In this document: piece by piece, positions 1 through 64,000 of the stretch | Position numbering within the stretch: position 1 is the stretch's first letter | Layout of the letters: every line of letters begins with the position of its first letter | Assembly: GCA_945889005.1 (NCBI GenBank) | Contig: CAMDBI010000011.1 | Coordinates: 1,379 to 65,378 of the forward strand | Source of the DNA: Bacteroides fragilis | Lineage (GTDB): Bacteria; Bacteroidota; Bacteroidia; Bacteroidales; DTGW01 | Direction: 5' to 3' | Length of the DNA: 64,000 nucleotides | Translations under genes and position numbers: made by a program | The notes under the pieces: model-generated | The model's database searches: none | What the model saw: only the letters and a program-made list of their open reading frames with translations | Told to the model about the DNA's origin: nothing

Positions 1-95
1 TGGAAGCATTGTATATGAGGCGTTTTGGGGGGTAATTAAACTAAAAATTTGGAGCTGGTTTAGAAAATATCCAAAAATTTAAACTTGAATATAAT

Positions 96-428
96 ATGCT
101 AATTAGCAAGTGTATTGATTCTATAGATAGGTTTAATACATCCATATTCCTGTTTTTAATTATTTGCTTCAATTTTCTGGGTTTTCATATTTCTGGAGGA
201 CAAGAACAGTATTATGCTTTTGCCAAGCAATTTGTTGACCCCAATTGGGTAAAGGGAAGTTTTAGTTGTTCGGAAGCATCTGGAACTCGAATTGTATTCG
301 AATGGATAACTGGCAATATGCTTAAGATATTGTCATTTGAAATGACCGCTTTTATTCAGGGTATCGTAGTATTTGCATTTTTTGCAATTGCTTTGTCGCG
401 ACTATCAAAATTACTTCAAATTAGATAA
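96..428 (+). CDS. hypothetical polytopic membrane protein, possibly one piece of a broken gene
   Basis: 110-aa ORF with hydrophobic helices. Its TAA overlaps the next ATG (TAATG, 426-430). Similar open frames lie at 2-82 and 967-1139 in other frames. No family recognised. Confidence 0.35.
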   Translation: MLISKCIDSIDRFNTSIFLFLIICFNFLGFHISGGQEQYYAFAKQFVDPNWVKGSFSCSEASGTRIVFEWITGNMLKILSFEMTAFIQGIVVFAFFAIALSRLSKLLQIR

Positions 429-1033
429 TGCTAATGACTACCTATGTTTTAGCTATTAATTATTTATTTAAAGCTCCAGAATATAAGCCATTAAGACAAA
501 TAAGGCTCTTTATTAATATTGTTTTTCTTCACCAGATTGTTATGATTATAATTGCCTGGTTCGATACAAATGGAGAAATACTTAAATATTACGTATTTAG
601 AATGAATACTTTGATGCATCTATGTATTCTTCTTTATTTTTCGGCACTTGTAACTGGTTTTATTATAAAAAAATCAACCAAATTGATTTCAATTTTACTA
701 TTTGTTTTATTAACTGTTTCGATAGGCATATTGATAAACAATACTATTAAGAATATAAAAAAGAGTCGGGCTTCAATTCTGTTTGAACAGGCTAGTCCTG
801 AAAAAGCAGAACTATACAAATATTTAAAAATAAATACTCCTAAAGAAAGTAGCATCATTGTTATATCAGAAAATGAAAGTCACTATTTTGATTTTGTAAG
901 AAGAACTGAAAGGGACATCTTTGTTATGTTTAAGTTTCTGCCTGCCGAAAACAAAAAACTATATAACTGGTATGTACGGTATTTGGAGCAAGAAAAGGTA
1001 AAAAAGACACTACACATGTGTTTGAAATTGTAA
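428..1033 (+). CDS. hypothetical polytopic membrane protein, possibly one piece of a broken gene
   Basis: 201-aa ORF with several TM helices. After an A6 run (1000-1005) the shifted frame stays open to 1139 (..THVFEIVKSYNIDYMILNKPF..KIER*). No family recognised. Confidence 0.4.
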   Translation: MLMTTYVLAINYLFKAPEYKPLRQIRLFINIVFLHQIVMIIIAWFDTNGEILKYYVFRMNTLMHLCILLYFSALVTGFIIKKSTKLISILLFVLLTVSIGILINNTIKNIKKSRASILFEQASPEKAELYKYLKINTPKESSIIVISENESHYFDFVRRTERDIFVMFKFLPAENKKLYNWYVRYLEQEKVKKTLHMCLKL

Positions 1034-1269
1034 AATCTTATAACATTGACTATATGATTCTTAATAAGCCTTTTTACAATCAAAGAGCAAATCTTGAATT
1101 TAAAAACAAAAATTACTATTTATACAAAATTGAACGCTAATATAATTCTGATTTATAATATAATACAATATACATTTTCAATTTTAATAAAGTTTTGTTT
1201 TATTAAAAAATGTGTAAATAAAAGATATATTTCACTAAAACCTTATTAACTTTATATAAAATTCAAAAT

Positions 1270-2607
1270 ATGTATTTGATTAAAGATGCTCATATTGTTA
1301 ATGAAGGTCAGCGGTTTATTGGCAGTTTGCTTACCAATGGATCCAAGATTTACAAGATTTATAAAGAAAAAGAAAAACCCGAGATTACTGGAAATACAGT
1401 TGTAATAGATGCTAGTGGTAAACTTCTATTGCCTGGTGTTATCGACGATCAGGTGCACTTTAGACAACCCGGACTGACCCACAAAGGCGATATACTATCA
1501 GAGTCTCGAGCAGCAGTTGCCGGAGGCATTACTTCATATATGGAAATGCCCAATACCAATCCTCAAACAACAACTCTAGAAGCTTTGCAGGCAAAATACC
1601 AATTAGGAGCCGAAAATAGTATGGCAAACTACTCGTTTTACATGGGAGCCACCAACGACAACCTCTCTGAGATACTCAAAACAAATCCAAAAGAAGTATG
1701 TGGTATAAAGATTTTTATGGGTTCTTCAACTGGCAATATGTTGGTCGACAAACTCGAAACATTAGAAGCAATCTTTAAAGAATCGCCTTTGCTCATTGCA
1801 ACTCATTGTGAAGATGAGGCAAGCATAATTCACAATACATCAATATTTAAAGATCGCTACGCCGATCATATACCTATTAAGTATCATCCCGAAATCAGAA
1901 ACTATGAGGCTTGCTACAAATCTTCGTCATTGGCAGTAGACCTAGCAAGCAAATACAATACCAGACTTCATGTTCTTCACTTATCGAGCGCTAAGGAAAT
2001 GGAACTTTTTTCAAAAAATCCTATATCTGAAAAGCGGATTACAGGTGAGGTTTGCGTTCACCACCTTTGGTTCTCGGATTTGGATTACGATACTCTAGGA
2101 ACCTATATTAAATGGAACCCGTCTGTAAAATATGAGAAAGACAGAAGTGCTCTCTGGGAAGCCCTATTGGATGGTCGATTAGATGTAATTGCTACCGACC
2201 ATGCTCCTCATACCATCGAAGAAAAGCAAAACTCATACTTAAAAGCACCATCGGGAGGTCCATTGGTACAACATTCGCTGGTAGCTATGCTTGAATTTGT
2301 TAAACAAGGTAAAATTTCTATAGAAAAGCTTGTCGAAAAAATGTGCCATGCTCCAGCTCAACTATTTAACATTGAACAAAGAGGTTATATTAGAGAAGGT
2401 TATAGTGCCGATTTGGTCTTGGTAGACCCAAACAATATGTGGACTGTAGACAAAAACAATATTCTATATAAATGTGGATGGTCGCCTTTCGAAAGCATTC
2501 ATTTCTCGAATAAAATATCTCACACTTTTATAAATGGTTGCATGGTTTATAACAATGGGGTTTTTGACGAAGACTTTAGAGGTGATAAATTGAAGTTTAA
2601 CAGATAA
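1270..2607 (+). CDS. pyrC: dihydroorotase (class I, amidohydrolase superfamily)
   Basis: 445 aa. Metal-binding motifs DDQVHFRQPG (HxH) and ATDHAPH are present. Length and layout fit the dihydroorotase/allantoinase family. Confidence 0.88.
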   Translation: MYLIKDAHIVNEGQRFIGSLLTNGSKIYKIYKEKEKPEITGNTVVIDASGKLLLPGVIDDQVHFRQPGLTHKGDILSESRAAVAGGITSYMEMPNTNPQTTTLEALQAKYQLGAENSMANYSFYMGATNDNLSEILKTNPKEVCGIKIFMGSSTGNMLVDKLETLEAIFKESPLLIATHCEDEASIIHNTSIFKDRYADHIPIKYHPEIRNYEACYKSSSLAVDLASKYNTRLHVLHLSSAKEMELFSKNPISEKRITGEVCVHHLWFSDLDYDTLGTYIKWNPSVKYEKDRSALWEALLDGRLDVIATDHAPHTIEEKQNSYLKAPSGGPLVQHSLVAMLEFVKQGKISIEKLVEKMCHAPAQLFNIEQRGYIREGYSADLVLVDPNNMWTVDKNNILYKCGWSPFESIHFSNKISHTFINGCMVYNNGVFDEDFRGDKLKFNR

Positions 2608-2612
2608 TAAAT

Positions 2613-2734
2613 CAATGTCGTTTAATTAAGAAATATCAACTTTTAAATTACCCCTAAATCCCCTAAAGGGGACTTCATTATCACCCCTTTAGGGGATGGG
2701 GGTAAAAAAGAAGAATGTTAACTAAACGACATTG
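2613..2734. repeat. 122-bp nested palindrome (REP/MITE-like element or strong bidirectional terminator)
   Basis: Outer arms CAATGTCGTTTAATTAA (2613-2629) and TTAACTAAACGACATTG (2718-2734) are 16/17 complementary. Inner CCCCTAAAGGGG (2660-2671) and CCCCTTTAGGGG (2684-2695) are exact reverse complements. Confidence 0.6.
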
Positions 2735-2749
2735 GATAATAAATTTAAA

Positions 2750-3262
2750 ATGTGCGGATTTGAACATTTGAAAATTAAAAAGGCAATTTTTGCATCTATT
2801 CTTATAAGTTTTATTGCTTGTAACAACGAAAAACAGGTGAAATATATTGTTAAGGATTCCGATTCACTTTCGTACAACACTTATGCCGACAGTATAGTAT
2901 ATGATGTAATTGTTAAAGTAACAGATCGGGAAGATAGCTGGCAACAAGAATGCCTAAGAACGATGAAGAATGATGCATTATTAGACACTTTGTTTCAATC
3001 TATATATAATCAGGAACTTGTAGCCTATTCATTTGAAACAAAACAAGCCCTTAGTGTTGAAGATGTAAAGCAAATTGAGACGCGCGAAGGCTATTCAAGA
3101 AATATTATAGGAAAATACCAGTTTAAGGAAAAATGGCTATACGACTCAAGTGCCAAAAGAATGATTAAGAAGGTTCAATCTATTACTTTTGGATACGAAA
3201 CCAAGATGGAAGATGGAACTGTTAAAGGGTATTTACCACTTTTTATTGTTTATTTCAACTGA
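2750..3262 (+). CDS. hypothetical lipoprotein
   Basis: The ORF-track start at 2732 is a TTG inside the palindrome. The first ATG (2750) gives [24 protein letters not shown].. with a lipobox-like Cys. No family recognised. Confidence 0.5.
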
Positions 3263-5331
3263 TTTTTCATATAATTCTGTAATTCGGCTACCGTTTCAAC
3301 GGCATCGAAACAGGTGTGATCACGACACAAATAAATAAGTGTTTTGCCCTCCAAACCTCTATTTGATAATAATGGATAACTACTATTTTCAAATTCTGAA
3401 GCCATAACAATAGTATTACTATTTGTTACCCGTTGAATATCTCTTGCTATAACCTTATAATTTTTGCCAACAACAGAAATTTCGGTGATTCCAAAAATAT
3501 GCGACGATATTTCGCAGGCATAGTTTGCAAATGAAAGTGGGTATTCGTTAACAATCGCAATCATTCGATTGAGAAGCATTCTCGACATATCGAAATACTG
3601 TCTGTTCCCGGTTAGAGAAGACAATTTTAACAAAATGCCTGCCATTATTGAATTTCCAGAAGCAGTCACTCCATCGTTTAGGTCTTTTTTTCGAGCTATT
3701 ACATCACTTTGATTTGCAGTTGTGTAAAAAAACAAATCATCTTCCGTGTCGAGAAAATGTTTTATAACAAATGCTGTTAGTTCATTTGCTTTGTCGATAT
3801 AACTTAAATCAAAAGTTATATCATATACATCGATATATGCACGTATGAGAGACGCATAATCGTCCAAAAATGCAGGATTGTATGCTTTTGAGTCCTTATA
3901 ATTATGAAAAAATAAGCCTAATTGCTTATTGTAAAGCTTATCGCTAATAAATGCTAATGATTCTATTGCCCAAGTTTTATACTCCTCGTTCGCGAAAGTT
4001 TTATAAGCCTTGCAAATGGCAGATATAGTCAATGCATTCCACATTAACACAATTTTCTCGTCCTTCGAGGGAGCAATTCTATGAGCTCGTTGCTTTGAAA
4101 GCTTATTAATCATCGAATCTATCCGATTCGTGAGTTCGCTTGGACAAATCTTATATTTCTTGGCTATTTTCTCCAGATTTCCGTCGTGATGCAAAATATT
4201 GGCAGATTCCCAGTTGCCATCGTCTGTAATGCTAAAAAAATCGCAAAACATCTCGGTGTCGTGAGTTAAGACCTCGCTGATTTCTTCTTTTGACCAAACA
4301 TAGTATTTTCCTTCAACTCCCTCTGAATCGGCATCGATCGACGAATAAAACCCAAATTCGGGGCTTGTAAGTTCTCTTCTAATAAAATTCAAAGCTTTTT
4401 CGGCAGTATTTGCAAACAATTCGTTTTGAGTAATTTTATATGCCGAGCACAAAACATTTATTATGAGAGCATTGTCGTACAGCATTTTTTCGAAATGAGG
4501 TACAAACCAATGAATATCGGTACTATAACGTGCAACCCCACCGCCAATATGATCGAAGATACCTCCACTACACATCTTTCGAAGTGTAGTATCTACATGG
4601 TTTAATGCATCTTTATGTCCAAATTGTTGACTATAAAAAATTAGATAGTTTAAAGCAAAGGTATTGAGAAACTTAGGAGCTTGCCCAAATCCTCCAAGGT
4701 TTTTGTCGAATTGAGATTCTAACTGACTGTATATATTATGTAAAAAATCTTGATTTGAATTGTCAATAGTCAATTCCGAAGAATCTATGGTTAATTTTCT
4801 GTCGAGTAATGGTTCGCTTTTAAGAAAATCGACCAAATACCCAGCTTGTCGCTGAATTCTATCTTGCTCGTTTCTCCATACATCGCATACAAATTCGAGT
4901 ACTTGTGTCCACGATGGCATATTGCTAAAAGGGCGGGTCGGAAAATATGTGCCACCCATAAAAGGCTCTTTGTTAGGAGTTAGGAAAACATTTAAAGGCC
5001 ATCCCCCATTGCCATTCATTGCCATAACTGCATTCATATATATATTGTCGATGTCGGGTCTTTCTTCGCGATCGAGTTTAATACATATAAAGTTTTTGTT
5101 CATCAATTGAGCAACAGTTACGTCTTCGAAACTCTCGCGTTCCATTACATGACACCAATGACATGCCGAATAGCCTATGCTCAAAACAATTGGCTTATTC
5201 TCGCTTTTTGCTCGTTCAAATGCTTCTTCGCACCATGGATACCAGTCGACCGGGTTGTGTGCATGATGTTGCAAATATGGACTGGGTTCGTTGATTAAGC
5301 GGTTGGCTGTATGTTTCTCTACTATAGACAT
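3250..5331 (-). CDS. thioredoxin-domain protein (DUF255 / YyaL-like)
   Basis: 693 aa. The N-terminal thioredoxin-like region has CHWCHVM (CxxC). A long helical toroid-like region follows, as in YyaL/SSP411-type proteins. Confidence 0.8.
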
Positions 5332-5384
5332 TAAAAATGTTTGCTATATAGACAAAAAATACTATGAATTGTTCAATAAAAGAT

Positions 5385-5440
5385 ATGAGATGTGAGATAT
5401 GAGATGTGAGATGTAAGATTTAAGTTGTAAGGTGAGAGAT
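5385..5440. repeat. tandem heptamer repeat, (A/G)TGAGAT family, about 8 units
   Basis: ATGAGATGTGAGAT occurs twice perfectly (5385-5398, 5399-5412). Degenerate units GTAAGAT, TTAAGTT, GTAAGGT and GAGAGAT follow. It lies in the intergenic region between two minus-strand genes. Confidence 0.8.
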
Positions 5441-5453
5441 TTGACTTCTGAGG

Positions 5454-6206
5454 CTAGACTATTTCAATGTTTCCAGGAATATAGTCTTTAAAAACCTTTG
5501 TAGGTGCCCTAAAAAGGTTTTTAAGGGCATATTGATTCAATGTCGATATTTCGTCGATTATTTTCTTCATCTTTTTTCTTTGTGTATCGCTTCCATAAGG
5601 ACATTCGGCAGCTAATACCGGAAGTTGAACCAATTTTGAATATTCAATGAGATCGTTTTCGCAAATATCAAGTAATGGACGTATAAGTTGAAGTTTCCCT
5701 TTAAACATGTCGAGTTTATAAGGCATTGAACTCATGGTGCCATGATGAATCATATTTAGCATTATGGTTTGAACAGCATCATCAAGATGATGTCCAAAAG
5801 CGAGCTTATTACAGCCCCTTTCCTCGGCAAACCCAAAGATGATGCTTCTTCGATTCCACGAACAATAAAAGCACTCTGTTTTTGAGACTTTTTTTGAAAA
5901 ATCTATTTCTTTTGAAATAATGGTAAGTGGTACTTCGAGTTGCTTACAATATTCTTCGAGAAACTGAGGATTTACCTTATATCCAACATTCGAGATATGA
6001 ATATGAATGGCCTGAACAGAAAATTTGTATCGGGCACTACGCTGTACTCGCGACAACATTTCGAGCAAAATTAATGAGTCTTTACCTCCACTTAGCCCAA
6101 CTAAAATCGAATCGCCTTCGTTTATCAATTGCTGTTTATGGCAAGTCTGATTTACCTTGTTGAAAAGCCTACGCGATATTTTTGTAATTTCGGAATTTGA
6201 CATCAA
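5454..6206 (-). CDS. PP-loop ATPase, TtcA-like tRNA thiolation enzyme
   Basis: 250 aa. It has the PP-loop SGGKDS, a CxxC (CFYCSW) and a later conserved Cys (ECPYG), as in the TtcA family. Confidence 0.75.
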   Translation of the reverse strand: MMSNSEITKISRRLFNKVNQTCHKQQLINEGDSILVGLSGGKDSLILLEMLSRVQRSARYKFSVQAIHIHISNVGYKVNPQFLEEYCKQLEVPLTIISKEIDFSKKVSKTECFYCSWNRRSIIFGFAEERGCNKLAFGHHLDDAVQTIMLNMIHHGTMSSMPYKLDMFKGKLQLIRPLLDICENDLIEYSKLVQLPVLAAECPYGSDTQRKKMKKIIDEISTLNQYALKNLFRAPTKVFKDYIPGNIEIV

Positions 6207-6213
6207 TTGTTCT

Positions 6214-7017
6214 TTATTTTATAAAAGCTTTGAAAGGATAAACAAGATTTTCGGTGCTTCGGAGCTGAATTTTCACTGAACCAATTAGGATTTTTGCCTC
6301 AATTTGTATGGGAACATGATTTTCGTCGTCCGATACCCATACAAAAATATCTTCTCCCCCTTTAAAAACAGTTCCTTCAATTGCTAAAGCCGAGAATTTA
6401 TGGCAATTATAAAAGTGTTTATCATGCGAAACCAACACATCCTTACCCTTGTAACGAACATAGAATGAAATTATCCTATTGTCGAGTACAATAGGAATAT
6501 TTATCTTCTCATCCTTTTTTAATTTGCTATAATCGAGGTTGCGAAGATTGTAAGCAGCTGTGATTGCATCCGATATTGGGGTATTGAACGAAATTGTATC
6601 AATTACAAGTGGTTTTTTACAATCTTTATAAACAGTATATATCTGTTTTTTTTGATGATCGATCGAGTATTGTTCGGTAACAACCTTGTCGCCTTCGCAG
6701 GTATGTCGATCGAACCAATACGACAACATACTGGTTTGATCGGCCATTGAAGCATATTTGTTTCGAACTTTAAAAAGCCAATCGTAACTTTTGAGCGACG
6801 AGGCTACCGCATCGAAAACAAAAACATTGTTGCTATTGTAAACTCCCGATTTAATTGACAATGTAGCAGTTGCAGCAGGTACCCAAATAAAATGAAAATT
6901 GTAGGCAGCTTCATACACCAACTTTTCGCCAACTTTGAAAGCTACTTTCTGAGGATATGCCGAAAACGCAATAACAATGGATATAAAAAAAGAAAAAAAC
7001 AGACTGAATTTTTTCAT
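6214..7017 (-). CDS. secreted beta-rich protein, DUF3108-like
   Basis: The ORF reaches 7032, but the signal peptide MKKFSLFFSFFISIVIAF starts at ATG 7017. The family assignment is from memory of the DUF3108 layout and is unverified. Confidence 0.55.
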   Translation of the reverse strand: MKKFSLFFSFFISIVIAFSAYPQKVAFKVGEKLVYEAAYNFHFIWVPAATATLSIKSGVYNSNNVFVFDAVASSLKSYDWLFKVRNKYASMADQTSMLSYWFDRHTCEGDKVVTEQYSIDHQKKQIYTVYKDCKKPLVIDTISFNTPISDAITAAYNLRNLDYSKLKKDEKINIPIVLDNRIISFYVRYKGKDVLVSHDKHFYNCHKFSALAIEGTVFKGGEDIFVWVSDDENHVPIQIEAKILIGSVKIQLRSTENLVYPFKAFIK

Positions 7018-7093
7018 TAAATAAAAAATCAATAGCCATTTTAAATTAAATTGTACTACTACATTATTCGTGGAGAATGTATATTATAACTTT

Positions 7094-7267
7094 AGGGCAT
7101 CTCCAAAAACTGCTTTTTAGCTACGCTGATCCCGTCGGGGTTCTTTGTTGGACTTTATTTTTAAACTCCTCACTTCGGCTTTCGCTCAGTGTAACACATT
7201 TACAGTAGTAAACTCCGGATTTAAAAAATTCGTCCGCCTCAAAAAATCGAGTTTTTAGAAACGCCCT
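7094..7267 (-). other. intergenic element closed by an 18-bp imperfect inverted repeat (candidate structured RNA or MITE)
   Basis: AGGGCATCTCCAAAAACT (7094-7111) pairs with AGTTTTTAGAAACGCCCT (7250-7267) at 15/18 positions. All three mismatches become G-U pairs if the minus strand is transcribed. The interior looks more GC-rich than its surroundings. Confidence 0.4.
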
Positions 7268-7292
7268 TTATACAGAGTCTTTGTTAGAAGAC

Positions 7293-7338
7293 AGAAGACG
7301 GAAGTGAAGTTACTTCTAACTTCTGACTTCCGTCTTCT
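7293..7338 (-). terminator. hairpin downstream of the metallopeptidase gene
   Basis: Perfect 13-bp stem AGAAGACGGAAGT (7293-7305) / ACTTCCGTCTTCT (7326-7338) with a 20-nt loop. There is no clear U-tract. Confidence 0.35.
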
Positions 7339-7376
7339 AGCCTCAAAGCTTTAAGAAAGCAACATTGCTAATTGTA

Positions 7377-8057
7377 TTAGTCGCGCGAAGCACCTAAATA
7401 CACTAATATATAATAAATTAAAGTTGACAATGAAGCTATTGCAGCAACCACATAAGTATAACCTGCCCAATTTAATGCATCTTTAGCATTTTCGGCAAGC
7501 ATCGAAGTTACAATTCCTTTGTTGTTGATCCATGCAATTGCACGGCGACTGGCATCGATTTCGACTGGTAACGTAATAAATGCAAAAATGGTAGTAAAAG
7601 CAAACATAACAATTCCAAACAAAAGCAATGGGGGAAAAATAGTAACAAGCAAAATGCCTGCTAAAAGCACCCATTGTACCCAGTTAGAAGCAAAACTTAC
7701 AACAGGAACCAGTTTCGAACGCATCGTAAGCCACGCATAAGCCTGCGCATGTTGAATAGCATGCCCACACTCGTGAGCCGAAACGGCAGCAGCCGATAAA
7801 TGACGACCATAATATACTTCCGTACTTAAATTAACTGTTTTTGTCAAAGGATTGTAATGGTCGGTAAGTTCTCCTTCGACTGAGATTACACGCACATCGT
7901 AAATATTGTTGTCGCGAAGCATGGCTTCTGCAACATCTTTTCCACTCATCCCATTGTTTGTAGGAATTTCAGCATATTTCTTAAACTTTCTTTTAAGTTT
8001 AAAACCTATATACCAACTTAAAAGCATAAAAAAGATCATAATAACTATCGCAATCAT
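7377..8057 (-). CDS. membrane zinc metallopeptidase (YugP-like)
   Basis: 226 aa with HExxH (HECGHAIQH) and several TM helices. The layout matches the 'putative neutral zinc metallopeptidase' family. Confidence 0.8.
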   Translation of the reverse strand: MIAIVIMIFFMLLSWYIGFKLKRKFKKYAEIPTNNGMSGKDVAEAMLRDNNIYDVRVISVEGELTDHYNPLTKTVNLSTEVYYGRHLSAAAVSAHECGHAIQHAQAYAWLTMRSKLVPVVSFASNWVQWVLLAGILLVTIFPPLLLFGIVMFAFTTIFAFITLPVEIDASRRAIAWINNKGIVTSMLAENAKDALNWAGYTYVVAAIASLSTLIYYILVYLGASRD

Positions 8058-8190
8058 AACTTTAATTTTTAAATTTTTTACAAAGATAATATCAATTTTT
8101 AAGCCAATAGTTAAAATACTAATTGAATGGACAATTTGACACCTTTTTAATTTTTTTTAATTAATTTCGCTCACACAAAATAGATACTTA

Positions 8191-8604
8191 ATGTTAAAGA
8201 TTGCAGTAGATTTCGATGGAACCATTGTAGAGCATGCTTACCCGGCAATAGGTAAAGAAAAACTATTTGCATTCCAAACACTTAAAGAGCTGCAAAAACG
8301 AAGTTACAAACTCATATTATGGACATACCGTGCCGGCAAGGAACTTGACGAAGCTGTTGAGTATTGCCGTCAAAATGGCATAGTATTTTATGCCGTAAAT
8401 AAAAGCTATCCCGAAGAAATCTTTGACGATAATACAAGCCGAAAAATTGATGCAGAAATTTATATCGACGATCGTAATTTAGGAGGTTTCCCTGGCTGGA
8501 GCGAGGTTTGGATTATGCTAAACCCCGATAATATCGACTATTCAAAAGTACCTAAACCTATTTCGGCTAAAAAAAGCTGGTTTAAACGTTTCTTGGGTAT
8601 TTAA
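8191..8604 (+). CDS. small HAD-like hydrolase-fold protein
   Basis: 137 aa. The N-terminal DFDGTIV (DxDxT) nucleophile motif is present and there is no cap domain. Confidence 0.5.
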   Translation: MLKIAVDFDGTIVEHAYPAIGKEKLFAFQTLKELQKRSYKLILWTYRAGKELDEAVEYCRQNGIVFYAVNKSYPEEIFDDNTSRKIDAEIYIDDRNLGGFPGWSEVWIMLNPDNIDYSKVPKPISAKKSWFKRFLGI

Positions 8605-8615
8605 GACAGATAAAC

Positions 8616-9647
8616 TTAATTGTCTTTAATAGTATAATCCGATAACAATTTTTTGAAATTGCCAATCTGTCGGCGTGTTCCCAGAACAAAAAGCTTATCG
8701 TGGGTATCTATTGAGGTTTCGGTCGGCGGGTTGACTACAATTATTTTACCGGCTTGTTTAATACCCAAAACCATCACTCCTGTATCGTTGTGCTTATCGA
8801 TATCGCGCAAAGTGCGCCCGTTGAAATAGTCGGCTATTTCGTTACAACGAATTTCGTCAATAATAACATTATTAGACCCTGCCGACATAACATATTCTAC
8901 AAACTGCACTACATCTGGCTGGGCTATGAGTCGCGCCATACGACGCCCACCAATCATGTCGGGCATTATTACACTATTGGCTCCTGCCCTTTTAAGTTTT
9001 AAATCGGCTCCATCTTCAGATGCTCGACTAACTATATTGATATTTGGATTGAGCTGTCGGGCTGTAAGTACAAGGAAAACATTGTGCGAATCGTCGGGAA
9101 GTGTTGCAATTAATGCTTTTGCATGTTGCAATCCGGCTTCTTCCAATATTTCATCTTGCGTTGCATCGCCATCAATAAATAAAATATTACCTTCATTTTC
9201 GAGAAAATCAATTACATCTGGATCTTTGTCGACAACTATAAAAGGCACATTATGTTCCTTCAATTCGAGCGAAGCTTGCCTACCATTGTTTCCATAGCCA
9301 CAGATAATGACATGGTTTTTTAAATTATCGATCTGTTTTCTTATCATCCTTTTTCTGAGGTATTTGACAAAAGTGCCATCGGCCAACAAACTTGTTAACG
9401 ATGTAATTGCATAAGCAAATGTACCAAAACTAAATAAAATAAGTACAATTGTAAACCATTTACCTAAATCAGACAAAGGTGCTGGTTCTCCAAAACCCAC
9501 AGTTGAAATTGTAATAATAGTCATAAAAAAGGCATTGGTAAACTTGTAGCCCTCGATAAATTTATACCCTATTGAACCTATTACAATAAGTGCTATAAGT
9601 AAAATTAACGAAATATATACCGACCGCAGTCTATCTTTTCCTCTCAT
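8616..9647 (-). CDS. potassium channel with RCK/TrkA domains
   Basis: 343 aa. Two TM helices flank a pore with selectivity filter TVGFGE. A Rossmann motif GYGNNG (TrkA-N) and a TrkA-C-like end follow. Confidence 0.85.
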   Translation of the reverse strand: MRGKDRLRSVYISLILLIALIVIGSIGYKFIEGYKFTNAFFMTIITISTVGFGEPAPLSDLGKWFTIVLILFSFGTFAYAITSLTSLLADGTFVKYLRKRMIRKQIDNLKNHVIICGYGNNGRQASLELKEHNVPFIVVDKDPDVIDFLENEGNILFIDGDATQDEILEEAGLQHAKALIATLPDDSHNVFLVLTARQLNPNINIVSRASEDGADLKLKRAGANSVIMPDMIGGRRMARLIAQPDVVQFVEYVMSAGSNNVIIDEIRCNEIADYFNGRTLRDIDKHNDTGVMVLGIKQAGKIIVVNPPTETSIDTHDKLFVLGTRRQIGNFKKLLSDYTIKDN

Positions 9648-10911
9648 CTATAATCAATCTATTACCTATTACACAATCTAAACAACGCTTTTTTGTACAA
9701 AATTCATTTTTCAATTCTATTAAACCCTGCGATTCATAGGCGTTTTCTGCAACAACTTTTCTTTTACTCCAATTTTCTATTATTTTATTTTTTTCAGCAT
9801 TAATATTTTCGAGCAAAGCAATTGCTCTGTTGCAATACATTTCGTCGCCTTTCCATTTGCCATATGCAAAAATAAAAGGAATAACCGAGTTGATCAATAT
9901 TAAATCTACTGATTCGTGACCCAGATTCTTTTTTTCATTTCTAGATTGAACACCAAAACGATAATGTGTTTCCCAATAGGGCGAAGTTGCAACATTAAAA
10001 AAATCCTTGAGCTGACTATGCTCCACTATATTGACTACTTCCGATATTTTATGTACATGGTTCGTAAGCCACAAAGACAGTTGAGCCAATCGAACGCTTG
10101 GAAAATTTTGGGGTCTAATTCTCAAAAATTTCCATAGATGTTTCTCGATAGGTTTTAATTTGTACTTGTGTTTTTGAAAAGCGAACTCTTTCTTCAACGA
10201 AAGATAATAATCTTCGTCAACATCGTTTTCGTCGAGCATACCGGCCATCCCAAAAAGCAAAGCTTCAATTATAAATAGTTCGTCCTTATGCTTTATCAAT
10301 ATGTTGATTGGTATAGACTTAGCAAGCAATTCGAAGGGTAAAGCATTGAGTTTTGTACCCAACGATTTGGCTAAACTAATAAAAAGTGTTTGAGCAAAAT
10401 CGTTATTCGATTCATTGTAAAGCAGATCGAGCTGCTCTGTTTTGCGTTCGAGACGTCTAATAGTGAGACTCGTAACAAAATGGCGAATTATCATTGGCTC
10501 GATACTCGTAAGCGATTCCTCGCAAGCAATCCAGCGCTCACTATTGATCAATTGCTCATATTTAATCAATAATTTCTCGTCAAATCGAATTTCCAAAGCA
10601 GGAATAATCCTTCCCGATGAAGTAACAATGTCTTTGTCGTGTTTATAAACCACATGAACGAGCACATTGTCATAAGCCTTGTCGGACTGGTGATTGTGCA
10701 AATACCAATCGCTACTTTTTATATGAACTTCGACATTTCCAGCCCAAATTTCTTCACCAACTTTAATGCGGGCATTTGTAAAATCGGGCCCCGAGTCGAA
10801 ATTGTGTATCCCCGGGTTTACAATGCTTACATTCTCACCTGTCGAGAGCTTTGCATTGTGTTGCTGCCAAAGATTATATTTCCAAATATGTTGAAGAAAT
10901 TGTTCGTTCAT
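9631..10911 (-). CDS. DUF2851-like protein
   Basis: 426 aa. The N-terminus ..EQFLQHIWKYNLW.. matches what I associate with DUF2851 in Bacteroidota. It overlaps the channel gene by 17 nt. Confidence 0.65.
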   Translation of the reverse strand: MNEQFLQHIWKYNLWQQHNAKLSTGENVSIVNPGIHNFDSGPDFTNARIKVGEEIWAGNVEVHIKSSDWYLHNHQSDKAYDNVLVHVVYKHDKDIVTSSGRIIPALEIRFDEKLLIKYEQLINSERWIACEESLTSIEPMIIRHFVTSLTIRRLERKTEQLDLLYNESNNDFAQTLFISLAKSLGTKLNALPFELLAKSIPINILIKHKDELFIIEALLFGMAGMLDENDVDEDYYLSLKKEFAFQKHKYKLKPIEKHLWKFLRIRPQNFPSVRLAQLSLWLTNHVHKISEVVNIVEHSQLKDFFNVATSPYWETHYRFGVQSRNEKKNLGHESVDLILINSVIPFIFAYGKWKGDEMYCNRAIALLENINAEKNKIIENWSKRKVVAENAYESQGLIELKNEFCTKKRCLDCVIGNRLIIDERKR

Positions 10912-10946
10912 TGTTCAGAGCATGAAGCTCTAAGATAAGATATTTT

Positions 10947-11780
10947 TTAGATTATCTTGTGTTTTTTGAGTAATTGCTCCATTTTTTGCTGAACTGCAAG
11001 AGCTTCTTCTCCGGCAGCATCGGCAAAACGATCGGTTCCATCGGCATAAATAATGTTGCGCGACGAATTGACCAAAATACCACAATTTTTATTCATTCCA
11101 TATTCGGCAACATCTTCTAAACTACCTCCCTGAGCCCCAACGCCAGGTACAAGCAAAAAATGATCGGGGACAATAGTGCGTATTTTTGTTAGCATATCGG
11201 CTTTTGTAGCACCAACCACATACATCATATTATTTTTTGTGCCCCATTTCATCGATTTTTTTAAAACAATCTCGAAGAAAGTGTCGTCCGTAAGTTGATC
11301 TTTAAGAAATTGAAAGTCGAAAGCCCCATCGTTAGATGTAAGCGCCAGAACAATAGTCCATTTATTTGTGTATGAAAGAAATGGAGTTACCGAATCCTCG
11401 CCCATATAAGGCGCAACAGTAATAGCATCGCAATTCATATCCTGCAAAAAAGCCTTGGCGTACATTTTAGAGGTATTGCCTATATCTCCCCTTTTGGCAT
11501 CGGCTATTACAAAAATATCGGGATAATTTTTTTTAATATAATCAATTGTCAAATCGAGGCTTACCCAACCGGCAGCTCCTATGGTCTCGTAAAATGCAAG
11601 GTTTGGTTTGTATGCAACTGCATATTGTGCCGTATGATCAATGATTCTTTTATTGAATTCAAATACCGGAAACTCAAAATCCATAATACATTTAGGCAGT
11701 TTGCTCAAGTCGGTATCAAGACCTATACACAAAAAACTTTTTTTCTTTTGAATGTTTTTTACAAGTTGATCGTAAGTCAT
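10947..11780 (-). CDS. pyrF: orotidine 5'-phosphate decarboxylase (type 2)
   Basis: 277 aa with ..LCIGLDT.. and ..IADAKRGDIGNT.. catalytic motifs. Confidence 0.9.
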   Translation of the reverse strand: MTYDQLVKNIQKKKSFLCIGLDTDLSKLPKCIMDFEFPVFEFNKRIIDHTAQYAVAYKPNLAFYETIGAAGWVSLDLTIDYIKKNYPDIFVIADAKRGDIGNTSKMYAKAFLQDMNCDAITVAPYMGEDSVTPFLSYTNKWTIVLALTSNDGAFDFQFLKDQLTDDTFFEIVLKKSMKWGTKNNMMYVVGATKADMLTKIRTIVPDHFLLVPGVGAQGGSLEDVAEYGMNKNCGILVNSSRNIIYADGTDRFADAAGEEALAVQQKMEQLLKKHKII

Positions 11781-11870
11781 AATCTGTTTTTTTTCAAAGA
11801 TATTATATATCTAAAGTAGAAATCAAAAATATCAGTATTTTTGATTATATTGAACATTTAAATAAAATTT

Positions 11871-12950
11871 ATGATACTAAGAGGTATATATTTATTTTTA
11901 AGCATATTATTATTATTTTCCTGTAATCAATATTCACAACCTACTATAGTTACATCGAGTACCACAAATTACAAGCCTGCACTATCAATTGTTTTGCCAA
12001 TTAATAATGCGCAATATTCGATTGGTGAAAGTATAAAAATTGACTTTCGGGTTGTTGACAGCACCAAAACTCCCGATTCAATAGTTTTTCTTGTAAATAA
12101 AAGTAGACAAGGAACTATTCCTTTCAAAGATAGCACCATCTATTGGATTGACCAACAAATCAAAACTGGCACAACACTTTATTCATTATTAAGTTACTAT
12201 AGTGGCAATAGTTACGCTAGTTCTGTAACTGTTAAACTTCTTTCTGATATTGAGCCCAAAAAATATACCTATAAAATAATAAAAACCTTCAAGCACGATA
12301 TAACTTCATATACACAAGGTTTAATCTTTGAAAACAATTTTTTTTACGAAAGTGGAGGTTTGTACAACGAAAGTTCACTCCGAAAAGTGAAACTCGATGG
12401 CACTGTTGAAATTAAAAATCCTGTTGAAGGTCGCTATTTTGCCGAAGGACTCACTGCACTCAATGGAAAACTATACCAACTTACATGGCGCGAACAAATA
12501 GCCTTTGTATACAGCAAATCAGACTTTTCGCTCGTTAAAACCAGCAATTACTCAATAGCTGAAGGTTGGGGACTTACCAATAATGGCACAAATCTTATAA
12601 TGAGCGATGGTTCCAACAAGATATACACCCTAGAACCCGAATACTTTTCAGAAATTTCGCACATTGAAGTGTTCGACAACCGAGGCGCAGTCAACAATAT
12701 CAATGAGTTGGAACTTGTGGGCGATATTTTATATGCCAATATTTATCAAACCAACACCATTGCTACAATCGACGTAAATACGGGAAAAATACTGGGATAC
12801 ATAGATTGTTCGGGATTGCTAAATGAAAGCGATTACCGTTACGATACCGATGTTTTAAATGGCATTGCATATAACCCCGAAAACAAGCACTTTTATATAA
12901 CCGGCAAAAAATGGCCAAAATTGTTTGAAGTTGTTTTTATTGAGAAATAA
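11871..12950 (+). CDS. glutaminyl-peptide cyclotransferase (beta-propeller type) with N-terminal Ig-like domain
   Basis: 359 aa. Lipobox LLFSC is followed by ..YTQGLIFENNFFYESGGLYNES.. and a repeated propeller pattern typical of the glutamine cyclotransferase family. Confidence 0.8.
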   Translation: MILRGIYLFLSILLLFSCNQYSQPTIVTSSTTNYKPALSIVLPINNAQYSIGESIKIDFRVVDSTKTPDSIVFLVNKSRQGTIPFKDSTIYWIDQQIKTGTTLYSLLSYYSGNSYASSVTVKLLSDIEPKKYTYKIIKTFKHDITSYTQGLIFENNFFYESGGLYNESSLRKVKLDGTVEIKNPVEGRYFAEGLTALNGKLYQLTWREQIAFVYSKSDFSLVKTSNYSIAEGWGLTNNGTNLIMSDGSNKIYTLEPEYFSEISHIEVFDNRGAVNNINELELVGDILYANIYQTNTIATIDVNTGKILGYIDCSGLLNESDYRYDTDVLNGIAYNPENKHFYITGKKWPKLFEVVFIEK

Positions 12951-13041
12951 AAAAATACTTACAATTAAAAAATATTGAGAAACAACCCAATTAAATGTCG
13001 AAATATTTTAACTTTAATATTCTAATAAAAAAACAAACATC

Positions 13042-13602
13042 ATGAAAAAGATAATTCTAATCCTTACCTGTTTGATATCATTCTCGATACTTGCATCGGC
13101 ACAAGCCAAACCCGACTCTGGAATGACTAAAGAACAAATTGCCATAAAGAAACTCGAAGACAAAGTAAAAATTGCAGAAACCAAACTTGAGAAGGTAAAT
13201 CAACAAATTGCCATTCAAGACAGTATTGTTGCAGCTTGTAATGCCGATTTACAAGCGACAAACAACGAAATAAAAACTACCAAAAAAGAACATGAGTCTT
13301 TTATAAAACAAACCGACAACGAGTTAAAAGCTCTTGAAAAGAGAAAAACCAAAGCGAAAGAAGCTAGCGAAAAATTAGAAATTGACAAAGAAGGTAAAAT
13401 TGTTCTTGATGCAAGTATTAAGAAAAACAATGAGTTTGAAAAGATACTCGCTAATCTTGTCAAGAAAAATGAAAAACTCAATGCCACATCGGCCAAAGCT
13501 TCTGAAAAACTTAAAACCCTAAGTGGTCCCCAGAAACAAGCTCAAGAAGCACTAAAGACAGCTCAAATGAATTTAGAGGATGGAAGCAAGCCTAAGAAAT
13601 AA
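13042..13602 (+). CDS. secreted K/E-rich coiled-coil protein
   Basis: 186 aa. A signal peptide is followed by a heptad-rich charged sequence. No family recognised. Confidence 0.5.
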   Translation: MKKIILILTCLISFSILASAQAKPDSGMTKEQIAIKKLEDKVKIAETKLEKVNQQIAIQDSIVAACNADLQATNNEIKTTKKEHESFIKQTDNELKALEKRKTKAKEASEKLEIDKEGKIVLDASIKKNNEFEKILANLVKKNEKLNATSAKASEKLKTLSGPQKQAQEALKTAQMNLEDGSKPKK

Positions 13603-13765
13603 TCGAAAGTGCTGTATCCCAAAATTCTCTAAGGTACTCTTTGCAATAATTCTATCAATTTATTAAATAATTATCGAGAAGTAAAAGAAAATAATGAAAG
13701 AAATTATTGGCGATTTTTTCTAAATTGATTTGAACAATTGACTAATATACAATTGTCATTATCTG

Positions 13766-14212
13766 TTACAATATCCTCACCAACGACATAATAGCCACCG
13801 AAGTAATCTTTTTGCCGTCTATTGCCTGAATAAAAACATGGTATGGTCCTGTTTTTTGGCATTGGAAGTTGAAATATTGAACTGATTGCCCTGTTGCGGG
13901 TATGTATGTGCTAGCATAGAGTTTGCTCATATCGTAAAGTTGTACCATTGCTTTGCCATCTACTCCTTCGGCATCACAAATAGTAAAACGGTATTCGGTT
14001 CCTTTTTGGAGAATAATGGTATTTTTTTGCTGAGGTGCTTTGCCATCGGGGCCGGCTGCATCTAACTCAACATAAAAGTCCTTAAGGTAAGTTACTTCTT
14101 CTCCAGCTACCTTATTACAAAGGTCAACGAGTTTTTGAGTTGTTTGAGCGCTCGTTTCGAAAAAAGAGGTACAAACAAATACCAAAATAGCTGTAAAAAC
14201 TATTTTCTTCAT
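13766..14212 (-). CDS. secreted hypothetical protein (last gene of the signalling/ABC block)
   Basis: 148 aa with a signal peptide (..FETSAQT..). It is co-directional with upstream genes after an 88-nt gap. Confidence 0.5.
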   Translation of the reverse strand: MKKIVFTAILVFVCTSFFETSAQTTQKLVDLCNKVAGEEVTYLKDFYVELDAAGPDGKAPQQKNTIILQKGTEYRFTICDAEGVDGKAMVQLYDMSKLYASTYIPATGQSVQYFNFQCQKTGPYHVFIQAIDGKKITSVAIMSLVRIL

Positions 14213-14300
14213 ATCGTGGTTAAATTTTAATAATCAAGCTAATAGAGCTTATATTTTTGACCAAATTATTTTATAAAGATATACTTTTTTTTAAACAACG

Positions 14301-15230
14301 TTAAATATTAATCAACCTTGTTCGTACTTCTTCAATAGTTGTTCTTATTTGTTGCAATTGTTCAGGTGTAGAACTTACAATACTCTTGTCCATTTGTTTT
14401 ACTGTAAGAACTCCATTTTCAATAACCGATTCGGGTTCGCCAACCTCGTAGGTTATTTTTATGCCGCTAAATTTATCGCTAATTATTTTAAATTCATCGC
14501 GATATTTTTTAAAATCGGCATCACGTGAATAATTGTCGAGTATAATCATCAAATACGACAATATTTCTTTTTGACCACCAATACGTTCGTCCAATTTTGC
14601 ATTGCTTTTCTCTTTTGCTACCTGTGTAGCCAAATACATACCTTCGAGCCAGACCCCGGCAATAATCAATGCACTGAGACTCCCACGTTTGTTTTCGCGA
14701 AGGTAATTGTCCATTTGATTGAAACTATGTACCGAAATATACATCATCGAATCCATATTGGTATTGTTCGATGCAAGGCGTTTTAAGGTAGTGAAATCGA
14801 AAAACTGACCAATGTTAAGGTTGTCGGCCAATGTTTTGATGGTCGACAGATAATCGACCACAGAACCCGTTTTGCCATACATATTGAGGTAACCCAAATC
14901 GGCACCAAATATACCCAAAGCAAGTGCTTGTTGCATGCTAGTATTGTATTTCGACAAGTAACTGGTTGTTGCCAAGTATTTTTTAGAATAAGGAACTCCC
15001 ATAGACTTAATGAGAGCTGCCATTTCTACAGGCGACGAAACGTTTTCGACAATTCCTTTCATGGTTTCGTCAGAAACCTCGGGTGTTCCGGCAAATTTTA
15101 CCGAATCGGGTACCTCCAGGGTATTGTTTCCTCCACCTGAGCCACACGACGAAAATATTACAATAGCGAATATTAGGTATAAAATCTTGCTAATCATATT
15201 AATAAGTTTATTGGTTTTAGTTTTTTGCAT
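14301..15230 (-). CDS. hypothetical lipoprotein, translationally coupled to the ABC transporter
   Basis: 309 aa with lipobox IFSSCGSGG. Its start overlaps the ABC gene 3' end by 14 nt. Confidence 0.55.
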   Translation of the reverse strand: MQKTKTNKLINMISKILYLIFAIVIFSSCGSGGGNNTLEVPDSVKFAGTPEVSDETMKGIVENVSSPVEMAALIKSMGVPYSKKYLATTSYLSKYNTSMQQALALGIFGADLGYLNMYGKTGSVVDYLSTIKTLADNLNIGQFFDFTTLKRLASNNTNMDSMMYISVHSFNQMDNYLRENKRGSLSALIIAGVWLEGMYLATQVAKEKSNAKLDERIGGQKEILSYLMIILDNYSRDADFKKYRDEFKIISDKFSGIKITYEVGEPESVIENGVLTVKQMDKSIVSSTPEQLQQIRTTIEEVRTRLINI

Positions 15231-18200
15231 TTTTCCTACGCATTTTTATTTTCTCAGGTAAATTCAATAGTTTTTTCAACAATTCGAAATATAATGTAAA
15301 ATATAGTATCGTTGTATAAAGCCACAGTATACACATATTAAAGAAGAACGTATCGTAGAATTTTCCTAAAAAATATTTTCGTGGTGCATAGAAATGCGAC
15401 CTTACACTCAACGGTCCAGTAATACGAGGATCCATAAAAATGGGGTCGACTTGCTGAACCAGATAATGATCGTATTCCAAAATTTTATTTTTTTCAAATA
15501 CTTTTTTAACTTGATCTTCCAATTGCTCGTTGGTGTATTTATCTTTCATTTTCTGATAGTAATCGCCTTTATTAGCTACTAACCAGTTGATTATATTGGT
15601 TTTTTCGAGATTAGCACTGTTGAAATCGTCTTGGTAATATTGCAAAAGATTTTCGAGATATTCGTGCAAATAAGGCAAAATGGAAGCTTCAAACTTTTCA
15701 GGGGTCAAGTAGTCAAAATATTTGAACTGAACAGATGGAACCAAGCTTTGTTGAAGTGCTATCTCGTTTTTAAGTAACAACAAGTCATTGAGCGATTTTT
15801 GCAATTTTCCTTTATTATTGAATTCGTTGTCGACATTATCGGCACGTTTCATAAGCTCAGGAATATAATGCACTTGCTTAAAATCAGCATTACTAATGCG
15901 TTTTTCAAGGGGGTAGAATTGCTTTTGAAACTCGTTGTCCTTATACTGTGTTACCATTAATGCTTCGTACGACCATTTGGTCACCATTATTTCGGCAATT
16001 AAAGGTACTTTGTCGACACTTCCAACGGTACGATTGAGCTTATCGAAACTAAACATGGCACCGCTCAGTACCATCATCGGGATCATGAGCAGCGGTATTA
16101 CAATATATATGGTAACAGCCGAGTTGAACGATGCCGATACATTTAAACCCAGCATATTGGCAAATGCAGCAGTCGAAAACAATGCAAACCAGTATACAAA
16201 AGTAAGATCGTGTATTCCCAAAATGGCATTTCCTATCAGTACAAATGTTCCACTCTGAATAGCAGCCAACACAAATAGTATAAAGACTTTTGAGATCAGG
16301 TAACTTGTGCGGCTCAGGTTCAGAAATGCTTCTCGTTTTAGTATTTTGCGGTCTCTAAAAATCTCCTCGGCACTTACTGTAAGTCCTAAAAATAGAACAA
16401 CAATAAGACTCATAAATATATAAATAGAAATATTTTCGTTTTCCCTGAAAATATAAACATCGGAATTGGGGTCGGCTATATACCTTATTATATATGAAAG
16501 TATAAAACCTAATAATGGTGCTTCGAGCAAATTGAGTGCAATATATTGTTTATTGCTTATTTTCGATAAGAAGTCGCGAATGGTATAGATTTTTAATTGT
16601 TGTAACTTACTAGGAATATTAAGCGTTTTTGGAGGAGCCTCTTTAATTTCCTCAATATTTTCGACTTTAAAGCTTTGCTTGTAGTGCTCTTCCCATTTGG
16701 GGGGCGCCACCTTACGGGTATTGGTGTAATTGCCATACTCATCAACTACTCGGGCTTCTACAATATTAAAAATTAGTTCTGGATTAACATTTCCACATGC
16801 CGGACACTCGCCTACTTCACTATTGATTTGGCGATCCATACGTTTGAAATACATAACAGCCTCAACCGGGTTGCCATAATACACCTGATAACCACCTGTG
16901 TCGAGTATTACCATTTTGTCGAACATCTTGTATATTTCGGACGATGGTTGGTGTATGACCACAAAAATCAATTTTCCTTTAAGAGCCAATTCGCGAAGAA
17001 GATCCATCACATTTTCCGAATCTCGCGACGAAAGACCCGATGTAGGCTCGTCGACAAACAATATGGATGGCTCTCTGATAAGTTCAAGTGCAATATTTAA
17101 ACGTTTGCGTTGCCCGCCCGAAATAAATTTGTTTAAAGGTGAACCCACCTTCAAATCTTTACGGTCAAACAAACCTAAATTTACAAGTGTTTTGTGTACA
17201 AGTTCTGTAAGTTCTTCTTCGGTTTTGTCTCTAAAACAAAGCTTAGCGCTATAATATAAATTCTCAAAAACCGTAAGCTCTTCAATGAGCAAATCGTCTT
17301 GCGGAATAAGCCCAATAACACCTTCCAAATCACGTTTTTGGGTGTGAAGGTTTTTGTTATTAATAAGCACTTCGCCTTTCGATGGGCACTCGTTTCCGCA
17401 TAATACATTGAGCAAGGTGGTTTTACCCGCTCCCGACGCACCCATAATTCCGACCAGCTTACCGTGCTGTTCGGCAATGTTTACATCGATTAAACCTATA
17501 TTGCCATTTGGAAAGCGAAATTCGAGATTATTAACAACAAAAGATATTTTACTAGAATGTATATCGGCCAAAAAATGTGCAGCTACATCGCTATAATATA
17601 CCGGCTTACCCTTAGGTAGCTTAACGGTACTTCCGGGCGAAAATAAGTATATTCGGCGGTTGTGAACAGCCAATCCGTTGAGAAACAAGGTCTCTGAACC
17701 AGTATATTTGAGAAAATAAAGATCGGCCGAAGGAATTCGAAGTATAAAAATATTGGTATCGAGCTTTTCGGTATGAATCTGCTTACAAGCTTGACATTCA
17801 ATCTCGTGATCGCCTATAATTAATACATTGTTGTCGTCGAGTTTTGTTGGATCTGAATTGATTACAAACGAGTCAACACTTTTAAATTCGTCGCTTGAAA
17901 TATTAAATACTTCTGCAACGGTATTGATTATTGCCATACGCTGATCAGAAAACTTCTGATCGGCACTAACTATTTCGAATAATCTTACAAGAACAATTAC
18001 TTTTTGATTCTGTGTAAGGGTTTTATTTATTTTTTTACATATACCGAGTATACGAACCGAATCTTTTACCGAAGTGAGTTTCTTTTTTTTCTCACCATCA
18101 CCGTTTTCCTCAACGGTTATACCAGCAAATTCTTCAAATTGTTTATAGTATATTTCGGTTTGTTCATCTGACAATTGTAAAGCCAAAAAATTCCTAACAT

Positions 18201-18288
18201 ACTCTTTCTCACTATCTTCTACACCTTCATCTTGTTTTACGATAAGGGCAAATAGTTGCATTAGCGCTTTGAGAATCTCTTCACTCAT
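15217..18288 (-). CDS. ABC transporter, fused ATPase-permease (ABC-2/ABCG type) with large N- and C-terminal extensions
   Basis: 1023 aa with Walker A GASGAGKTT, signature SGGQRKR and Walker B ILFVDEPTSGL, followed by a multi-TM ABC-2-type permease. An extra N-terminal region of roughly 270 aa and a long C-terminal extension ending in another TM helix are present. Confidence 0.85.
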   Translation of the reverse strand: MSEEILKALMQLFALIVKQDEGVEDSEKEYVRNFLALQLSDEQTEIYYKQFEEFAGITVEENGDGEKKKKLTSVKDSVRILGICKKINKTLTQNQKVIVLVRLFEIVSADQKFSDQRMAIINTVAEVFNISSDEFKSVDSFVINSDPTKLDDNNVLIIGDHEIECQACKQIHTEKLDTNIFILRIPSADLYFLKYTGSETLFLNGLAVHNRRIYLFSPGSTVKLPKGKPVYYSDVAAHFLADIHSSKISFVVNNLEFRFPNGNIGLIDVNIAEQHGKLVGIMGASGAGKTTLLNVLCGNECPSKGEVLINNKNLHTQKRDLEGVIGLIPQDDLLIEELTVFENLYYSAKLCFRDKTEEELTELVHKTLVNLGLFDRKDLKVGSPLNKFISGGQRKRLNIALELIREPSILFVDEPTSGLSSRDSENVMDLLRELALKGKLIFVVIHQPSSEIYKMFDKMVILDTGGYQVYYGNPVEAVMYFKRMDRQINSEVGECPACGNVNPELIFNIVEARVVDEYGNYTNTRKVAPPKWEEHYKQSFKVENIEEIKEAPPKTLNIPSKLQQLKIYTIRDFLSKISNKQYIALNLLEAPLLGFILSYIIRYIADPNSDVYIFRENENISIYIFMSLIVVLFLGLTVSAEEIFRDRKILKREAFLNLSRTSYLISKVFILFVLAAIQSGTFVLIGNAILGIHDLTFVYWFALFSTAAFANMLGLNVSASFNSAVTIYIVIPLLMIPMMVLSGAMFSFDKLNRTVGSVDKVPLIAEIMVTKWSYEALMVTQYKDNEFQKQFYPLEKRISNADFKQVHYIPELMKRADNVDNEFNNKGKLQKSLNDLLLLKNEIALQQSLVPSVQFKYFDYLTPEKFEASILPYLHEYLENLLQYYQDDFNSANLEKTNIINWLVANKGDYYQKMKDKYTNEQLEDQVKKVFEKNKILEYDHYLVQQVDPIFMDPRITGPLSVRSHFYAPRKYFLGKFYDTFFFNMCILWLYTTILYFTLYFELLKKLLNLPEKIKMRRKNAKN

Positions 18289-18330
18289 TTTTTGGGGGAA
18301 ATTTTATTTTAGATAAACAAGTTTTGAAAA

Positions 18331-18708
18331 TTATGCATAAGCAATTTTTTCAAATGGTACATCTACAATATCTGCATATTCATTACCTGCTTCTTCCATA
18401 TCTTCGTCGTCTTCGGGGTAATGCCATTTAATAAGCACCTTTCCGCTTTTCTTGTGAAGATCCTCAAGTTTCATGAGTATATCAAGAATCATTTTTGAAG
18501 AGGCTGTGTTGAAATATACAAGTTTGAAATTGAAAACAGTATCAGCATTGGGTGCAGCAATGTAATCGCCCAACCATGTAAGAATAGGCCCATAAAAACT
18601 GCTGACATCCTCTGGCAGTGAACGACCCGATATTTCAAACTGGTTTGCAGCCTTATCGAGTATTACTTCAGGAGTATCTTCAGTGCCCTTAATTTTAATC
18701 GCGTCCAT
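18331..18708 (-). CDS. DUF1987 / SiaC-like partner-switch phosphoprotein
   Basis: 125 aa with the hallmark ..FNFKLVYFNTASSKMILDIL.. and an acidic C-terminus. It resembles SiaC of the Pseudomonas SiaABCD system. Confidence 0.75.
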   Translation of the reverse strand: MDAIKIKGTEDTPEVILDKAANQFEISGRSLPEDVSSFYGPILTWLGDYIAAPNADTVFNFKLVYFNTASSKMILDILMKLEDLHKKSGKVLIKWHYPEDDEDMEEAGNEYADIVDVPFEKIAYA

Positions 18709-18722
18709 AGCTTATTGAGTTA

Positions 18723-19298
18723 TCAATTATTTAATCTTGAAATTGTTGAAGTTAATAAAAAAAATGAAATTTTATCGTCGATTGGTAAAAAATGAAATTC
18801 GAGTTTGTTTTTGGTTTTACGCTTAATATCGATAAACCCGAGACCTGCGCCACCTTTTTCGGACAAGCGCCCCTCTTTAATTTGTTTTTTGTACAACTCG
18901 TCAAGTTCTTCTTTTTCCAATGAGTTGATGCGATCGAGCATTGTTTTAAGTTCTTCAACTCGCGAATTGTCGAGTGCGTTACCAGTTGTAACTGAGTATT
19001 CGGCTTCGCCTTTGCTAACCATAAATATTCCTCTGCCAGCATATTGAAAATCGTTGATGGCAAAATCGTCGGCGTGTTTGCTAATATTTTGAAGACATTC
19101 GACCATTACATGAAAAACCTTACGCTGTACATTTCCCGACTCTTCTTCCTTAGCCATATTCGACTCGGCTAGAGATGTAAATGCCTTTGTTAATTGATGT
19201 GTAATTTCACCTTCATACACTAATGTAATCTCGTGAGTTTTCATGGTTTGATAAAAATCATACACAAACTCTAAAAATCCTTTGGTGTCTTTTTTCAT
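18723..19298 (-). CDS. SiaB-like protein kinase (anti-sigma-kinase/GHKL-like)
   Basis: 191 aa with ..KGGAGLGFIDIKRKT.. near the C-terminus, as in SiaB-family kinases. It lies directly upstream of the DUF1987 gene. Confidence 0.7.
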   Translation of the reverse strand: MKKDTKGFLEFVYDFYQTMKTHEITLVYEGEITHQLTKAFTSLAESNMAKEEESGNVQRKVFHVMVECLQNISKHADDFAINDFQYAGRGIFMVSKGEAEYSVTTGNALDNSRVEELKTMLDRINSLEKEELDELYKKQIKEGRLSEKGGAGLGFIDIKRKTKNKLEFHFLPIDDKISFFLLTSTISRLNN

Positions 19299-19388
19299 TA
19301 TTTATTATTTTATTTTCAGATCTATGATATCCATTTTGATTCAACATCAAATTTAATGTTTTTTACATAAATCCAAGCATGTGAATAT

Positions 19389-22013
19389 TTAAAATTCTAT
19401 ACCAATTAATAAAACGTCGTCAATTTGTTTCAGGTCGCCTTTCCATTCGTCAAAATCCTGGGCTATAAATTCGTAAAATTGTGTCATCGAAGTGTTTTGG
19501 TTTTCGAGTATAATATTACGAATTCTACCGGGCGAATATTTTTTCTTTTCTGCTCCTCCCAATTGATCGGGCAAACCATCGGAAAAGAAATAAATTTTAT
19601 CGCCATTTAATACATTAATCACATAATTTGTAAAAGGCTGTTCGGGTTTATTGCCTAAAGGTATACCTCCAATTGCCTTACGGTCGCCTTTGTATTCACT
19701 CAATTCGCCTTTACGAATCATGAAAAGAGGTCTGTGCGCTCCAGCAAATTGAACTTCGCGTTTGCGCAAATTTATTTTACAAAGTGCTATATCCATACCA
19801 TCGCGCCCACTAGCATCTTCGCGATCTTGCTTAAGAGTCGATCGAACACCCGAATGCAAATGGTCGATTATTTCCGATGCTGTCATCTCTTTTTCGTTCT
19901 CGACAATACTGTTGAGTAAAAAATAGCCTATAAACGAAAGCATTGCGCCAGGTACTCCGTGTCCGGTACAGTCGACAGCTGCAATATACAAGTTGTCGCC
20001 TTTGCGGAAAAACCAAGGGAAGTCGCCGCTTACAACATCGCGAGGCTTGTAAAATATAAATGATTTTGGGAAAAAATCTCGAATTAGCTTATTGTCGGGC
20101 AAAATCGACGATTGTATTCTTTGGGCATAGTTAATACTGTCTTCGATCTTTTTGTTTTTTTCCTGAATTTCCATTTCTATTCGTTTGGCCTCGGTAATGT
20201 CGTGTCCAACAAATAAAACAGTTTCAAGTTCATTTTCGTTAAACTCGGGAATAGAATCGAAACTTATGATACGAATACTTGTTTTTTCGCCCATTCTGAT
20301 AGGTACAGATATTTCCTGATTTTGTTTCTCAGGCTTCTGTCTCATTGCTTTGAGCGATGCTTTAAAAAAAACTTTCAATACTTCTTCTATAGGCAAATCA
20401 TCGATGGTTTTATTAATCACATCGCGCGATTCAACACCAATATAGTCTTCAACAATTGGGTTGGCATAAAAGAAATGCCCCTGCAAACTCATACGCAAAA
20501 TAACATCGAGCGAATTTTCGGATAGTGATTGCATTTTGCTTTTCATGCGCTCTTCTTTCTCTGCTCTTTTACGCTCGGTAATGTCCTGAGAGTTAAGAAG
20601 TATTCCTTTTATTGCAGGCTCAGCAAGTAAGTTTCGCCCAGTTGTTTCCAAAAAAATCTTTTGCCCATCTTTTTTCATGTATGTGTACAGAATTGTGATG
20701 GGGGTACTCGGGTCTTGAGTCAAGTACTTAAACATGTTTCTTATTTCCTGCTCACCTTTGCGTGTAAGGCGGTCGAAGAATTTGCCATGAGTCATTTCCT
20801 CAGGCGAATAACCCAGAATTTTTTTTACAGAAGGACTTTGATATGTAAGATTTAGAAATTCGTCGTAAATAGTAATAATTTCAGATGAATTCTCGAGCAA
20901 AGAATTAATGCGGTTTTGAGCATTTTCGACTTCAAGAATTTGACCTTCGAGTCGTTCGTTCGATTTCTGAAGCTCTTCTTGTGTAGCACGCATTTCTTCG
21001 GCACTCTGGCGCAATTGCTCTTCGTTTTCCTGAAGTTCGAGGGTCATTTGTTGCGATTCCTGCAGCAATTTCTCTGTTTTCTCGTTTATTTGAAGGTTAA
21101 AAATGGTACGTGCTATAATCTCGCCCAACTCCTTTAGAAAAGTAATAGTAAGGTCGGGTATTTGATTGCGCAATGAAGCAAACTCGAGTATTCCATGCAA
21201 TTTCTCGTCGCTTATTAATGGTACAATCAAAATACTTTTTGGTCTTTTTTCGCCCAAAATACCCGATGTGATGGTAACATAATCGTCGGGAATTTCTGTA
21301 CGGTAGATTATGTCCATCTCGTAGGCGCACTCACCGATTAAACCTTCTCCAATACTGAATTTCTGATTGATAAATTTTTTTCTATTATAGGCAAAGGTTG
21401 CAATATTGACAATGTACTTTTCTTTGTCGTCGTAAATATAAAAAGCACCCTGAATAGCATCGATGTATTTTATGAGTTTTTCAATTACCTCGGCTGCTAA
21501 TTCGTTTAACTTAGTGTGCATTCGAAGTATATTCGATACTTGGTCTTTCCCTTCGGCTATCCAACTTTGCTCGGCTTCCTTCTTGTGTGTAGTAAGCAGG
21601 TTGTTGCGCATCACAAGCAGCGACTTACCCAAAAGATCGTCGTCGCTGGTAAGCTCTATATTGCTATTGTAATTTCCCTCGCCTATCTCTTTTGCAAAAA
21701 TGGCTGTTATATCCATTCTTTCACGCAATTGAGAAATTTCTTGTTTAAACAACGATTGCTCGTATAAACTCTTATTAAGAAAAAAGAAAACTGCAAATGC
21801 TATTGCAAATGGCAATATATCTATAGTATATAATGCCGGATTGGACGAATGTATAAATAAAAACCCTACGAACGAAAACCTTATGTCTTCTATTATAAAA
21901 TAAATAATCCAAAAAATAACAGGAATAAAAAACGACAGAAGAAAACTGTTTATAACGTTTAACCTTATTTTTTCGGGTGAAAGATCTTGTATGTTGGCTC
22001 TATTCTTAAACAT
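19389..22013 (-). CDS. membrane sensor PP2C/SpoIIE phosphatase (TM-HAMP-like-GAF-coiled coil-PAS-PAS-PP2C), SiaA-like
   Basis: 874 aa. PP2C motifs are ..VSGDFPWF.., ..VDCTGHGVPGAMLS.., ..SDGLPDQ.. and ..DDVLLIGIEF. A GAF domain and two PAS-like regions lie upstream, and the N-terminus is multi-TM. Confidence 0.85.
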   Translation of the reverse strand: MFKNRANIQDLSPEKIRLNVINSFLLSFFIPVIFWIIYFIIEDIRFSFVGFLFIHSSNPALYTIDILPFAIAFAVFFFLNKSLYEQSLFKQEISQLRERMDITAIFAKEIGEGNYNSNIELTSDDDLLGKSLLVMRNNLLTTHKKEAEQSWIAEGKDQVSNILRMHTKLNELAAEVIEKLIKYIDAIQGAFYIYDDKEKYIVNIATFAYNRKKFINQKFSIGEGLIGECAYEMDIIYRTEIPDDYVTITSGILGEKRPKSILIVPLISDEKLHGILEFASLRNQIPDLTITFLKELGEIIARTIFNLQINEKTEKLLQESQQMTLELQENEEQLRQSAEEMRATQEELQKSNERLEGQILEVENAQNRINSLLENSSEIITIYDEFLNLTYQSPSVKKILGYSPEEMTHGKFFDRLTRKGEQEIRNMFKYLTQDPSTPITILYTYMKKDGQKIFLETTGRNLLAEPAIKGILLNSQDITERKRAEKEERMKSKMQSLSENSLDVILRMSLQGHFFYANPIVEDYIGVESRDVINKTIDDLPIEEVLKVFFKASLKAMRQKPEKQNQEISVPIRMGEKTSIRIISFDSIPEFNENELETVLFVGHDITEAKRIEMEIQEKNKKIEDSINYAQRIQSSILPDNKLIRDFFPKSFIFYKPRDVVSGDFPWFFRKGDNLYIAAVDCTGHGVPGAMLSFIGYFLLNSIVENEKEMTASEIIDHLHSGVRSTLKQDREDASGRDGMDIALCKINLRKREVQFAGAHRPLFMIRKGELSEYKGDRKAIGGIPLGNKPEQPFTNYVINVLNGDKIYFFSDGLPDQLGGAEKKKYSPGRIRNIILENQNTSMTQFYEFIAQDFDEWKGDLKQIDDVLLIGIEF

Positions 22014-22019
22014 GCAATG

Positions 22020-22799
22020 TTATTGGAGTTTGTTTTTAATAATCACCTTTGCTAACTTATCAGACATTTGTCGAAACACCTCTTCAGTAAGTGAATCGAT
22101 ATCTTTAAATGTCGACATCTCTATTACGGCAATAGTTATATTGTTGTCGACTAATGGAATATAGATAATATAAGAAGGTTTGGCATTACCTAAACCCGAT
22201 GATACTAAAAAGTAATCTTCAGGAATTTCGGTAATTTTTACTATTTTCTTATCTTTAGCTACTTGACCTGGTATTGTTTCGCCCTCGATAAAAAGTGGTG
22301 GTGTTTGGTTCGAATAAAATGCATATAATGCAACAGGTTTAAACTCTGAAGCGTCTTTTGACCTTATATACACGACACCTTGTACAATTTCGAGTATTTT
22401 TGAGCAATATTGGAATATATGTTCTCCAAATTTCTCTGCCGACTCATATTTCTCTTTTTCTGGAATAAGAGACTCAATTAAAGCCGGAATATCAATGTTA
22501 TTTTCGTGACTTTTTGCCACTTCTTTTTCTTTTTGTTTTTCTATATGTCTTATCTTTAATTTTGTAATTAATTCATCTACTACTATTTCCTTTTCAGTTA
22601 ATTTTGTATATGTTATGAAATATGCAATATAAATTAGAACAGACATTGCCAAAAATAGGAATAATATAATAAAGAATAAACTTGAAATATGAATTTGTTT
22701 AGTTAAATTGATTGAATAACCTAAAATGAAAAAAAAGGCTAACAGTATAGCTGCCAATGCAATAAATATAAAAACTTTATGAATTTTTAATTTCCTCAT
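22020..22799 (-). CDS. membrane-anchored GAF-domain protein
   Basis: 259 aa. Two TM helices are followed by a GAF-like domain paralogous to those in the 874- and 884-aa proteins. Confidence 0.6.
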   Translation of the reverse strand: MRKLKIHKVFIFIALAAILLAFFFILGYSINLTKQIHISSLFFIILFLFLAMSVLIYIAYFITYTKLTEKEIVVDELITKLKIRHIEKQKEKEVAKSHENNIDIPALIESLIPEKEKYESAEKFGEHIFQYCSKILEIVQGVVYIRSKDASEFKPVALYAFYSNQTPPLFIEGETIPGQVAKDKKIVKITEIPEDYFLVSSGLGNAKPSYIIYIPLVDNNITIAVIEMSTFKDIDSLTEEVFRQMSDKLAKVIIKNKLQ

Positions 22800-22801
22800 T
22801 T

Positions 22802-23392
22802 TTACTTTAGCTTTGATATAAAGTTAATAATTTTTTCGGCAGATAACACCTGATTTACACTAGTAATATTCAATGTAGATTCGGTCATCATAGCAACCTC
22901 GCAATCTTTAGGATCCTGAACAATGGTATATCCGCCCATATCGGCAATTTTTTTGAACCCCATTGCTCCATCTTTATTTGCTCCCGAAAGTATTATTCCA
23001 ATAAGTTTGTTTCGATAAGCTTGAGCAGCTGTATAAAAACTCAAATCGATAGATGGTCTCGAGTGATTTACCGGCTCTTCGGTTGACAATGCAATTCTGT
23101 TGCCAATTTCGATATACATGTGGTAATTTGCCGGTGCTAAGTAAGCTTTGCCTGGTTTAATAACATCTTTATCGCAGGGTTCTATAATGGGTATTTTCGA
23201 TTTAAGCAACAATGCCTCAACAAAACCTGTGCGAATATGTTTCAAACGGTGAAGGCACAAAAATATGGGCATATCAATACCTTTCGGAATCACATTCAGA
23301 ATATTTAAAACAATCTGAAAGCTTCCGGCCGATCCTCCAATAATGAGTGCCTTATAGTTGCTAAAGTCGTTTGAATACATTTTCTGCTTCAT
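22802..23392 (-). CDS. CheB-type methylesterase, catalytic domain only (no receiver)
   Basis: 196 aa with ..IIGGSAGS.., ..CLHRL.. and ..GANKDGA.., corresponding to the Ser/His/Asp regions of CheB. There is no N-terminal REC domain. Confidence 0.8.
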   Translation of the reverse strand: MKQKMYSNDFSNYKALIIGGSAGSFQIVLNILNVIPKGIDMPIFLCLHRLKHIRTGFVEALLLKSKIPIIEPCDKDVIKPGKAYLAPANYHMYIEIGNRIALSTEEPVNHSRPSIDLSFYTAAQAYRNKLIGIILSGANKDGAMGFKKIADMGGYTIVQDPKDCEVAMMTESTLNITSVNQVLSAEKIINFISKLK

Positions 23393-24194
23393 TAACTAAT
23401 CTGAAACTTTTTGCTATCATCAAACCTAATTGTTCTTTATTACCTATTGCTAAAAATCCACCCTGAACGATCGACTCACTTAACTTCTTCATTACCTTGT
23501 CGTGCAAGTTCTGATTGAAGTATAGCATTTTGTTGCGATACAATATCAACTTCATATCTTGTAGTTGATGATCAAAGTTAATATTTTGTTTCAGAAATTT
23601 AACATTTTTAATTAAGCTTATATCTCTGTAATAATTTTCTTTATGAATTGAAATATATTTGCCAAAATCTCCTTCTCCTTTATATCTTATATAGTTGTCG
23701 CGACTGGTTTCAAATTTATGTGCCTGAAAAAAACCTGTTTTTATTTGTTCAATAATAGTTTCGATTGGTGAAGATGCATAAACTTCTGCACGATCGTCAA
23801 AATTTGACTCCTTTAATACAATCATTAATGAAAACAATTCGTCGCCCGAGATAGTGTCGGGTAACCATATTTTAATATTTAAATTGTTGTTTTTAAATAT
23901 TGACAGAAAAAATTCGTCGCGCAAAAAAGCCCAAAATGTTGGATCGCGAAACATCTCGGTCGACTCTACATAAATCTCCATTAAAATTGTTTCGAAAAAG
24001 CCACTCTTATCTTTAATCCTGGCTATTAAACCTTCGGCATTCTTAAGATTGTGTTTTTGAATAATGTGCTCAAATCTTCGTTTTAGCGATGTTAAAGCAT
24101 AGTCGGAGAAATCGAGACCATGCAAGTCATGAATGGTCTTGATTATCTGACGATACTCAACAATACCTAATTCTATTTCGAATAAAAAAAGCAT
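23361..24194 (-). CDS. CheR-like protein with degenerate SAM-binding motifs
   Basis: 277 aa. CheR N-domain and TEMFRDP are conserved. The AGCSTGEE loop reads LPDTISGDE, and CRNVxIYF reads YRNKMLYF. Confidence 0.75.
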   Translation of the reverse strand: MLFLFEIELGIVEYRQIIKTIHDLHGLDFSDYALTSLKRRFEHIIQKHNLKNAEGLIARIKDKSGFFETILMEIYVESTEMFRDPTFWAFLRDEFFLSIFKNNNLNIKIWLPDTISGDELFSLMIVLKESNFDDRAEVYASSPIETIIEQIKTGFFQAHKFETSRDNYIRYKGEGDFGKYISIHKENYYRDISLIKNVKFLKQNINFDHQLQDMKLILYRNKMLYFNQNLHDKVMKKLSESIVQGGFLAIGNKEQLGLMIAKSFRLVNEAENVFKRL

Positions 24195-26849
24195 TTATTC
24201 TGTTTTACTTTTTAAGCGTTCAATTTCTTTGTTGGCTTCTTCTAACAATTGATATTTAAGCTTTCTTTCTGTGATGTTGAAGCCCATCATTGTAACTTTC
24301 ACAATTTTATCTGCTTGGTCTTTAATTGGGGTAAATGAAACAACAAGCCACACCTCTTCGCCAGTTGGACGTGTTCGTTTAATGGATCCTGTATATGTTT
24401 TTTCTTTAAAAACCTCGATCCATATTCGCTCCATTTGCTCTTTTTCGTCGTCTTTTAAAGAAAAAGTTAATTCTTTTCCAACAAGTTCTTCCTTTTTATA
24501 GCCAATTTCCTCTAAATAGTATTCATTAACAAATAATACTTTGCCCTCGGCCGAATAATCGACTCTTAGAAACGAACCATTGATTACTTCATTTATGTGA
24601 TCTACTTGAGCCAATGCATTTTCGACCTCTTTCGATTTCTGCAAAACTTTAGCCTCATTTTGTTTTATTTCCGTAATATTGGTTGCAATACTCAATACTT
24701 TATATGGCATAGCTTTTCGATCGAGAACCGGAGTTAATGACTGGTGCAACCAAATATCGGAGTTGTCTGTAGATTTAAACCGGTCAATTATTGAACCCGG
24801 TCGGCCCGAAGTAAGATCTCCCCAAACCCTATTGAGTTCATCGCGACGTTGAATGGTCGATATTTCCTGGTGTGTTCGTCCGACAATGTCTTCGGCTTCA
24901 ATACCCAAAAGATTTAGAAGTTTATGATTGATCTCAGTTATTTTGCCCGACATATCGAAAACCATAGTTAAGGCCGATTGGTTAACAGCCCCAAGTGTTC
25001 CGGTAAGCTCTGCTTCGCGACGTGCAAAGTCTTCTTGGGTTGTTCGCAATTCTTCCATATTTTGGCGCATTTCTTCTTCCTGCTCGGCCATTTCCTGTGC
25101 TTGTCGCTGCGATTGTTCTAATAGTACCGATGTTCTAGCATTGATTCGAACAGTTGTAATGGTAGAGGCAATGCTTTGAGTAATTTTTTCTACAAAATCG
25201 ACTTCGTGTGGTTTAAACTCGTTGAATGAAGCCAATTCAACTACTCCCAGCACTTCGTTTTCGAGTTTTAGGGGTACAAGTAGAATACTATTTGGCTTCG
25301 AATCGCCCAAACCGGAGGTTACAAAAACATAATTGTCTGGAATATCGGTCAATAGCATCTTTTCCGATTCAATGGCACAGGTTCCAACCAAACCTTCGCC
25401 TAACATCACTTTCGACGATATATATTTTTTCTTTTCGTATGCAAAAGCAGAGTATAACTCTAGATATGATTCTTTGCTATCGGCATCAGTATTGAGGTAA
25501 TATAGTCCACCGATGGTTGCATTAATGTATTTTACGAGGTTTCTGATTATTTCTTCAGACAATAGCTTCATATTGCTGTTGTTTTGGCGTAGCAAATCGC
25601 TAAACAATGCAAGACCTTCGTTTGCCCAAATACGTTTCTTTTCCTCGTCTTTGTATTTTTGATCTTCGAGATCGGCTTTTTGCAAGCTCTTATCCATCTC
25701 GATAAGCGCATTGCCCAAAATATCGTTGTCGCTAAGTGGTTCGTATTTAATATTGTGATGTCCCTGACCTATCTGCATTGCAAATTCGGCTTTCGAACGT
25801 AACCCATGAACAAACTTATTGAGCAAATGACCCATTTCAGCTATTTCGTCGTTACCCTTCATTTCGAGATGATTTGGCAGTTTTCCTTTGACCAATTCGT
25901 CGACAAAATTTTTAATATTATTGATGGGTTTGTATATATACTTGTAAAATTGCCAGTAGAATAGCACTACAGAAGCTATAAATAATAGGAAATATACAAA
26001 AATTACAAAATAAGCTACGATTGACTTATTTCTAATTTGTTTTTCGACCAAATTGCTAATTTGGTTTGCTTCAAACATCCAGTTGTCTTGTATTGCATTA
26101 ATCTTTCCTTTTAAACCATCGAAGTTGGTAAGCCCTAACGATCGATCGAGGTCTTTTATTTCGGAAGTAAGTTGTTTAAGCTTTTGTATTTTATTTACTA
26201 TCAACAGCTTATTCGATATGTTAGACATTGTAGCAGAGGCAATAAGATCGTCGATCTGAACCTGCAATTGCGTAAAAAATATGGGGTCTTTTGTCTCTAA
26301 GTACCTTGCATACAGTTCGTCAACACCAGCCAATTGTTTCAATAGTACTGAAGAAATTGGTTTAAATAAATTTTTGAGATCATTAATAAGTATTCTAGAA
26401 TGCCCTATTTTCCCGTATTTAATATTTCCTCGTTCTTGCATAACTATAAAAAGCTGTTCGTACGAAGCATTAATTTGCTCAAGCAGTATTATAGTATTGG
26501 CAAAAGAATTGAAAAGAGCCGAATCTCGATCGATGTAAAAGTTGTGAGACAAGTAAAGTACATTGTCGGTTTGTTGCTCAATGAGCTGTTTTATATTTCG
26601 TGTATTGTTGTTTTTTCCTGACCTGAAAAAACGTGAGTCGTCGTCAAGTTGGGTTAAAAAAACAAACTCGGCAGTGTCAATTTTCTGATTGAAAAACACA
26701 AATTCCTCAGTAAGTTTAGAGATATTGTGCATCTCGTTTAGATTTTTCACCTGATTGAGCGATGAAACAAACATTAATACCGACAAAAGAGTAACAATAC
26801 TGATAATTATTGTTAATCTTGTTTTTATATTCATACTAATCAAACCCAT
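24195..26849 (-). CDS. MCP-shaped sensor: TM - ~250-aa helical ectodomain - TM - HAMP - GAF - E/Q coiled coil - PAS - PAS, no output domain
   Basis: 884 aa with two TM helices (N-terminus and ..IVAYFVIFVYFLLFIASVVLFYW..) and a HAMP-like segment. The GAF domain, coiled coil and two PAS-like regions are paralogous to those of the 874-aa protein. No kinase, MA or PP2C domain is present. Confidence 0.8.
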   Translation of the reverse strand: MGLISMNIKTRLTIIISIVTLLSVLMFVSSLNQVKNLNEMHNISKLTEEFVFFNQKIDTAEFVFLTQLDDDSRFFRSGKNNNTRNIKQLIEQQTDNVLYLSHNFYIDRDSALFNSFANTIILLEQINASYEQLFIVMQERGNIKYGKIGHSRILINDLKNLFKPISSVLLKQLAGVDELYARYLETKDPIFFTQLQVQIDDLIASATMSNISNKLLIVNKIQKLKQLTSEIKDLDRSLGLTNFDGLKGKINAIQDNWMFEANQISNLVEKQIRNKSIVAYFVIFVYFLLFIASVVLFYWQFYKYIYKPINNIKNFVDELVKGKLPNHLEMKGNDEIAEMGHLLNKFVHGLRSKAEFAMQIGQGHHNIKYEPLSDNDILGNALIEMDKSLQKADLEDQKYKDEEKKRIWANEGLALFSDLLRQNNSNMKLLSEEIIRNLVKYINATIGGLYYLNTDADSKESYLELYSAFAYEKKKYISSKVMLGEGLVGTCAIESEKMLLTDIPDNYVFVTSGLGDSKPNSILLVPLKLENEVLGVVELASFNEFKPHEVDFVEKITQSIASTITTVRINARTSVLLEQSQRQAQEMAEQEEEMRQNMEELRTTQEDFARREAELTGTLGAVNQSALTMVFDMSGKITEINHKLLNLLGIEAEDIVGRTHQEISTIQRRDELNRVWGDLTSGRPGSIIDRFKSTDNSDIWLHQSLTPVLDRKAMPYKVLSIATNITEIKQNEAKVLQKSKEVENALAQVDHINEVINGSFLRVDYSAEGKVLFVNEYYLEEIGYKKEELVGKELTFSLKDDEKEQMERIWIEVFKEKTYTGSIKRTRPTGEEVWLVVSFTPIKDQADKIVKVTMMGFNITERKLKYQLLEEANKEIERLKSKTE

Positions 26850-26873
26850 GTTATGTAAGGTTTTTATTGTTTA

Positions 26874-27713
26874 TTATCGTTTAACATACACCTGATCTTT
26901 CTTGTCGAAATTTGAGGTGTGATAGCCTAGAATCGTTTCGTGCATTCCTAAAACCAAAATACCGTTGTCGAATAAATTATGGTAAAATAAATCGAAAACT
27001 CTATTTTGCAAGTTATAATTAAAATATATAATTACATTACGACATAAAATTAAATCAAATTTTACATGAAATACATTTTGATCTCTTACCAAATCGTGTT
27101 TTTTAAAAGTTGGCTTTTCGGTAAGAAATGGTTTAATTTTTAATATATCGTTTACCTTATCAATAATAAAATATTTCTCGTAAGGTACATCATTAAATTT
27201 GTCGAAATTTAATGGATTTTCTTTAATAACTTTATCAAAATTGTCTAAATAACCGATATTGAACCTATATTTATAAACACCTTTTCGAGCAACATCAAGC
27301 ACATCGGCATTAATATCGGAACCAAACACCTTAGATTTTTCGAGCATATTCAGTTCGTTGAGCAAGATAAGCATAGAATAAACTTCTTGCCCGGTAGAGC
27401 AACCTGCATGCCATATATTAATGCTTTCATAATCTTTGAACAATGGCAAAACATGGTATCTAATGTGCTGCCATATAGCAGGATCGCGAAACAATTCGGT
27501 GGTATTTACGGTTACGTCTTTAACGATTTTCTCGGCAAAATTTTGATTTTTTTTAATTTCACAAATAAGTCCTACAATATCAAGATTGTTGTCTAACAAA
27601 ACTTTTGCCAAACGACGCTTGAGCGACTTCATAGAATAATCGGTAAAATCGTATCCTACCGATTGCATTATAGCTCCTATAAATAATTGAATATCCTGAT
27701 CTTCGTTTGTCAT
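26874..27713 (-). CDS. CheR-type protein-glutamate O-methyltransferase
   Basis: 279 aa with TELFRDP, NIWHAGCSTGQEVYS and LILCRNVIIYF all intact. Confidence 0.85.
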   Translation of the reverse strand: MTNEDQDIQLFIGAIMQSVGYDFTDYSMKSLKRRLAKVLLDNNLDIVGLICEIKKNQNFAEKIVKDVTVNTTELFRDPAIWQHIRYHVLPLFKDYESINIWHAGCSTGQEVYSMLILLNELNMLEKSKVFGSDINADVLDVARKGVYKYRFNIGYLDNFDKVIKENPLNFDKFNDVPYEKYFIIDKVNDILKIKPFLTEKPTFKKHDLVRDQNVFHVKFDLILCRNVIIYFNYNLQNRVFDLFYHNLFDNGILVLGMHETILGYHTSNFDKKDQVYVKR

Positions 27714-27730
27714 AGCGCCTATTAGAGAGA

Positions 27731-27738
27731 CAAAACTA
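27731..27738 (-). promoter_or_regulatory. candidate Bacteroidota -7 box (TAGTTTTG) for the signalling block
   Basis: CAAAACTA on the plus strand equals TAGTTTTG on the minus strand and matches TAnnTTTG. It lies 17 nt upstream of the cheR ATG. No clear -33 TTTG was found. Confidence 0.3.
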
Positions 27739-27906
27739 CAAATACTTTTAAAATTGTAAGTATTATTATAACATACATTTTCGAATAATCATTAAATGTA
27801 TTGTTTTTTATTGGGATTTACAAATGAAAGTTTATTGAAATACAATACTACCCGGAAATTATTTGCAGATTTGTTTATATTTTTAATCGGACAACAATAA
27901 TTAAAT

Positions 27907-29004
27907 TTATTTCTCGGAACCAAATTTCTCTTTAATCCAAGTAGGTAAAATAATGGCACCAATAATAAGATAAGGGTAATATGTTATTACGCGCCAAAGT
28001 AAAGCCATGGCAATAGCTACACCAGCCAATAACGATGGATCAACAATAATAAGATCGCTCAAATACTTGGCAAAAGCAGCTTCGGCAAGTCCACTCCCCC
28101 CAGGTGTGGGGCTTACCAACATCATAATCCAGATTACAAGCTGACGGGCAAACAATAAAACATGGTCAGGTACAATCAGAAACGCAGCCAATACAGCATT
28201 TCCCACCCAATATCGCGATGTCCACGAAAAAACAGTTGCCCCAAATGCTTTCAACCAAAAAGAAAAGGGTCTTCGTCTAAACTGTCGTGAACTTAATATT
28301 ATTTCAGTGCCACTCAAATTAGCATCTTGACGCCATTTACGGAGTATTGGCAGTTTAAAAATCAATAACAAAAGCCACTTTAATCCTCTGGGGTTAATAA
28401 AAAGTCCATAGGTTATTATAACAATATATACAAACTTTAAAGCATATCCAATAAAGGCTATTAAAAAGAATTCGTTGGCAAAACTGGCCCCATTAACATT
28501 TGTAATTGCATTGATGCCAAATAAATTGTCGCCCTGTAACAATAAAATTAACAAAGGAAATGTAATAACAAAATACAATTCGTCGAGAAAAGACGTTGTA
28601 AGCACTATAGATGCACTTCGACCCACACTAATGCCTTCTTTGGCAACAAACAAAGTGGCTATTGCAGTCCCTCCAACAGCCGATGGCGATACCGCTGAAG
28701 TAAATTCCCACAGCATTACAATACGAAATGTTTGCCGCCACGACAATTCTCCGTCGGACAATACCCTTATTCGTATCATATAACCAATATCGCGAAAAGC
28801 CATGAGCAAAAAAGCAAAAAGCAAAAAAAGTAGGGTATAATACGAAAAGTTTAAAACACTAATATCCTGGACCTTAAAATCTCGAACGATAAAGAATAAC
28901 ACAACAGCCAAGCCGATAATGATTGGAAATATTATCTTTGACGGTTTTATTGACTGAAGGAGCTTAGCTGTTTTGTCATCCATATTTTCGCAATTTGTTT
29001 TCAA
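27907..29004 (-). CDS. UPF0104 / lysylphosphatidylglycerol-synthase-TM (flippase-like) membrane protein
   Basis: 365 aa with about 8 TM helices and the C-terminal motif ..SPTPGGSGLAEAAF.. typical of this family. Confidence 0.7.
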   Translation of the reverse strand: MKTNCENMDDKTAKLLQSIKPSKIIFPIIIGLAVVLFFIVRDFKVQDISVLNFSYYTLLFLLFAFLLMAFRDIGYMIRIRVLSDGELSWRQTFRIVMLWEFTSAVSPSAVGGTAIATLFVAKEGISVGRSASIVLTTSFLDELYFVITFPLLILLLQGDNLFGINAITNVNGASFANEFFLIAFIGYALKFVYIVIITYGLFINPRGLKWLLLLIFKLPILRKWRQDANLSGTEIILSSRQFRRRPFSFWLKAFGATVFSWTSRYWVGNAVLAAFLIVPDHVLLFARQLVIWIMMLVSPTPGGSGLAEAAFAKYLSDLIIVDPSLLAGVAIAMALLWRVITYYPYLIIGAIILPTWIKEKFGSEK

Positions 29005-29064
29005 AGTTAAGCAGTTTGGTTTATTGCATGATTTAAATAGTATTAAATATATATAATTTTTTTA

Positions 29065-29952
29065 ATGAACAATCAATTCAAAGCGCACATCTCTCTTTTT
29101 GTGGCAAACTTTCTGTACGGGATCAACTATGTGATTGTAAAAAGCATTATGCCTGAGTATATTAATGCTCCCGCTCTCACATTTTTACGCAATTTTTTAT
29201 CGACCATCCTTTTTTGGATTTTTTGCATGTTTATCGAATCTAAAGTTATTGATAAAAAAGATTATCCGCGATTTTTTTGGGCTGCATTACTAGGAGTTTC
29301 ATTAAACCAATTTCTATTTGTTCAAGGTCTCGATTACACAACTCCTATGAATGCTGCTATTATTATGACCACCAATCCAATATTGGTTTTAATTGCAGCA
29401 TCTATTATGCTCCGCGAACGAATTGTAGGAATTAAAATACTTGGAATTTTGTTGGGAGCAATTGGTGCTTTGATAGCAATAATGAGCAATGGCCCAATAA
29501 ACATTGGCTCGCAAACAGCATTTGGCGATGGACTTATGTTCCTCAACTCGCTTAGTTTTGCACTATACCTAACGGTTTCGAAACCTCTCATGGGCAAATA
29601 CCATACAATGCAAGCGTTAAAATGGTTCTTTCTAATAGGTTCTTTACTATTACTACCTTTGGGAATAAAGTATGTCGATTTAAACAGCCTGTTGCACCTT
29701 CCGGCAAAAGTTTATTTGGCACTTACCTATATTATTGTAGTTACTACTTTTTTAACTTATATCATGTTTAACTTTTCGCTAAAACACCTAAACGCCTCTA
29801 CTGTTAGCATTTACTTATACATGCAACCCGTAGTAGCTGGACTCACAGCGTACTTTTTGGGTATGGAAAAAATTACCATTTTAAAGATAGTTGCTACAGT
29901 ACTTGTTTTTAGTGGTGTATATATTGTTAGTAAGTTGGGGAATAAAATCTGA
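29065..29952 (+). CDS. EamA/DMT-family transporter
   Basis: 295 aa with 10 TM helices arranged as two EamA-like halves. Confidence 0.8.
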   Translation: MNNQFKAHISLFVANFLYGINYVIVKSIMPEYINAPALTFLRNFLSTILFWIFCMFIESKVIDKKDYPRFFWAALLGVSLNQFLFVQGLDYTTPMNAAIIMTTNPILVLIAASIMLRERIVGIKILGILLGAIGALIAIMSNGPINIGSQTAFGDGLMFLNSLSFALYLTVSKPLMGKYHTMQALKWFFLIGSLLLLPLGIKYVDLNSLLHLPAKVYLALTYIIVVTTFLTYIMFNFSLKHLNASTVSIYLYMQPVVAGLTAYFLGMEKITILKIVATVLVFSGVYIVSKLGNKI

Positions 29953-29993
29953 AATGCCACATAAAAAATAATTAGAATATTTTCAAATCTATT

Positions 29994-30023
29994 TTTGTAA
30001 TATATAAAAAAGATATAAATTTG
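29994..30023 (+). promoter_or_regulatory. candidate Bacteroidota promoter (-33 TTTG / -7 TAAATTTG) for the L31 gene
   Basis: TTTG at 29994-29997 and TAAATTTG at 30016-30023 are 18 nt apart, about 45 nt upstream of the ATG. Confidence 0.4.
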
Positions 30024-30067
30024 CATCCCTGTTTAAAAAGAAAATAAGGATTCAAATAATTGAAATA

Positions 30068-30331
30068 ATGAAAAAAGATATTCATCCAAAAACATACCGA
30101 ATGGTAGCTTTCAAAGACATGTCGAACGAAGTTACATTCTTGACTCGTTCAACAGTTGCTTCAAAAGAAACCATCAAAATTGAAGGCGTAGAGTACCCAT
30201 TGATAAAGCTCGAAATTTCGAACTCATCGCACCCTTTTTACACCGGTAAGATGAAACTTATCGATACTGCTGGTCGTGTCGATAAATTCAACTCGAGGTA
30301 CAAAGAACATTTAGACAAAAGAAAAAAATAA
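30068..30331 (+). CDS. rpmE2: 50S ribosomal protein L31, type B (Cys-less)
   Basis: 87 aa, MKKDIHPK.. ..SSHPFYTGK.. ..GRVDKFN... No CxxC zinc motif is present. Confidence 0.9.
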
Positions 30332-30350
30332 AAAATTCTTTAGTATATTT

Positions 30351-30392
30351 AACTCCGGCAATTTCAGGCAACTGACTTACCGGAGTTTTTTG
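30351..30392 (+). terminator. Rho-independent terminator after the L31 gene
   Basis: Stem AACTCCGG (30351-30358) / CCGGAGTT (30380-30387) is followed by a T-run. Confidence 0.6.
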
Positions 30393-30503
30393 TTTTAAAA
30401 CTTTTGCTTTAAGAAACCCTCATGTTTTTGCAAACACAAACTTCTAAGCAATTATTTTTCAAACATGTGCGGTTCTATCATACCTTTACATTAAAAAATA
30501 AAT

Positions 30504-31694
30504 ATGATAAATACCATTTTATTTGACGATAGCGACCGCGTAAATCTTCTTCCTCTAACATTTACAAGGCCTTCGTGTTTGTTGCGAGTTGGTATAACGA
30601 CAATAAAGGAAAAATGGGAACTCCTATTAGAAACCCCTTGCTCATTCCTAACGGAAGATTATCTGTCGAACAAATACCCTACGGAATCGGCAAATGAGAA
30701 TCTTCTTATCAATGGAGCAGTTATTCCTTCCAACCTTTTAAAAGAGGCAATTATAACCCTCAAAACCGACGAAGTGCTCACAAAAGGCGAAACCACATTG
30801 GCGGCCAAAGTGAACTCCAACGCATTTGAAGCAATAAGGACAAAAAATCTAGAGGGTTTGAAAAAGATTGAGTTTACCCAGGAGGTCGATCATATTAAAT
30901 ATCCTTGGAATATTTTTTCGCTCAATGCTAAGGTTTTAAGTTCAGACTTCACGGCTATAACAAAAGGTCGTAAATCGCAAGTAATAAGTAAAACAAACCA
31001 AATACTGGGCGCAGACAATATTTTCTTAGAAGAAGGTGCAATAGTCGAGTGCTCGATACTGAATGCAAACACCGGCAATATATATATAGGTAAAGAAGCC
31101 GAAATAATGGAAGGTTCGATTGTTAGAGGTAGCCTTGCTATGTGTGAACATTCGGCACTCAAACTGGGTACGAAAATATATGGTCCAACCACTATTGGTC
31201 CGCACTCGAAAGTTGGTGGAGAAATCAACAACTCTGTTTTAATAGGCTATAGCAACAAAGGACACGACGGATTCCTTGGCAATTCGGTTCTTGGCGAGTG
31301 GTGCAACCTTGGAGCCGATACCAACAACTCGAACCTCAAAAACAACTACGAAGAAGTAAAGGTATGGAACTATCAGAAAGAAGGTTTTATTAAAACTGGG
31401 CTTCAATTTTGTGGTTTAATAATGGGCGACCATTCGAAATGTGGCATCAATACCATGTTCAACACCGGCACTGTAGTGGGTGTTAGCGCCAATATATTTG
31501 GTGCGGGCTTCCCACGCAATTTTTTTCCATCTTTTTCGTGGGGTGGACCACAAGGTATGGAAATATATGCCATAAACAAAGCCTTTCAAACAGCCGAAAA
31601 AGTTTTCGAACGTCGTGGCATGATTTTCGACAATACAGAAAAAGAAATTTTGAAACATGTGTTTCAAATGACAGAGAAATATAGAAGATTCTAA
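30504..31694 (+). CDS. GlmU-like sugar nucleotidyltransferase / left-handed beta-helix protein
   Basis: 396 aa. A nucleotidyltransferase-like N-domain is followed by hexapeptide-repeat segments (..IGPHSKVGGEINNSVLIGYSNKGHDGFLGNSVLGEWCNLGADTN..). Confidence 0.7.
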   Translation: MINTILFDDSDRVNLLPLTFTRPSCLLRVGITTIKEKWELLLETPCSFLTEDYLSNKYPTESANENLLINGAVIPSNLLKEAIITLKTDEVLTKGETTLAAKVNSNAFEAIRTKNLEGLKKIEFTQEVDHIKYPWNIFSLNAKVLSSDFTAITKGRKSQVISKTNQILGADNIFLEEGAIVECSILNANTGNIYIGKEAEIMEGSIVRGSLAMCEHSALKLGTKIYGPTTIGPHSKVGGEINNSVLIGYSNKGHDGFLGNSVLGEWCNLGADTNNSNLKNNYEEVKVWNYQKEGFIKTGLQFCGLIMGDHSKCGINTMFNTGTVVGVSANIFGAGFPRNFFPSFSWGGPQGMEIYAINKAFQTAEKVFERRGMIFDNTEKEILKHVFQMTEKYRRF

Positions 31695-31799
31695 AATTAG
31701 TGAATAGTGGACAGTGATAAGTGGACGATAAATAGGCTACTTATCTGTCTAATTGTCATGAATAAAAACTTTTTTTGACAAAATTGTTTAAAACAAGAA

Positions 31800-34268
31800 A
31801 TGAGCAAAGAAAATAAATTTGAAATAGAACTTACAACAGACCTACACGCTACTTCACAAGCCGACGATGTAGATTTTATACCACTTTTCAACGAGGACGA
31901 CGAGGAAACGCTCAACAACGATGAGCTTCCCGACGAACTAGCGATTCTTCCTCTTAGAAATAGCGTGCTTTTCTCAGGTGTAATACTGCCCATCTCTGTT
32001 AGCCGTAAAAAAGCTATTAAACTTATACAAGATGTTAACTCCGGCAACAAAATTTTAGGTATTGTTGCCCAAAAAGATCCAAAAATTGAAGAGCCTACAT
32101 TGACCGATCTTCACAGGGTAGGTACCATAGGGCAAATTGTAAAAATATTGGAAATGCCCGATGGCAGCTCCTCAATTATTCTTCAGGGACGCAAACGCTT
32201 CCAAATAGAAGAATTTACCTCGCAAAAACCATATTTCAAGGCAAAATATAAATTACTCGAAGACATTAAGCCTCAAAAGGCCGATAAAGAATTTGAAGCC
32301 ATTGTTGGTTCGGTTAAAGACCTGTCACTTAAAATATTAGAACTTTCGACAAATATTCCACCAGAGGCATCGTTTGCCATTAAAAACATCGATAGTTCGT
32401 CGTTTCTGATCAATTTTATTAGTTCAAATAGCAATTTTGAGACCTTCGAGAAACAAAAACTACTCGAAACCAGCGAACTCAAGCAACGAGGAATGCTCTT
32501 AATGGAATTGCTTGCCAAAGAATTGAAAAAATCAGAGCTGAAATTCGATATACAATCGAAAGTTCAGTACGATATGAACCAACAGCAACGCGAATATTTC
32601 CTTCAACAGCAAATGCGAACCATACAGGATGAGCTTGGAGGAAATCCCGTAGAGCAGGAGATTGAAGAGCTCAAGAAAAAAGCAAAGAAAAAAAAGTGGA
32701 ACAAAGAAATTGCCAAAGTATTTGCCAAAGAGCTCGACAAGCTTGAACGCATGAACCCCATTACTGGCGAATATTCGCTGCAGCTTGGCTACCTACAAAC
32801 CATGATCGAGTTGCCTTGGAATATATTTACCAAAGACAACTTTGACCTTAAAAGAGCGCAAGATATATTGGATGGCGATCATTTCGGTCTCGAAAAGGTT
32901 AAAGAACGCATTATTGAGCATTTGGCAGTGCTCAAACTCAAGGGCAATATGAAGGCCCCAATAATATGCCTCTACGGCCCTCCGGGAGTTGGCAAAACAT
33001 CGCTTGGCAAATCGATAGCCAAAGCCCTGAGCCGAAAATATGTACGAATGTCGCTCGGTGGCTTGCACGACGAGGCCGAGATACGCGGGCATCGCAAAAC
33101 ATACATCGGAGCCCTTCCCGGACGCATCATTCAAAGCCTCAAACGTGTCAACAGCTCTAACCCCGTGTTTATCTTAGATGAAATTGATAAAGTTGGAAAC
33201 GATTTTAGAGGCGATCCGTCCTCGGCTCTTCTTGAAGTGCTTGATCCTGAACAAAACAGCACGTTTTACGACAACTATCTCGAAGTAGAATACGACCTCT
33301 CGAAAGTGCTATTTTTGGCAACAGCCAATAACATAGCTGCTATTCACCCTGCCTTGCGCGACCGCATGGAACTTATTGAAGTGAGTGGCTACATTATGGA
33401 AGAAAAAATCGAAATAGCCAACAAGCATCTTGTTCCAAAGCAACTTAGCGAACATGGCGTGAAAAAGAGTCAGCTAACACTTGACAAAACTGTGCTTGAA
33501 CAAATAATAGACCAATACACCCGCGAATCGGGCGTTAGAGAACTCGACCAACGAATCGCTAAGGTTGTTCGAAGCAATGCAAAAAAAATTGCAACCGAAG
33601 AAGCATACACCAAAAAGCTGAAACCCCAAGATATTATCAAAATACTGGGAGCGCCTATTTACTCGAGAGACCGCTACCAGGGCAACGAATATGCAGGAGT
33701 GGTTACAGGTTTGGCATGGACTTCGGTAGGTGGAGAAATTCTATTTGTCGAAACCAGCCTTAGCAGAGGCAAAGACAAAAAACTAACATTGACAGGCAAC
33801 CTGGGCGATGTAATGAAAGAATCGGCAGTTATTGCTCTCGAGTACCTAAAAGCCCACTGCGATCTGCTCAGTTTAAAACCTGATGTGTTTGACAATTGGA
33901 ACATTCATGTGCATGTACCCGAAGGAGCAATACCAAAAGACGGCCCTTCGGCAGGTATTACCATGGCAACATCCTTGGCATCGGCATTTACACAACGTAA
34001 GCTTCGCAACAACCTTGCTATGACAGGTGAAATTACCTTGCGCGGAAAAGTATTGCCCGTTGGTGGTATCAAAGAAAAAATATTGGCCGCTAAACGTGCC
34101 GGAATAACTGACATTATTCTATCTGACGAAAACAAAAAAGATATTGACGAAATAAACGATATTTATTTGCAAAATTTGCAATTTCACTATGTTAAAGATA
34201 TTTCGGAAGTGTTTGAAAAAGCATTGCTCAACGAAAAAGTAAAAAAAGCAATAAATATCGCCGATTAG
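31800..34268 (+). CDS. lon: ATP-dependent Lon protease
   Basis: 822 aa with a LON N-domain, AAA+ Walker [10 protein letters not shown] and the protease motif PKDGPSAGI. Confidence 0.95.
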
Positions 34269-34377
34269 TCCTTTTTGAAATATATTAACCGCCTAATAAT
34301 CTGAATTCACCGATTACTCGTTTTATTCCCAACTATTCATGCACACCTTTGCGTCATAATATTAAATTAATAATAAA

Positions 34378-34917
34378 ATGAAAATGAGTATGAGCATGTT
34401 TTGGGGATTATTGTTGATCTTAATTGGATTGAGCCTCGTAATTAAAGTAGTGTTTAATATCGATTTTCCGGTATTTAAAATTGTTTTTGCCTTTTTCCTA
34501 ATTTATATGGGTATAAAAATTATTACAGGAAACTTTAATTTTCATAACTTTAAATCGGGAAACAATGATGTGGTTTTTGGCGAAAAAACATTTAAAGAGC
34601 CCTTTGTCGACGGACAAGAACTCAATGTTGTGTTTAGCAAAGGTACTGTAGATCTTAGAAATGTAATGTTGAGCGATAGTTCTCCTTTGCATTTAAAGCT
34701 CAATACCGTTTTCTCGGGAACCGAAGTTTTGCTCGATAGTACAACTCCCATTCGGATTACTACCGAAGGAGCATTTAGTGGAGTAACTTTTCCAAATGGC
34801 AATACATCGTCGTTTGGTAAAAACAACTTCGATGCAAATAGCCCCGACAGCCAGAAAGGGTATATCGATCTTTCGGCAAATGTCGTATTTGGCGGATTAC
34901 AAGTGAAACAATATTAG
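34378..34917 (+). CDS. small membrane protein with beta-rich C-terminal domain (LiaF-like?)
   Basis: 179 aa with two N-terminal TM helices. The family assignment is uncertain. Confidence 0.45.
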   Translation: MKMSMSMFWGLLLILIGLSLVIKVVFNIDFPVFKIVFAFFLIYMGIKIITGNFNFHNFKSGNNDVVFGEKTFKEPFVDGQELNVVFSKGTVDLRNVMLSDSSPLHLKLNTVFSGTEVLLDSTTPIRITTEGAFSGVTFPNGNTSSFGKNNFDANSPDSQKGYIDLSANVVFGGLQVKQY

Positions 34918-34964
34918 ACAATAGTAAATATTTGATTGATTTGCTAAATAATTTTTCGTTTAAA

Positions 34965-35438
34965 ATGGAAAAAATAGCTGTATTTCCCGGATCGTTCGAC
35001 CCATTTACAATTGGACATGAAGATATTGTTCGAAGAGCCTTACCGCTCTTCGAACGTATTTACATTGCTATTGGTACAAATTCTACAAAAGAGAGTTTTT
35101 TTAGCCTCGAACAGCGCATGACATGGATCAACGAGGTTTTTGAGAAAAATCCGAAAATTATTGTTGAAGAATACAAAGGATTGACTATCGATTTCTGCAA
35201 AAAAATTGGCGCAAAATACCTATTACGTGGACTTCGAACAGCACCCGATTTTGAATACGAGCGCGCCATTGCTCAGCTCAATAGAAGTTTGAACCCCGAG
35301 ATTGAAACTATTTTTCTGATCTCAGCACCCGAACATTCGGCAATATCTTCGTCGATTGTTCGAGAAATAATAAAACACGGTGGCGATGCTTCAAAATTTC
35401 TTGCTAATAGCCACGGTTTAAGAAGTTATAAGAAGTAG
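34965..35438 (+). CDS. coaD: phosphopantetheine adenylyltransferase
   Basis: MEKIAVFPGSFDPFTIGHEDIV.. from ATG 34965. The ORF-track start at 34932 is an upstream TTG. Confidence 0.9.
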   Translation: MEKIAVFPGSFDPFTIGHEDIVRRALPLFERIYIAIGTNSTKESFFSLEQRMTWINEVFEKNPKIIVEEYKGLTIDFCKKIGAKYLLRGLRTAPDFEYERAIAQLNRSLNPEIETIFLISAPEHSAISSSIVREIIKHGGDASKFLANSHGLRSYKK

Positions 35439-36394
35439 AGATCAAAGACTATTGAGCTTACCAACATCCAAAATAACAATTCTCCCCACCAATACCTCTT
35501 TACTGTAATAAAAAAAACAGTAAACAAGTAACATAAAGGAATACTTGTTAGATACCAAAAATCGAAATTTCCATTTTTAATAAATAACATAATTAAAAAT
35601 GTGATGAGAAAAAAAATAAGAAATAGGATGAACGATTTTCGACTTAGAATTTTCATTGTTGGAAAAACCCTTAACAATCGTTGGCTAGAAGCTAATGTAA
35701 TAAAACCTACTACCGACAAAAACACGATAAAAGCCTTTCCAAACTTAAAAACCGCCTTGCTATGCTCGAAATTGCCCAATAGATAATTGTAATAGGTGGT
35801 AAAATCTTTGTCTGTCAAGAAATAATACACCAAAATGAAAATATATGGCACTGCAAAACCGATGATGGAGTAAACCCATTCGCGCCAATAAAATGAACGT
35901 AAATTAATAATACTTGCCCAAACAAAAAGCATTATAAAAACAGCAGGAAAATAAAAAATACTCGCCATGGCTATGGCAATAGATGCGTCGAACGAATTGT
36001 ATACCAAATGCTCGATTTTATATGTCGCTATTAAGCGATCGATAGCAAGCAAAATAAATAATATTGAAATAGCTAAAGGTAAATTGGCATTATTAATGAC
36101 AGAAGTTAGCAAAAGAAATATTAAACCAGGAAAATATGTTCTTTCGGGAAAAAAAATATATTTCGTATTCAGATAATTAAGGTAAAATCCGGCTGAAACC
36201 AACACGAATAAAAATAAAAACGTGGGCCAAAAACCCAAACCCAAAGCAGTATTGAACCACAATGCAACTGGTGTAGTTGAAACAGGAAATAACACTCCCT
36301 TATGATAAAATATATTTAACCACAACAAAATTGCCACGAAAGGCAATAAAACAATAGTAAAGGTTTGTTTAGAACGGGCTATCCGGAGTAGCAT
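35426..36394 (-). CDS. polytopic membrane protein, unknown function
   Basis: 322 aa with about 9 TM helices. No motif recognised. Confidence 0.5.
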   Translation of the reverse strand: MLLRIARSKQTFTIVLLPFVAILLWLNIFYHKGVLFPVSTTPVALWFNTALGLGFWPTFLFLFVLVSAGFYLNYLNTKYIFFPERTYFPGLIFLLLTSVINNANLPLAISILFILLAIDRLIATYKIEHLVYNSFDASIAIAMASIFYFPAVFIMLFVWASIINLRSFYWREWVYSIIGFAVPYIFILVYYFLTDKDFTTYYNYLLGNFEHSKAVFKFGKAFIVFLSVVGFITLASSQRLLRVFPTMKILSRKSFILFLIFFLITFLIMLFIKNGNFDFWYLTSIPLCYLFTVFFITVKRYWWGELLFWMLVSSIVFDLYFL

Positions 36395-36553
36395 ATTTTT
36401 TTGAGGATAAATGTAAAATAAAATTTATGCTTACACAACAGTTATTTTAACTGATAATGAAACTTTTTGGACAATACTCGTTTTTTGCCATTTTAAGTTT
36501 TGTTTGTCATTCATTTTTTTCAATTATCTTAGTCATTTTAAAACAGAAATGTA

Positions 36554-37303
36554 ATGACCAAAATTATTAAGCAAATCCCCAACGCGTTCACCTTATTTAA
36601 TCTCTTTTGTGGAATATTAGCAATTGTATTTACATTGGATCAACGCACCATTATTTATAGCCCCTATTTGATTTTTTTGGGCGGTTTGTTCGATTTTCTC
36701 GATGGAATGATGGCTCGCATGTTGAAAGCTTATTCGGAAATTGGCAAACAGCTCGATTCGTTGGCCGATTTGGTTACATTTGGTGTTGCTCCAGCAATTT
36801 TAGCATTTTCTATAATGAAACTTTCATTCATTATGGACGACCCGTTAATTTTATTCAATGGATTGTCAATTCTTCAATATATCTTACTTTTTATTAGCTT
36901 GTTGATACCTGTATTTTCGGCCATTCGATTGGCAAAATTCAATATCGACGAAACACAAACCGACCATTTCAGAGGATTACCAACACCGGCAAGTGCTTTT
37001 TTAATTGCATCAATAGCATTGGCTTATTTCAATTACAATAAAAGCTTAGTTTGTATCATTGGGCAAACACCGATGCTTTTCGCTGGTATTATTCTGTTAG
37101 ATTGCATTTTAATGGTCTCAAATATCCGTATTATTTCGCTGAAATTCAAAAACCTTTCTGTCAAAGACAATTTCGACAAATATTTGCTTGTGCTTGTGGC
37201 TGCTGGGTTATTCTATTTTTTTCTATTCGAGGCCTTCGCAATCATTATACTTTTTTACATCGTGCTGTCGGTAGTTATGAATTATGTAAAAAAAGTTTCG
37301 TAA
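36554..37303 (+). CDS. pssA: CDP-diacylglycerol--serine O-phosphatidyltransferase
   Basis: 249 aa with the CDP-alcohol phosphatidyltransferase motif DFLDGMMARMLKAYSEIGKQLDSLADLVTFG. Confidence 0.85.
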   Translation: MTKIIKQIPNAFTLFNLFCGILAIVFTLDQRTIIYSPYLIFLGGLFDFLDGMMARMLKAYSEIGKQLDSLADLVTFGVAPAILAFSIMKLSFIMDDPLILFNGLSILQYILLFISLLIPVFSAIRLAKFNIDETQTDHFRGLPTPASAFLIASIALAYFNYNKSLVCIIGQTPMLFAGIILLDCILMVSNIRIISLKFKNLSVKDNFDKYLLVLVAAGLFYFFLFEAFAIIILFYIVLSVVMNYVKKVS

Positions 37304-37305
37304 GA

Positions 37306-38832
37306 TTATCGGTATAAGTACACATACCCGTTTGTTGTATATCTTTTACTATCAGTAGATTCAATATTGTTTGATGTTGGTGTTGTTCCTGTCGGTGTTT
37401 CTGTTCCAGATTTTTGGCTTCCACTGGTATTTTGACTGTCTGTACCGTTACTGCCACCTGATTTAACAAGATCTATGTTGCCCCAACCTTCGACCTCTAA
37501 AACCCAAAAATATATACCTACTGGAGCCTCGCTACCTAAACGTGTTTTCCCATCCCATCCTTTCCAACCTGAAGTAACATCGCCTTCGTAATCGTATACC
37601 TTCCACCCCCTACGATCGTAGATCGACAAATGAACCCTTCTTATCGATTCAAAATTTTCGAAATTGTAAAAGAAATAATCGTTTCCTCCTCTACCGTTAG
37701 GTGTAAAAACATTGGGGAATCCTTTATTTAATTTTTCATTATCGTCAGGGGCTTTGGGTATCTTCGAATTATTTACAATAATTTTTGCACTATATGTATC
37801 TGTACACCCCGAAGAACTTTCGGAAGTAAGCTTCACCGTGTAGGTATAGGGAATGTGATAGCGATACTCAAGCACACCAGTAGTGTCGGTTCGGGTATAC
37901 TTGATCGAATCTTTATTTTCCTTGAATAAAGTATCGGCTAGTGTCCAGTAAAATTTTGCGCCATTTTTCGATTCATTTTTGAAACGAGCTGTCAATACTG
38001 CCTCGCCAGAGGAGTCGCTCTTTTCAACCCATTTATCATCTACAAAGGCGTATTTCAATGTTTTTAATTTCAATTTGGCTTCTGTACGAACGGGTTTGTA
38101 AAGCGCAGTATCGTAACGTTTGGTTCCAAATAAATCTTCAACTGAAATAAAATATTTGGTGTCGACAAAAGGAGGTTTTGTATCGTTTACTATCAGAGTC
38201 TTGCCATCGTTTGGCAAGGTATATGATGGATCTGAAGTCCATTTTACAGTTCGCATCTTGTATTTAAGCAGAAATTCTTTTTTACTTACAGGATCGTAAT
38301 AATAAAAAGTATCTGTTGCTATGGCATACAACTCAAGTGCTTCGCAGGTATTCTGTAAGCCTTTTATATAACCGTCTGCACCTTTGAAAACCTTAAAATA
38401 AAATGAATCATTGTTGATATAAACCCAAGCATGAAAAGTCATTTTAATTAAAGAATCTTTAGATGTTTTTAATGTATCTTTTTGAATGATTACACGATAG
38501 CCACCAGGCCCTAAATTATCGATACGCGACGTACTATCGGCAAGTATGCTGGTTAAAGAATCGGAAAAAGCCTTTTTTTCCACATTGTACTGCCACCAAG
38601 TAAAACGCCAACCTTTAACCGAATCATTTACATACGCAGTAAGAGAACCAATGGTGTCGAGTTTTGATTTCGTTGACTTAAAGCCAAAAATAGTATCGTT
38701 CCCCTGTTTAACCCTATATTCTGCAACAAAACTCGAGTGATCGATTTCGCATTTAATCTGCGCCTGTAAACCCAATGATACACTTAATAGTGTAAAAAAT
38801 AGTATGTGAATAAAAAAATTTTTTAATATCAT
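37306..38832 (-). CDS. secreted protein with T9SS type-B (gliding-motility-associated) C-terminal sorting domain
   Basis: 508 aa with a signal peptide and the C-terminal ..FPNVFTPNGRGGNDYFF.. ..IYDRRGWKVY.. ..GIYFWVLEV.. ..NGYVYLYR pattern of the type-B CTD. Confidence 0.7.
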   Translation of the reverse strand: MILKNFFIHILFFTLLSVSLGLQAQIKCEIDHSSFVAEYRVKQGNDTIFGFKSTKSKLDTIGSLTAYVNDSVKGWRFTWWQYNVEKKAFSDSLTSILADSTSRIDNLGPGGYRVIIQKDTLKTSKDSLIKMTFHAWVYINNDSFYFKVFKGADGYIKGLQNTCEALELYAIATDTFYYYDPVSKKEFLLKYKMRTVKWTSDPSYTLPNDGKTLIVNDTKPPFVDTKYFISVEDLFGTKRYDTALYKPVRTEAKLKLKTLKYAFVDDKWVEKSDSSGEAVLTARFKNESKNGAKFYWTLADTLFKENKDSIKYTRTDTTGVLEYRYHIPYTYTVKLTSESSSGCTDTYSAKIIVNNSKIPKAPDDNEKLNKGFPNVFTPNGRGGNDYFFYNFENFESIRRVHLSIYDRRGWKVYDYEGDVTSGWKGWDGKTRLGSEAPVGIYFWVLEVEGWGNIDLVKSGGSNGTDSQNTSGSQKSGTETPTGTTPTSNNIESTDSKRYTTNGYVYLYR

Positions 38833-39024
38833 AACATGAATGTTCGCACAATATAACTCAACAAATCACCTGTTTATTGTATTTAGAAGTGCAATATTAT
38901 GAAAAAAAGCGCAAAGCGGCAAACAGAAAAATTGTTAATAAAAAAAGTAAATTTGGCGTATGTGAATATTAAACAATGACGTAAAACAAAGTATTTTTGG
39001 ATTTTTTATAAAAGAAATAAGATT

Positions 39025-41364
39025 GTGAGTGAATATCTGAAAGATCTGAATGAATCGCAACGCGAAGCCGTAGTAAATATAGATGGGCCTTCGTTGGTAA
39101 TAGCCGGAGCAGGCTCTGGAAAAACAAGAGTTTTGACTTACCGAATAGCCCAAATGCTCGAACAGGGAGTTCCGGCACGCTCTATACTGGCGCTTACCTT
39201 TACCAACAAAGCAGCCAAAGAAATGAAAGAGCGAATTGCCAAACTGGTTGGGCATGATGCATCGCGCAATATTTGGATGGGCACGTTTCACTCAATATTC
39301 TCGAGAATACTCCGCATTGAATCCGAAGCGCTTGGCTACCCTTCCAACTTTTCTATTTACGACACATCCGACTCCAAAAGTGTGATAAAGGCAGTGATGA
39401 AGGAGCTTCAGCTGGACGATCAAATATATAAGGTCAACGAAATGGTTTCTCGAATATCGATGTCGAAAAACAACCTGATAACACCGGCTGCCTACCTTGC
39501 CAACACCTATTTAGTCGACCAAGACAAGGCTGCACGCAAACCTCGAATAGTAGACATATACCGACTCTATTGTATCCGTTGCAAAAAATCAGGAGCCATG
39601 GATTTCGACGATTTATTGCTATATACCAACCTTCTGTTTCGCGATTTTCCCGATATACTCGAGAAGTATCGTCGTATTTTCCAATATATATTGGTCGACG
39701 AGTACCAAGATACCAATTTTTCGCAGTACCTGATTGTAAACAAACTTAGTAATGTTCACAGAAACCTTTGTGTGGTTGGCGACGACGCACAAAGTATATA
39801 CTCTTTCCGTGGTGCCCGAATCGAGAATATTCTCAATTTCAAAAACGACTACACCGACTACAAACTTTTTAAACTCGAACAAAACTACCGTTCGACCCAA
39901 AATATTGTAAACGCAGCCAATAGCCTAATATCGAGAAACAAAGATCAAATTCAGAAAAGAGTTTTTTCGGAAAATGAAGTTGGTGAGAAAATAAAAATTC
40001 TTGGCGCTGCTTCTGATCACGAAGAAGGTTTTCTGGTTGCCAATTCGATTTACGACATTCACCTATCGCAACAAGCTCTGTTTAGCCAGTTTGCCGTGTT
40101 GTACAGAACCAATGCTCAAAGTCGTATATTCGAAGATACTCTGCGTCGAAAGAATATACCATACAAAGTATACGGAAGCTTGTCGTTTTACCAACGAAAA
40201 GAAATTAAAGACCTGTTGGCATATATGAGGTTGGCATTAAATACAAGCGACGACGAAGCTTTTAAACGCATAGTCAACTATCCGGCTCGTGGTATAGGCG
40301 ACACAACTATGGAGAAGATAGAATCGTTTGCCAATAGCCAAAACCAAAGCATCTGGACTTTGGCCGACAGCCCCATGTTGGCCCTAACAGGCGTTAACAA
40401 AGGAACAATGAGCAAAGTAGAAGGTTTTGTGCAGCTTATAAAAGGCTTCTCGCAAAAACTTGTAACTACCGATGCATTTGATCTGGCCATGCATATTGCC
40501 AATGTAAGCGGCATTATCAAAGACATTAAAACCGAAAATACCATTGAAAGTCAAAGTCGATTCGAAAATATTCAGGAACTACTCAATAGTATTAAAGAAT
40601 TTAGCGAAGAAAATAAAAATGGCAATCAAATAGTTACACTCGACCGGTACATGGAAAACGTATCGCTACTGACCGACACCGATACCGAAGATAAGGAAAA
40701 CAGAGACAAAGTAAGCCTTATGACCATACATGCCTCTAAAGGATTGGAGTTTGACTATGTGTTTGTTGGAGGCATGGAAGAAGAGCTATTTCCATCGCAA
40801 ATGACTGCCAATACCCCCGATGGGCTAGAAGAAGAGCGCCGATTGTTTTATGTAGCCATTACCCGTGCCGGCAAACAAGTATACCTGTCGTACGCCGGTC
40901 ACCGATACAAATGGGGACAGCCCACAGTGTGCACTCCAAGCCGCTTTCTCAAAGACATTGATCCTCGCTATTTCGACGAACCCATTGAAATTGAAGAGCC
41001 GGTAAAATACGAAGAATACGATTACAATGAAATAAAAAAGAAACCCGAACGTGCAGAGCGAACATACGAGCGAAAACCAGCAAAACCCACTCCTACACAA
41101 ACCGTAAGTCCTACATTTTTCAATAGAAAAATGGTCGATATGAAAACTGCCAATCGGCAACGTGCTACTCAAACCGACGATTTTGAAGCATCCGATCCAG
41201 CATTGATACATGAGGGCTCAGAGGTATACCACCAACAATTTGGGATGGGGAAAGTTACCAATCTCGACGGCAACATGCCAAACACAAAAGCAACTGTGTT
41301 TTTCGAATCGGCTGGCGAAAAAAAACTATTGTTAAAGTTTGCCCGTTTGAAACTGGCACAATAA
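39025..41364 (+). CDS. UvrD/PcrA/Rep-family ATP-dependent DNA helicase
   Basis: 779 aa with a GTG start, Walker A AGAGSGKT, ..VDEYQDTN.., ..YRS.. and other SF1 motifs. Confidence 0.9.
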   Translation: MSEYLKDLNESQREAVVNIDGPSLVIAGAGSGKTRVLTYRIAQMLEQGVPARSILALTFTNKAAKEMKERIAKLVGHDASRNIWMGTFHSIFSRILRIESEALGYPSNFSIYDTSDSKSVIKAVMKELQLDDQIYKVNEMVSRISMSKNNLITPAAYLANTYLVDQDKAARKPRIVDIYRLYCIRCKKSGAMDFDDLLLYTNLLFRDFPDILEKYRRIFQYILVDEYQDTNFSQYLIVNKLSNVHRNLCVVGDDAQSIYSFRGARIENILNFKNDYTDYKLFKLEQNYRSTQNIVNAANSLISRNKDQIQKRVFSENEVGEKIKILGAASDHEEGFLVANSIYDIHLSQQALFSQFAVLYRTNAQSRIFEDTLRRKNIPYKVYGSLSFYQRKEIKDLLAYMRLALNTSDDEAFKRIVNYPARGIGDTTMEKIESFANSQNQSIWTLADSPMLALTGVNKGTMSKVEGFVQLIKGFSQKLVTTDAFDLAMHIANVSGIIKDIKTENTIESQSRFENIQELLNSIKEFSEENKNGNQIVTLDRYMENVSLLTDTDTEDKENRDKVSLMTIHASKGLEFDYVFVGGMEEELFPSQMTANTPDGLEEERRLFYVAITRAGKQVYLSYAGHRYKWGQPTVCTPSRFLKDIDPRYFDEPIEIEEPVKYEEYDYNEIKKKPERAERTYERKPAKPTPTQTVSPTFFNRKMVDMKTANRQRATQTDDFEASDPALIHEGSEVYHQQFGMGKVTNLDGNMPNTKATVFFESAGEKKLLLKFARLKLAQ

Positions 41365-41414
41365 AAAAAATTGCTATTTTAACGATAAGTGCGTAGATTT
41401 GTTGAAAATACTTT

Positions 41415-42044
41415 ATGATGAATTTCGATTATAATACCTCACGCAGCCATTTGATACTTCCCGAATATGGGCGAAACATACACAAAATGGTTGAACATGT
41501 AGTGAGCCTTACCGATCGCGAAGAACGCAACCGTGCTTCACGCACGCTTATTTCTGTTATGGGAAACCTTAACCCACACTTACGCGACATTGCCGATTTT
41601 AAACACAAACTTTGGGATCATTTAGCCATTATCTCTAATTTTAAATTAGATATTGACTGGCCCTACCCTTTGCCAACTGTCGAAATACTCAACGAACCCC
41701 CAAAAGTAGTTCCTTACAATCAAAATAAGATCAAGTACAAGCATTATGGCAAAGTGCTTGAACAAATGATAAAGAAAGCTGCAGATATGGAAGACGGTCC
41801 TGAGAAAAAATACTTGACCGAAAGCCTTGCCAATACATTGAAACGTTCGTATCTGACATGGAATCGCGAAGCTGTTACCGATGAAGTAGTATACAACGAT
41901 CTGAAAACCCTATCGGGCGATAAACTGGTAATTGAACAAGATCTGAAACTTTCCGAAACAAAAGATATTCTTCGCAACAAACATTACAAAACGCATCAGC
42001 AACAAAACTCAGGCCGACGCGTAATTAGAAAAGGTAAAATATAG
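41415..42044 (+). CDS. DUF4290-like protein
   Basis: 209 aa. The ..LILPEYGRNIHKMVEH.. ..REERNRASRTLISVMG.. pattern matches what I associate with DUF4290. Confidence 0.6.
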   Translation: MMNFDYNTSRSHLILPEYGRNIHKMVEHVVSLTDREERNRASRTLISVMGNLNPHLRDIADFKHKLWDHLAIISNFKLDIDWPYPLPTVEILNEPPKVVPYNQNKIKYKHYGKVLEQMIKKAADMEDGPEKKYLTESLANTLKRSYLTWNREAVTDEVVYNDLKTLSGDKLVIEQDLKLSETKDILRNKHYKTHQQQNSGRRVIRKGKI

Positions 42045-42054
42045 TATTGCATCT

Positions 42055-43362
42055 ATGAGTAGTTTTCAGGTTCAAGGTGGCTGCCGTTTAAAAGGCGAAA
42101 TTGTTCCAATGGGAGCCAAAAACGAAGCTTTTCAGGTTATTTGTGCTTGCTTGCTTACCGAGCAGGAAGTTATTATTTCAAATATTCCCGAAATACACGA
42201 TACTCGTATTCTTTTAGAACTACTCAGGAACTTAGGTGTAGAAGTTCTCCGATTAAGTGAAGGCAACTATTCTTTTAAGGCACAACATATCGATATAGAT
42301 TATTTGCAAACCGAAAAGTTCAAAAAGGAAGCCTCGAGTTTTCGAGGCTCGGTAATGATAGTCGGGCCCTTGCTTTCGCGCTTACGAAAAGCCTATATGC
42401 CTCGCCCAGGAGGCGACATGATTGGTCGCAGGCGATTAGACACTCATTTTATTGGGTTTCAAAAGTTAGGTGCAAAATTTGACTACGACCCCAAAGAAAG
42501 CTTTTACAGGGTAGAAGCATCGGAGCTCAAAGGCGCTTATATGCTGCTCGACGAGGCTTCGGTGACTGGTACTGCCAATATCATTATGGCTGCCGTAATG
42601 GCAACCGGAACTACTACGATATATAACGCTGCTTGTGAACCATACATACAACAGCTTTGCAAAATGCTCAACAGCATGGGAGCAAAAATAAGTGGAATAG
42701 GTTCAAACCTACTCACCATTGAAGGCGTTGAAGTATTGGGAGGTTGCACACACCGTCTGTTGCCCGATATGCTCGAAGTAGGAAGTTTTATTGGGCTTGC
42801 AGCTATGACCCATTCGGAACTAACCATTAAAGATGTTGCATACAACGAATTAGGGATGATCCCCGATGCCTTTAAACGCTTGGGCATTCAAATAGAACTA
42901 CGTGGCGACGATCTATACATTCCTTCGCAAGAAGAATACGAAATTGAATCGTTTATAGATGGCTCTATTATGACCATTGCCGATGCACCCTGGCCGGGAC
43001 TCACTCCAGATTTGCTAAGCGTTTTTTTGGTCATAGCCACACAAGCCAAAGGTAGCGTGCTCATACACCAAAAAATGTTCGAAAGCCGCTTATTTTTTGT
43101 CGATAAGCTCATCGAAATGGGTGCTCAAATAATTCTATGCGATCCACATCGTGCAACGGTTATAGGACTCAACAACCGTTTCAGCCTTAGAGGACTCACC
43201 ATGTCGTCGCCCGACATACGTGCCGGAATGGCTTTGCTTATTGCAGCCATGTCGGCTCAGGGCAAAAGCACCATACACAACATAGAGCAAATAGACCGCG
43301 GATACCAGCAAGTAGACAAACGCCTCAACGCTTTGGGCGCAAATATTGTACGAATTGAATAA
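42055..43362 (+). CDS. murA: UDP-N-acetylglucosamine 1-carboxyvinyltransferase
   Basis: 435 aa with the EPSP-synthase-fold repeat pattern, ..GAKNEA.. and ..RPGGDMIGRRRLDTH... Confidence 0.93.
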   Translation: MSSFQVQGGCRLKGEIVPMGAKNEAFQVICACLLTEQEVIISNIPEIHDTRILLELLRNLGVEVLRLSEGNYSFKAQHIDIDYLQTEKFKKEASSFRGSVMIVGPLLSRLRKAYMPRPGGDMIGRRRLDTHFIGFQKLGAKFDYDPKESFYRVEASELKGAYMLLDEASVTGTANIIMAAVMATGTTTIYNAACEPYIQQLCKMLNSMGAKISGIGSNLLTIEGVEVLGGCTHRLLPDMLEVGSFIGLAAMTHSELTIKDVAYNELGMIPDAFKRLGIQIELRGDDLYIPSQEEYEIESFIDGSIMTIADAPWPGLTPDLLSVFLVIATQAKGSVLIHQKMFESRLFFVDKLIEMGAQIILCDPHRATVIGLNNRFSLRGLTMSSPDIRAGMALLIAAMSAQGKSTIHNIEQIDRGYQQVDKRLNALGANIVRIE

Positions 43363-43408
43363 ACAAAACTTGATCTGATTAGTTTATAATTTTCATTGCA
43401 GCATATCG

Positions 43409-43783
43409 TTGAAAACAATTGTCAAGATTTTACTTATTGTAAGTGGCTTTATATCTCTAATATTGGCGATTATCGGTATATTCCTGCCACTACTTCCTAC
43501 AACTCCATTACTTCTCTTATCGGCTTATTGTTTTGCCAAAAGCTCAGAAAAGTTCCGGTATTGGCTTTTGAACAATCGGTATTTTGGGAAAACAATTGAC
43601 GACTATCAACAAGGTAGAGGCGTATCGAAAAAAATAAAAATAACAGCCTTGGCATTTATGTGGTTGAGCATACTGAGTACCTGCATATTACTAGTTTCGG
43701 CACCTTGGCTTATAATACTGCTTGTATGCATTGCTATTGGAGTAACCTGGCATGTACTGAAATTAAAAACGAGTGGTAAATGA
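43409..43783 (+). CDS. DUF454 / YbaN-family inner-membrane protein
   Basis: 124 aa with a TTG start and ..IGIFLPLLPTTPLLLLSAYCFAKSSEKFRYWLLNNRYFG.. typical of YbaN. Confidence 0.75.
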   Translation: MKTIVKILLIVSGFISLILAIIGIFLPLLPTTPLLLLSAYCFAKSSEKFRYWLLNNRYFGKTIDDYQQGRGVSKKIKITALAFMWLSILSTCILLVSAPWLIILLVCIAIGVTWHVLKLKTSGK

Positions 43784-43954
43784 GTTTTCTTAAAACTCTT
43801 CCAAGCTTTTCTTTAAAAATTCGCTATACATGCTGCTACATGGAATCTTTGTAAAACTCCTATCGTTTAGTTGAATGAGCAGTTTGCCATTGAAGAATTT
43901 CTGAAGTTCTAACACCTTGTGCTTGTTTACAATATAGGTTCAGAAATTTGTTAT

Positions 43955-44338
43955 TTAAATTAGCCCAGTAATTCTTGATACAAATCCCTCGGCTTGTTCA
44001 AATAATTTTGAAGCTGTCTCATTATCATACAAAACAAAATCATCATAATCACCCGTTTGCCTCCTATCATAAAGATCTGCAAAAAAACGTCCATCTTCTC
44101 TATCGACCAAACCGCATTGTACAAAATGCAATCCAAACATTTGTCTAATCCCTTTATGCGAACTTGTATCAACATTCTTTTTTAGAAGCAGGGCACTTAC
44201 TGCATAAAAACAAGAATAGTAAATCCTATTTACAGAAGCATTCCAAAATTCATTGTCAATCATGGCTTTTGCTTCTCTTAAAGTCTCAAAAGACCTATTC
44301 ATACGATATTCAATCAGGTCATTTAAATCCCCATTCAT
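43955..44338 (-). CDS. HEPN-domain toxin-like protein
   Basis: 127 aa and helical, with ..DRRQTGDYDD.. (the RxxxxH-region analogue of HEPN partners of MNT). It overlaps the upstream MNT gene by 4 nt. Confidence 0.75.
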   Translation of the reverse strand: MNGDLNDLIEYRMNRSFETLREAKAMIDNEFWNASVNRIYYSCFYAVSALLLKKNVDTSSHKGIRQMFGLHFVQCGLVDREDGRFFADLYDRRQTGDYDDFVLYDNETASKLFEQAEGFVSRITGLI

Positions 44339-44652
44339 AACAGAACACCCTCCTGAGAAATATTATTATATAATGGAGTTACAGAATGACGTGTTTCCCA
44401 ATCTTTACGACTAAATATCAATGGACTTATAATTTTGCCTGTTTCAAATTCCAAATCATACAAAGGGTATTTTATTCTCTTTTCATCTGAATAAGTTACA
44501 TTATCATTATCAACAAGTATAAGCAAATCAATATCAGACTGTTTTTTATTTTGTCCACGTGCAAACGAACCATATAATATTACTGTAGCAGTAGGTTCAA
44601 CTAAATTTACCAATTGCTTAATTCTCAATAATATTTTTTTATTTTTTATCAT
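44335..44652 (-). CDS. minimal nucleotidyltransferase (MNT) antitoxin-like protein
   Basis: From ATG 44652: MIKNKKILLRIKQL.. ..LYGSFARGQNKKQSDIDLLILVD.. (GS..D.D NTase motif). The longer ORF to 44742 overlaps the neighbouring gene. Confidence 0.78.
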   Translation of the reverse strand: MIKNKKILLRIKQLVNLVEPTATVILYGSFARGQNKKQSDIDLLILVDNDNVTYSDEKRIKYPLYDLEFETGKIISPLIFSRKDWETRHSVTPLYNNISQEGVLL

Positions 44653-44738
44653 GTTCAAATATACAAAAATCAGACAATGATAGGATGGTTCTGGATTTTT
44701 TTTGTGCTTAACTAATGTATTACCCATGAATATAAAAA

Positions 44739-45566
44739 TCATTTCTTTGCCTCATCGATACTAAAGCGCTCCTGAATATAATTGATAATTTCGTTGGCGG
44801 TCGATTCGATGGGCTTGTTGGTAACATCGATGGTTGTGAAGCCTCCTCGCTCGAAAACGTTATTGGCATAGGCTAGCTCCATACGCACAATGCTCGAATC
44901 GAGATAAGAAGTTGAGTCGAAATTGCCCATTTTCGTGACTCGTTCTTTTCGTTGGGCTATGAGGCTTCCCGAATAGATCGACAGTCCAAAAACCCTACGA
45001 GGATCGACCTTAAACAAGTCTTCGGGTGGTGGAACTTCTCGTACCAAAGGCACATTGGCTACTTTCCAGCCCAACATGGCCATATATACGCTCAAAGGCG
45101 TTTTCCCTGCACGCGAAACTCCGGTCAATACAATGTCGGCCTGAAATATTTTGTCGGTATTCATACCATCGTCGACCGAAAGGGTAAATTCTATGGCTGC
45201 AATTCTATCGAAATATTCCTGATTCATTTTCCGAAATAAACCCGGCACCTGTATGGGTTCTGTATTGAGCCTGTTTGACAGGTAATCGCTCAATGGACCC
45301 ATAAGGTCGAAGCTTGGTACATCGTATTCCTGGCAATATTTATTTAGGGCCGATCGAATCTGCTTGTTGACCATGGTATGAACAATAATGCCATTATTCC
45401 CCTTGGCTTTAAGTACAACTCGAAGCACTTCTTCTTCTGTATGCACATCTGATTCGATGTTGGTAGGGATTTTGAAATCGGGAAACTGTACCAACAAAGC
45501 CTTTAGTACGTGTTCGCCTGCCAAACCCTTGCCCCCCGATACATTGTAAATGTGAGGAATATCCAT
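44739..45566 (-). CDS. PEP synthase / pyruvate-phosphate dikinase regulatory kinase-pyrophosphorylase (PpsR/PDRP, DUF299)
   Basis: From ATG 45566 (MDIPHIYNVSGG..) with the P-loop ..TGVSRAGKTPLSVYMA... The length of about 275 aa is typical. Confidence 0.85.
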   Translation of the reverse strand: MDIPHIYNVSGGKGLAGEHVLKALLVQFPDFKIPTNIESDVHTEEEVLRVVLKAKGNNGIIVHTMVNKQIRSALNKYCQEYDVPSFDLMGPLSDYLSNRLNTEPIQVPGLFRKMNQEYFDRIAAIEFTLSVDDGMNTDKIFQADIVLTGVSRAGKTPLSVYMAMLGWKVANVPLVREVPPPEDLFKVDPRRVFGLSIYSGSLIAQRKERVTKMGNFDSTSYLDSSIVRMELAYANNVFERGGFTTIDVTNKPIESTANEIINYIQERFSIDEAKK

Positions 45567-45741
45567 AATACTGTTTTTAAAGAATTTAAAATGTAAAAAT
45601 TCATTCACCGAGCAAAATCCCGAATTCGTCGAAATCTTTTTACCTAAATTTAGCAAAAGTTAATAAATTCGCATGAATAATCCAAGAGCATAATTGTTTT
45701 TATAATATATAGAAATCAAACAATCTCATTTATTTCAAACG

Positions 45742-46365
45742 ATGAAAAATCTAAAGTTTTTACTAATTCTTTTCGCATCAATCTCGCTTCTTATTCTCTC
45801 TTCTTACACAATTCATCAAGAAACCCCATGGGTAAAAGAAGTTGACAAAAAAGGAATTGTAGTTTATACACGTAACATACCCGCTTCGTCTATAAAAGAA
45901 TTCAAGGCACAAACAACGATTAAAGCACCATTAAGTAAAATAGTCACACTGCTTAAGGATATAAAATCATACCCACAATGGATTTATGCAACCGAGGGTT
46001 CATATTTAATTCAACGAAAGAGCGATACGGAATTTATATACTATTCGAAAATTAAGCTTCCCAAACCGGTAGAGGATCGCGACCTTATTGCACACATGAA
46101 AGTAGTTGAGTTGACCGATAAAAAATGTTTGATCAAATCGAGCAGTCTGCCAAAATTTATTGCCGAAAAACCTAGTATCGTAAGGGTTAAAGAATTTAAA
46201 GGCAGCTGGGAACTCACCAGCATTAGCAATAACGAAACTTTGGTTGTCATGCAAAGTCATACAGACCCTGCAGGCACCATTCCTCCATGGCTTATCAATT
46301 CGATGCTAATGGCTGGCCCTTTTGAAACGCTCGAGAAAATGAGTAAAATACTCTTGACAAGATAA
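45742..46365 (+). CDS. secreted START/SRPBCC lipid-binding-domain protein
   Basis: 207 aa. A signal peptide is followed by ..WVKEVDKKGIVVYTR.. ..FKAQTTIKAP.. ..YPQW.. in a START-like pattern. Confidence 0.6.
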   Translation: MKNLKFLLILFASISLLILSSYTIHQETPWVKEVDKKGIVVYTRNIPASSIKEFKAQTTIKAPLSKIVTLLKDIKSYPQWIYATEGSYLIQRKSDTEFIYYSKIKLPKPVEDRDLIAHMKVVELTDKKCLIKSSSLPKFIAEKPSIVRVKEFKGSWELTSISNNETLVVMQSHTDPAGTIPPWLINSMLMAGPFETLEKMSKILLTR

Positions 46366-46371
46366 AACTTC

Positions 46372-46671
46372 CTATAAAGCAACCTGAATAATAACAATTA
46401 TAAAAGCTATTACAAAAGTAGCTCCTAAAGCTCCACTAGCAGCTTTGAGATAGTCGAGCCAAATAAATATAAAGAAAACCAATAAATTGGGAACGACACA
46501 CAGGCTTAACAGCTTGGTTAGTGAGCCCATACGAGTTAGAAAACTAAAAAACTCAATAATACTATGGTTTTCGTAAAGTTTGTAATACGATACATAGAGG
46601 GTTGCGATAGGAGCCAAAATAGCGGGAACAAAACCAGCCCATATTTGGTCAAACTTAGCACGTGCATCCAT
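46372..46671 (-). CDS. small membrane protein
   Basis: 99 aa with 3 TM helices. Its start abuts the surE stop. Confidence 0.45.
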   Translation of the reverse strand: MDARAKFDQIWAGFVPAILAPIATLYVSYYKLYENHSIIEFFSFLTRMGSLTKLLSLCVVPNLLVFFIFIWLDYLKAASGALGATFVIAFIIVIIQVAL

Positions 46672-47487
46672 TTAAAACCTCCACTTTTTCATTTGTTCGA
46701 GCATGGTGTACGAAGTAAAATCGACTTGAACAGGCACCACTGATACAAAATTGTTGCGCAATGCCCATTCGTCGGTGTCTTCGGCATGAGGTTCGAGGTC
46801 TTCGAAAGTGCCTGTTAGCCAGTAATAGTCGTATCCATTGGGATCGGTGCGATGCTCGAACTCTTCGCGCCACACGCCACGGTTTTGGCGACAGGGTTTA
46901 ATACCAGTAATATCTGCAATAGATTTGTCGGGTATATTCACATTGAGACACATACCACGCGGCAAACCATTTTCGATTACTTGCGCTACCACTTGTCTAA
47001 CATAATGCTTGGCAACAGTGAAATCGGCATTTTTAGAGAAATTCAGTAACGAACACCCAATAGCCGGAATATCGTTGAGGCAACCCTCGATTGCTGCTGC
47101 CATAGTTCCCGAATAAATAACACTCGACGATGCATTTCCCCCATGATTGATGCCCGAAAGCAATAAATCGGGTCGACGAGGCAACAATTGGTTAATAGCC
47201 ATTTTTACACAATCGACCGGGGTTCCGTTGCAGGTATATATTGTTGAATCTGATCCTTCATGTATTTTGTAAACTCTTATCGGAGTTTTTATAGTAATGG
47301 CATGCGATTGACCGCTCTGCCCTTCGGTAGGTGCTACTACAAATACTTGTCCAAATTGTTTGGCTACCTCTATCAATGCTTCTAAGCCTTTGGCATGAAT
47401 GCCATCGTCGTTCGTTACCAATATTAATCGTTCGCTCACTTTGCTTTTTTTTTCAAAAATAAGAAATTTAAATTGCTTACTATACAT
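46672..47487 (-). CDS. surE: 5'/3'-nucleotidase SurE
   Basis: 271 aa with ..ILVTNDDGIHAKG.. and ..SGINHGGN... Confidence 0.9.
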   Translation of the reverse strand: MYSKQFKFLIFEKKSKVSERLILVTNDDGIHAKGLEALIEVAKQFGQVFVVAPTEGQSGQSHAITIKTPIRVYKIHEGSDSTIYTCNGTPVDCVKMAINQLLPRRPDLLLSGINHGGNASSSVIYSGTMAAAIEGCLNDIPAIGCSLLNFSKNADFTVAKHYVRQVVAQVIENGLPRGMCLNVNIPDKSIADITGIKPCRQNRGVWREEFEHRTDPNGYDYYWLTGTFEDLEPHAEDTDEWALRNNFVSVVPVQVDFTSYTMLEQMKKWRF

Positions 47488-47796
47488 TTTGAAAATGCAT
47501 ATTTACAACAAACAATAAACTTAATATTTCGGTAATAATTGAGTAATATTCGTTTGATACCTTTGAAATATTACAAATAAAAACACTTTGATATGAAAAA
47601 CGCAAAACCCTTTGAACTTTTCTTCATGGCAAAAAAAGAAGATGAAGAAAACGACGATTTATTATATCTCGACGAATATGGTTCATTTGAAATGAGTGCA
47701 AACTTTGAAACGGTATATTTGAATTGAAAAGTTATGAGGTAAAATGGCACAACTATTGCTCATGAATTTTTTATTTCATTAGCACAAACATTAAGG

Positions 47797-48372
47797 ATGA
47801 TCTTTTATCAAAAACCTATTTCTTTTATTTTTATAATTTCAATTGCTTTTAATTCAATCGCATTTTCTCAAAAGACAGTAAATGTATTACGTAAGGATAA
47901 TTTTTCGTACGAAGTGACCTGTGATATTACGTTCCTGAATAATGTATCAAAAGAACTCCTTGACTTTTGTTGGAATATGGAGAATATTAAAAAAATGCTA
48001 GCTGATGAACCTGTTGTGATTGAGTATTCGACTAAAGGCTATCAGCAAACTATCTCGTACGATTATTCATTTATATTTATGCGCTACTTTTCGCAGTACG
48101 AGCGCAAACTAAAACCTTCAGAAAGTAAAATAAGCTTCAAACTCACCAAAAACGAATGTTCAATACCTTTTATTCCAAACCTACAAAATGGTTATGGCGA
48201 ATACATTGTAAAATCGAACTATAAAACAACCACTGTCCATTACTATCAATATATTAGATGCGACGGTACTTTGCGCGATTTTTATTTCAATTACATAAAA
48301 AAAGATATTGTTAAATATTTTAATACATTTGAAAACGAGTTTTTAAAAACATTGAAAAATGCTAATCGCTAA
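47797..48372 (+). CDS. secreted hypothetical protein, first long gene of a two-radical-SAM operon
   Basis: 191 aa with a signal peptide. It overlaps the next gene by 14 nt. No family recognised. Confidence 0.5.
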   Translation: MIFYQKPISFIFIISIAFNSIAFSQKTVNVLRKDNFSYEVTCDITFLNNVSKELLDFCWNMENIKKMLADEPVVIEYSTKGYQQTISYDYSFIFMRYFSQYERKLKPSESKISFKLTKNECSIPFIPNLQNGYGEYIVKSNYKTTTVHYYQYIRCDGTLRDFYFNYIKKDIVKYFNTFENEFLKTLKNANR

Positions 48373-49282
48373 ATACTTTTTAAATTCAATACTTTATACT
48401 TTTAAATCAAAAATATTACGAAAAAATGTTCCATTTATAGCAGGGGTGGTCATTAACAACGATTGTAATTTGAAGTGTAGTCAATGTTTTCTGCAAAACG
48501 AAAAAAGAACAACTTTGTCCATTCAGCAAATTTCGGACGGATTAGACCAATTGTATTCGCGAGGCATACGTTCTGTTGCCATTACAGGTGGCGAACCATT
48601 TATGTGGCGCGATGGCAATCTGAGGCTCAACAATGTTTTCAATTTGATTTATAAAAAAGGGTTTATGGTATCGAGTGTATATACCAATGGAACATTTGCT
48701 ATAAACACCTCTGCAGACAATGTATTTGTAAGCATCGACGGTACCGAAGCAACCACCAACAAGCTTAGGGGGCCAGTTTTTCATACAGTTATCAATAACA
48801 TCAAAGCATCGAAACACCCCAAGATTTTTATCAATTACACCATCAACAGCTTAAACTACACTGAAATCGAACAGTTTTGCCAATTTATAAAAACAATTCC
48901 ACAGATAAAAGGTGTGTTTTTTTATTTCTATACACCATATAATTCGATAGACGAACTCTATCTTTCGCGCGATGAAAGGGTTGAAATAGCTCGAAAAATT
49001 ATAGCTTTGAAAAAAATATATAAAATATTGAACTCACATGCTGCCCTCAACGATTTCATAAACAATAACTGGAGTCGTCCCTCTGATGTTTGTTTGGTAT
49101 ATTCCGACAAAGCCGAGATTGTTCGTTGTTGTCGTACTATTAAAAACCAAGAAGCATGCGACAACTGTGGATATTTGGGATACCTCGAAGTAATCGATGT
49201 TACAAAATTTAAACTCAGTGCAGTATGGGAAGCATTCAATTATTTGCCCAACAAAAGTTCGAGGGAAAGTTATGTTAATTAG
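48359..49282 (+). CDS. radical SAM protein
   Basis: 307 aa with CX3CX2C (NNDCNLKCSQCF), GGEPF, and a C-terminal Cys cluster (CCRTIKNQEACDNCGY). Confidence 0.8.
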   Translation: MLIAKYFLNSILYTFKSKILRKNVPFIAGVVINNDCNLKCSQCFLQNEKRTTLSIQQISDGLDQLYSRGIRSVAITGGEPFMWRDGNLRLNNVFNLIYKKGFMVSSVYTNGTFAINTSADNVFVSIDGTEATTNKLRGPVFHTVINNIKASKHPKIFINYTINSLNYTEIEQFCQFIKTIPQIKGVFFYFYTPYNSIDELYLSRDERVEIARKIIALKKIYKILNSHAALNDFINNNWSRPSDVCLVYSDKAEIVRCCRTIKNQEACDNCGYLGYLEVIDVTKFKLSAVWEAFNYLPNKSSRESYVN

Positions 49283-49973
49283 TGCAATTACAAAGGCAAT
49301 TCGCTGCTACTATGCCGGCAACAATAGTCAGTTTGCATTCAAAAAACACCTCAAACCCAAGATTGACAAAAACGATATTGATTCCATTCATTTATATATT
49401 CATGTTCCATTTTGTTCGCATTGCTGTCCATACTGCCCATACAATAAAATTCAGGTCGATACAAATTTGGTCGAATTGTTCTTCAAAGCACTGGAAACCG
49501 AGATTGAACTTTATCACAATACGGTGGGTTGTATCAATGTTTCGTCGATTTACTTTGGAGGAGGTTCTCCGGCATTATTCCCCGGAGAAGTCGCATCGGT
49601 AATTGAGCAATTACAAAAACTTTTTAAGGTAAATGGCGAAATATGTATTGAAATAAACCCCAACGATTGTACATTCGAAAATTTACAAATACTCAAAAAT
49701 GCAGGCATAAAAACAGTAAGTGTGGGCGTACAATCGTTTCAGGATATCAATCTGAATATAATTGGCAGGTCGTACAATGCACAGGTAGCCGAAAAGGCAG
49801 TTGAAACAGTATGTAGCATCTTCGATTCGGTCAATATCGATCTTATGTTTGCATTGCCAACTCAGGACAATGAAAGTCTGTTGTACGATTTGTCGAAAGC
49901 CATTGGTTTCGGGGTCAATCAGATTACAACCTACCCCCTCTTTACATTTCCATACACGAAAGTTAGCAACTAG
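49272..49973 (+). pseudogene. 5' part of an interrupted HemN-like (class C) radical SAM gene
   Basis: From ATG 49272: HVPFCSHCCPYCPY (CX3CX2C), ..YFGGGSP.., ..VSVGVQSF.., ..NIDLMFALPTQ.., ..QITTYPLFTFPYTKV. A stop follows 3 codons later. The C-terminal half is found at 61581-62165. Confidence 0.75.
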
Positions 49974-50105
49974 CGGGGAGCATTTTCCGTCATTTAACAA
50001 AAAAAATACCCGACGCACAAAGCAACAGTTTGGCAGCCCTTCCCTGCAAGCTTCGCTTCACTGCCAAACACTTGCTTTTTTCCTGCCGCTCCTGCTTCGT
50101 AGATA
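49974..50105. other. GC-rich structured module at the left end of the island
   Basis: Stem GTTTGGCAG / CTGCCAAAC (9 bp) encloses the 24-nt loop CCCTTCCCTGCAAGCTTCGCTTCA. The GC content looks far above the surroundings. Confidence 0.5.
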
Positions 50106-50209
50106 GTTTTGTGCATCTTGATAAATTTTAAAAATCGAAATTAAAGTTTAACTGATTATAATATAGAATTTTAAGAGTGATTTTTATTAACTAAATTATT
50201 AATAATTAT

Positions 50210-50587
50210 ATGTCTTCTGTTTTTTTAAAAAATGAAACCACTATTCGAAAATTTGATATTCAAGAATTGCTTTTTATTACATGTGACGATCATTGCCTTT
50301 CTTTTCATTCAGTAAATAATGTATTTCATACAACTGGATGTATTTGCGATGTTTTAAAAGCTCTTCCAAGCTATTTTGTCTTAATAAATCGCAATACCGT
50401 TATCAATCTTAAACATATTAAAGAGATTAATTTGCCTCTAAGAAGATTAATCTTACAAAACGATACAACACACACAATTTCAAGTCGTAAGATGAGTTCT
50501 TTATTAAAGATGTTTTGTTTTCCAAAAAGCAAGTTAATAATACATACGTTTAATGACGATAATTTCACGTTCACGAAGTGTAACTGA
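50210..50587 (+). CDS. standalone LytTR-type DNA-binding protein
   Basis: 125 aa with ..IQELLFITCDDHCLSFHS.. ..LPSYFVLINRNTVINLKHIKEIN.. ..HTISSRK.. matching the LytTR domain pattern. No receiver domain is present. Confidence 0.72.
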   Translation: MSSVFLKNETTIRKFDIQELLFITCDDHCLSFHSVNNVFHTTGCICDVLKALPSYFVLINRNTVINLKHIKEINLPLRRLILQNDTTHTISSRKMSSLLKMFCFPKSKLIIHTFNDDNFTFTKCN

Positions 50588-50636
50588 CATTTGCTTAAAG
50601 CAATTACTTATTTTCATTTATTTGTATTTTAAATTT

Positions 50637-50979
50637 TAAAAATGTGCCAGCATAAATCTTATAAATTTATTAACACTTTAAAATGGAGGAATTATTATGA
50701 AGAATTTATTTAGTAAGAAAATTTCAAAAGTCAAAGAAGACACACAAGCAAACTGGATTTGTCCATGTTTTGGAGGTTGCACAGGTAATTGTTTTGGAGC
50801 TTGTTATAGTTGTATTGGTGGCTGTAAAGGTGGTTGCTCTAGTTGTAGCGGGACTTGTATGGCTTGTGCAAATGCATGTAATATTAATTGCTTTGTTAGT
50901 ACATACTAATAGTTAGAATAAATGTTAAATATTTGAGAATATTCAAATTGTTTTTTTATAATTAGCTGGCACATTTTTA
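50637..50979. repeat. perfect 15-bp inverted repeat bracketing the precursor gene
   Basis: TAAAAATGTGCCAGC (50637-50651) and GCTGGCACATTTTTA (50965-50979) are exact reverse complements. They enclose the SD site, the ORF and its stop. Confidence 0.85.
50697..50909 (+). CDS. RiPP precursor peptide, 13-Cys CXXX-repeat core
   Basis: 70 aa. Leader MKNLFSKKISKVKEDTQANWI is followed by core CPCFGGCTGNCFGACYSCIGGCKGGCSSCSGTCMACANACNINCFVSTY. A GGAGG lies 7 nt upstream of the ATG. It sits next to exporter, peptidase and radical SAM genes. Confidence 0.8.
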   Translation: MKNLFSKKISKVKEDTQANWICPCFGGCTGNCFGACYSCIGGCKGGCSSCSGTCMACANACNINCFVSTY

Positions 50980-51223
50980 TTGTTTACCTTTAAATTAAGA
51001 TGAAAAAAATGCTTTTTATGCATAACGTTTTGCCAAAACAAGAAAATATGGTTATAAAGTTTGGTGTATTATGGTTTTAAAATATGATAAACTATTTAAG
51101 ATTGACTATTTTCTAATGACTATTAGAAATGTAATCAAATAGAATTAATTCTGAAAGCGTATTTGTAAACTTTAGTATTAAATTTTCTTGGTATATAATT
51201 TGTAATTTTAATTAACTTTTTAA

Positions 51224-53005
51224 ATGAGTTTGAATCTTTTTTCAAAGAATGATACTATTCTTCTTAAACGTGCGGCAAGTTACGTTAAACCATACAAAGC
51301 ACTTTTTTTAATTGCATTTTTTTGCATTTTGTGTGGTGTTGGAATTTCTATGGCACAACCACTTATTTGGGCAAAACTAATTACCAGTTTATTTGATCAA
51401 AGTTACTCAGGGCTTTTGTTCATAATACGTTATATGCTCTTGTTGTTTACTCTGAGTATAATTATTGGCTTTGCGCAATCATTCTTTTTTTCAACATTAA
51501 ATGAAAGAATGATTTATGATATAAAGCGGGATATGTTTGCCAAAGTACTGAATCTGCCAGTCAAAGCATTTGACGATATGAGAACTGGTGAATTTATGTC
51601 TAGGTTAAATAACGATGCCGGAGTAATTGCACATGTCATTACAAGTCAGTTGTTAAATAGTATTATTGATGTTTTAAGAGTTATAATTGTCGGTGTAATA
51701 ATGTTCAGCATAAGCGTAAAACTGTCTTTGGTGATACTTTTTGCCTTCCCTTTTAATTATGTTATTTTTTTCTATTTTGGCAAGATAATTCGCAAAAGAC
51801 AGGCAGCTATTGCAAAAATTAATGATACTTATTTTAGCATTGTTCAGGAATCAGTAAGTGGTGTCAGAGAAATAAAATCTTTAGGGATTAAACACAATGC
51901 CAATGAAAGATTCCTGAAAGTTACAAATATGCTAAAAAATAAAAATATTAAATTAAGCATTATAGGAAATGTTTCGAATTCATCATCACAAGTAGTCAAG
52001 TATGTTACTGAAATTATCGCCATATTTTTTGGTTTTTATTTAATAAAGATAGGGGAAATAAAAATTGAAATGTTCATTGCATTTATGGGGTATACAGAAA
52101 TGTTTAGTGCATCTTTAATGGCATTGACAAGTCTTAATTCAAATATTCAAGAGGCACTTGTTTCAGTTGGCAGAATATTTGGGCTTCTCGATAATCTAAA
52201 CTATTCACAGGAAAAATATGGCAATAGCAATGAACTTGCTATAAACGGCGAAATCTTTTTTGATAATGTTAGCTTTGGTTATGATACTAAAATGGAGGTA
52301 TTAAAGGATGTATCCTTTTCTTTAAAACCGAATAGAAAAATAGCATTAGTTGGAGGAAGTGGTGTAGGGAAAACAACTATAATTAATTTACTTCTGAAAT
52401 TTTATGAACCATCAAAAGGTGCAATTTGTATTGATGGTTATAATATTAGCGATTTCAATGAAGATACATTAAGAACTTTAATATCAGTAGTAAGGCAGGA
52501 ACCTTTTCTTTTTAATATGTCCATTAAAGACAATCTCCTATTAGCAAATTCATTTGCGACTATGGAAGAACTCATCAATGCCTGCACTTTTGCTTATATT
52601 CACGACTTTATCATGTTGTTACCTATGGGTTATGATACTATTGTAGGAGAAAGGGGCGTAAATTTTTCTGGTGGACAAAAACAACGATTCGCAATTGCTC
52701 GAGCTGTCTTAAAGAAGTCAAAAATTATTTTATTTGATGAAGCTACCTCAGCATTGGATAACGAATCTCAATATGCCATAAAAAAAGCAATCGACAAACT
52801 AGCAAAAGAAAAAACACTTTTAATTATTGCTCACAGGTTATTTACTATAATAGATGCAGATGAGATTATTGTTATGGACAATGGAGGAATAGTAGGTGTT
52901 GGTTCTCATAGTCTACTTTTAGAAAACAATGCCATTTATGCAAGGCTTTATAAGGCAGAGGTCGAAACAATAAGTATGAACCATCAAAATACTGTCGTTT
53001 CATGA
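51224..53005 (+). CDS. ABC exporter, fused permease-ATPase (type I exporter), no C39 peptidase domain
   Basis: 593 aa with a 6-TM N-half, Walker A GGSGVGKTT, signature SGGQKQR and Walker B IILFDEATSALD. Confidence 0.9.
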   Translation: MSLNLFSKNDTILLKRAASYVKPYKALFLIAFFCILCGVGISMAQPLIWAKLITSLFDQSYSGLLFIIRYMLLLFTLSIIIGFAQSFFFSTLNERMIYDIKRDMFAKVLNLPVKAFDDMRTGEFMSRLNNDAGVIAHVITSQLLNSIIDVLRVIIVGVIMFSISVKLSLVILFAFPFNYVIFFYFGKIIRKRQAAIAKINDTYFSIVQESVSGVREIKSLGIKHNANERFLKVTNMLKNKNIKLSIIGNVSNSSSQVVKYVTEIIAIFFGFYLIKIGEIKIEMFIAFMGYTEMFSASLMALTSLNSNIQEALVSVGRIFGLLDNLNYSQEKYGNSNELAINGEIFFDNVSFGYDTKMEVLKDVSFSLKPNRKIALVGGSGVGKTTIINLLLKFYEPSKGAICIDGYNISDFNEDTLRTLISVVRQEPFLFNMSIKDNLLLANSFATMEELINACTFAYIHDFIMLLPMGYDTIVGERGVNFSGGQKQRFAIARAVLKKSKIILFDEATSALDNESQYAIKKAIDKLAKEKTLLIIAHRLFTIIDADEIIVMDNGGIVGVGSHSLLLENNAIYARLYKAEVETISMNHQNTVVS

Positions 53006-53709
53006 GTTTAGTAGATGAAAACAGACAAAAGGTAAGAGTGGTTGTAATTGATAGTGGGATTGACTCATCTGTTTCTACTCTAAAACACAATATAATTAAA
53101 TCAACAGGTTTCTGGGTAAATTCTGTTGGTTTGATTGGTGAAGTTTCTAATAAACAAATTAATAGTTTACATGGCACTTCAGTTGCGTTAGTAATAAAGG
53201 ATATTTGTAACAATGTAGAATTTGTTAGTTTTAATATTTTAAATGAAAGGTTAAAAACCGATAGCAGAATAATGATTTACGCAATGAATGAGGCTTTGAG
53301 AGAGAAGCCTAATATTATTCATTTGAGTTTAGGAACAAGTAATTGGAGATATTACTTTTATATAAAAAAAATTGTTAATGAGGCCAAGAAAAATAATATT
53401 ATTATTGTTGCAGCCTATAACAACAAAGGAATATTTCCATCTTATCCAGCTTCAATAAGGGGTGTTGTTGGAGTAAAGAGCTTATTCAACAATTCCGGGA
53501 AAAACTTTTTCTATTATAAATACGGTCGTTACTATGCACCCAATTCACTAAACGAGATTGAAGGTTCTTCAGAATTGATAAATGCTGTTGAAATTAAAGG
53601 GACAAGTATTTCAGCCGCTTATATTACTGGACATATTGCTAATGTAATATTTAATCAAGACATTCATAATTATAATGATATTTTAAAAAGTTTAAAAACG
53701 AGAACTTAA
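53002..53709 (+). CDS. minimal S8 (subtilisin-like) serine peptidase, no signal peptide
   Basis: 235 aa with Asp (VVVIDSGID), His (SLHGTSVA), Asn (AAYNN) and Ser (KGTSISAAYITGH). Its ATG overlaps the ABC stop (ATGA). Confidence 0.8.
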   Translation: MSLVDENRQKVRVVVIDSGIDSSVSTLKHNIIKSTGFWVNSVGLIGEVSNKQINSLHGTSVALVIKDICNNVEFVSFNILNERLKTDSRIMIYAMNEALREKPNIIHLSLGTSNWRYYFYIKKIVNEAKKNNIIIVAAYNNKGIFPSYPASIRGVVGVKSLFNNSGKNFFYYKYGRYYAPNSLNEIEGSSELINAVEIKGTSISAAYITGHIANVIFNQDIHNYNDILKSLKTRT

Positions 53710-53721
53710 AATAAATCTAAA

Positions 53722-55887
53722 ATGACTGAGACAAGAAGTATTAAAATGGGAAACCTTAATAAGGAATGGATGAACGGTGCAGCAAAAAATATAACATTTT
53801 GTGTTACCGAAGATTGTAATCTTGCCTGTAAATATTGTTATATGACAGGCAAAAACGGCACTGTTAAAATGAATTTCGAAACAGCAAAAAAGGCTGTTGA
53901 TTTTATTCTTAATAGCAATAGTGACGAATTTAAACAAAAAGCTGTTATATTTGATTTTATTGGTGGTGAGCCGTTTTTGGAAATTGAACTTATTGATAAA
54001 GTTTCAGATTATATTAAAATCCAAATGTTTGAAATGGATCACAAATGGTTTGATTATTATAGGTTCAGTTTTTCATCCAACGGTTTGTTATATGGGACAA
54101 AAAAAGTACAAGAGTATATTCAAAAGAATCGAGGGCATATTTCCATTGGACTAAGTGTTGATGGAAATAAGTATAAGCATGATTTACAACGCATAAAAAA
54201 GGATGGTTCAGGCTCTTATGATGATGTAGTTAAAAATGTTCCTTTGTGGTTAGAACAATTTCCTTTTGCTACTACTAAGGCTACATTTTCTCACGAAGAT
54301 ATACCATATTTAAAAGATAGTATCATCAGTCTGTGGAACTTGGGCTTAAAAGAAATTCCTGCCAATGTTGTTTTTGAAGATGTCTGGCATGAAGGAGATG
54401 ATGTTATTTTTGAGAACCAATTGAAAGAATTGGCAGATTATATTATTTCTAATGAGTTATGGTGGGAACATTCAGTTAGATTTTTTGATCCCAAAACAGG
54501 TACCCCTCTTTCGCAAAGTGATTTAAATAAAAATTATTGTGGCTCAGGAAAAATGTTATCTATAGATTGCAATGGAGATCTCTTCCCATGCATAAGGTTT
54601 TGCGATATAAGTTTAAACAACCGTGAACCAATAATAATTGGAAATATTGAAAGTGGTATTGATGAGGATAAAGTACGTCCTTTTAAACTGCTTTCATATA
54701 AAAATCAAAGCCCAGAAGAATGTATGAACTGTCAGGTTGCATCAGGGTGTGCTTGGTGTACTGGAGCAAATTACGATTTTGCTGATTCAGATACCATCTA
54801 CCAAAGAGCAATATTTATTTGCAAAATGCATAAAGCGAATGTTCGTGCTAATGAATATTTTTGGAATAAACTTAAAGAACAATTAGGCTATATGCCTCAT
54901 GAAAGGCAAACATGGATTGAAATGAATAAAGTAGAAAATAAATATCTGCAAATAATGACTTCCGATCAAATAATACCCCATTGTAATTACAGAAATTGGC
55001 ATAATAAGAACAATAAAATGGATGATGCAATTTTTGAGAAAAGTATAAAGTTTGCTAAGGAAAATGGCTTTGTTGTGGTTTTTTTTGAAGAGTTTGAAAA
55101 TAAAAGGATTGCAGCTAAAAATCTAAGTGGTATTAATGTAGTTGATGGCAATTCAACTAAATATATCGAAGGTAACAACCTTTATATATTTGACAATTTC
55201 GTAAATGATAATATGGAAAATGTTCAAAACTTGATTCTTCGAATTCATGCTGAAAATATTTCCAATATATATAACTATATTCAAAAACTAACCAATAAGT
55301 CTACAAGAATAAATCTTCAATTGGAATCCATTGAGCGATGGACAGATATCGAATTGCAAATATATGAATCACAATTAAGCCAATTATCTGATTTGGTATT
55401 TGAATCTTACAAAAACAATAATCCTATTGAAATAAATGTTCTAACTGATATAATGGAATTAGAAAGTATTAATGAATGTGGGGCAGGTATTTCTTCTTTT
55501 GCTGTTGCTCCGAATGGTAAAATATATCTATGTCCAGCTTTTTATTTTGAAAACCCGGAAAATTCAATTGGAAGTATAGATGAGGGTATTTCCATAATAA
55601 ATAGTCATATGTTATATGCTGAAAATTCTCCAATTTGTTCAAAATGCGATGCCTTTCATTGTAATAGATGTAAATTTTTGAATAAGAAACGAACCAACGA
55701 AATTAATACCCCTTCAAAGATGCAATGTATTATTAGTCATATTGAAAGAAATAAATCTAGAGAACTTCAATTGCGTTTAAAGGAATGGGGTTTTAATGAT
55801 TTCAAAAATTTCATTAAAGAAATCGATTATCTAGACCCTTTAGACCACCTATTATTAACTCACGATAGCGATGGACGTTGTATATAA
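53722..55887 (+). CDS. radical SAM / SPASM peptide maturase with a second C-terminal SPASM-like Cys-rich domain
   Basis: 721 aa with CX3CX2C (EDCNLACKYCY) and GGEPF. The first SPASM region is CGSGKMLSIDCNGDLFPC..CMNCQVASGCAWC. The C-terminal half repeats the pattern as CGAGISSFAVAPNGKIYLCP..CSKCDAFHCNRC..C. Confidence 0.88.
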   Translation: MTETRSIKMGNLNKEWMNGAAKNITFCVTEDCNLACKYCYMTGKNGTVKMNFETAKKAVDFILNSNSDEFKQKAVIFDFIGGEPFLEIELIDKVSDYIKIQMFEMDHKWFDYYRFSFSSNGLLYGTKKVQEYIQKNRGHISIGLSVDGNKYKHDLQRIKKDGSGSYDDVVKNVPLWLEQFPFATTKATFSHEDIPYLKDSIISLWNLGLKEIPANVVFEDVWHEGDDVIFENQLKELADYIISNELWWEHSVRFFDPKTGTPLSQSDLNKNYCGSGKMLSIDCNGDLFPCIRFCDISLNNREPIIIGNIESGIDEDKVRPFKLLSYKNQSPEECMNCQVASGCAWCTGANYDFADSDTIYQRAIFICKMHKANVRANEYFWNKLKEQLGYMPHERQTWIEMNKVENKYLQIMTSDQIIPHCNYRNWHNKNNKMDDAIFEKSIKFAKENGFVVVFFEEFENKRIAAKNLSGINVVDGNSTKYIEGNNLYIFDNFVNDNMENVQNLILRIHAENISNIYNYIQKLTNKSTRINLQLESIERWTDIELQIYESQLSQLSDLVFESYKNNNPIEINVLTDIMELESINECGAGISSFAVAPNGKIYLCPAFYFENPENSIGSIDEGISIINSHMLYAENSPICSKCDAFHCNRCKFLNKKRTNEINTPSKMQCIISHIERNKSRELQLRLKEWGFNDFKNFIKEIDYLDPLDHLLLTHDSDGRCI

Positions 55888-55915
55888 CAAAAGTTTAATT
55901 TTAAAAACAAACAAA

Positions 55916-56209
55916 ATGAATAAAGAAAAAGTAGGTTTTGTAACTGAAGAAGAAAAAGAAGAAATAAGGGTTCTTCACGAAAGGAAATTGGCATTGAATG
56001 AACTTATTCCTTCTCTTGGAACTGGATTGTTATCCGATGACAAAAGAAACGAAATATACGAAAAGGTTTTACAAGACATGGGTAAAACTAATTCATTATT
56101 TCAGGCATGGTGGAATAGCAAAAGTGTTAAATACAACTGGAAATCAATGGAAAATGGTAATTGGTCGATTGATTTTGATACAAATGAAATTTTTTTAGTT
56201 ACAAACTAA
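55916..56209 (+). CDS. small Trp-rich accessory protein of the RiPP cassette
   Basis: 97 aa from ATG 55916 (MNKEKVGFVTEEEKEE.. ..FQAWWNSKSVKYNWKSMENGNWSIDF..). The ORF-track start at 55871 overlaps the radical SAM gene end. Function unknown. Confidence 0.5.
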   Translation: MNKEKVGFVTEEEKEEIRVLHERKLALNELIPSLGTGLLSDDKRNEIYEKVLQDMGKTNSLFQAWWNSKSVKYNWKSMENGNWSIDFDTNEIFLVTN

Positions 56210-56235
56210 AATGAAATTTTAAATTATTTGAGTAT

Positions 56236-56286
56236 GTATACTTTTTTAATAATATTATCGTTATTAGAAAAGTATACTCGTTTTTT
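56236..56286 (+). terminator. Rho-independent terminator closing the RiPP core operon
   Basis: Stem GTATACTTTT (56236-56245) / AAAAGTATAC (56268-56277) is followed by TTTTTT (56281-56286). Confidence 0.5.
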
Positions 56287-56317
56287 ATGCTTTTATAGAA
56301 CGTTATTTTATTAATTT

Positions 56318-59218
56318 ATGAGAATTTGGTTATTACTTTTTTTATTCTTCTATTGTAATATGTCCATTATTTCTCAGTCTGATTCTATAAAATCAAATAG
56401 AAATTATATTATTCACGGATATGTTACCGATAGCGAAACGGGGGAGCATTTGAATGGTGTTGTAATTACTGAGGAAAATACCAATGTGAGCACAATTACC
56501 AATAATTATGGCTTTTATAGTATTAAACTTTCTGAAAGTCAGATCAAATTAAATATTTCATATATTGGATATAGGAATGAAATACAAGAACAAAGTCTTT
56601 TAAAAAATACCGAACTAAATATTCCATTGTTGCCTTTGCCTATTGAAATTAAAGAAGTTATTATAACCGATAAAAATACCCTGAAACAAGTTGAAAGTTC
56701 ACAAATGGGTGTAAACGAGCTGCAAATGAAAAATCTCAAAAGCATTCCGGTACTTGCAGGAGAAAACGATATTATTAAAACAATGCAATTATTACCGGGA
56801 GTTCAGCAAGGGTCTGAAGGTTCTTCTTCGCTTTATATCAGAGGAGGCAGTTCAGACCAAAACCTTATTTTGCTTGATGAGGCTTCGGTTTATAATATCA
56901 ATCATTTATTTGGGTTTATGTCTACATTTAATGATGATGCTATTCAAAGTGCAACAGTTTTAAAAGGTGGGATTCCTGCCCGCTATGGTGGGCGACTTTC
57001 TTCTGTTGTAGATGTTCGTATGAAAGAAGGAAATAATCAGAACGTTGAAAGTCAAGGTTCAATAGGAACAATTGCATCAAGGTTTACTATCTCTGGGCCA
57101 ATTGTAAATAATAAAACATCTTTTATGTTCTCGGCTCGAAGATCTTATTTTGATTTACTTACTCGACCTTTATTAAAACTCATGGAATTGGTAAATGGAG
57201 AACAAGTAAAGTCGTTTTATTATTTTCAAGATTATAATCTTAAAGTCAACCATATATTTTCATCAAACAGCCGTCTGTTTTTTAGCATTTATACTGGAAA
57301 CGACGTAATAAGTGATTATATGAAAACGAATCATAATAATCGGCCTTTTTTAGAAACCTATGAATTTAATTGGGGCAACATTACTGCAACAACTCGTTGG
57401 AACTATAAATTTGGTGACAGATTATTCAGCAATTTCACATTGATTTATAGCCAATATATGAATAATGCTCATTTTAATAATTCATGGACAGATACTTCTC
57501 ATATTAACTATAAAGATTACGGAAATTTTAAATCGGGAATTCGAGATTATTCAGCTAAGTCCGATTTTTATTTTTATATTAATTCAAACCATACGTTTCG
57601 TTTTGGTTCCCAAAGCACTTTACATATATTTTATCCCGGTAATCTATTTGAGGGTTCTTATATTCAGAACTTCAATAATACAAAAACAGATACTTCTATA
57701 AATCTAAAAGCGATTAATCTTGCTGAAAATGAATTGTACCTCGAAGATGAAATGAAAATTGGTAATAAATGGAGAGCCAATTTAGGCCTGAGGTATTGTC
57801 AAGCAACAGTTGAAAACAAAACATATAATTCAATACAGCCTCGTTTAAGTCTTTCTTACTTAATTGCTGAGAATTGGTCAGTCAAAGCTGCATTGTGTAA
57901 TATGAACCAAAATATGAACCTTTTAACTGGCTCATCTTCAAACGGACTTCCAATGGATTTGTGGATTCCAACTACAGGTATTTTAAAGCCTCAAAGTTCT
58001 AAACAGTATTCAGTTGGTTCGGTTTTATTATTCAACAGCAGTATTGAATTTATTACGGAATTATTCTATAAAAACATGCAAAATGTTCTTGATTACCGTG
58101 ATGGCACAAGCTATGTTTTTGCTGATAAAGAATGGCAAAGTAAGATTGTTCAAGGTAATGGCATTGCCTATGGTGCTGAATTTATGGCAGAAAAGAAAAC
58201 AGGCAATACATTTGGTTGGTTTAACTATACTTGGAGCAAAAGTTTGCGACAATTTAATGAAATAGACAATGGTCAGAGGTTTCCTTACCAATATCATCGT
58301 ACACACAATATTAACTTTATGGTAGTTCACCGTTTTTCGGAAAAGTTTGAAATTGGTGCTATTTGGGTATTTTCATCCGGTCGTTTTTTAACAGTGAATA
58401 ACCAGAAATATTCTTCGTATCTTGAACCCAGAAGCAATGTTGAAACATATACTAATCGTAGTAATTTTGAAGCTCCTGCATATCATCGGTTGGATGTAAA
58501 TTTGAGATTTTCGAAACAAAAGAAGTGGGGAGTCAGAACATGGAGTATAGGTTGTTACAACTTGTACAACCGTCAGAATCCCTCAATTGTTTATGTTTCC
58601 GATAATAAAGTGCACCAATTGGCTATTATGCCTATTATACCGTCAGTGTCATATAATTATAAATTTGGAATGAAGCGAGTTTCTTCAATAAAGCCTACGT
58701 TTGATATCCCTGTAGAAAGCACCCCAATTGTTGAAAAAAAAGATACTTTTTTAAAAATCATTGATAATAAAATTCAGATATTAAATACCAATAAAGGAAA
58801 TAGAATAGTAGGTTTAAATTTTAATATCAGTTTATCAAGTACCAGTAAAAGCATTTTGTTCAATTTAACCTCGGCCAAGTTCGTATTAAATAATTTGGCA
58901 ATAGGTTCTTCTTTAGGTTATACTTACAATAAATATTTTGTTAACGATATTGAAAACACTATACAAACAATAAATTATGGCTTTTTGAGTAGATATTACA
59001 TTGGCAAATACAAAATCAAACCATTTGTTCAAATTATACCGGGTTTAAAAATTACTAGTCAGGAAACACTAAGTTTTAATAAATTCTTAAATAATGGGCT
59101 AGGCGTAGCTTGTTTTTTAGCTGATAGAATAGCTCTCGAAGCATTGTTGAGCAACGATTATAATCAGAATGCAATTTCATTCCGAATAGGCTTTCAAATA
59201 TATTTTTCTAAAAAATAA
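56318..59218 (+). CDS. TonB-dependent receptor (CarboxypepD_reg-plug-barrel) with extra ~183-aa C-terminal beta-barrel-like domain
   Basis: 966 aa. A signal peptide is followed by ..YIIHGYVTDSETGEHLNGVVI.., a plug and a barrel ending ..SVSYNYKF at residue ~783. The frame then continues for 183 aa of alternating beta-strand-like sequence ending ..RIGFQIYFSKK. Confidence 0.82.
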   Translation: MRIWLLLFLFFYCNMSIISQSDSIKSNRNYIIHGYVTDSETGEHLNGVVITEENTNVSTITNNYGFYSIKLSESQIKLNISYIGYRNEIQEQSLLKNTELNIPLLPLPIEIKEVIITDKNTLKQVESSQMGVNELQMKNLKSIPVLAGENDIIKTMQLLPGVQQGSEGSSSLYIRGGSSDQNLILLDEASVYNINHLFGFMSTFNDDAIQSATVLKGGIPARYGGRLSSVVDVRMKEGNNQNVESQGSIGTIASRFTISGPIVNNKTSFMFSARRSYFDLLTRPLLKLMELVNGEQVKSFYYFQDYNLKVNHIFSSNSRLFFSIYTGNDVISDYMKTNHNNRPFLETYEFNWGNITATTRWNYKFGDRLFSNFTLIYSQYMNNAHFNNSWTDTSHINYKDYGNFKSGIRDYSAKSDFYFYINSNHTFRFGSQSTLHIFYPGNLFEGSYIQNFNNTKTDTSINLKAINLAENELYLEDEMKIGNKWRANLGLRYCQATVENKTYNSIQPRLSLSYLIAENWSVKAALCNMNQNMNLLTGSSSNGLPMDLWIPTTGILKPQSSKQYSVGSVLLFNSSIEFITELFYKNMQNVLDYRDGTSYVFADKEWQSKIVQGNGIAYGAEFMAEKKTGNTFGWFNYTWSKSLRQFNEIDNGQRFPYQYHRTHNINFMVVHRFSEKFEIGAIWVFSSGRFLTVNNQKYSSYLEPRSNVETYTNRSNFEAPAYHRLDVNLRFSKQKKWGVRTWSIGCYNLYNRQNPSIVYVSDNKVHQLAIMPIIPSVSYNYKFGMKRVSSIKPTFDIPVESTPIVEKKDTFLKIIDNKIQILNTNKGNRIVGLNFNISLSSTSKSILFNLTSAKFVLNNLAIGSSLGYTYNKYFVNDIENTIQTINYGFLSRYYIGKYKIKPFVQIIPGLKITSQETLSFNKFLNNGLGVACFLADRIALEALLSNDYNQNAISFRIGFQIYFSKK

Positions 59219-59225
59219 ATAATAA

Positions 59226-60068
59226 ATGACGAAACACATTCTAAACATAATTTATATTATTTTCTTTCCAGCTTTATATTCTTGCGATAAAGAAATAGAC
59301 ACTAATATTTCAGGTGGGAATGATGAATATGTTGTTAATGCGACCTTATGCTCCGATAGTATTGTAAGTATGGTTGTATACAATACTAGTAATATACTTG
59401 ATAATTCTCAGCCATTATTTGTGAATTCCGTTTCTGCTTTACTTTATGAGGGCAGAAGTATTATAGATACTTTTATTTACAATGGAAGTGGTAGATATTT
59501 GTGTAAAATTAAACCTGTGTCAAATAAACCATATTCATTAAAAATTAAAATTAATGGACATTCTATAACTTCAACAGATACAATTCCAAAAAAGGTTAGA
59601 ATTCAGAGTGTCGATACTTTTTTAGTTGGCAATAAGTTGTTTTGTTCTGTTAATATTACCGACCCAATTAATACCGATAATTATTATTTATTTACAATGA
59701 ATTCTGCTCAAAAATATAGTCCCGAAAAGTTTATTAAGCAGGAGTTTACATGTAATGACCCAATGATAACTAACGCTGATGTGGTTGACAGTCTTGATGG
59801 TGGTAATATTATTTTCTTTCGTGACACTCAATTTAAAGGTAAATCCCATGCATTGTTTATATCTTTACCATATCAAAAAGAAAAAGTTTTAAATTTTCAG
59901 CTTTGGTCTATTAGTCATGCTTTTTATAATTATTGCCATTCAATAGTTATTAATAGACAGTTCAAATCATCATTATTTAATGAGAAAGTAAAAGTCCAAA
60001 GTAATATTATAGGTGGAAAAGGTATATTTGCAGCATACTCAGTAGATACATTGCAAGTTATATTATAG
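59226..60068 (+). CDS. DUF4249-like lipoprotein (usual partner of this receptor class)
   Basis: 280 aa with lipobox ALYSC. It lies immediately downstream of the receptor. The family call rests on context and layout. Confidence 0.65.
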   Translation: MTKHILNIIYIIFFPALYSCDKEIDTNISGGNDEYVVNATLCSDSIVSMVVYNTSNILDNSQPLFVNSVSALLYEGRSIIDTFIYNGSGRYLCKIKPVSNKPYSLKIKINGHSITSTDTIPKKVRIQSVDTFLVGNKLFCSVNITDPINTDNYYLFTMNSAQKYSPEKFIKQEFTCNDPMITNADVVDSLDGGNIIFFRDTQFKGKSHALFISLPYQKEKVLNFQLWSISHAFYNYCHSIVINRQFKSSLFNEKVKVQSNIIGGKGIFAAYSVDTLQVIL

Positions 60069-60159
60069 TATATTAATTTTATGAAATAATATTCAAAAAT
60101 AATAATGATTTTTTTTATTTTTATGCTTTCATAAACCGTTAAACTAAAACTAACTCATT

Positions 60160-60894
60160 ATGTCGAATACCCGCAATTACAATTACAAAGATGTTGAAAT
60201 GCTTGTAACATCGAAAACTATTGCCGAAAATTTCAAAACAAATCTTACAGAATTATCATCAACTCGTTCCGATTGGACCGAACAGTATGCAACCGATTTA
60301 ATTTCACGTATCGACAATGCAATCGACAATTATCTGGGAACCGATGCCAAAAAGGAACTTCGAAATGCTACTGCAAACTTAGGAAGTATTCAAGTCCCTG
60401 CCAAAAGAGACATTTCGTTTTTCAAAACACAAATTGACGATGACTTTAAAAAAGACACTGCCAAGCGTGAAGAAATACTTAAAACCCTTGGTTTTACAAA
60501 GCATTTAAAAGACGTTCAAAAAGGCAAACACGAAGCACTTATACAGCTTCTGTATACCTTCAAAACAAACATGACCGACGATTTGCGTAATTCAATCATT
60601 GCTAATGGTGTAAATGCAACTTTAATAGACAACATTATTGGATATGCCGATGCTTTCAAACAAGCAAGTGTAAAACAAGAAACTCTTAAAGAATCAACCA
60701 AAGAAATTACCAAAGAAGTAGCCGACACCTTTAATGCCATTTACGACGAGATTATCGGACTTTGCAAAAAAGCATCGAACTATTATCAATACGAACCACT
60801 CAAGAAAGAACAATTTACTTTTAGTAAAGTAATAGACAACTTGGGAGCAACTCGTAAGATAGCCGAAAAGGCAGTTGCACAACCAGCAAACTAA
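60160..60894 (+). CDS. hypothetical helical protein
   Basis: 244 aa with no signal peptide and no recognisable motif. It is the last ORF of the island. Confidence 0.5.
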   Translation: MSNTRNYNYKDVEMLVTSKTIAENFKTNLTELSSTRSDWTEQYATDLISRIDNAIDNYLGTDAKKELRNATANLGSIQVPAKRDISFFKTQIDDDFKKDTAKREEILKTLGFTKHLKDVQKGKHEALIQLLYTFKTNMTDDLRNSIIANGVNATLIDNIIGYADAFKQASVKQETLKESTKEITKEVADTFNAIYDEIIGLCKKASNYYQYEPLKKEQFTFSKVIDNLGATRKIAEKAVAQPAN

Positions 60895-60922
60895 TCTCTT
60901 TTGATAGCAATCGAATAATATT

Positions 60923-60957
60923 AGAACTTGTCAGATTCGTCGAATTTGGCAAGTTCT
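60923..60957 (+). terminator. long near-perfect hairpin after the last island ORF
   Basis: AGAACTTGTCAGATTCG-T-CGAATTTGGCAAGTTCT forms about 17 pairs counting G-U. The U-tract is weak (TTTA). Confidence 0.35.
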
Positions 60958-60985
60958 TTATACTACTTGTCAATATATAAATTAA

Positions 60986-61245
60986 ACATAGGACAAGTAT
61001 CAATAAAGATAGGAGTCCAATTGAATAAGATTTATGTCATAAATATAACATAGGAGTTAATTTATAATAGTTAGGACAAACAACGAATTAGATAGGAGTT
61101 AATTTTTATTACATAGGAGATTGTTAATTGTTTGTAGACCTTAATAAATAGAAGATAGATATTAATTCGATAAACATAGGAATAAACTCCTATAACATAG
61201 GACAATTAAAGATTAACATAGGATAGATAAAGAATAACATAGGAC
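60986..61245 (+). repeat. array of 9-bp ACATAGGA(N) boxes phased every ~21 bp
   Basis: ACATAGGA starts at 60986, 61048, 61111, 61174, 61195, 61216 and 61237. Variants (GATAGGAG/GTTAGGAC) start at 61008, 61070 and 61091. One inverted copy (CTCCTAT) lies at 61187-61193. The last four boxes are spaced exactly 21 bp apart. Confidence 0.85.
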
Positions 61246-61260
61246 ACAATAAAAAATAAA

Positions 61261-61420
61261 AAGGGAGAGTGTCACAAGCCCTCGCACGCCGTCCCCTCTG
61301 CTGTGAGGCACATGCCGCTTTTCCCGCAAGGCAAACGCACTTTCCAAAAAGCGGCAAGAGCCTCCAGCCCGTCCCTCGCCACCCACAGTAGCAGCTTTTT
61401 CACTTTTAATCGTCATTAAA
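61261..61420. other. GC-rich structured module at the right end of the island (candidate ncRNA or recombination structure)
   Basis: Stem GCCGCTTTT / AAAAGCGGC (9-10 bp) encloses a 24-nt loop CCCGCAAGGCAAACGCACTTTCCA. Flanking direct repeats of CCGTCCC(C)TC and CCCTCGC are present. The GC content looks far above the surroundings. Confidence 0.5.
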
Positions 61421-61580
61421 ATAAAAAAAACAAAAAATGTAGTACAAATCGCCAGTTGCTAACAGCGGGTAAAGTCAATAGCGGGTTTAGTGGGTTATTC
61501 AGCTCCTCGTCACGCAGGTAGTTTTATCTTGTTGGATAGGATTGTATCTCCGTATTCCGCTACTGACCTTACCCGCAAAC

Positions 61581-62165
61581 GTTGGGAATTATAAAAAAAT
61601 AAAGCGTGTAAAAATGCCTAATTTAAGTACCCGAAAAAAACAATACTACAGCATTTACGATACATTAATAACCCAAGGTTACGGTCAAGTATCGGTTTGG
61701 AGTTTCAAAAAAGGTGAAGGTGTTAAATATTCCTCTGTAACACGCGATGGATATTTGGGATTTGGAGCAGGTGCAGGCACACACCTCAATAATGCTTATC
61801 TTTTAAATACTTTCCCAGTTAAGTCCTATATTGAAAAGCTCGATAGCCGAGAATTCCCAACAGCTCTAAAATTTGCAATGTTGCCCTATATGAATAATTT
61901 GTTTTGGCTTTATTGGAGATTTTACGACACTCGAATACCTGTTTCAGATTTTAATTCGCGATTTGGAAAAGTAGGAAAAATAAAACGACTATTATTCCTG
62001 ATGAGAATTTTGGGTATGCTTACGAAAACCGAAAACGAATATTTACTTACCCGCAAAGGCTCTTTTTGGCTACACTTGGCTCAAAATTACTTTTCACTTC
62101 AGTATATAAACAAAATTTGGTCGGTTTGCCTTACCAACAATTATCCCAAAGAAATAAAATTCTAA
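61581..62165 (+). pseudogene. 3' part of the interrupted HemN-like radical SAM gene (HemN_C-like half)
   Basis: The frame is open from 61542. From Val14 (61581) it reads VGNYKKIKRVKMPNLSTRKKQYYSIYDTLITQGYGQVSVWSFKK..GFGAGAGTHL... This is the region that follows the radical SAM core in HemN/HemW-like proteins. Confidence 0.75.
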
Positions 62166-62273
62166 ATTTTTAGTTTATTTACAGTTCAAAAAAATTATAT
62201 CTTCGAGGTCTAATTAGATTCTCTTATTTCATTAGAAAATTAACGGTCGAATTATAATTTTTAAACAATAGCC

Positions 62274-62993
62274 ATGCTAAGAACTGTATTTTTTTGGGTT
62301 TCGTTTTGGTTAATTCTAATTTTTTCCATTGTTTTTTTTGTGCCATTGTACTTCCTTAAACTGTTTAAGACACAGAAAGAAGTAAAACAATTTGTTTATA
62401 AGTTAAGCAAAAGTTGGGCAAAAACCGTAATACGATTCAATGGCGTAAGTTATACCGCTTACGGCCGAGAAAATATACCTGCGCCCCACTCAAAATTGGT
62501 TGTAGTATCGAACCATCAAGGGAGTTTCGATATAGCCATCTATTTGGCGGACCTGCCCTTCTCTATTGGATATATAGCCAAATACGAATTGAAAAAGTTA
62601 CCAATCATTAGTGTTTGGATGAAAGAACTCGATTGCATTTTTATTAAACGAACAAAACTTAGAGAAACGTCGCAAAGAATTAACGAACATATTCGCAAAA
62701 AAGACAAGAATCCTATATTTATATTCCCAGAAGGCACCCGCAGCAAAAGTTCTCAAATAGGAGCATTCAAACCAGGAACACTCAAACTACTTTTTAACGA
62801 AAGAGCCGATATATTTCCTGTTACGGTAAATGGCAGCTACAAGGTAATGGAGATCAACAACAGAGTAAGAAGTGCGCATGTCGAAGTGTTTTACCACCCT
62901 GTAATTCATTGCGCCGATTACAGGTTGGACGATTTTGAAACGTTTATTAAAGATTTACACCGTATTATTGCTGAGCCATTGGTTTCTAAATAA
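62274..62993 (+). CDS. 1-acyl-sn-glycerol-3-phosphate acyltransferase-like (LPLAT/PlsC family)
   Basis: 239 aa with an N-terminal TM helix, the HX4D motif NHQGSFD and FPEGTRS. Confidence 0.85.
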   Translation: MLRTVFFWVSFWLILIFSIVFFVPLYFLKLFKTQKEVKQFVYKLSKSWAKTVIRFNGVSYTAYGRENIPAPHSKLVVVSNHQGSFDIAIYLADLPFSIGYIAKYELKKLPIISVWMKELDCIFIKRTKLRETSQRINEHIRKKDKNPIFIFPEGTRSKSSQIGAFKPGTLKLLFNERADIFPVTVNGSYKVMEINNRVRSAHVEVFYHPVIHCADYRLDDFETFIKDLHRIIAEPLVSK

Positions 62994-63023
62994 AAAAAAC
63001 ACTAACTTTAATAAAAAAATCTT

Positions 63024-63296
63024 ATGGACGAAGAAAATATTCACCCAATTACGGTTTTTGCAGGTAACATAAACGAAGCATTGATTGTAAAGAGTCTATT
63101 GGAAAATGCCGAAATAGCAGTCTATCTAAAGGATGAATTTCAAGGAACTCTTACCCCATGGGTTGTAACTGCTGGCGGGATGGGCTCGGTCAAGGTTACT
63201 GTGTCGAACAACGACGAAGATGTGGCAAAACAGGTGGTGGCAGAGTATCTGGGTAATAAAAATACCACATTTACAGAATTTCCTCAGGCTGAATAA
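63024..63296 (+). CDS. DUF2007-like small protein
   Basis: 90 aa. The pattern ..ITVFAGNINEALIVKSLLENAEIAVYLKDEF.. resembles the putative signal-transducing DUF2007 fold. Confidence 0.55.
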   Translation: MDEENIHPITVFAGNINEALIVKSLLENAEIAVYLKDEFQGTLTPWVVTAGGMGSVKVTVSNNDEDVAKQVVAEYLGNKNTTFTEFPQAE

Positions 63297-64000
63297 ATTG
63301 AGACATTTGCCGCAACATCTTCTTTCAATATGTTTATAAAAAATTGGTTGCCATTTATTATTGTAAACATAAATCGAGTGCCTTGTTCGTAGTTGTTGGT
63401 AAGCCAAATATTGCCGCCATTGAGCTCAACAAATTCCTTACATAGTTTAAGTCCAAGCCCGGAGCCCTTTTCGTGCATCAAACCCGCCTGAGACGAAAGG
63501 GTCGATTTCTCAAAAATATCATCAAAGTTTTTAAATACTATTCCGGTTCCTGTATCGGTCACACTCACTGTTATAAAATCGACTTTTGAAGAACATTCTA
63601 TTATAATTGACCCTTCATTAGGTGTATATTTAATAGCATTCGAAACCAAATTGCGTACCACACAACTCAACAAATCGTTATCGGCATATACTTCTATCGA
63701 ATTTGGAATGTCGATTTGGAGTTTAATTTCTTTATATTGTATAATGGTCTCGAACATTTTGAGCGACTCGACGATAGATTTATTTAACGAAAACACCGTT
63801 TTCCTGGGGGTTATGCGATTCAATCGAGAGCGCGACCATTGCAACAGGTTGTCCATGAGGTGAAAGGCGTTCTTTGCCGATTCGTCCAATGCCAACAACG
63901 ATTTTTGAATCTTTTCGGGTTTCATGGTTTGGAAGTTCTTCGAAAGCACTTCGGCAAGGTTCTGAAACCAATACAAAGGGTTTCTTAGTTCGTGGGCAAT
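63284..64000 (-). CDS. sensor histidine kinase, C-terminal part (5' end beyond the window)
   Basis: H-box IAHELRNPL sits at the window edge. The HATPase_c motifs ..NLVSNAIKYTP.., ..DTGTGI.. and ..GSGLGLKLCKEF.. are present. Confidence 0.8.
   Translation of the reverse strand: MAHELRNPLYWFQNLAEVLSKNFQTMKPEKIQKSLLALDESAKNAFHLMDNLLQWSRSRLNRITPRKTVFSLNKSIVESLKMFETIIQYKEIKLQIDIPNSIEVYADNDLLSCVVRNLVSNAIKYTPNEGSIIIECSSKVDFITVSVTDTGTGIVFKNFDDIFEKSTLSSQAGLMHEKGSGLGLKLCKEFVELNGGNIWLTNNYEQGTRFMFTIINGNQFFINILKEDVAANVSIYSA

Follow-up and report, generated by a model that had tools for sequence, protein, structure and literature searches.

Classical chemosensory pathways combine the catalytic domains of CheR and CheB with sensors that have a TM, outer domain, TM, HAMP topology and a Glu-pair methylation-type motif on a coiled coil, and they further require an MCP signaling domain, CheA, CheW, CheY, and a CheB receiver. 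CheR and CheB also occur without CheA, CheW, or MCP in the MAC1/MAC2 class of Wuichet and Zhulin 2010. A preprint (bioRxiv 10.1101/2022.05.07.491037) places the acceptor of these systems in a coiled coil within the sensor protein, which bears kinase domains, presents CheR and CheB of the MAC2 type as separate genes, reports MAC systems from organisms that may have no other chemotaxis system, and describes the class as experimentally uncharacterized. A partial precedent for the module reported here is RsbK-RsbM-RsbY of Bacillus cereus, wherein the gene for the CheR-type methyltransferase RsbM adjoins that of a HAMP-GAF-signaling-helix membrane sensor, RsbM methylates the S-helix of RsbK, and a PP2C phosphatase acts on a kinase/antagonist partner switch (PMC4574943). 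In SiaABCD of Pseudomonas aeruginosa, a membrane PP2C is followed by a SiaB-family kinase and then by a SiaC-family protein with T68 as its phospho-site (PMC7647112, PMC8457831); unphosphorylated SiaC binds the helical stalk of its neighbor SiaD, and the authors of that work proposed DUF1987 proteins as regulators of the proteins adjacent to them (PMC8457831). Lastly, Rv1747 of Mycobacterium tuberculosis is an FHA-bearing ABC exporter under Ser/Thr phosphorylation by PknF, with cytoplasmic regulatory domains preceding its ATPase and Ser/Thr signaling genes adjoining it (PMC3138270).

The locus analyzed here, carried by uncultured Bacteroidales, lies in a 64-kb stretch of DNA (hereafter the window) and joins chemotaxis-type methylation enzymes, membrane sensors with a PP2C end, a phospho-switch protein, and an exporter (Table 1). 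An earlier note, made from the sequence alone, had listed 10 consecutive minus-strand genes with short gaps or overlaps; ORF calls placed every one of them, with its domains, where the note had it, with distances from CheR1 to the lipoprotein of 24, 0, −32, 2, 6, 90, 14, 42, and −14 nt. Profile matches in Pfam and NCBIfam likewise upheld its domain assignments, including a CheB without a receiver, and its observation that CheA, CheW, MCP-signaling, and cyclase genes are missing from the cluster extends to the whole window, in which no ORF of at least 120 aa encodes CheA, CheW, CheY or another receiver, MCPsignal, or GGDEF. The membership of the cluster needed amendment: there are 11 genes, the added member encoding an exported 148-aa protein; an FHA-like domain in the exporter had been missed; and one of the original 10 genes, that of the 884-aa sensor, is optional. 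The 11 genes form one conserved signaling-and-envelope module. Every component is of a known kind, and what appears to be new is the combination. We found no description in the literature of methylation enzymes, a PP2C sensor, a Sia switch, and an exporter combined, as the note had supposed, but the MAC class and the B. cereus system had escaped it.

Table 1. Features of the cluster, listed in gene order from CheR1 (positions are those of the window)
Feature	Position	Strand	Evidence
CheR1, canonical CheR-type glutamate methyltransferase	26874..27713	-	Pfam CheR 131 bits, CheR_N
Accessory sensor, 884 aa	24195..26849	-	Pfam HAMP-GAF-PAS-PAS
Candidate methyl-accepting motif EQEEEMRQNMEELRTTQEDF, sensor residues 589-608	25026..25085	-	Ortholog alignment
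CheR2, degenerate CheR paralog	23361..24194	-	Pfam CheR 71 bits, CheR_N
CheB, methylesterase/deamidase catalytic domain alone, 196 aa, no receiver	22802..23392	-	Pfam CheB_methylest 152 bits
TM-GAF protein, 259 aa, two TM helices and one GAF	22020..22799	-	GAF_2 E = 8e-6 (weak match)
Sensor phosphatase, 874 aa	19389..22013	-	Pfam GAF, PAS, PAS, SpoIIE
Candidate methyl-accepting motif ENEEQLRQSAEEMRATQEEL, phosphatase residues 329-348	20970..21029	-	Ortholog alignment
SiaB-family Ser/Thr kinase	18723..19298	-	DUF6272 142 bits; NF038262 SiaB_fam_kinase 170 bits (cutoff 85)
SiaC-family phospho-switch protein	18331..18708	-	Pfam SiaC 141 bits
YFNTASS motif of SiaC-like protein	18496..18516	-	Thr aligns with P. 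aeruginosa SiaC phospho-site T68
ABCG-like exporter half-transporter, 1023 aa, N-terminal regulatory module and C-terminal extension	15217..18288	-	TerB, ABC_tran, ABC2_membrane
Exporter cytoplasmic N-terminal module	17620..18267	-	AlphaFold2 model, mean pLDDT 84
Lipoprotein, 309 aa, overlaps ABC gene by 14 nt	14301..15230	-	Signal peptide and FSSC lipobox in sequence
Exported 148-aa Cys-containing protein	13766..14212	-	Signal peptide readable in sequence

CheR1 aligns with the PDB CheR structure 5ftw (E = 5e-30) and is likely an active methyl writer, judging from its catalytic residues, which are retained in the motifs AGCSTGQE, [ST]D[IL]N, and CRNVIIYF across 27 orthologs. The second protein, called CheR-like in the earlier note, does belong to the CheR family but is degenerate: it has LPDTISGDE in place of motif I, the acidic residue after beta-2 is gone, and the SAM-binding motifs are lost in 28/28 orthologs, suggesting that CheR2 has probably lost catalysis and is no longer a methyltransferase. 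In CheB, the catalytic triad (Ser, His, Asp) aligns with that of 1chd and is invariant in 29 orthologs, and the best plasmid homologs of this CheB are the receiver-less CheB genes of kinase-CheR-CheB operons. The presence of this esterase distinguishes the cluster from RsbM, which is an orphan writer.

The 884-aa sensor resembles classical receptors in topology: an extracytoplasmic region of ~245 aa lies between two TM helices (residues 12-30 and 277-295), and HAMP, GAF, a Glu-rich coiled coil, and two PAS domains follow; Pfam finds neither MCPsignal nor any output domain in it. The phosphatase consists of three TM helices, GAF, a Glu-rich coiled coil, two PAS domains, and a SiaA-type PP2C domain (residues 610-872, 170 bits with NCBIfam SiaA) in which the metal motifs SGD, DCTGHG, SDG, and DD are all readable. 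The match to SiaA is confined to this phosphatase domain, whereas the sensor part (TM-GAF-helix-PAS-PAS) and the attached CheR/CheB genes set the window protein apart. Unlike in classical chemosensory pathways, the predicted output is Ser/Thr dephosphorylation. Both the phosphatase and the TM-GAF protein (helices at residues 9-27 and 41-59) have TM helices almost without outer loops, so both may read other membrane proteins.

The coiled coil directly after GAF is common to the phosphatase and the 884-aa sensor and is near-invariant (E-x-EE-x-L/M-RQN-x-EE-x-R-A/T-T-QEE), with Glu pairs at heptad (seven-residue) spacing and one EExxA/T-T site. The two motifs (19-20 residues) align position for position, and the pattern occurs only twice in the six frames of the whole window. 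QEEEMRQN[ML]EEL.[AT]TQE is invariant in 20/20 sensors, which otherwise show only 31-44% overall identity, and is their best conserved block; the phosphatase consensus is ENEEqLRQnAEEMRATqEEL (33 sequences, 1 divergent). Alphaproteobacterial hybrid kinases of the RsbK type, encoded beside CheR-CheB on Sphingopyxis and Brucella plasmids, show homology to this GAF-plus-coil module (E = 5e-21 and 2e-19), in a match that includes LLEETQRQ..EL.AQ.EELR..NEEL; the alignment is with these plasmid-encoded kinases. On the strength of this homology to kinases of CheR-CheB operons, the phosphatase therefore appears to be a kinase-less MAC relative fused to a SiaA-type PP2C. With CheR and CheB encoded by genes of their own, the cluster corresponds to MAC2. 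The phosphatase would differ from the MAC proteins, as the preprint describes them, in having PP2C in place of kinase domains as output and in being accompanied by a second putative acceptor protein without an output domain. It differs from RsbK in lacking histidine kinase and receiver and in the direct fusion of sensor and phosphatase, which would bypass the His-Asp relay. The motif is lost and gained in complementary fashion: in two distant loci (L043 and L049), the phosphatase lacks it and a separate HAMP-GAF sensor with AQEEEMRQNMEE[LM].ATQEEM adjoins CheR, and in loci with no separate sensor (L050 and eight loci of the window clade) it is kept in the phosphatase. We propose this coil as a candidate methyl acceptor for CheR1 and CheB, an element that the earlier note had not seen.

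The SiaC-like protein scores 83 bits with the SiaC equivalog model, under its cutoff of 150, and aligns with the P. aeruginosa SiaC structures 6kko and 6k4f (E = 1e-16). It shares the phospho-Thr motif N-T-x-S with SiaC, and the N, T, and two S of YFNTASS are invariant among 34 SiaC-like sequences. As in SiaABCD, PP2C, kinase, and switch protein follow one another and the product of the adjacent gene is the presumed target, but the SiaD cyclase, or any GGDEF gene, is missing. In comparison with the sigma-B module, SiaB/SiaC takes the place of RsbW/RsbV, and the neighboring gene encodes an ABC exporter, no sigma factor being present in the cluster.

This exporter (244 bits with TIGR00955, under the cutoff of the model) bears ~250 cytoplasmic residues ahead of its ATPase, whose predicted structure has TerB-like helices at residues 8-138 and, at residues 155-223, an FHA-like beta-sandwich. 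FHA domains made up the top ~40 PDB matches in Foldseek (E = 8e-3 to 0.4; target TM-score, 0.4-0.55); for the helical part, the match was PG1108. The N terminus is modeled as a TerB-like domain combined with a noncanonical FHA-like domain. The fold that would be shared with Rv1747 is a weak, purely fold-based prediction, with no FHA match at the sequence level and with the canonical phosphothreonine-binding Gly-Arg and Ser-x-x-His not evident. In contrast to Rv1747, a TerB-like domain precedes the FHA-like one, the kinase is of the SiaB rather than the Hanks type, and a switch protein encoded on its own, not the transporter's own linker, is presumed to be the ligand. The lipoprotein has no family in Pfam or NCBIfam, and nothing in the PDB matched its AlphaFold2 model (pLDDT 79.5); the 148-aa protein, with homologs in L043, L048, and L056, matches no protein family.

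We surveyed relatives in 36 species-level Bacteroidota genomes, scoring a gene only where the contig extends to its place. Among related loci extending far enough, CheR1, CheR2, CheB, and the ABC gene were each found in 30/30, the TM-GAF gene in 32/32, SiaB in 34/34, SiaC in 32/33, the lipoprotein gene in 28/28, and the 148-aa gene in 27/27; the sole optional gene is that of the 884-aa sensor, of which 14 loci have a ~890-aa version and 7 a ~725-aa version, while 8 have none. The conservation of gene order, a check proposed in the earlier note, is borne out by these related loci and by distant ones, whose gene content was also checked by tblastn: CheR-CheB-GAF-PP2C-SiaB-SiaC-ABC recurs in L043, L048, L049, L050, and L055 at 39-50% PP2C identity, and a shorter PP2C-SiaB-SiaC-ABC order is found in L042 and L044. 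Distant loci have a single CheR, of the canonical type, as well as a GAF-only gene between CheB and PP2C, and some relatives have sensors of the PilJ and dCache types. L048 shows joint degeneration of the CheR motifs, the CheB length, and the two helix motifs. Where SiaB-SiaC is kept in distant loci, the ABC gene is present in 7/9 amid changing flanking genes; L047 and L056 keep SiaB-SiaC and the lipoprotein with the ABC gene missing.

As the earlier note had it, methylation enzymes feeding the PP2C/SiaB/SiaC switch are the best reading of this layout, and we put the probability of such a methylation-tuned switch, with the adjacent exporter as its likely output, at roughly 0.5. Membrane-embedded GAF sensors (the phosphatase, the TM-GAF protein, and, in loci that have it, the 884-aa sensor, which would add a large outer domain to the input) would detect a membrane or cytoplasmic cue. 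CheR1 would methylate Glu residues of the signaling helix in the phosphatase and the 884-aa sensor, the receiver-less CheB would strip the methyl groups, and the methylation state would reset the helix, and hence sensor output, without any CheA kinase; CheR2, though noncatalytic, may still bind the helix. The helix would govern the fused PP2C domain, which, by opposing the SiaB kinase, would set phosphorylation of the conserved SiaC Thr. One phospho-form of SiaC (the unphosphorylated one, by analogy with SiaC-SiaD) would then bind a nearby target, most likely the exporter at its TerB/FHA-like N-terminal module, and exporter, lipoprotein, and small exported protein might together handle an envelope substrate. 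The role of the transporter as effector, already suggested in the note, is proposed from synteny, and the two loci that lack the ABC gene count against it.

That the signaling and exporter cassettes are merely two unrelated operons lying side by side is hardly probable: siaC-ABC gaps reach ~220 nt in some loci and two relatives lack the ABC gene, but it directly adjoins in 30/30 related loci and in 7/9 distant ones that keep SiaB-SiaC, despite the divergence of PP2C and the changing flanks. We also consider it very unlikely that a classical CheA/CheW/MCP pathway encoded elsewhere in the genome employs CheR1, CheR2, and CheB and that their place here is due to chance. Canonical che clusters do exist in L047 and L055; nevertheless, CheB lacks the receiver domain, which is the phosphorylation site for CheA, the search of the 64-kb window found no CheA/CheW/MCP-type gene, and all 30 related loci, as well as distant ones, keep the enzymes linked to the phosphatase. 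In L055, beside a complete canonical MCP-CheW-CheR-CheD-REC/CheB cluster, there is a second CheR and a receiver-less CheB for the phosphatase module.

The coil may be a structural signaling helix, methylated or not, because the motif is also found away from CheR/CheB genes, both in giant multi-PAS proteins of Chondrinema, which have two to three copies, and in an orphan phosphatase (L046); in L055 and L056, moreover, the phosphatase keeps it only in part despite intact CheR and CheB. The stronger claim that it is merely structural, with CheR1/CheB acting on some other substrate or on sensors elsewhere and the phosphatase not tuned via the motif, seems to us distinctly unlikely in view of the heptad-spaced Glu pairs and EExxA/T-T site, the homology to a helix of CheR-CheB-operon kinases on which RsbK is methylated, the complementary motif loss and gain, and the joint decay of motif and enzymes in L048. 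A rather unlikely alternative to the exporter as output reverses the flow, such that exporter, lipoprotein, and 148-aa protein supply an envelope or flux input to the phosphatase and TM-GAF protein and the SiaC target is unlinked. In Bce-type systems, the ABC transporter senses flux for its kinase, and the near lack of outer loops in the two membrane proteins would suit such an arrangement, as would the lipoprotein and 148-aa homologs that still adjoin SiaC in L047 and L056, the two loci without the ABC gene, and the SiaB-SiaC pairs with no obvious neighboring target (in Bernardetia and Persicobacter, no TerB-type ABC or cyclase gene adjoins them). Against this reversal, the only studied SiaC system targets the product of an adjacent gene, the exporter has its own large cytoplasmic N-terminal module, like regulated transporters such as Rv1747, and the 884-aa, PilJ-type, and dCache-type sensors already provide dedicated input domains.

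The cluster consists of eleven tightly packed ORFs, with intergenic spacing of −32 to 90 nt, which encode, in order, a CheR-type methyltransferase (CheR1), an 884-aa sensor, a second CheR (CheR2), CheB, a 259-aa TM-GAF protein, an 874-aa PP2C phosphatase, SiaB, SiaC, a 1,023-aa ABC exporter, a 309-aa lipoprotein, and a 148-aa exported protein. An earlier note, made from the sequence alone, had listed ten of these genes; those ten stand, with every domain call upheld by Pfam and NCBIfam, and it had missed the gene for the 148-aa protein, which lies 88 nt beyond the lipoprotein gene (the latter and the ABC gene share 14 nt). Its statement that CheA, CheW, MCP signaling, and cyclase domains are missing also holds: no ORF of at least 120 aa in the 64-kb window matches CheA, CheW, receiver, MCPsignal, or GGDEF. 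By Pfam, CheR_N and CheR domains are found in two proteins (131 bits and 71 bits), and CheB (196 aa; 153 to 198 aa in orthologs) comprises the catalytic domain alone. The 884-aa sensor has a TM helix, an outer region, a second TM helix, and HAMP, GAF, and two PAS domains, with no MCP signaling domain; the 259-aa protein combines two TM helices with one GAF domain; and the phosphatase has three TM helices followed by GAF, two PAS, and SpoIIE domains, with its final 260 residues matching SiaA. The exporter combines TerB, ABC_tran (aa 268 to 417), and ABC2_membrane (aa 563 to 782) domains in one chain (Pfam). These modules all belong to known kinds, the exceptions being the lipoprotein and the 148-aa protein, for which there is no known counterpart. 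Pfam returned no match for the 148-aa protein or for the outer domain of the 884-aa sensor, and an AlphaFold2 model of the lipoprotein (pLDDT 79.5) had no meaningful match in the PDB (best E = 0.5). Searches with Pfam and NCBIfam found no histidine kinase, receiver, STAS protein, or sigma factor gene in the cluster, and a promoter and terminator scan gave signals at shuffled-background levels. We rejected a defense-system identity, as a PADLOC scan yielded just generic ABC-ATPase similarity.

A phosphatase-anchored scan with one genome per species recovered 36 Bacteroidota loci at 46 to 80% identity. Counted only over loci long enough to reach each gene, CheR1, CheR2, CheB, and the ABC gene are each present in 30/30, the TM-GAF gene in 32/32, SiaB in 34/34, SiaC in 32 of 33, the lipoprotein gene in 28/28, and the 148-aa gene in 27/27; the gene order, whose co-occurrence across Bacteroidota had been proposed as a check, is common to all loci of sufficient length. 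The exception is the 884-aa sensor, which is ~890 aa long in 14 loci, ~725 aa in 7, and missing in 8, so that CheR1 abuts CheR2 in the last group. SiaB, SiaC, CheB, the phosphatase, and the ABC protein are the most conserved, and CheR2, the TM-GAF protein, and the 884-aa sensor the least. A homolog search with the ABC protein listed only orthologs of 66 to 100% identity, hence none from outside the clade among the matches listed. The case for regarding the cluster as one module is strong. The contig comes from a metagenome assembly and the relatives from Bacteroidales and Bacteroidota MAGs, the hosts being uncultured Bacteroidales. The same gene order also occurs in a locus (L018) from a MAG labeled Chlorobiota, for which binning, taxonomy, or gene transfer may be the cause.

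Positions of the cluster and of other features in the window and in related loci (L numbers)
Sequence	Coordinates	Strand	Feature
Window	2732-3262		GldN-like fragment
Window	13766-27713	minus	Gene cluster
Window	37306-38832		Protein with CHU_C type IX secretion signal
Window	43955-44338	minus	HEPN gene
Window	44335-44742	minus	Minimal nucleotidyltransferase (MNT) gene
Window	48359-55887		Low-GC island
Window	48359-49282		Radical-SAM gene
Window	49197-49973		Radical-SAM gene
Window	50210-50587		LytTR-only protein
Window	51224-53005		ABC_membrane/ABC_tran exporter
Window	53002-53709		Subtilase
Window	53722-55887		Radical-SAM gene
L042	3805-4981		Tandem duplicate of SiaB gene
L047	1-8379	opposite to phosphatase	MCP, CheW, MCP, CheA, receiver, STAS cluster adjoining the GAF, PP2C, SiaB, SiaC locus
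L048	1991-3390		CheR lacking all three SAM-site motifs; CheB reduced to 157 aa
L049	12572-13750		Double-length SiaB (392 aa)
L051 (Chondrinema litorale plasmid)	6686-12655		Giant PAS-rich protein (1989 aa)
L052 (Chondrinema litorale plasmid)	8680-12366		Giant PAS-rich protein (1228 aa)
L055	168-9411		Canonical MCP, CheW, CheR, HATPase protein, CheD, and REC-CheB directly upstream of second CheR; two methylation sets adjoin in one genome
L055	12618-13764		Tandem duplicate of SiaB gene

The SAM-binding motifs of CheR1 (AGCSTGQE, [ST]D[IL]N, and CRNVIIYF) and the Ser, His, and Asp residues of CheB are kept in all orthologs. In CheR2, LPDTISGDE replaces motif I and the acidic residue after beta-2 is gone in every ortholog, with the N-terminal helical domain retained; it therefore looks like a non-catalytic paralog. 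Loci at a greater distance have a single, canonical CheR, and the CheR duplication is accordingly specific to the window's clade. Immediately after its GAF domain, the phosphatase bears a Glu-rich coiled coil, ELQENEEQLRQSAEEMRATQEEL, with which the counterpart after the GAF domain of the 884-aa sensor, AEQEEEMRQNMEELRTTQEDF, aligns position by position. In both proteins, Glu/Gln pairs are spaced seven residues apart (a heptad), and a central EExxA/T-T site matches the classical MCP methylation consensus, Glu-Glu-X-X-Ala-Ser/Thr. The motif is near-invariant in the phosphatase (32/33 sequences) and invariant in the sensor (20/20), where no other block is as well conserved and identity elsewhere is only 31 to 44%; the pattern has just two occurrences in the six frames of the window, and a homolog search with a 47-aa motif consensus matched only three fragments. 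Both candidate acceptors have CheR1, CheR2, and CheB as flanking genes, a linkage kept in 30/30 loci. Neither candidate contains a HisKA or HATPase_c domain by Pfam; they end in SpoIIE/PP2C and PAS, respectively. As judged from these sequence features, the helix is a well-motivated candidate for the methylated acceptor of CheR. Two things weigh against its methylation: multi-PAS proteins and an orphan phosphatase also have the motif, with CheR/CheB missing from their surroundings, and two distant loci (L055 and L056) retain it only in part. The giant proteins of the Chondrinema litorale plasmids carry QEEE[LM][RK]QN[LM]EE[LM].ATQEEM two to three times, in addition to looser copies; CheR/CheB were not found near their genes, and they have no obvious C-terminal output domain.

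The closest plasmid homologs of the window's CheB are receiver-less CheB genes of Sphingopyxis and Brucella, in operons that run from a large hybrid kinase through CheR and CheB to a kinase/regulator. The GAF-plus-helix region of these kinases aligns with the window's sensor (E = 5e-21) and phosphatase (E = 2e-19), the alignment passing through LLEETQRQ..ELQ.QSEELRVSNEELEEQ. This architecture, homologous to the window's module, is that of Bacillus cereus RsbK, in which the CheR-type RsbM methylates the "S-helix" (PMC4574943). It is also shared with the MAC (methyl-accepting coiled-coil) class of CheA-free CheR/CheB systems with kinase domains, which a 2022 preprint describes as experimentally uncharacterized (bioRxiv 10.1101/2022.05.07.491037). 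As in RsbK-RsbM-RsbY, the 884-aa sensor is a HAMP-GAF-helix protein beside a CheR-type methyltransferase; unlike that system, the cluster has no hybrid kinase, receiver-PP2C regulator, RsbV/RsbW, or sigma-B, and no CHASE3 domain was detected. The window resembles MAC2, as summarized in that preprint, in having stand-alone CheR and CheB genes linked to candidate acceptors and a coiled coil with methylation-type Glu/Gln pairs, and differs in that the candidate acceptors have no histidine kinase domains.

A distant search against 50%-identity cluster representatives recovered a large family of GAF-coil-PAS-PAS-PP2C proteins whose Glu-rich segment varies from intact through degenerate to deleted. 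Eleven neighborhoods were examined, with tblastn and motif scans as a check. Around a core of phosphatase, SiaB, and SiaC, the CheR/CheB genes, the exporter, and both exported proteins occur often but can be separated from it. The Glu-rich motif tends to sit on whichever sensor adjoins CheR. In L048, the switch and exporter are intact, and the components for methylation appear to be in joint decay.

Gene content and state of the Glu-rich motif in the distant loci
Locus	Genes	Glu-rich motif
L042	CheB, GAF, PP2C, two SiaB, SiaC, ABC, lipoprotein; locus cut by contig end	Intact
L043	HAMP-GAF protein, CheR, CheB, 259-aa protein (in TM-GAF position, no GAF match), PP2C, SiaB, SiaC, ABC, lipoprotein, small protein	Deleted from phosphatase; separate sensor bears AQEEEMRQNMEELQATQEEM
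L044	GAF, dCache-PP2C, SiaB, SiaC, ABC, two lipoproteins, small protein; upstream end cut	EEMEAT
L045	Orphan phosphatase	Degenerate
L046	Orphan phosphatase	Intact
L047	GAF, PP2C, SiaB, SiaC; inverted downstream, lipoprotein homolog and 146-aa gene; no CheR, CheB, or ABC	Degenerate
L048	Complete gene set	Both helix motifs degenerate, jointly with CheR motifs and shortened CheB
L049	PilJ-HAMP-GAF-PAS protein, CheR, CheB, GAF, PP2C, SiaB, SiaC, ABC	Deleted from phosphatase; present in separate sensor
L050	CheR, CheB, GAF, PP2C, SiaB, SiaC, ABC, lipoprotein, small protein; no separate sensor	AEEMRVTQEEL kept in phosphatase
L055	Canonical MCP, CheW, CheR, CheD, REC-CheB; then second CheR, receiver-less CheB, GAF, PP2C, two SiaB, SiaC, ABC	Only partly kept
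L056	CheR, CheB, PP2C, SiaB, SiaC, lipoprotein, 148-aa homolog; no ABC	Only partly kept

SiaB scores 170 bits against NF038262 (cut-off 85) and 76 bits against the equivalog NF038264, below its cut-off of 225. SiaC matches Pfam SiaC with 141 bits and scores below the cut-off of its equivalog model, and the phosphatase matches NF038263 (SiaA) over residues 610 to 872 only, with 170 bits against a cut-off of 700, a similarity at the domain level only. SiaC aligns with structures of Pseudomonas aeruginosa SiaC (E = 1e-16), and its threonine aligned with the phospho-site T68 is invariant in 34 sequences. The window thus resembles SiaABCD in having a SiaB-family kinase and a SiaC-family protein with the phospho-threonine position, and differs from it in having no SiaD in the cluster or in window ORFs of at least 120 aa. 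In Pseudomonas, unphosphorylated SiaC binds the helical stalk of the neighboring gene product SiaD, and DUF1987 proteins were suggested by the authors to regulate adjacent proteins in general (PMC8457831).

The gene next to SiaC in the window is that of the exporter. An AlphaFold2 model of the first 260 residues of the latter (pLDDT 84) predicts a helical TerB-like domain followed by a beta-sandwich (aa 155 to 223), on which the top ~40 PDB matches found by Foldseek are all FHA domains, with weak E values of 8e-3 to 0.4. Neither Pfam, with E values of up to 10 allowed, nor a profile search against the sequences of the PDB recovered an FHA domain, and across 35 aligned sequences there is no conserved Gly-Arg or Ser-x-x-His, the residues having been mapped by eye rather than superposed; an Asn-Gly pair is nearly invariant (>90% of sequences). 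We accordingly label the modeled beta-sandwich FHA-like and non-canonical. Rv1747 provides a precedent for control of an FHA-bearing ABC exporter by Ser/Thr phosphorylation (PMC3138270). The window's exporter shares with it a single-chain arrangement in which the ATPase precedes an ABC-2 type membrane domain, and differs in that the canonical Gly-Arg and Ser-x-x-His residues for phosphothreonine binding are not evident in its head.

The boldest reading of these observations, to which we would give about three chances in ten, is that non-motile Bacteroidales use a CheA-free, chemoreceptor-style methylation memory on a GAF-linked helix, which adaptively sets a fused phosphatase, with the phospho-state of SiaC gating an ABC exporter post-translationally. 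CheR1 would write and the receiver-less CheB would erase methyl groups on the signaling helix, methylation would adaptively set the activity of the fused Ser/Thr phosphatase, and the latter would gate the exporter through the SiaC-family protein. The enzymes might instead serve classical chemotaxis partners encoded elsewhere in the genome. The cluster departs from a classical chemosensory pathway in its want of an MA-domain (MCPsignal) receptor, CheA, and CheW, which were searched for in the window's ORFs of at least 120 aa, and in the missing N-terminal receiver of CheB. We consider such partners unlikely because CheB has no receiver, the linkage is fixed, and L055 has two separate sets of enzymes. 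The weakest step of the methylation-to-exporter reading is the exporter as the candidate target of SiaC, because two relatives have no exporter; the same two favor the alternative that the envelope proteins could be sensory input rather than output.

If true, the methylation-to-exporter reading would describe a full pathway of sensory adaptation independent of two-component phosphotransfer, second messengers, and transcription. The earlier note knew of no description of this wiring. This needs qualification in that, in B. cereus RsbK-RsbM-RsbY, a GAF sensor methylated by a CheR-type enzyme is already tied to a partner switch with a PP2C phosphatase, and the RsbK work is the only literature found in which CheR/CheB are combined with PP2C, GAF, and partner switching; the literature searched gave no description of the full combination seen here, and DUF1987 is mentioned in a single paper of that literature. 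What appears to be undescribed there is the direct fusion of the candidate acceptor module to a SiaA-type phosphatase, the paired CheB (with a degenerate second CheR in the window's clade), the SiaB/SiaC switch with no cyclase, and the recurrent linkage to a TerB/FHA-like ABC exporter and two exported proteins. A candidate acceptor of the MAC type on a PP2C phosphatase would extend methylation-based adaptation to Ser/Thr partner switches. SiaC-family proteins are widespread, with a cyclase as their sole known target, and the exporter with its TerB/FHA-like head and the two exported proteins, as recurrent neighbors in the window and many relatives, present a candidate second class of targets. 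With the motif distributed in a complementary way between the phosphatase and a separate sensor, defined glutamates can be singled out.

Elsewhere in the window, the GldN-like fragment and the CHU_C protein suggest gliding or T9SS machinery in the host. The HEPN and MNT genes overlap by 4 nt in the usual layout of HEPN/MNT toxin-antitoxin pairs. The low-GC island (GC 0.285 to 0.306, with positive GC skew), with its three radical-SAM genes, LytTR-only protein, exporter, and subtilase, looks like a radical-SAM modified-peptide gene cluster.

Follow-up and report, generated by a model that had tools for sequence, protein, structure and literature searches.

What has placed 11.6 kb of foreign DNA, with no recombinase of its own, inside a HemN-family radical SAM gene of Bacteroides fragilis, and how could such DNA move? 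The window, meaning the whole stretch of DNA that was analysed, comprises 64,000 nt (assembly GCA_945889005.1, contig CAMDBI010000011.1, positions 1,379-65,378, forward strand). The interrupted gene and its left junction are:

49272..49964, + strand: HemN-family radical SAM gene, 5' part (231 codons)
61584..62165, + strand: HemN-family gene, 3' part (193 codons plus stop)
49962..49964, + strand: left-junction GTT with the putative crossover G|TT; the same GTT is at every cassette junction of related loci

The 5' fragment ends ...QITTYPLFTFPYTKV, continues through two island codons (S, N) to a stop at 49971-49973, and has a truncated product of 233 aa that is called as P0015 in public assemblies; the frame at 61542-62165 carries VGNYKKIKRVKMP from 61581. 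Joining 49964 to 61584 yields a 424-aa HemN-family protein, whose best intact homologues (P0001, P0003-P0007 and P0009) have the same 424 aa, 66-72% identity over 100% coverage and a gap-free alignment across the junction, bearing out the clean in-frame split described in the first-pass annotation. The HemN model check proposed there succeeded in part: NCBIfam NF006385 (coproporphyrinogen III oxidase family) matches the joined protein in one stretch (residues 17-401, spanning junction residue 231) and PF04055 is matched in the split gene, but PF06969 (HemN_C) has no match in the C-terminal half, which only whole-protein HemN-family models recognise. Because GTT is common to both junctions, the island boundary has up to 3 nt of play, which the host reading frame confines to GTT, and the island (49965-61583, 11,619 bp) is inserted exactly to the base. 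The target is AAAGTT|GGG, not GTTC, with no duplication beyond the shared GTT, and direct reading confirms that 11-mers of the two junctions match at 7 of 11 positions.

A group I or group II intron was considered and rejected: no placement of the 3-nt ambiguity gives an exon-final U plus an intron-final G, GUGYG...AY is found on neither strand, and the Rfam intron models stayed without a match at a threshold as loose as E<=5.

The G+C content of the island is 30.7%, versus 36.1% for the rest of the window and 34.7-38.6% for windows of the same size, and its tetranucleotide distance is 0.218, versus 0.066-0.109 for the other windows; the insert is thus compositionally foreign, as its AT-rich appearance had suggested. 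Pfam and NCBIfam scans of all island ORFs identified no integrase or transposase, and precomputed Pfam lists contain no recombinase in the remainder of the 64-kb window, which extends the earlier remark that none is on board. With no recombinase in the island, its movement would depend on enzymes encoded elsewhere. An ENA contig is identical to the window, and two Logan contigs of run ERR3719163 span the left and the right junction, respectively, with 0 mismatches; both junctions are therefore reproduced in independent assemblies, which makes an assembly chimera unlikely. Database searches found this particular island as one copy only.

The island holds nine genes in 11.6 kb, regulator included, plus conserved non-coding modules. 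The genes are:

50210..50587, + strand: stand-alone LytTR DNA-binding protein, 125 aa (PF04397, E 2e-12)
50697..50909, + strand: Cys-rich 70-aa CXXX-repeat RiPP precursor (TIGR04118, 33.4 bits, just below the cut-off of 35)
51224..53005, + strand: ABC exporter, permease plus ATPase (PF00664, PF00005)
53002..53709, + strand: subtilisin-like S8 peptidase (PF00082; NF049966, QhpE-like)
53722..55887, + strand: radical SAM/SPASM CXXX-repeat peptide maturase, 721 aa (TIGR04115, 555.7 bits; TIGR04119, 279.4 bits)
55871..56209, + strand: CXXX-repeat modification system protein (TIGR04116, 89.6 bits)
56318..59218, + strand: TonB-dependent receptor (matches to CarboxypepD_reg, Plug and barrel domains)
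59226..60068, + strand: DUF4249 protein, directly 3' of the receptor gene (PF14054)
60160..60894, + strand: conserved 244-aa all-helical protein, function unassigned (more than 400 homologues, 62-76% identity)

TIGR04115, TIGR04119 and TIGR04116 score above their cut-offs and the TIGR04118 precursor just under, and the cargo is a CXXX-repeat RiPP (bacteriocin-like) system that includes an exporter, a protease, a regulator and a TonB-dependent receptor pair. The gene of the 244-aa protein often rides at the 3' side of these cassettes, and other genomes have several copies of it; the AF2 model of the protein (pLDDT 84) gave no fold match.

The two ends of the island carry a set of non-coding features:

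49965..49975, + strand: left-end box R' (AGCAACTAGCG), inverted complement of the R'' box at 61450-61460 (10/11)
50012..50082, + strand: CR5, conserved left-end hairpin (arms 50019-50036 / 50061-50078)
60985..61245, + strand: A(C/G)ATAGGA motif repeated nine times in 21-nt phase, always in + orientation
61289..61375, - strand: CR3, conserved structured motif with a covarying hairpin (arms 61305-61322 / 61347-61364)
61450..61463, + strand: R'' box (CGCCAGTTGCTAAC; family consensus GCCAG(N3-5)YAAC)
61465..61576, - strand: terminal hairpin (L'' arm 61465-61484, 72-nt loop, L' arm 61557-61576)
61577..61583, + strand: spacer AAAC plus right-junction GTT (61581-61583), from the junction reading

CR5, present at the same offset in 12 of 12 complete cassettes examined, has a 24-nt loop with boxes AGCCCNTCCC and TTCGC, is followed by a T-run (50076-50081), and looks like a terminator. 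In four related loci (L004, L010, L011, L013) the homologous 244-aa-protein gene is likewise followed by a phased array, built on another core motif. CR3 consists, in order, of Box A (CCGTCCCCTCTGCTGTG), AGGCACAT, the covarying hairpin and AAGAGCCTC, with Box B being CAGCCCGTCCC. The 14-mer GTTAGCAACTRGCG occurs within the window only at the left-end box and the R'' box. Against the left end of the island itself, R'' (61450-61463) shows 10 of 11 complementary positions plus AAC/GTT, versus 4 of 11 against the adjacent flank. The 20-bp stem of the terminal hairpin has 18 Watson-Crick and 2 G.T pairs on the bottom strand, where the top strand has A.C mismatches, and the reconstituted circular junction folds to -30.8 kcal/mol as bottom-strand ssDNA (z=-6.2, 0/200 shuffles), versus -25.1 (z=-3.4) for the top strand.

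Integron attC sites are imperfect inverted repeats (R''-L''...L'-R') that form a hairpin, in a site of about 57-141 nt. The corresponding interval here (61450-61583) measures 134 nt, with an R stem of 14 nt, for which the left end of the island supplies the second half, and an L stem of 20 bp; AAC is found at 61461-61463 in R'' and GTT at both junctions. The R-box consensus RYYYAAC / GTTRRRY is fitted by some relatives (GCCTAAC / GTTAGGC) and by units that combine an IS91-family element with a tyrosine recombinase, hereafter IS91-YR (R''=GTTCAAC, R'=GTTGAAC), but not by the window (TGCTAAC / GTTAGCA), which is off at 2 of 4 degenerate positions per box. The L stem is continuous, without the extrahelical bases of attC; an asymmetric unpaired spacer (A versus AAAC) is present, and strand asymmetry arises here from G.T versus A.C pairs.

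The same strand preference raises the alternative that CR3 and the terminal hairpin, GC-rich and read from the bottom strand, encode a structured non-coding RNA that the element requires, perhaps as guide or scaffold for a trans-acting enzyme, the DNA hairpin being secondary. The CR3 stem has compensatory changes in 10 of 16 pairs, the bottom strand gives CR3 its better fold and alone tolerates G.U-type pairs, in CR3 and terminal hairpin alike, and the bottom strand of 61240-61590 folded as RNA gives z=-3.8. We nevertheless consider such an RNA improbable: the left end with which R'' pairs is 11.6 kb distant as long as the island is integrated, and only a DNA circle brings the two together; moreover, we found no promoter evidence, no Rfam match for CR3 and no associated RNA-guided protein.

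A pattern search with CR3 returned matches in more than 119 genome contigs, almost all from Bacteroidota. About 200 nt downstream of CR3 the relatives carry R'', a hairpin and (A/C)CGTT, and the AAC/GTT triplets and the G|TT junction recur in 40 related sites. The cassettes, multi-gene and 2-12 kb long, often stand in tandem arrays, and their cargo across the family includes restriction-modification, McrBC-like, RhuM and bacteriocin genes. An upstream GTT| site at least 9/11 complementary to R'' is found in 13 of 31 testable loci, versus 1 of 59 controls, and is usually preceded by the hairpin-CCGTT of the previous unit; complementarity to the adjacent downstream flank is at chance level (3.08 versus 3.00). 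By the folding statistic, the bottom strand gives the best score for 21 of 22 distinct hairpins, consistent with a recombinogenic bottom strand as in attC, and hairpins across the family have 62 G.T pairs on that strand versus 4 on the top; this bias would equally suit an RNA transcribed antisense to the cargo.

One recombinase-less cassette of 7,855 bp is present as two identical copies (0 mismatches) at two loci of a single 5.3-Mb contig, with unrelated flanks and boundaries exactly at CCGTT|. Sequence comparison thus identifies the island, by anatomy, boundaries and membership, as intact, non-autonomous and part of a large family of gene cassettes with hairpin ends, apparently not previously described, whose recombinase-less relatives have by the same evidence been mobile recently. 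A dead remnant or artefact, whether a decayed prophage or ICE fragment, the product of illegitimate recombination or an assembly chimera, would account for the lack of a mobility gene and for the single copy of this island. That reading is largely refuted already and is the least probable of all, given two complete, family-like ends, base-exact insertion, junctions seen in independent assemblies, the absence of the CR3 motif from 2.9 million viral contigs and the two identical copies of a recombinase-less sister cassette. Of the three explanations offered by the first-pass annotation, decay accordingly falls away, as the end boxes are still 10/11 complementary within a family-wide architecture. 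Mobilisation in trans is the one that the evidence favours, through an enzyme that is predicted below; an unrecognised mechanism is right in part, since the family is apparently new but has ends that resemble integron attC logic.

The reading that we prefer, with a probability of about 0.58, is that a tyrosine recombinase acting in trans, probably from an IS91-family element, integrated the island as an integron-like cassette at a secondary GTT. We infer a circle, a single-stranded substrate and the identity of the enzyme as follows. The island would become transiently circular (predicted junction ...CCCGCAAACG|TTAGCAACTAGCG...), and R'' and R' would pair, lengthening the terminal hairpin so that the bottom strand folds into an attC-like site. 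A tyrosine recombinase acting in trans would exchange strands between this folded site and a 5'-G|TT-3' target, and replication would resolve the product. The target here would be a secondary GTT inside the HemN-family gene (ACGAAAG|TTGGGAAT) instead of a cassette end, analogous to integron attC x attG recombination; insertion into genomic GWT sites is a precedent (bioRxiv 10.1101/2022.09.11.507474). The likeliest source of the enzyme would be an IS91-family element encoding an HUH Y2 transposase and an integron-like tyrosine recombinase, of which the HUH protein might provide the single strand. This source is favoured because IS91-YR units share the end logic and the G|TT junctions within cassette arrays.

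IS91-YR units (Y2_Tnp plus Zn_Tnp_IS91; Phage_integrase plus SAM_4) occur in 9-14 of about 120 CR3 loci, only about 10% of which have one within 4 kb, and their recombinases (278-304 aa) are the only ones that recur in these loci. Among solved structures, the one closest to the recombinase is the Vibrio cholerae integron integrase (2a3v, E 8.6e-40), with XerA, XerC and XerD behind it, and Smyshlyaev et al. place IS91-associated recombinases in an integron-like subgroup (bioRxiv 10.1101/542381). The IntI-specific insertion appears to be absent, judging from protein length, a split alignment to 2a3v and the same literature. A hairpin arm and a spacer invariably precede the 5' end of the units (GTT|GAACTAAAYC), which lies directly behind CR3 cassettes in L109, L117 and L129; MITE-like tandem derivatives are found in L092. 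Since IS91-YR units have neither CR3 nor CR5, something else may recognise these two modules. A search for a dedicated integrase platform found none (no IntI, attI or Pc).

The same units lend themselves to a different explanation: an IS91-type HUH (Y2) transposase might mobilise the cassettes in trans by a rolling-circle route in which no tyrosine recombinase takes part. It would nick after GTT at the left end, displace a strand, stop at the 3' hairpin-CGTT as at a Helitron/IS91 'ter', and insert after another GTT, with tandem arrays arising from insertion beside existing ends or from read-through of the terminator. No transposases other than IS91-family Y2 ones recur near CR3 cassettes, GTT on both sides, no target duplication and a hairpin a few nucleotides before the 3' end would fit, and cassettes and IS91-YR units stand head to tail in L117. 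Canonical IS91 inserts adjacent to GTTC/CTTG; the target of the island is compatible with an IS91-like one without being diagnostic of it. We regard this route as unlikely, though the strongest of the rivals: the 11-14-nt complementarity of R'' and the left end would leave an unpaired spacer between two duplex boxes, a tyrosine-recombinase geometry that HUH nucleases do not need, and every IS91 unit found here also carries the integron-like recombinase.

Host Xer-type recombinases acting on a folded single-stranded site, in the style of CTX-type IMEX, would require no element-encoded enzyme at all, in keeping with the lack of a recombinase in the island and most related loci. The two duplex arms of the hairpin flank an unpaired spacer, an arrangement closely resembling the forked CTX phage hairpin that serves XerCD as substrate, and a XerD-like gene lies near one array (L028). 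The many different flanks of related cassettes and the ORF target here argue against a single dif target, as the sites used are diverse GTT sites, cassette ends and an ORF, and the family co-occurs with IS91-YR units of the same junction logic; Xer recombination therefore seems improbable, hardly more credible than the RNA.

Returning to the integron-like reading, a wider version of it can be put forward tentatively, as possible but short of an even chance: a phylum-wide, platform-less integron analogue in Bacteroidota, in which multi-gene cassettes with an attC-like bottom-strand hairpin plus CR3/CR5 would be copied and placed at G|TT sites, those in one another's ends as well as those of ordinary genes, by IS91-borne integron-like recombinases, the HUH protein possibly making the single strand. 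If true, this would be a new class of gene-cassette mobility that could link IS91-type elements and integrons evolutionarily, would explain the shuffling of defence and competition genes in Bacteroidota, would supply the uncharacterised integron-like recombinases that IS91 elements carry with a substrate that can be tested, and would mean that cassettes can also knock out chromosomal genes, perhaps reversibly. CR3 is a new conserved structured motif absent from Rfam, and the architecture offers a simple annotation signature for delimiting otherwise invisible mobile islands.

Among known systems, the intervening elements (skin in sigK of Bacillus subtilis, the cyanobacterial nifD element) are likewise multi-kb elements within an ORF that is restored by joining the flanks, but they encode their own recombinase and are excised developmentally, neither of which is evident here. 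Helitrons/ISCR and REPIN-RAYT share the lack of target duplication, the hairpin just before the 3' end, host gene capture, and non-autonomous hairpin elements moved in trans by a single HUH gene, but they lack the long end-to-end complementarity and the unpaired spacer geometry. CTX-type IMEX also have no recombinase of their own and a folded single-strand hairpin with two duplex arms, but target chromosomal dif, whereas the cassettes use many GTT sites and each other's ends. IS91-YR units have the same hairpin-spacer-G|TT junction, inverted R''/R' boxes, and arrays that sometimes directly adjoin CR3 cassettes; the island differs in encoding neither protein (the HUH Y2 transposase typical of IS91/ISCR is absent from island and window and occurs only in related loci), in its box sequences, and in having CR3 and CR5.

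Integrons are the standard example of gene-cassette capture. The island differs from their cassettes in its R and L stems (14 and 20 bp instead of about 7) without extrahelical bases, in the additional modules CR5 and CR3, in belonging to multi-gene units of 2-12 kb with their own regulators (nine genes here, versus usually one promoterless ORF per cassette), and in the missing platform (intI, attI, Pc), with no tyrosine recombinase in the 64-kb window. IntegronFinder has reported almost no integrons or CALINs in Bacteroidota. The similarities are an imperfect palindrome R''-L''...L'-R' with AAC/GTT and crossover G|TT, which is promoter-distal and folds better on the bottom strand, with cargo on the top strand and tandem arrays; an R' half taken from the cassette's own 5' end, so that only the circle has a complete site; cargo with many defence and competition functions; and insertion into the GTT of an ordinary gene (compare attG, 5'-GWT-3'). 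Hairpin-ended cassettes may be the functional counterpart of integrons in Bacteroidota.

The HemN-family radical SAM gene of the window is present as two pieces, separated by an island of 11,619 bp (49965-61583):

49272-49964: 5' piece, ending ...FPYTKV and followed by two codons of foreign sequence and a stop codon (49971-49973)
61584-62165: 3' piece, beginning GNYKKIKRVKMP...

Joining position 49964 to 61584 yields a protein of 424 aa, and the best intact homologues from metagenomes are likewise 424 aa long, with 66-72% identity at 100% coverage and no gap at the junction, which bears out the clean split proposed in the first-pass annotation. The HemN affiliation proposed with it stood in part: residues 17-401 of the joined protein form one continuous match across the junction to NCBIfam NF006385 (coproporphyrinogen III oxidase family), but HemN_C (PF06969) gave no match in the Pfam scan. 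GTT is present at both junctions, which leaves a 3-nt ambiguity in where the boundary lies. The foreign composition first judged by eye is confirmed by a GC content of 30.7% in the insert versus 36.1% in the rest of the window (34.7-38.6% in windows of the same size) and by a tetranucleotide distance double the value for any other window. The ENA contig matches the window exactly, and the left and right junctions are crossed independently by two Logan contigs (run ERR3719163). An integrase, transposase or other recombinase, already noted as absent from the island at first reading, is encoded neither there nor elsewhere in the 64-kb window. No intact same-species allele was present in the protein collection searched (best intact homologue 72% identical), and neither an empty site in the same species nor a second copy of the island was found; P0121 and P0122, the closest homologues of the island's 244-aa protein, both lie in unrelated contexts and were rejected as a second copy. 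An intron or intein-like element was also rejected, as the island fails the boundary rules and size and has no ribozyme match.

Gene content of the island (49965-61583):

stand-alone LytTR protein
Cys-rich precursor of 70 aa
ABC exporter
S8 protease
radical SAM/SPASM maturase of 721 aa (TIGR04115 and TIGR04119, both far above cut-offs)
TIGR04116 partner
TonB-dependent receptor, then a DUF4249 protein
conserved helical protein of 244 aa

By its genes, this cargo is a CXXX-repeat RiPP (bacteriocin-like) cluster. The window also contains, some 5 kb 5' of the split operon, a HEPN and nucleotidyltransferase (MNT-type) gene pair (43955-44742, minus strand), which we take to be a typical toxin-antitoxin module.

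The right end of the island has the following parts, of which CR3 recurs among the related genomic and metagenomic loci L001-L134:

61289-61375, bottom strand: CR3, a conserved structured motif of ~90-110 nt, also in L016-L134
61450-63: R'' box, CGCCAGTTGCTAAC, directly before the terminal hairpin
61465-84 / 61557-76: inverted repeat of 20 bp (hairpin arms L'' and L') with a 72-nt loop, followed by AAAC and then GTT

The R'' box is an inverted complement of the left junction (GTTAGCAACTAGCG, 49962-75; 10/11 positions plus AAC/GTT), and this 14-mer has no other occurrence in the window. In a circular form, the two boxes would pair and lengthen the hairpin to ~35 bp, in the order R''(..AAC), spacer, L'', loop, L', spacer, R'(G|TT..), where R' is the left-end box. 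The reconstituted circle-junction site, of 155 nt, folds at -30.8 kcal/mol as bottom-strand single-stranded DNA (z=-6.2, 0/200 shuffles) and at -25.1 kcal/mol as the top strand (z=-3.4). The circle junction would read ...CTGACCTTACCCGCAAACG|TTAGCAACTAGCGGGGAGC... and the restored host site ...CCATACACGAAAG|TTGGGAATTATAAAAAAA...; precise excision would restore the HemN-family gene.

A conserved hairpin followed by a T-run (CR5) is located 60-100 nt inside the left end in the window and in 12/12 complete cassettes examined, and two boxes, AGCCCNTCCC and CCGTCCCTTCGCTG, are common to the CR5 loop and the flanks of the CR3 hairpin. CR3 and CR5 may serve to bind accessory proteins, as a single-strand origin or as a terminator; scans of the ends for promoters and terminators gave no informative signal. 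CR3, with invariant flanks and compensatory changes in 10 of 16 predicted stem pairs, could be an uncatalogued structured RNA or single-stranded DNA element; it is absent from Rfam 15, which has no family at gathering threshold in the whole window and gives only chance-level matches at E<=5 at both island ends. About 200 nt 3' of CR3 come a GCCAG(N3-5)YAAC box, a stem of 17-27 bp with a loop of 32-137 nt (most 54-76 nt), and (A/C)CGTT.

The same right-end architecture (21-nt phased repeats, GC-rich CR3, R'', hairpin, ...CCGTT|) is found in L004-L009, where the gene of the 244-aa protein closes a unit of 7.86 kb and each copy is preceded by the hairpin-CCGTT of another unit, so that these are tandem arrays. 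A single contig of 5.3 Mb carries two separate copies of this unit, L006 and L007, with 0 mismatches over 7,855 bp, unrelated flanks and boundaries exactly at the two GTTs; as the unit encodes no recombinase, recent mobility in trans is directly visible. The mean complementarity of R'' to the sequence after the junction is 3.08/11 (3.00 in permuted pairs). Of the 31 loci with enough upstream sequence, 13 have an upstream GTT| followed by 11 nt that complement R'' at 9/11 positions or more, versus 1/59 controls; this site is usually preceded by the hairpin-CCGTT of another unit. Complete cassettes delimited in this way span 2-7.5 kb. The island of the window possesses every end part and so belongs fully to the family rather than being the decayed element first considered; that it is a dead remnant or an artefact is hardly credible. 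Logan contigs of run ERR3719163 break at 50047 (CR5 loop) and 61557 (first base of the L' arm), neither at a junction: these breaks inside conserved ends indicate repeats common to other cassettes rather than a mixture of filled and empty sites, and suggest that the same sample holds other cassettes with similar ends.

Among the matches listed, the CR3 pattern occurs in >119 genome contigs, nearly all from Bacteroidota (Bacteroidales, Marinilabiliaceae, Prolixibacteraceae, Cytophagales, Chitinophagales, Flavobacteriales), with Ignavibacteria and cultured isolates also represented; cultured hosts include Marinilabilia salmonicolor JCM 21150, Rapidithrix thailandica JCM 23209 and Cloacibacterium normanense. 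Five matches (L016, L030, L071, L083, L093) are on contigs that binning assigned to Clostridiales, Sedimentibacter, Gudongella, Syntrophomonas or Dojkabacteria, reflecting either mis-binned mobile DNA or transfer beyond Bacteroidota. IMG/VR (2.9 million viral contigs) had 0 matches to the CR3 pattern and 0 to the island's own right end, and a BLAST search of plasmids and phages with the right end gave no match.

In the metagenomic relative L001 (113-3475), a cassette of the family, with a GTT| left end, CR5, CR3 and hairpin-AAAACGTT|, has as its cargo the three-gene operon in intact form (genes for a 131-aa protein, a radical SAM protein and a 424-aa HemN-like protein); the R'' of this cassette matches its own left end at only 4/11 positions. 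The same operon in the window has an ordinary chromosomal context with no cassette ends: no decayed ends were found upstream of 47797, and an AT-rich AAC...GTT hairpin candidate that straddles the 3' end of the HemN-like gene and the beginning of the gene after it (62136-62311) scores at background level (14.5-15) and is probably due to chance.

In Bacteroidales genomes the 244-aa gene has homologues in multiple copies, and phased direct repeats of 21 nt (or 42 nt) always lie 3' of the gene:

window 60160-61245: 244-aa gene and array
L004 10001-11020: the same
L010 10001-11010: the same
L011 10001-11120: the same
L013 3270-4270: the same

The repeat core differs by lineage (ATAGGA in the window and L004, AAGGGA in L010 and L013, ATAGAAG in L011), which suggests that protein and repeat site may be a co-evolving pair. 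The protein is predicted to fold as a purely helical bundle and matches no PDB structure significantly. It was rejected as the mobility gene, since L011 has gene and array without cassette ends and L001 is a cassette without the gene. The module is found in several copies per genome and also outside cassettes, for instance within a polysaccharide-utilisation locus in L011.

When all ORFs in CR3 loci were clustered, the sole recurrent mobility genes listed were an IS91-family transposase (Y2_Tnp and Zn_Tnp_IS91) paired with a tyrosine recombinase of ~300 aa, whose closest relative of solved structure is the integron integrase of V. cholerae (2a3v, E 8.6e-40); XerA, XerC and XerD rank behind it. 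IS91-associated recombinases have been placed in an integron-like subgroup that lacks the extra insertion of IntI (Smyshlyaev et al., bioRxiv 10.1101/542381). These IS91-YR units start with (G)TTGAACTAAAYC... and end with GTTCAAC, hairpin, spacer and G|TT, and a circular junction would therefore give the canonical R boxes GTTCAAC (RYYYAAC) and GTTGAAC (GTTRRRY). A hairpin arm and spacer precede 18/18 starts (14 loci); some starts are directly 3' of CR3 cassettes (L109, L117, L129) and others on the bottom strand of R'' boxes (L023, L037, L119), so junction chemistry and arrays are common to IS91-YR units and cassettes. L117 has the order IS91-YR, cassette, mini-cassette, IS91-YR. The units themselves contain neither CR3 nor CR5. 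Rolling-circle mobilisation by the Y2 transposase of these pairs alone is unlikely, as the extended complementarity of R'' to R' in the circle points to a tyrosine recombinase more than to an HUH nuclease.

Three tandem 347-bp units in L092 (minus strand; 4426, 4773, 5120) consist only of the IS91-YR 5' start and 3' hairpin end and look like MITE-type mini-cassettes. L051 (461-3265) encodes a tandem pair of integron-like tyrosine recombinases, both N-terminally extended (440 and 371 aa), directly 5' of a cassette start (..GCTAGTT|AGGTGCAAGGC) that is preceded by a short simple hairpin, not a long one. They were rejected as a dedicated attI-type integrase platform: 80 metagenomic loci of their relatives had 0 CR3 and 1 CR5, with no downstream excess of AAC...GTT hairpins (3/50 versus 3/86 controls).

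An ungapped-stem scanner, which admits no bulges and finds only about 40% of sites, gave the best score on the bottom strand relative to the cargo genes for 21/22 distinct terminal hairpins. Their stems contain 385 Watson-Crick pairs, with 62 G.T pairs on the bottom strand versus 4 on the top, and the CR3 stem is similarly biased (167 versus 31); the bottom strand is therefore taken as the folded, functional one. This bias fits integron attC sites. An antisense RNA would fit it too; that such an RNA is essential to the element is considered very improbable.

The best-supported model, with a probability of about 0.58, is an integron-like mechanism in which enzyme, circular form and single-stranded state of the substrate are inferred. 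The element, as a circle that is probably single-stranded, would fold an attC-like site; a tyrosine recombinase provided in trans would exchange strands with G|TT, and replication would resolve the product, the target in the window being a putative secondary GTT within an ORF. Insertion of integron cassettes at genomic 5'-GWT-3' sites has been shown experimentally (bioRxiv 10.1101/2022.09.11.507474). Host Xer recombinases, which act on CTX-type IMEX elements, would be a very unlikely source of the activity, as the targets are diverse, contrary to Xer/dif recombination.

In IntegronFinder surveys, integrons and CALINs are almost absent from Bacteroidetes, and full-text literature searches found no description of such a cassette architecture, a failed search being no proof of novelty. 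The site of the window shares with integron attC the R''-L''-loop-L'-R' layout and the crossover within GTT, and the cassette sites agree with the general definition of attC in their size, palindrome layout, AAC/GTT triplets and G|TT crossover, and in a folding bias to the bottom strand. However, the window element fails the attC R-box consensus, the cassette sites have no extrahelical bases and much longer stems, and the cassettes, unlike those of integrons, are multi-gene and have no IntI/attI platform; on these grounds they are not classed as integron cassettes.

What the first reader, a model, noticed from the sequence alone, without database searches (positions are those of the whole stretch)
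50210..56209. Self-contained RiPP cassette for a 13-cysteine CXXX-repeat peptide
Six co-directional genes lie between a GC-rich island end and a terminator (56236-56286). They are a standalone LytTR regulator, a 70-aa Cys-rich precursor, an ABC exporter, a cytoplasmic mini-subtilisin overlapping the exporter stop (ATGA), a 721-aa radical SAM/SPASM enzyme and a 97-aa Trp-rich protein. I recall NCBIfam/TIGRFAM models named 'radical SAM peptide maturase, CXXX-repeat target family' and 'CXXX repeat peptide maturase'. To my knowledge neither the chemistry nor the function of such a product has been determined. This locus has regulator, precursor, maturase, protease and exporter, so it is a tractable example.
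Basis: partly seen in the sequence, partly recalled or inferred. Interest (0 to 1): 0.85.

Follow-up and report, generated by a model that had tools for sequence, protein, structure and literature searches.

The report
CXXX-repeat peptide maturation cassette, Bacteroidales variant
This is a real and complete gene set for making a 13-cysteine modified peptide of a family that was named long ago but whose chemistry I could not find described, and in this lineage it comes with its own outer-membrane receptor pair on an inserted DNA island.

Summary
All six genes are intact and co-directional. The 70-aa precursor has 13 Cys and scores 33.4 against 35 on TIGR04118, just under the cut-off.

The family is common, with at least 576 species in one genome scan, so this is a member of a known kind whose chemistry seems unsolved.

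- **The cassette is not self-contained.** In 7 of 9 sister loci, including the window, a TonB-dependent receptor plus DUF4249 lipoprotein pair directly follows it. In the six loci other than the window, that pair has diverged about as much as the maturase.
- **It is the Bacillota-type architecture in a probable Bacteroidales genome.** This type has a fused maturase, an ABC exporter and a QhpE-like protease. It sits on an 11.6-kb low-GC insertion that splits a HemN-family gene. The native Bacteroidales type instead uses a split maturase, Tat-signal precursors and TatA/TatC.
- **The precursor ORF is enclosed by a conserved, covarying long-range stem.**

The likely mechanism is radical SAM cross-linking of the cysteines, then leader removal and ABC export. 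The receptor's role is unknown.

The parts
49965..61583 (.). 11.6-kb low-GC insertion that carries the whole system and splits a HemN/HemW-family radical SAM gene. The N-terminal part of that gene is at 49197-49973 and the C-terminal part at 61542-62165.
   Evidence: The two fragments match NF006385 profile positions 20-243 and 253-414. An intact 424-aa orthologue, P0128, is 71% identical over the whole of the rejoined protein; the pairwise alignment, made with extra junction residues included, gives 69%. DNA alignment to the intact gene in L090 places the breaks after 49964 and before 61584. The junctions carry AAAGTT on the left and AAACGTT on the right. GC is 30.7% in the insertion against 36.1% in the rest of the window.
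50210..50587 (+). Stand-alone LytTR DNA-binding regulator, 125 aa, with no receiver domain.
   Evidence: Pfam LytTR PF04397 at 47.5 bits, E 2e-12. Orthologues at 64-67% identity sit in the same position in L003, L084 and L087.
50638..50651 (+). 5' arm of the long-range stem that encloses the precursor ORF (AAAAATGTGCCAGC), 57 nt upstream of the ATG by the script's count.
   Evidence: Inverted repeat I14. The arm is present in six loci at 56-70 nt from the ATG. Across 15 pairs, 95.6% of cells are paired and 3 pairs carry compensatory changes; 0 of 500 shuffles reach the covariation score. The stem appears in both the minimum-energy and centroid folds.
50697..50909 (+). Precursor peptide, 70 aa. 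It has a leader of about 20 aa (MKNLFSKKISKVKEDTQAN) and a core with 13 Cys and no Asp or Glu. A GGAGG Shine-Dalgarno sequence sits 7 nt upstream.
   Evidence: TIGR04118 at 33.4 bits against a cut-off of 35, E 3e-8. The leader aligns with precursors in 46 peptides from related loci, and the spacing and composition statistics are. This ORF was not called in the ENA annotation of the same contig.
50965..50978 (+). 3' arm of the long-range stem (GCTGGCACATTTTT), 56 nt after the stop codon.
51224..53005 (+). ABC exporter, a half-transporter with a fused transmembrane domain and ATPase, and no C39 peptidase domain.
   Evidence: Pfam ABC_membrane and ABC_tran. It aligns to the bacteriocin-exporter profile TIGR01193 only from position 155 onward, which means the N-terminal peptidase domain is missing. 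A homologue is present in 35 of 42 Bacillota-type loci.
53002..53709 (+). Small subtilisin-like serine protease, 235 aa, with no apparent signal peptide on inspection (no predictor was run). It is the presumed leader peptidase.
   Evidence: The best NCBIfam match is QhpE at 111 bits, against a cut-off of 165. Pfam Peptidase_S8 matches. The catalytic motifs are DSG with Asp17, HGT with His57 and GTS with Ser202. The nearest solved relative is the lantibiotic leader protease CylA. The ATGA overlap with the ABC stop codon was read.
53722..55887 (+). Fused maturase of 721 aa. Residues 21-380 are a radical SAM/SPASM domain. Residues 503-710 are a second SPASM-bearing module with no radical SAM cluster.
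   Evidence: TIGR04115 at 555.7 bits against 350, and TIGR04119 at 279.4 against 150. The cluster-binding cysteines are C32/C36/C39, with two seven-Cys SPASM sets at 273-367 and 586-669. Profile comparison of the two halves gives 93.7% probability and E 2e-7, which indicates an internal duplication. The top structural matches are CteB, anSME and ChlB.
55916..56209 (+). TIGR04116 'CXXX repeat peptide modification system protein', 97 aa. It is a conserved accessory protein of unknown role.
   Evidence: 89.6 bits against a cut-off of 50. BLAST finds it in 73 of 80 loci. The AlphaFold model has mean pLDDT 92 and the topology strand-helix-helix-strand-strand. No solved structure matches below E 0.3, and no PqqD or RRE-type protein appears in the listed top matches.
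56230..56286 (+). AT-rich intrinsic-terminator-like hairpin followed by a T-run, after the biosynthetic operon.
   Evidence: RNA fold z-score -4.9; 0 of 200 shuffles fold as well. The sequence was read.
56318..59218 (+). TonB-dependent receptor of 966 aa. It has a CarboxypepD_reg-like domain, a plug and a barrel, plus an extra C-terminal stretch of about 180 aa that no family model matched.
   Evidence: Pfam domains. A receptor of this type directly follows TIGR04116 in L003, L083, L086, L087, L088 and L089. Those six are 61-76% identical to one another but only 31% identical to this one.
59226..60068 (+). DUF4249 lipoprotein, with a Cys (LYSC) at the end of its hydrophobic N-terminus that reads as a lipobox. 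It is the partner of the receptor.
   Evidence: PF14054 at 84 bits. A gene with the same family hit follows the receptor in L083, L086, L087 and L088, and a homologous ORF does so in L089. These five are 46-63% identical to one another and 22-27% identical to the window protein.
60160..60894 (+). 244-aa protein with no family match. Its membership in the system is uncertain.
   Evidence: No NCBIfam or Pfam hit. It shares the upstream motif TTTATGC-N(0-10)-AMCGTT with the ABC and receptor units. That motif occurs 3 times in 64 kb, all inside the island, against 0.15 expected by chance. No homologue was found in sister loci.

Best explanation
This is a complete CXXX-repeat peptide system of the monoderm (Bacillota) type, carried on a horizontally acquired island in a probable Bacteroidales chromosome.

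Inferred order of events:

1. The 70-aa precursor is translated from a transcript whose two untranslated ends pair and enclose the ORF.
2. In the cytoplasm, the fused radical SAM/SPASM maturase uses 5'-deoxyadenosyl radical chemistry to cross-link the regularly spaced cysteines. The most likely product is a series of small thioether rings, as made by its nearest characterised relatives PapB, CteB and QhpD. The acceptor carbons must differ from those relatives, because the core has no Asp or Glu. The TIGR04116 protein probably assists.
3. The cytoplasmic QhpE-like subtilisin removes the leader of about 20 residues.
4. The ABC half-transporter, which lacks its own peptidase domain, moves the product across the inner membrane.
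5. In this diderm lineage, a co-inherited TonB-dependent receptor and DUF4249 lipoprotein handle the product at the outer membrane, most plausibly by taking it up.
6. The stand-alone LytTR protein regulates the locus.

Shown here: gene content, family membership, conservation of the precursor and of the receptor pair, the insertion, and the covarying stem. Inferred: the chemistry, the order of steps, the role of the receptor and the biological function.
For: - **Family models.** The curated models are met.
- **Nearest relatives.** The nearest characterised enzymes all form thioethers from Cys: PapB at 220 bits, CcpM, QhpD and the SCIFF maturase. CteB is the best match both by sequence against solved structures and by fold.
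- **A documented parallel pathway.** The combination of radical SAM enzyme, QhpE-like protease and ABC exporter matches the QhpD, QhpE and QhpF pathway. There, cross-linking happens first, then leader cleavage, then export (PMC7876137).
- **Division of labour.** The ABC exporter lacks a C39 peptidase domain, which leaves leader removal to the S8 protease. That protease has an intact catalytic triad.
- **Precursors elsewhere.** Precursors with the same leader motif and CXXX periodicity accompany the enzyme in most loci. Exactly three residues separate cysteines in 84-90% of spacings.
- **Receptor pair.** It follows the cassette in 7 of 9 sister loci, including the window, although the outer flanking genes differ. 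In the six loci other than the window it has diverged about as much as the maturase: receptors 61-76% identical, maturases 62-73%.
- **Foreign origin.** Both maturase domains are closer to Bacillota versions (65% and 43%) than to native Bacteroidales split versions (55% and 32%). A GGAGG Shine-Dalgarno sequence is conserved. The island has lower GC and splits a gene.
Against: - No product has been observed, so the chemistry rests entirely on homology.
- The window core has no Asp or Glu, whereas PapB is reported to need a thiol and a carboxylate (PMC9413430). The positions between cysteines carry no conserved acceptor residue; they are only enriched in Gly, Ser and Thr.
- Neither the maturase nor the TIGR04116 protein shows a recognisable leader-binding (RRE) domain, so how the leader is recognised is unexplained.
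- The window's receptor pair is only 31% and 22-27% identical to those of sister loci. It may be a replacement or even a coincidental neighbour. It also lies beyond a terminator.
- The native Bacteroidales type has no linked receptor.
- The host phylum is inferred from gene types and from the closest locus (a Bacteroidales MAG), not from marker genes.
Confidence: 0.65

Rival explanations
1. The product is a metal-binding peptide, either metallophore-like or metallothionein-like. Most cysteines would stay as thiolates or become other metal ligands, the peptide would be secreted, and the peptide-metal complex would be recaptured through the dedicated TonB-dependent receptor, as in methanobactin operons.
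For: - The core is 28-30% Cys and rich in Gly, Ser and Thr, which resembles metallothioneins (this comparison is from my own knowledge).
- A TonB-dependent receptor is co-inherited with the cassette.
- The native Bacteroidales type exports its precursors through Tat, with dedicated TatA and TatC. Tat typically carries folded or cofactor-loaded cargo (general knowledge).
- No conserved carbon-acceptor residue is evident.
Against: - All close characterised relatives of the maturase consume the Cys thiol to form thioethers (PMC9413430; PMC7876137). Thioethers are poor metal ligands.
- No inner-membrane importer or metal-responsive regulator is present in the island.
- The Bacillota versions have no uptake component among the recurrent neighbouring genes.
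Confidence: 0.2
2. The product is an ordinary secreted antimicrobial or signalling peptide. The receptor and DUF4249 pair would be either an immunity or uptake-blocking device, or a neighbour that travels on the same mobile DNA without acting on the peptide.
For: - LytTR regulators, alone or as response regulators, together with histidine kinases, accompany some Bacillota loci. This is the usual layout of pheromone-controlled bacteriocin loci (general knowledge).
- A terminator separates the receptor from the biosynthetic operon.
- The window's receptor pair is not orthologous to those of sister loci.
- One sister cassette, L085, has no receptor.
Against: - The pair keeps the same position and order in seven loci whose outer flanks differ, and has diverged in step with the maturase in six of them.
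- In the window, the slot is filled by a distant pair of the same two families, which points to a requirement rather than hitch-hiking.
- A motif found only three times in 64 kb precedes the ABC, receptor and 244-aa units.
Confidence: 0.25
3. The cassette is a decaying remnant on a dead island and makes no product in this organism.
For: - No ORF in the 11.6-kb insertion matches an integrase, transposase or relaxase family.
- The insertion has inactivated a host gene.
- The right end is 690 bp of repeats and GC-rich non-coding DNA.
Against: - All eight core ORFs are full length, with catalytic and cluster-binding residues intact.
- The same sequence was recovered in two independent assemblies.
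- The regulatory stem and the Shine-Dalgarno sequence are conserved.
Confidence: 0.08

Closest known systems
CXXX-repeat peptide modification system (NCBIfam/TIGRFAM TIGR04115, TIGR04119, TIGR04116 and TIGR04118), as found in Clostridium and other Bacillota
   Same: - Same maturase, with both domains fused in one protein.
- Same accessory 97-aa protein.
- Same leader motif (LFSxKKI...D[VT]xGY-like) and same CXXX periodicity.
- Usually the same ABC exporter and small S8 protease.
   Different: - The host is a probable diderm Bacteroidales.
- The precursor lies upstream of the exporter rather than downstream of TIGR04116.
- The regulator is a stand-alone LytTR protein.
- A TonB-dependent receptor and DUF4249 pair is attached.
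- A covarying stem encloses the precursor ORF.
Native Bacteroidales CXXX-repeat systems, with a split maturase (for example Hoylesella loescheii and MAGs of Paludibacteraceae and Muribaculaceae)
   Same: Same two maturase modules, same TIGR04116 protein, and the same Cys-every-fourth cores.
   Different: - The maturase is two separate genes.
- Precursors carry twin-arginine-type leaders (SRR-x-FFK).
- TatC is present in 25 of 37 loci and TatA in 12.
- There is no ABC exporter, S8 protease or linked receptor.
- Identity to the window enzyme is only 55% for the N-terminal domain and 32% for the C-terminal domain.
PapB and PapA (freyrasin, a ranthipeptide)
   Same: PapB is the closest characterised family by HMM score, at 220 bits. 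It also acts on a peptide with a four-residue repeat, where each Cys closes a small ring (PMC9413430).
   Different: - The score is below the PapB cut-off of 340.
- PapB links Cys to Asp or Glu in Cys-X3-Asp/Glu motifs, and the window core has no acidic residue.
- The PapB family profile is only 330 positions long and matches only the radical SAM/SPASM half of the window enzyme. This suggests PapB has no second SPASM module, and I know of no TIGR04116 partner for it; neither point was checked on PapB itself.
QhpD, QhpE and QhpF, which mature the gamma subunit of quinohemoprotein amine dehydrogenase
   Same: The same three components: a thioether-forming radical SAM enzyme, a small cytoplasmic subtilisin that removes the leader after cross-linking, and an ABC exporter (PMC7876137). 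The window protease's best family match is QhpE.
   Different: - Scores are below the cut-offs: QhpE 111 against 165, and QhpD 132 against 453.
- No dehydrogenase subunits or QhpG are present.
- The substrate is a free peptide with 13 Cys, not an enzyme subunit with three Cys-Asp/Glu links.
CteB and SCIFF peptides (thermocellin)
   Same: CteB is the nearest solved structure, with the same radical SAM and SPASM fold.
   Different: - The alignment begins at CteB residue 96. That N-terminal part is CteB's leader-binding domain (my own knowledge), and the window enzyme has no counterpart to it.
- The score on the SCIFF maturase model is 131 against a cut-off of 425.

Membership tests
CXXX-repeat peptide modification system (NCBIfam) | The radical SAM domain scores above the TIGR04115 cut-off. 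| tested here: met
   555.7 bits against 350, covering the full profile 1-359.
CXXX-repeat peptide modification system (NCBIfam) | The CXXX repeat peptide maturase domain (TIGR04119) is present. | tested here: met
   279.4 bits against 150, residues 503-710.
CXXX-repeat peptide modification system (NCBIfam) | The accessory protein TIGR04116 is encoded next to the maturase. | tested here: met
   89.6 bits against 50. It begins 29 nt after the maturase stop codon.
CXXX-repeat peptide modification system (NCBIfam) | The precursor matches the AC3_0185-family model TIGR04118 above its cut-off. | tested here: inconclusive
   33.4 bits against 35, E 3e-8. The leader and the CXXX core align with 46 precursors from related loci.
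CXXX-repeat peptide modification system (NCBIfam) | The core has cysteines at every fourth residue. | tested here: met
   There are 13 Cys, and 8 of the 12 spacings are exactly three residues. The family-wide figure is 84-90%.
Radical SAM/SPASM peptide maturases | A CX3CX2C cluster motif together with a seven-Cys SPASM motif. | tested here: met
   C32/C36/C39 and C273...C367 are invariant in 18 homologues. The SPASM Pfam domain matches.
Ranthipeptide, PapB/freyrasin type | The enzyme scores above the PapB family cut-off (NF047865). | tested here: not met
   220.5 bits against 340.
Ranthipeptide, PapB/freyrasin type | Cys-X3-Asp/Glu acceptor motifs in the core. | tested here: not met
   The window core has no Asp or Glu. 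Across the family's cores, Asp makes up 3% of residues and Glu 1-3%. The acceptor rule is taken from PMC9413430.
Ranthipeptide or sactipeptide (thioether RiPPs in general) | A sulfur-to-carbon cross-link in the mature peptide. | not testable with these tools
   This needs mass spectrometry or NMR on the product.
Anaerobic sulfatase maturase | The enzyme scores above the TIGR03942 cut-off and a sulfatase substrate gene is nearby. | tested here: not met
   61.8 bits against 349. None of the ORFs profiled in the island is a sulfatase.
QHNDH gamma-subunit maturation (qhp operon) | QhpD and QhpE equivalogs together with the qhpA and qhpB structural genes. | tested here: not met
   QhpE scores 111 against 165 and QhpD 132 against 453. 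No dehydrogenase genes are in the island.
Peptidase-containing ABC bacteriocin exporters | An N-terminal C39 peptidase domain on the exporter. | tested here: not met
   The alignment to TIGR01193 starts at profile position 155, and the protein starts with its membrane domain.
RRE (PqqD-like) leader-recognition proteins | A winged-helix fold of three strands and three helices, in TIGR04116 or fused to the maturase. | tested here: not met
   The TIGR04116 model (pLDDT 92) has the topology strand-helix-helix-strand-strand, with no PDB match below E 0.3. The maturase aligns to CteB only from residue 96. Its C-terminal half is an alpha/beta region plus a SPASM-like module.

The most novel reading that the evidence does not exclude
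A monoderm-type poly-cysteine RiPP cassette was transferred into Bacteroidales. There it became fixed together with a dedicated TonB-dependent receptor and DUF4249 lipoprotein. This would mean the mature peptide is actively taken back across the outer membrane and works as a metallophore or an imported signal rather than as a bacteriocin. If so, DUF4249 would gain its first functional context, and the CXXX-repeat family its first hint of function.
Probability: 0.25. Interest if true: 0.7.

Novelty: new variant of a known kind. Interest (0 to 1): 0.45.

Why it matters
The CXXX-repeat system has carried a curated family name for years, and one scan found it in at least 576 species. I found no report of what the maturase does to a peptide in which every fourth residue is cysteine, or of what the product is for.

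This locus does not change that, and cultured Clostridium carriers are easier to work with. What the comparison adds is usable structure for the problem:

- There are two export solutions. One uses an ABC exporter plus a QhpE-like protease. The other uses Tat-signal precursors with TatA and TatC.
- The ABC type has crossed into a diderm lineage.
- In that lineage it is tied to a receptor and lipoprotein pair whose function is unknown.
- The precursor message is enclosed by a conserved stem.

Each of these points to a concrete experiment on the function and regulation of the family.

Tried and rejected
- **TIGR04116 as leader-recognition protein.** I tested whether it is a PqqD-like leader-binding (RRE) protein. 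The model is confident but has a different topology, and only helical-hairpin matches at E above 0.3 came back. Rejected.
- **A leader-binding domain hidden in the maturase.** There is no N-terminal extension. The C-terminal half turned out to be a duplicated barrel-end plus SPASM module.
- **Known RNA families in the island's non-coding ends.** The Rfam search gave only one chance-level hit, and there are no tRNAs.
- **Terminal inverted repeats of the island.** Only 7-10-nt matches at chance level were found.
- **The shared upstream motif as a conserved operator.** The motif TTTATGC...AMCGTT is absent from sister loci. It is specific to the window and its role is unknown.
- **The 244-aa protein as part of the conserved set.** L087 has a 247-aa ORF in the same position, but BLAST finds no similarity.
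- **Literature.** Seven searches with family accessions, names and descriptive phrases found nothing on this family's chemistry. The 2011 paper by Haft and Basu on radical SAM families and their target peptides, where I expected the family to be described, is not held in the library.
- **Host taxonomy.** Profiling of chromosomal genes found Lon, PcrA and MurA but gave no lineage information.

Full report
**Observation.** The six genes exist as described.

- They are a 125-aa LytTR protein, a 70-aa precursor with 13 cysteines, a 593-aa ABC half-transporter, a 235-aa subtilisin, a 721-aa radical SAM enzyme and a small Trp-rich protein.
- The subtilisin's ATG overlaps the transporter's TGA as ATGA.
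- The small protein's longest ORF is 112 aa. Homologues are 96-99 aa and the family model matches from residue 20, so the 97-aa form starting at 55916 is the likely product.
- The terminator is an AT-rich hairpin at 56230-56279 with an 18-bp core stem, followed by a T-run. The GC-based scan missed it, but its fold z-score is -4.9.

- The maturase scores 555.7 bits on TIGR04115 (cut-off 350) and 279.4 on TIGR04119 (cut-off 150).
- The small protein scores 89.6 on TIGR04116 (cut-off 50).
- The precursor scores 33.4 on TIGR04118, 1.6 bits under the cut-off.
- The sulfatase-maturase model scores only 61.8 against 349.
- The next best characterised families all form thioethers from cysteine: PapB 220 bits, CcpM 136, the nif11-like peptide maturase 134, QhpD 132 and the SCIFF maturase 131.
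- CteB is the nearest solved structure by sequence and by fold.

**How common it is.** Many are cultured Clostridium and Ruminiclostridium strains. The family is therefore known and abundant. Seven literature searches found no paper on its chemistry. The library lacks most subscription journals, so that absence is not proof.

**Two architectures.** I compared 80 related loci and eight closer ones.

- *Type A* is mainly found in Bacillota.
  - It has a fused maturase (42 of 42 loci), an ABC exporter (35), TIGR04116 (30 or more) and a small S8 protease (24).
  - Its precursors have a leader of about 20 residues, of the form M-x-x-LFS-x-KKI...D[VT]-x-GY.
- *Type B* is found in Bacteroidales.
  - It has the two maturase modules as separate genes.
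  - Its precursors carry twin-arginine-type leaders (32 of 37 loci).
  - TatC is present in 25 loci and TatA in 12.
  - It has no ABC exporter, protease or linked receptor.
- The window is type A.
  - Its two maturase domains are 65% and 43% identical to Bacillota versions, against 55% and 32% to type B.
  - Its closest relatives, at 61-68%, form a small sub-clade, and the one placed in a named genome is a Bacteroidales MAG.
- All six sub-clade loci in which the flanking stem was found keep a GGAGG Shine-Dalgarno sequence before the precursor. To my knowledge this is unusual for Bacteroidota.

**Precursor features.**

- Across 47 type A and 34 type B peptides, 84-90% of Cys-Cys spacings are exactly three residues.
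- The middle position is Gly in 34-41% of repeats, and the third position is Gly, Ser or Thr in 59-72%.
- No other residue is conserved.
- The window core has no Asp or Glu. PapB is reported to need a thiol and a carboxylate in Cys-X3-Asp/Glu motifs (PMC9413430).
- The enzyme therefore probably makes small rings with the same four-residue period, but onto a different acceptor. This is inference only.

**Enzyme anatomy.**

- The invariant cysteines are C32/C36/C39, one seven-Cys SPASM set at 273-367 and a second at 586-669.
- Profile comparison of the two halves gives 93.7% probability and E 2e-7.
- The AlphaFold model has mean pLDDT 74. It shows an alpha/beta region followed by a SPASM-like module in the C-terminal half.
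- The C-terminal half is thus a duplicated module without a radical SAM cluster, and the protein could hold up to five Fe-S clusters.
- No leader-binding domain was found. The alignment to CteB starts at CteB residue 96.
- TIGR04116 models confidently (pLDDT 92) as strand-helix-helix-strand-strand, with no solved counterpart.

**Processing and export.**

- The exporter lacks a C39 peptidase domain.
- The separate protease has motifs for Asp17, His57 and Ser202.
- Its best family match is QhpE.
- In the qhp pathway, the radical SAM enzyme cross-links first, QhpE then removes the leader in the cytoplasm, and an ABC transporter exports the product (PMC7876137).
- I take that order as the working model here.

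**The cassette is not self-contained.**

- A receptor with CarboxypepD_reg, plug and barrel domains, followed by a DUF4249 protein, comes directly after TIGR04116 in the window and in L083, L086, L087, L088 and L089. In L003 the receptor follows in the same position; the gene after it was not examined.
- The genes beyond the pair differ between loci.
- L084 ends before that point, and L085 lacks the pair.
- Among the six sister loci the receptors are 61-76% identical, close to the 62-73% range of their maturases. This indicates co-inheritance.
- The window's receptor is only 31% identical to them, and its DUF4249 protein only 22-27%.
- The same slot is thus filled by a distant pair of the same two families. 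I read this as replacement under a functional requirement, although chance is not excluded.
- Type B loci have no such pair.

**Mobile context.**

- The system lies in an 11.6-kb insertion (49965-61583) that splits a HemN-family gene.
- The two fragments match profile positions 20-243 and 253-414.
- An intact 424-aa orthologue is 71% identical across the rejoined protein.
- DNA alignment fixes the junctions, which carry AAAGTT on the left and AAACGTT on the right.
- The island is 30.7% GC against 36.1% elsewhere in the window.
- None of its ORFs matches a recombinase family.
- A sister cassette, L084, sits beside relaxase, MobC-like and Toprim genes.

**A conserved stem around the precursor.**

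- AAAAATGTGCCAGC (50638-50651) pairs with GCTGGCACATTTTT (50965-50978).
- Six loci have the pair at similar distances.
- Three of the 15 pairs show compensatory changes, 95.6% of cells are paired, and no shuffle reaches the observed covariation.
- Both the minimum-energy and centroid folds contain the stem.
- An RNA stem joining the two untranslated ends is the simplest reading. Inverted repeats maintained at the DNA level remain possible.

**Verdict.** This is a genuine, intact member of a known family whose chemistry I could not find described, in a previously undescribed diderm-adapted variant. The interest is moderate.

Noticed in passing
window 49197-49973 and 61542-62165; junctions at 49964|49965 and 61583|61584: A HemN/HemW-family radical SAM gene is split by the 11.6-kb island. 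Intact 424-aa orthologues exist, such as P0128 at 71% identity. The junctions carry AAAGTT on the left and AAACGTT on the right, which may be a target-site duplication. None of the island's ORFs matches an integrase or transposase family.
   Followed up: yes
window 60985-61240: About nine copies of an ACATAGGA-like motif lie in the non-coding right end of the island (repeat families D1, D3 and D9). A GC-rich stretch follows at 61260-61400. They could be recombinase or regulator binding sites. There is no Rfam hit.
   Followed up: partly
window 49996-50103; L090 165-274: The GC-rich left end of the island is 79% identical over 111 nt to a sequence in the genome that carries the intact HemN gene. 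There it lies at a different place, upstream of the operon. This looks like a small repeated GC-rich element of unknown nature.
   Followed up: partly
window 50638-50651 and 50965-50978; also L003, L084, L086, L087, L089: A conserved inverted repeat encloses the precursor ORF, with compensatory changes at three pairs in six loci. It is either a stem joining the 5' and 3' untranslated regions of the RNA or an inverted repeat maintained at the DNA level.
   Followed up: yes
window 51015-51029, 56284-56304, 60120-60140: The motif TTTATGC-N(0-10)-AMCGTT occurs three times in 64 kb against 0.15 expected. All three copies are inside the island, upstream of the ABC, receptor and 244-aa units. It is not found in sister loci.
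   Followed up: partly
window 50683-50689; same position in L003, L084, L086, L087, L089: A strong (T)GGAGGA Shine-Dalgarno sequence is conserved before the precursor ATG in all six sub-clade loci that carry the flanking stem. It may be a relic of a Bacillota origin.
   Followed up: partly
L046-L082 (type B loci): Native Bacteroidales CXXX-repeat loci encode their own TatC (25 of 37 loci) and TatA (12). Their precursors have SRR-x-FFK twin-arginine-type leaders, which implies Tat export of the modified peptide.
   Followed up: partly
window 58640-59218 (receptor residues about 784-966): The window's TonB-dependent receptor has an extra C-terminal stretch of about 180 aa that the 786-792-aa receptors of sister loci lack. 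No Pfam family matches it.
   Followed up: partly
L001 6866-7503 (window 50588-51223): The precursor gene was not called in the ENA annotation of this contig, although it was called in the Logan assembly. Its exact sequence was also not found in the 15-billion-protein collection.
   Followed up: yes
L084 2882-5594: A sister cassette lies directly downstream of Toprim, NikA/MobC-like and relaxase genes. At least one member of the sub-clade therefore sits on a mobilisable element.
   Followed up: no
L083 4185-4945; L087 5476-6256: Two sister loci carry two tandem TIGR04116 paralogues instead of one.
   Followed up: no
window 48359-49282: A second radical SAM gene of 307 aa, with a weak PTO1314-like match, overlaps the start of the split HemN-family gene's longest ORF. 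The same gene pair is adjacent in L090. It is the host operon that the island disrupted.
   Followed up: partly
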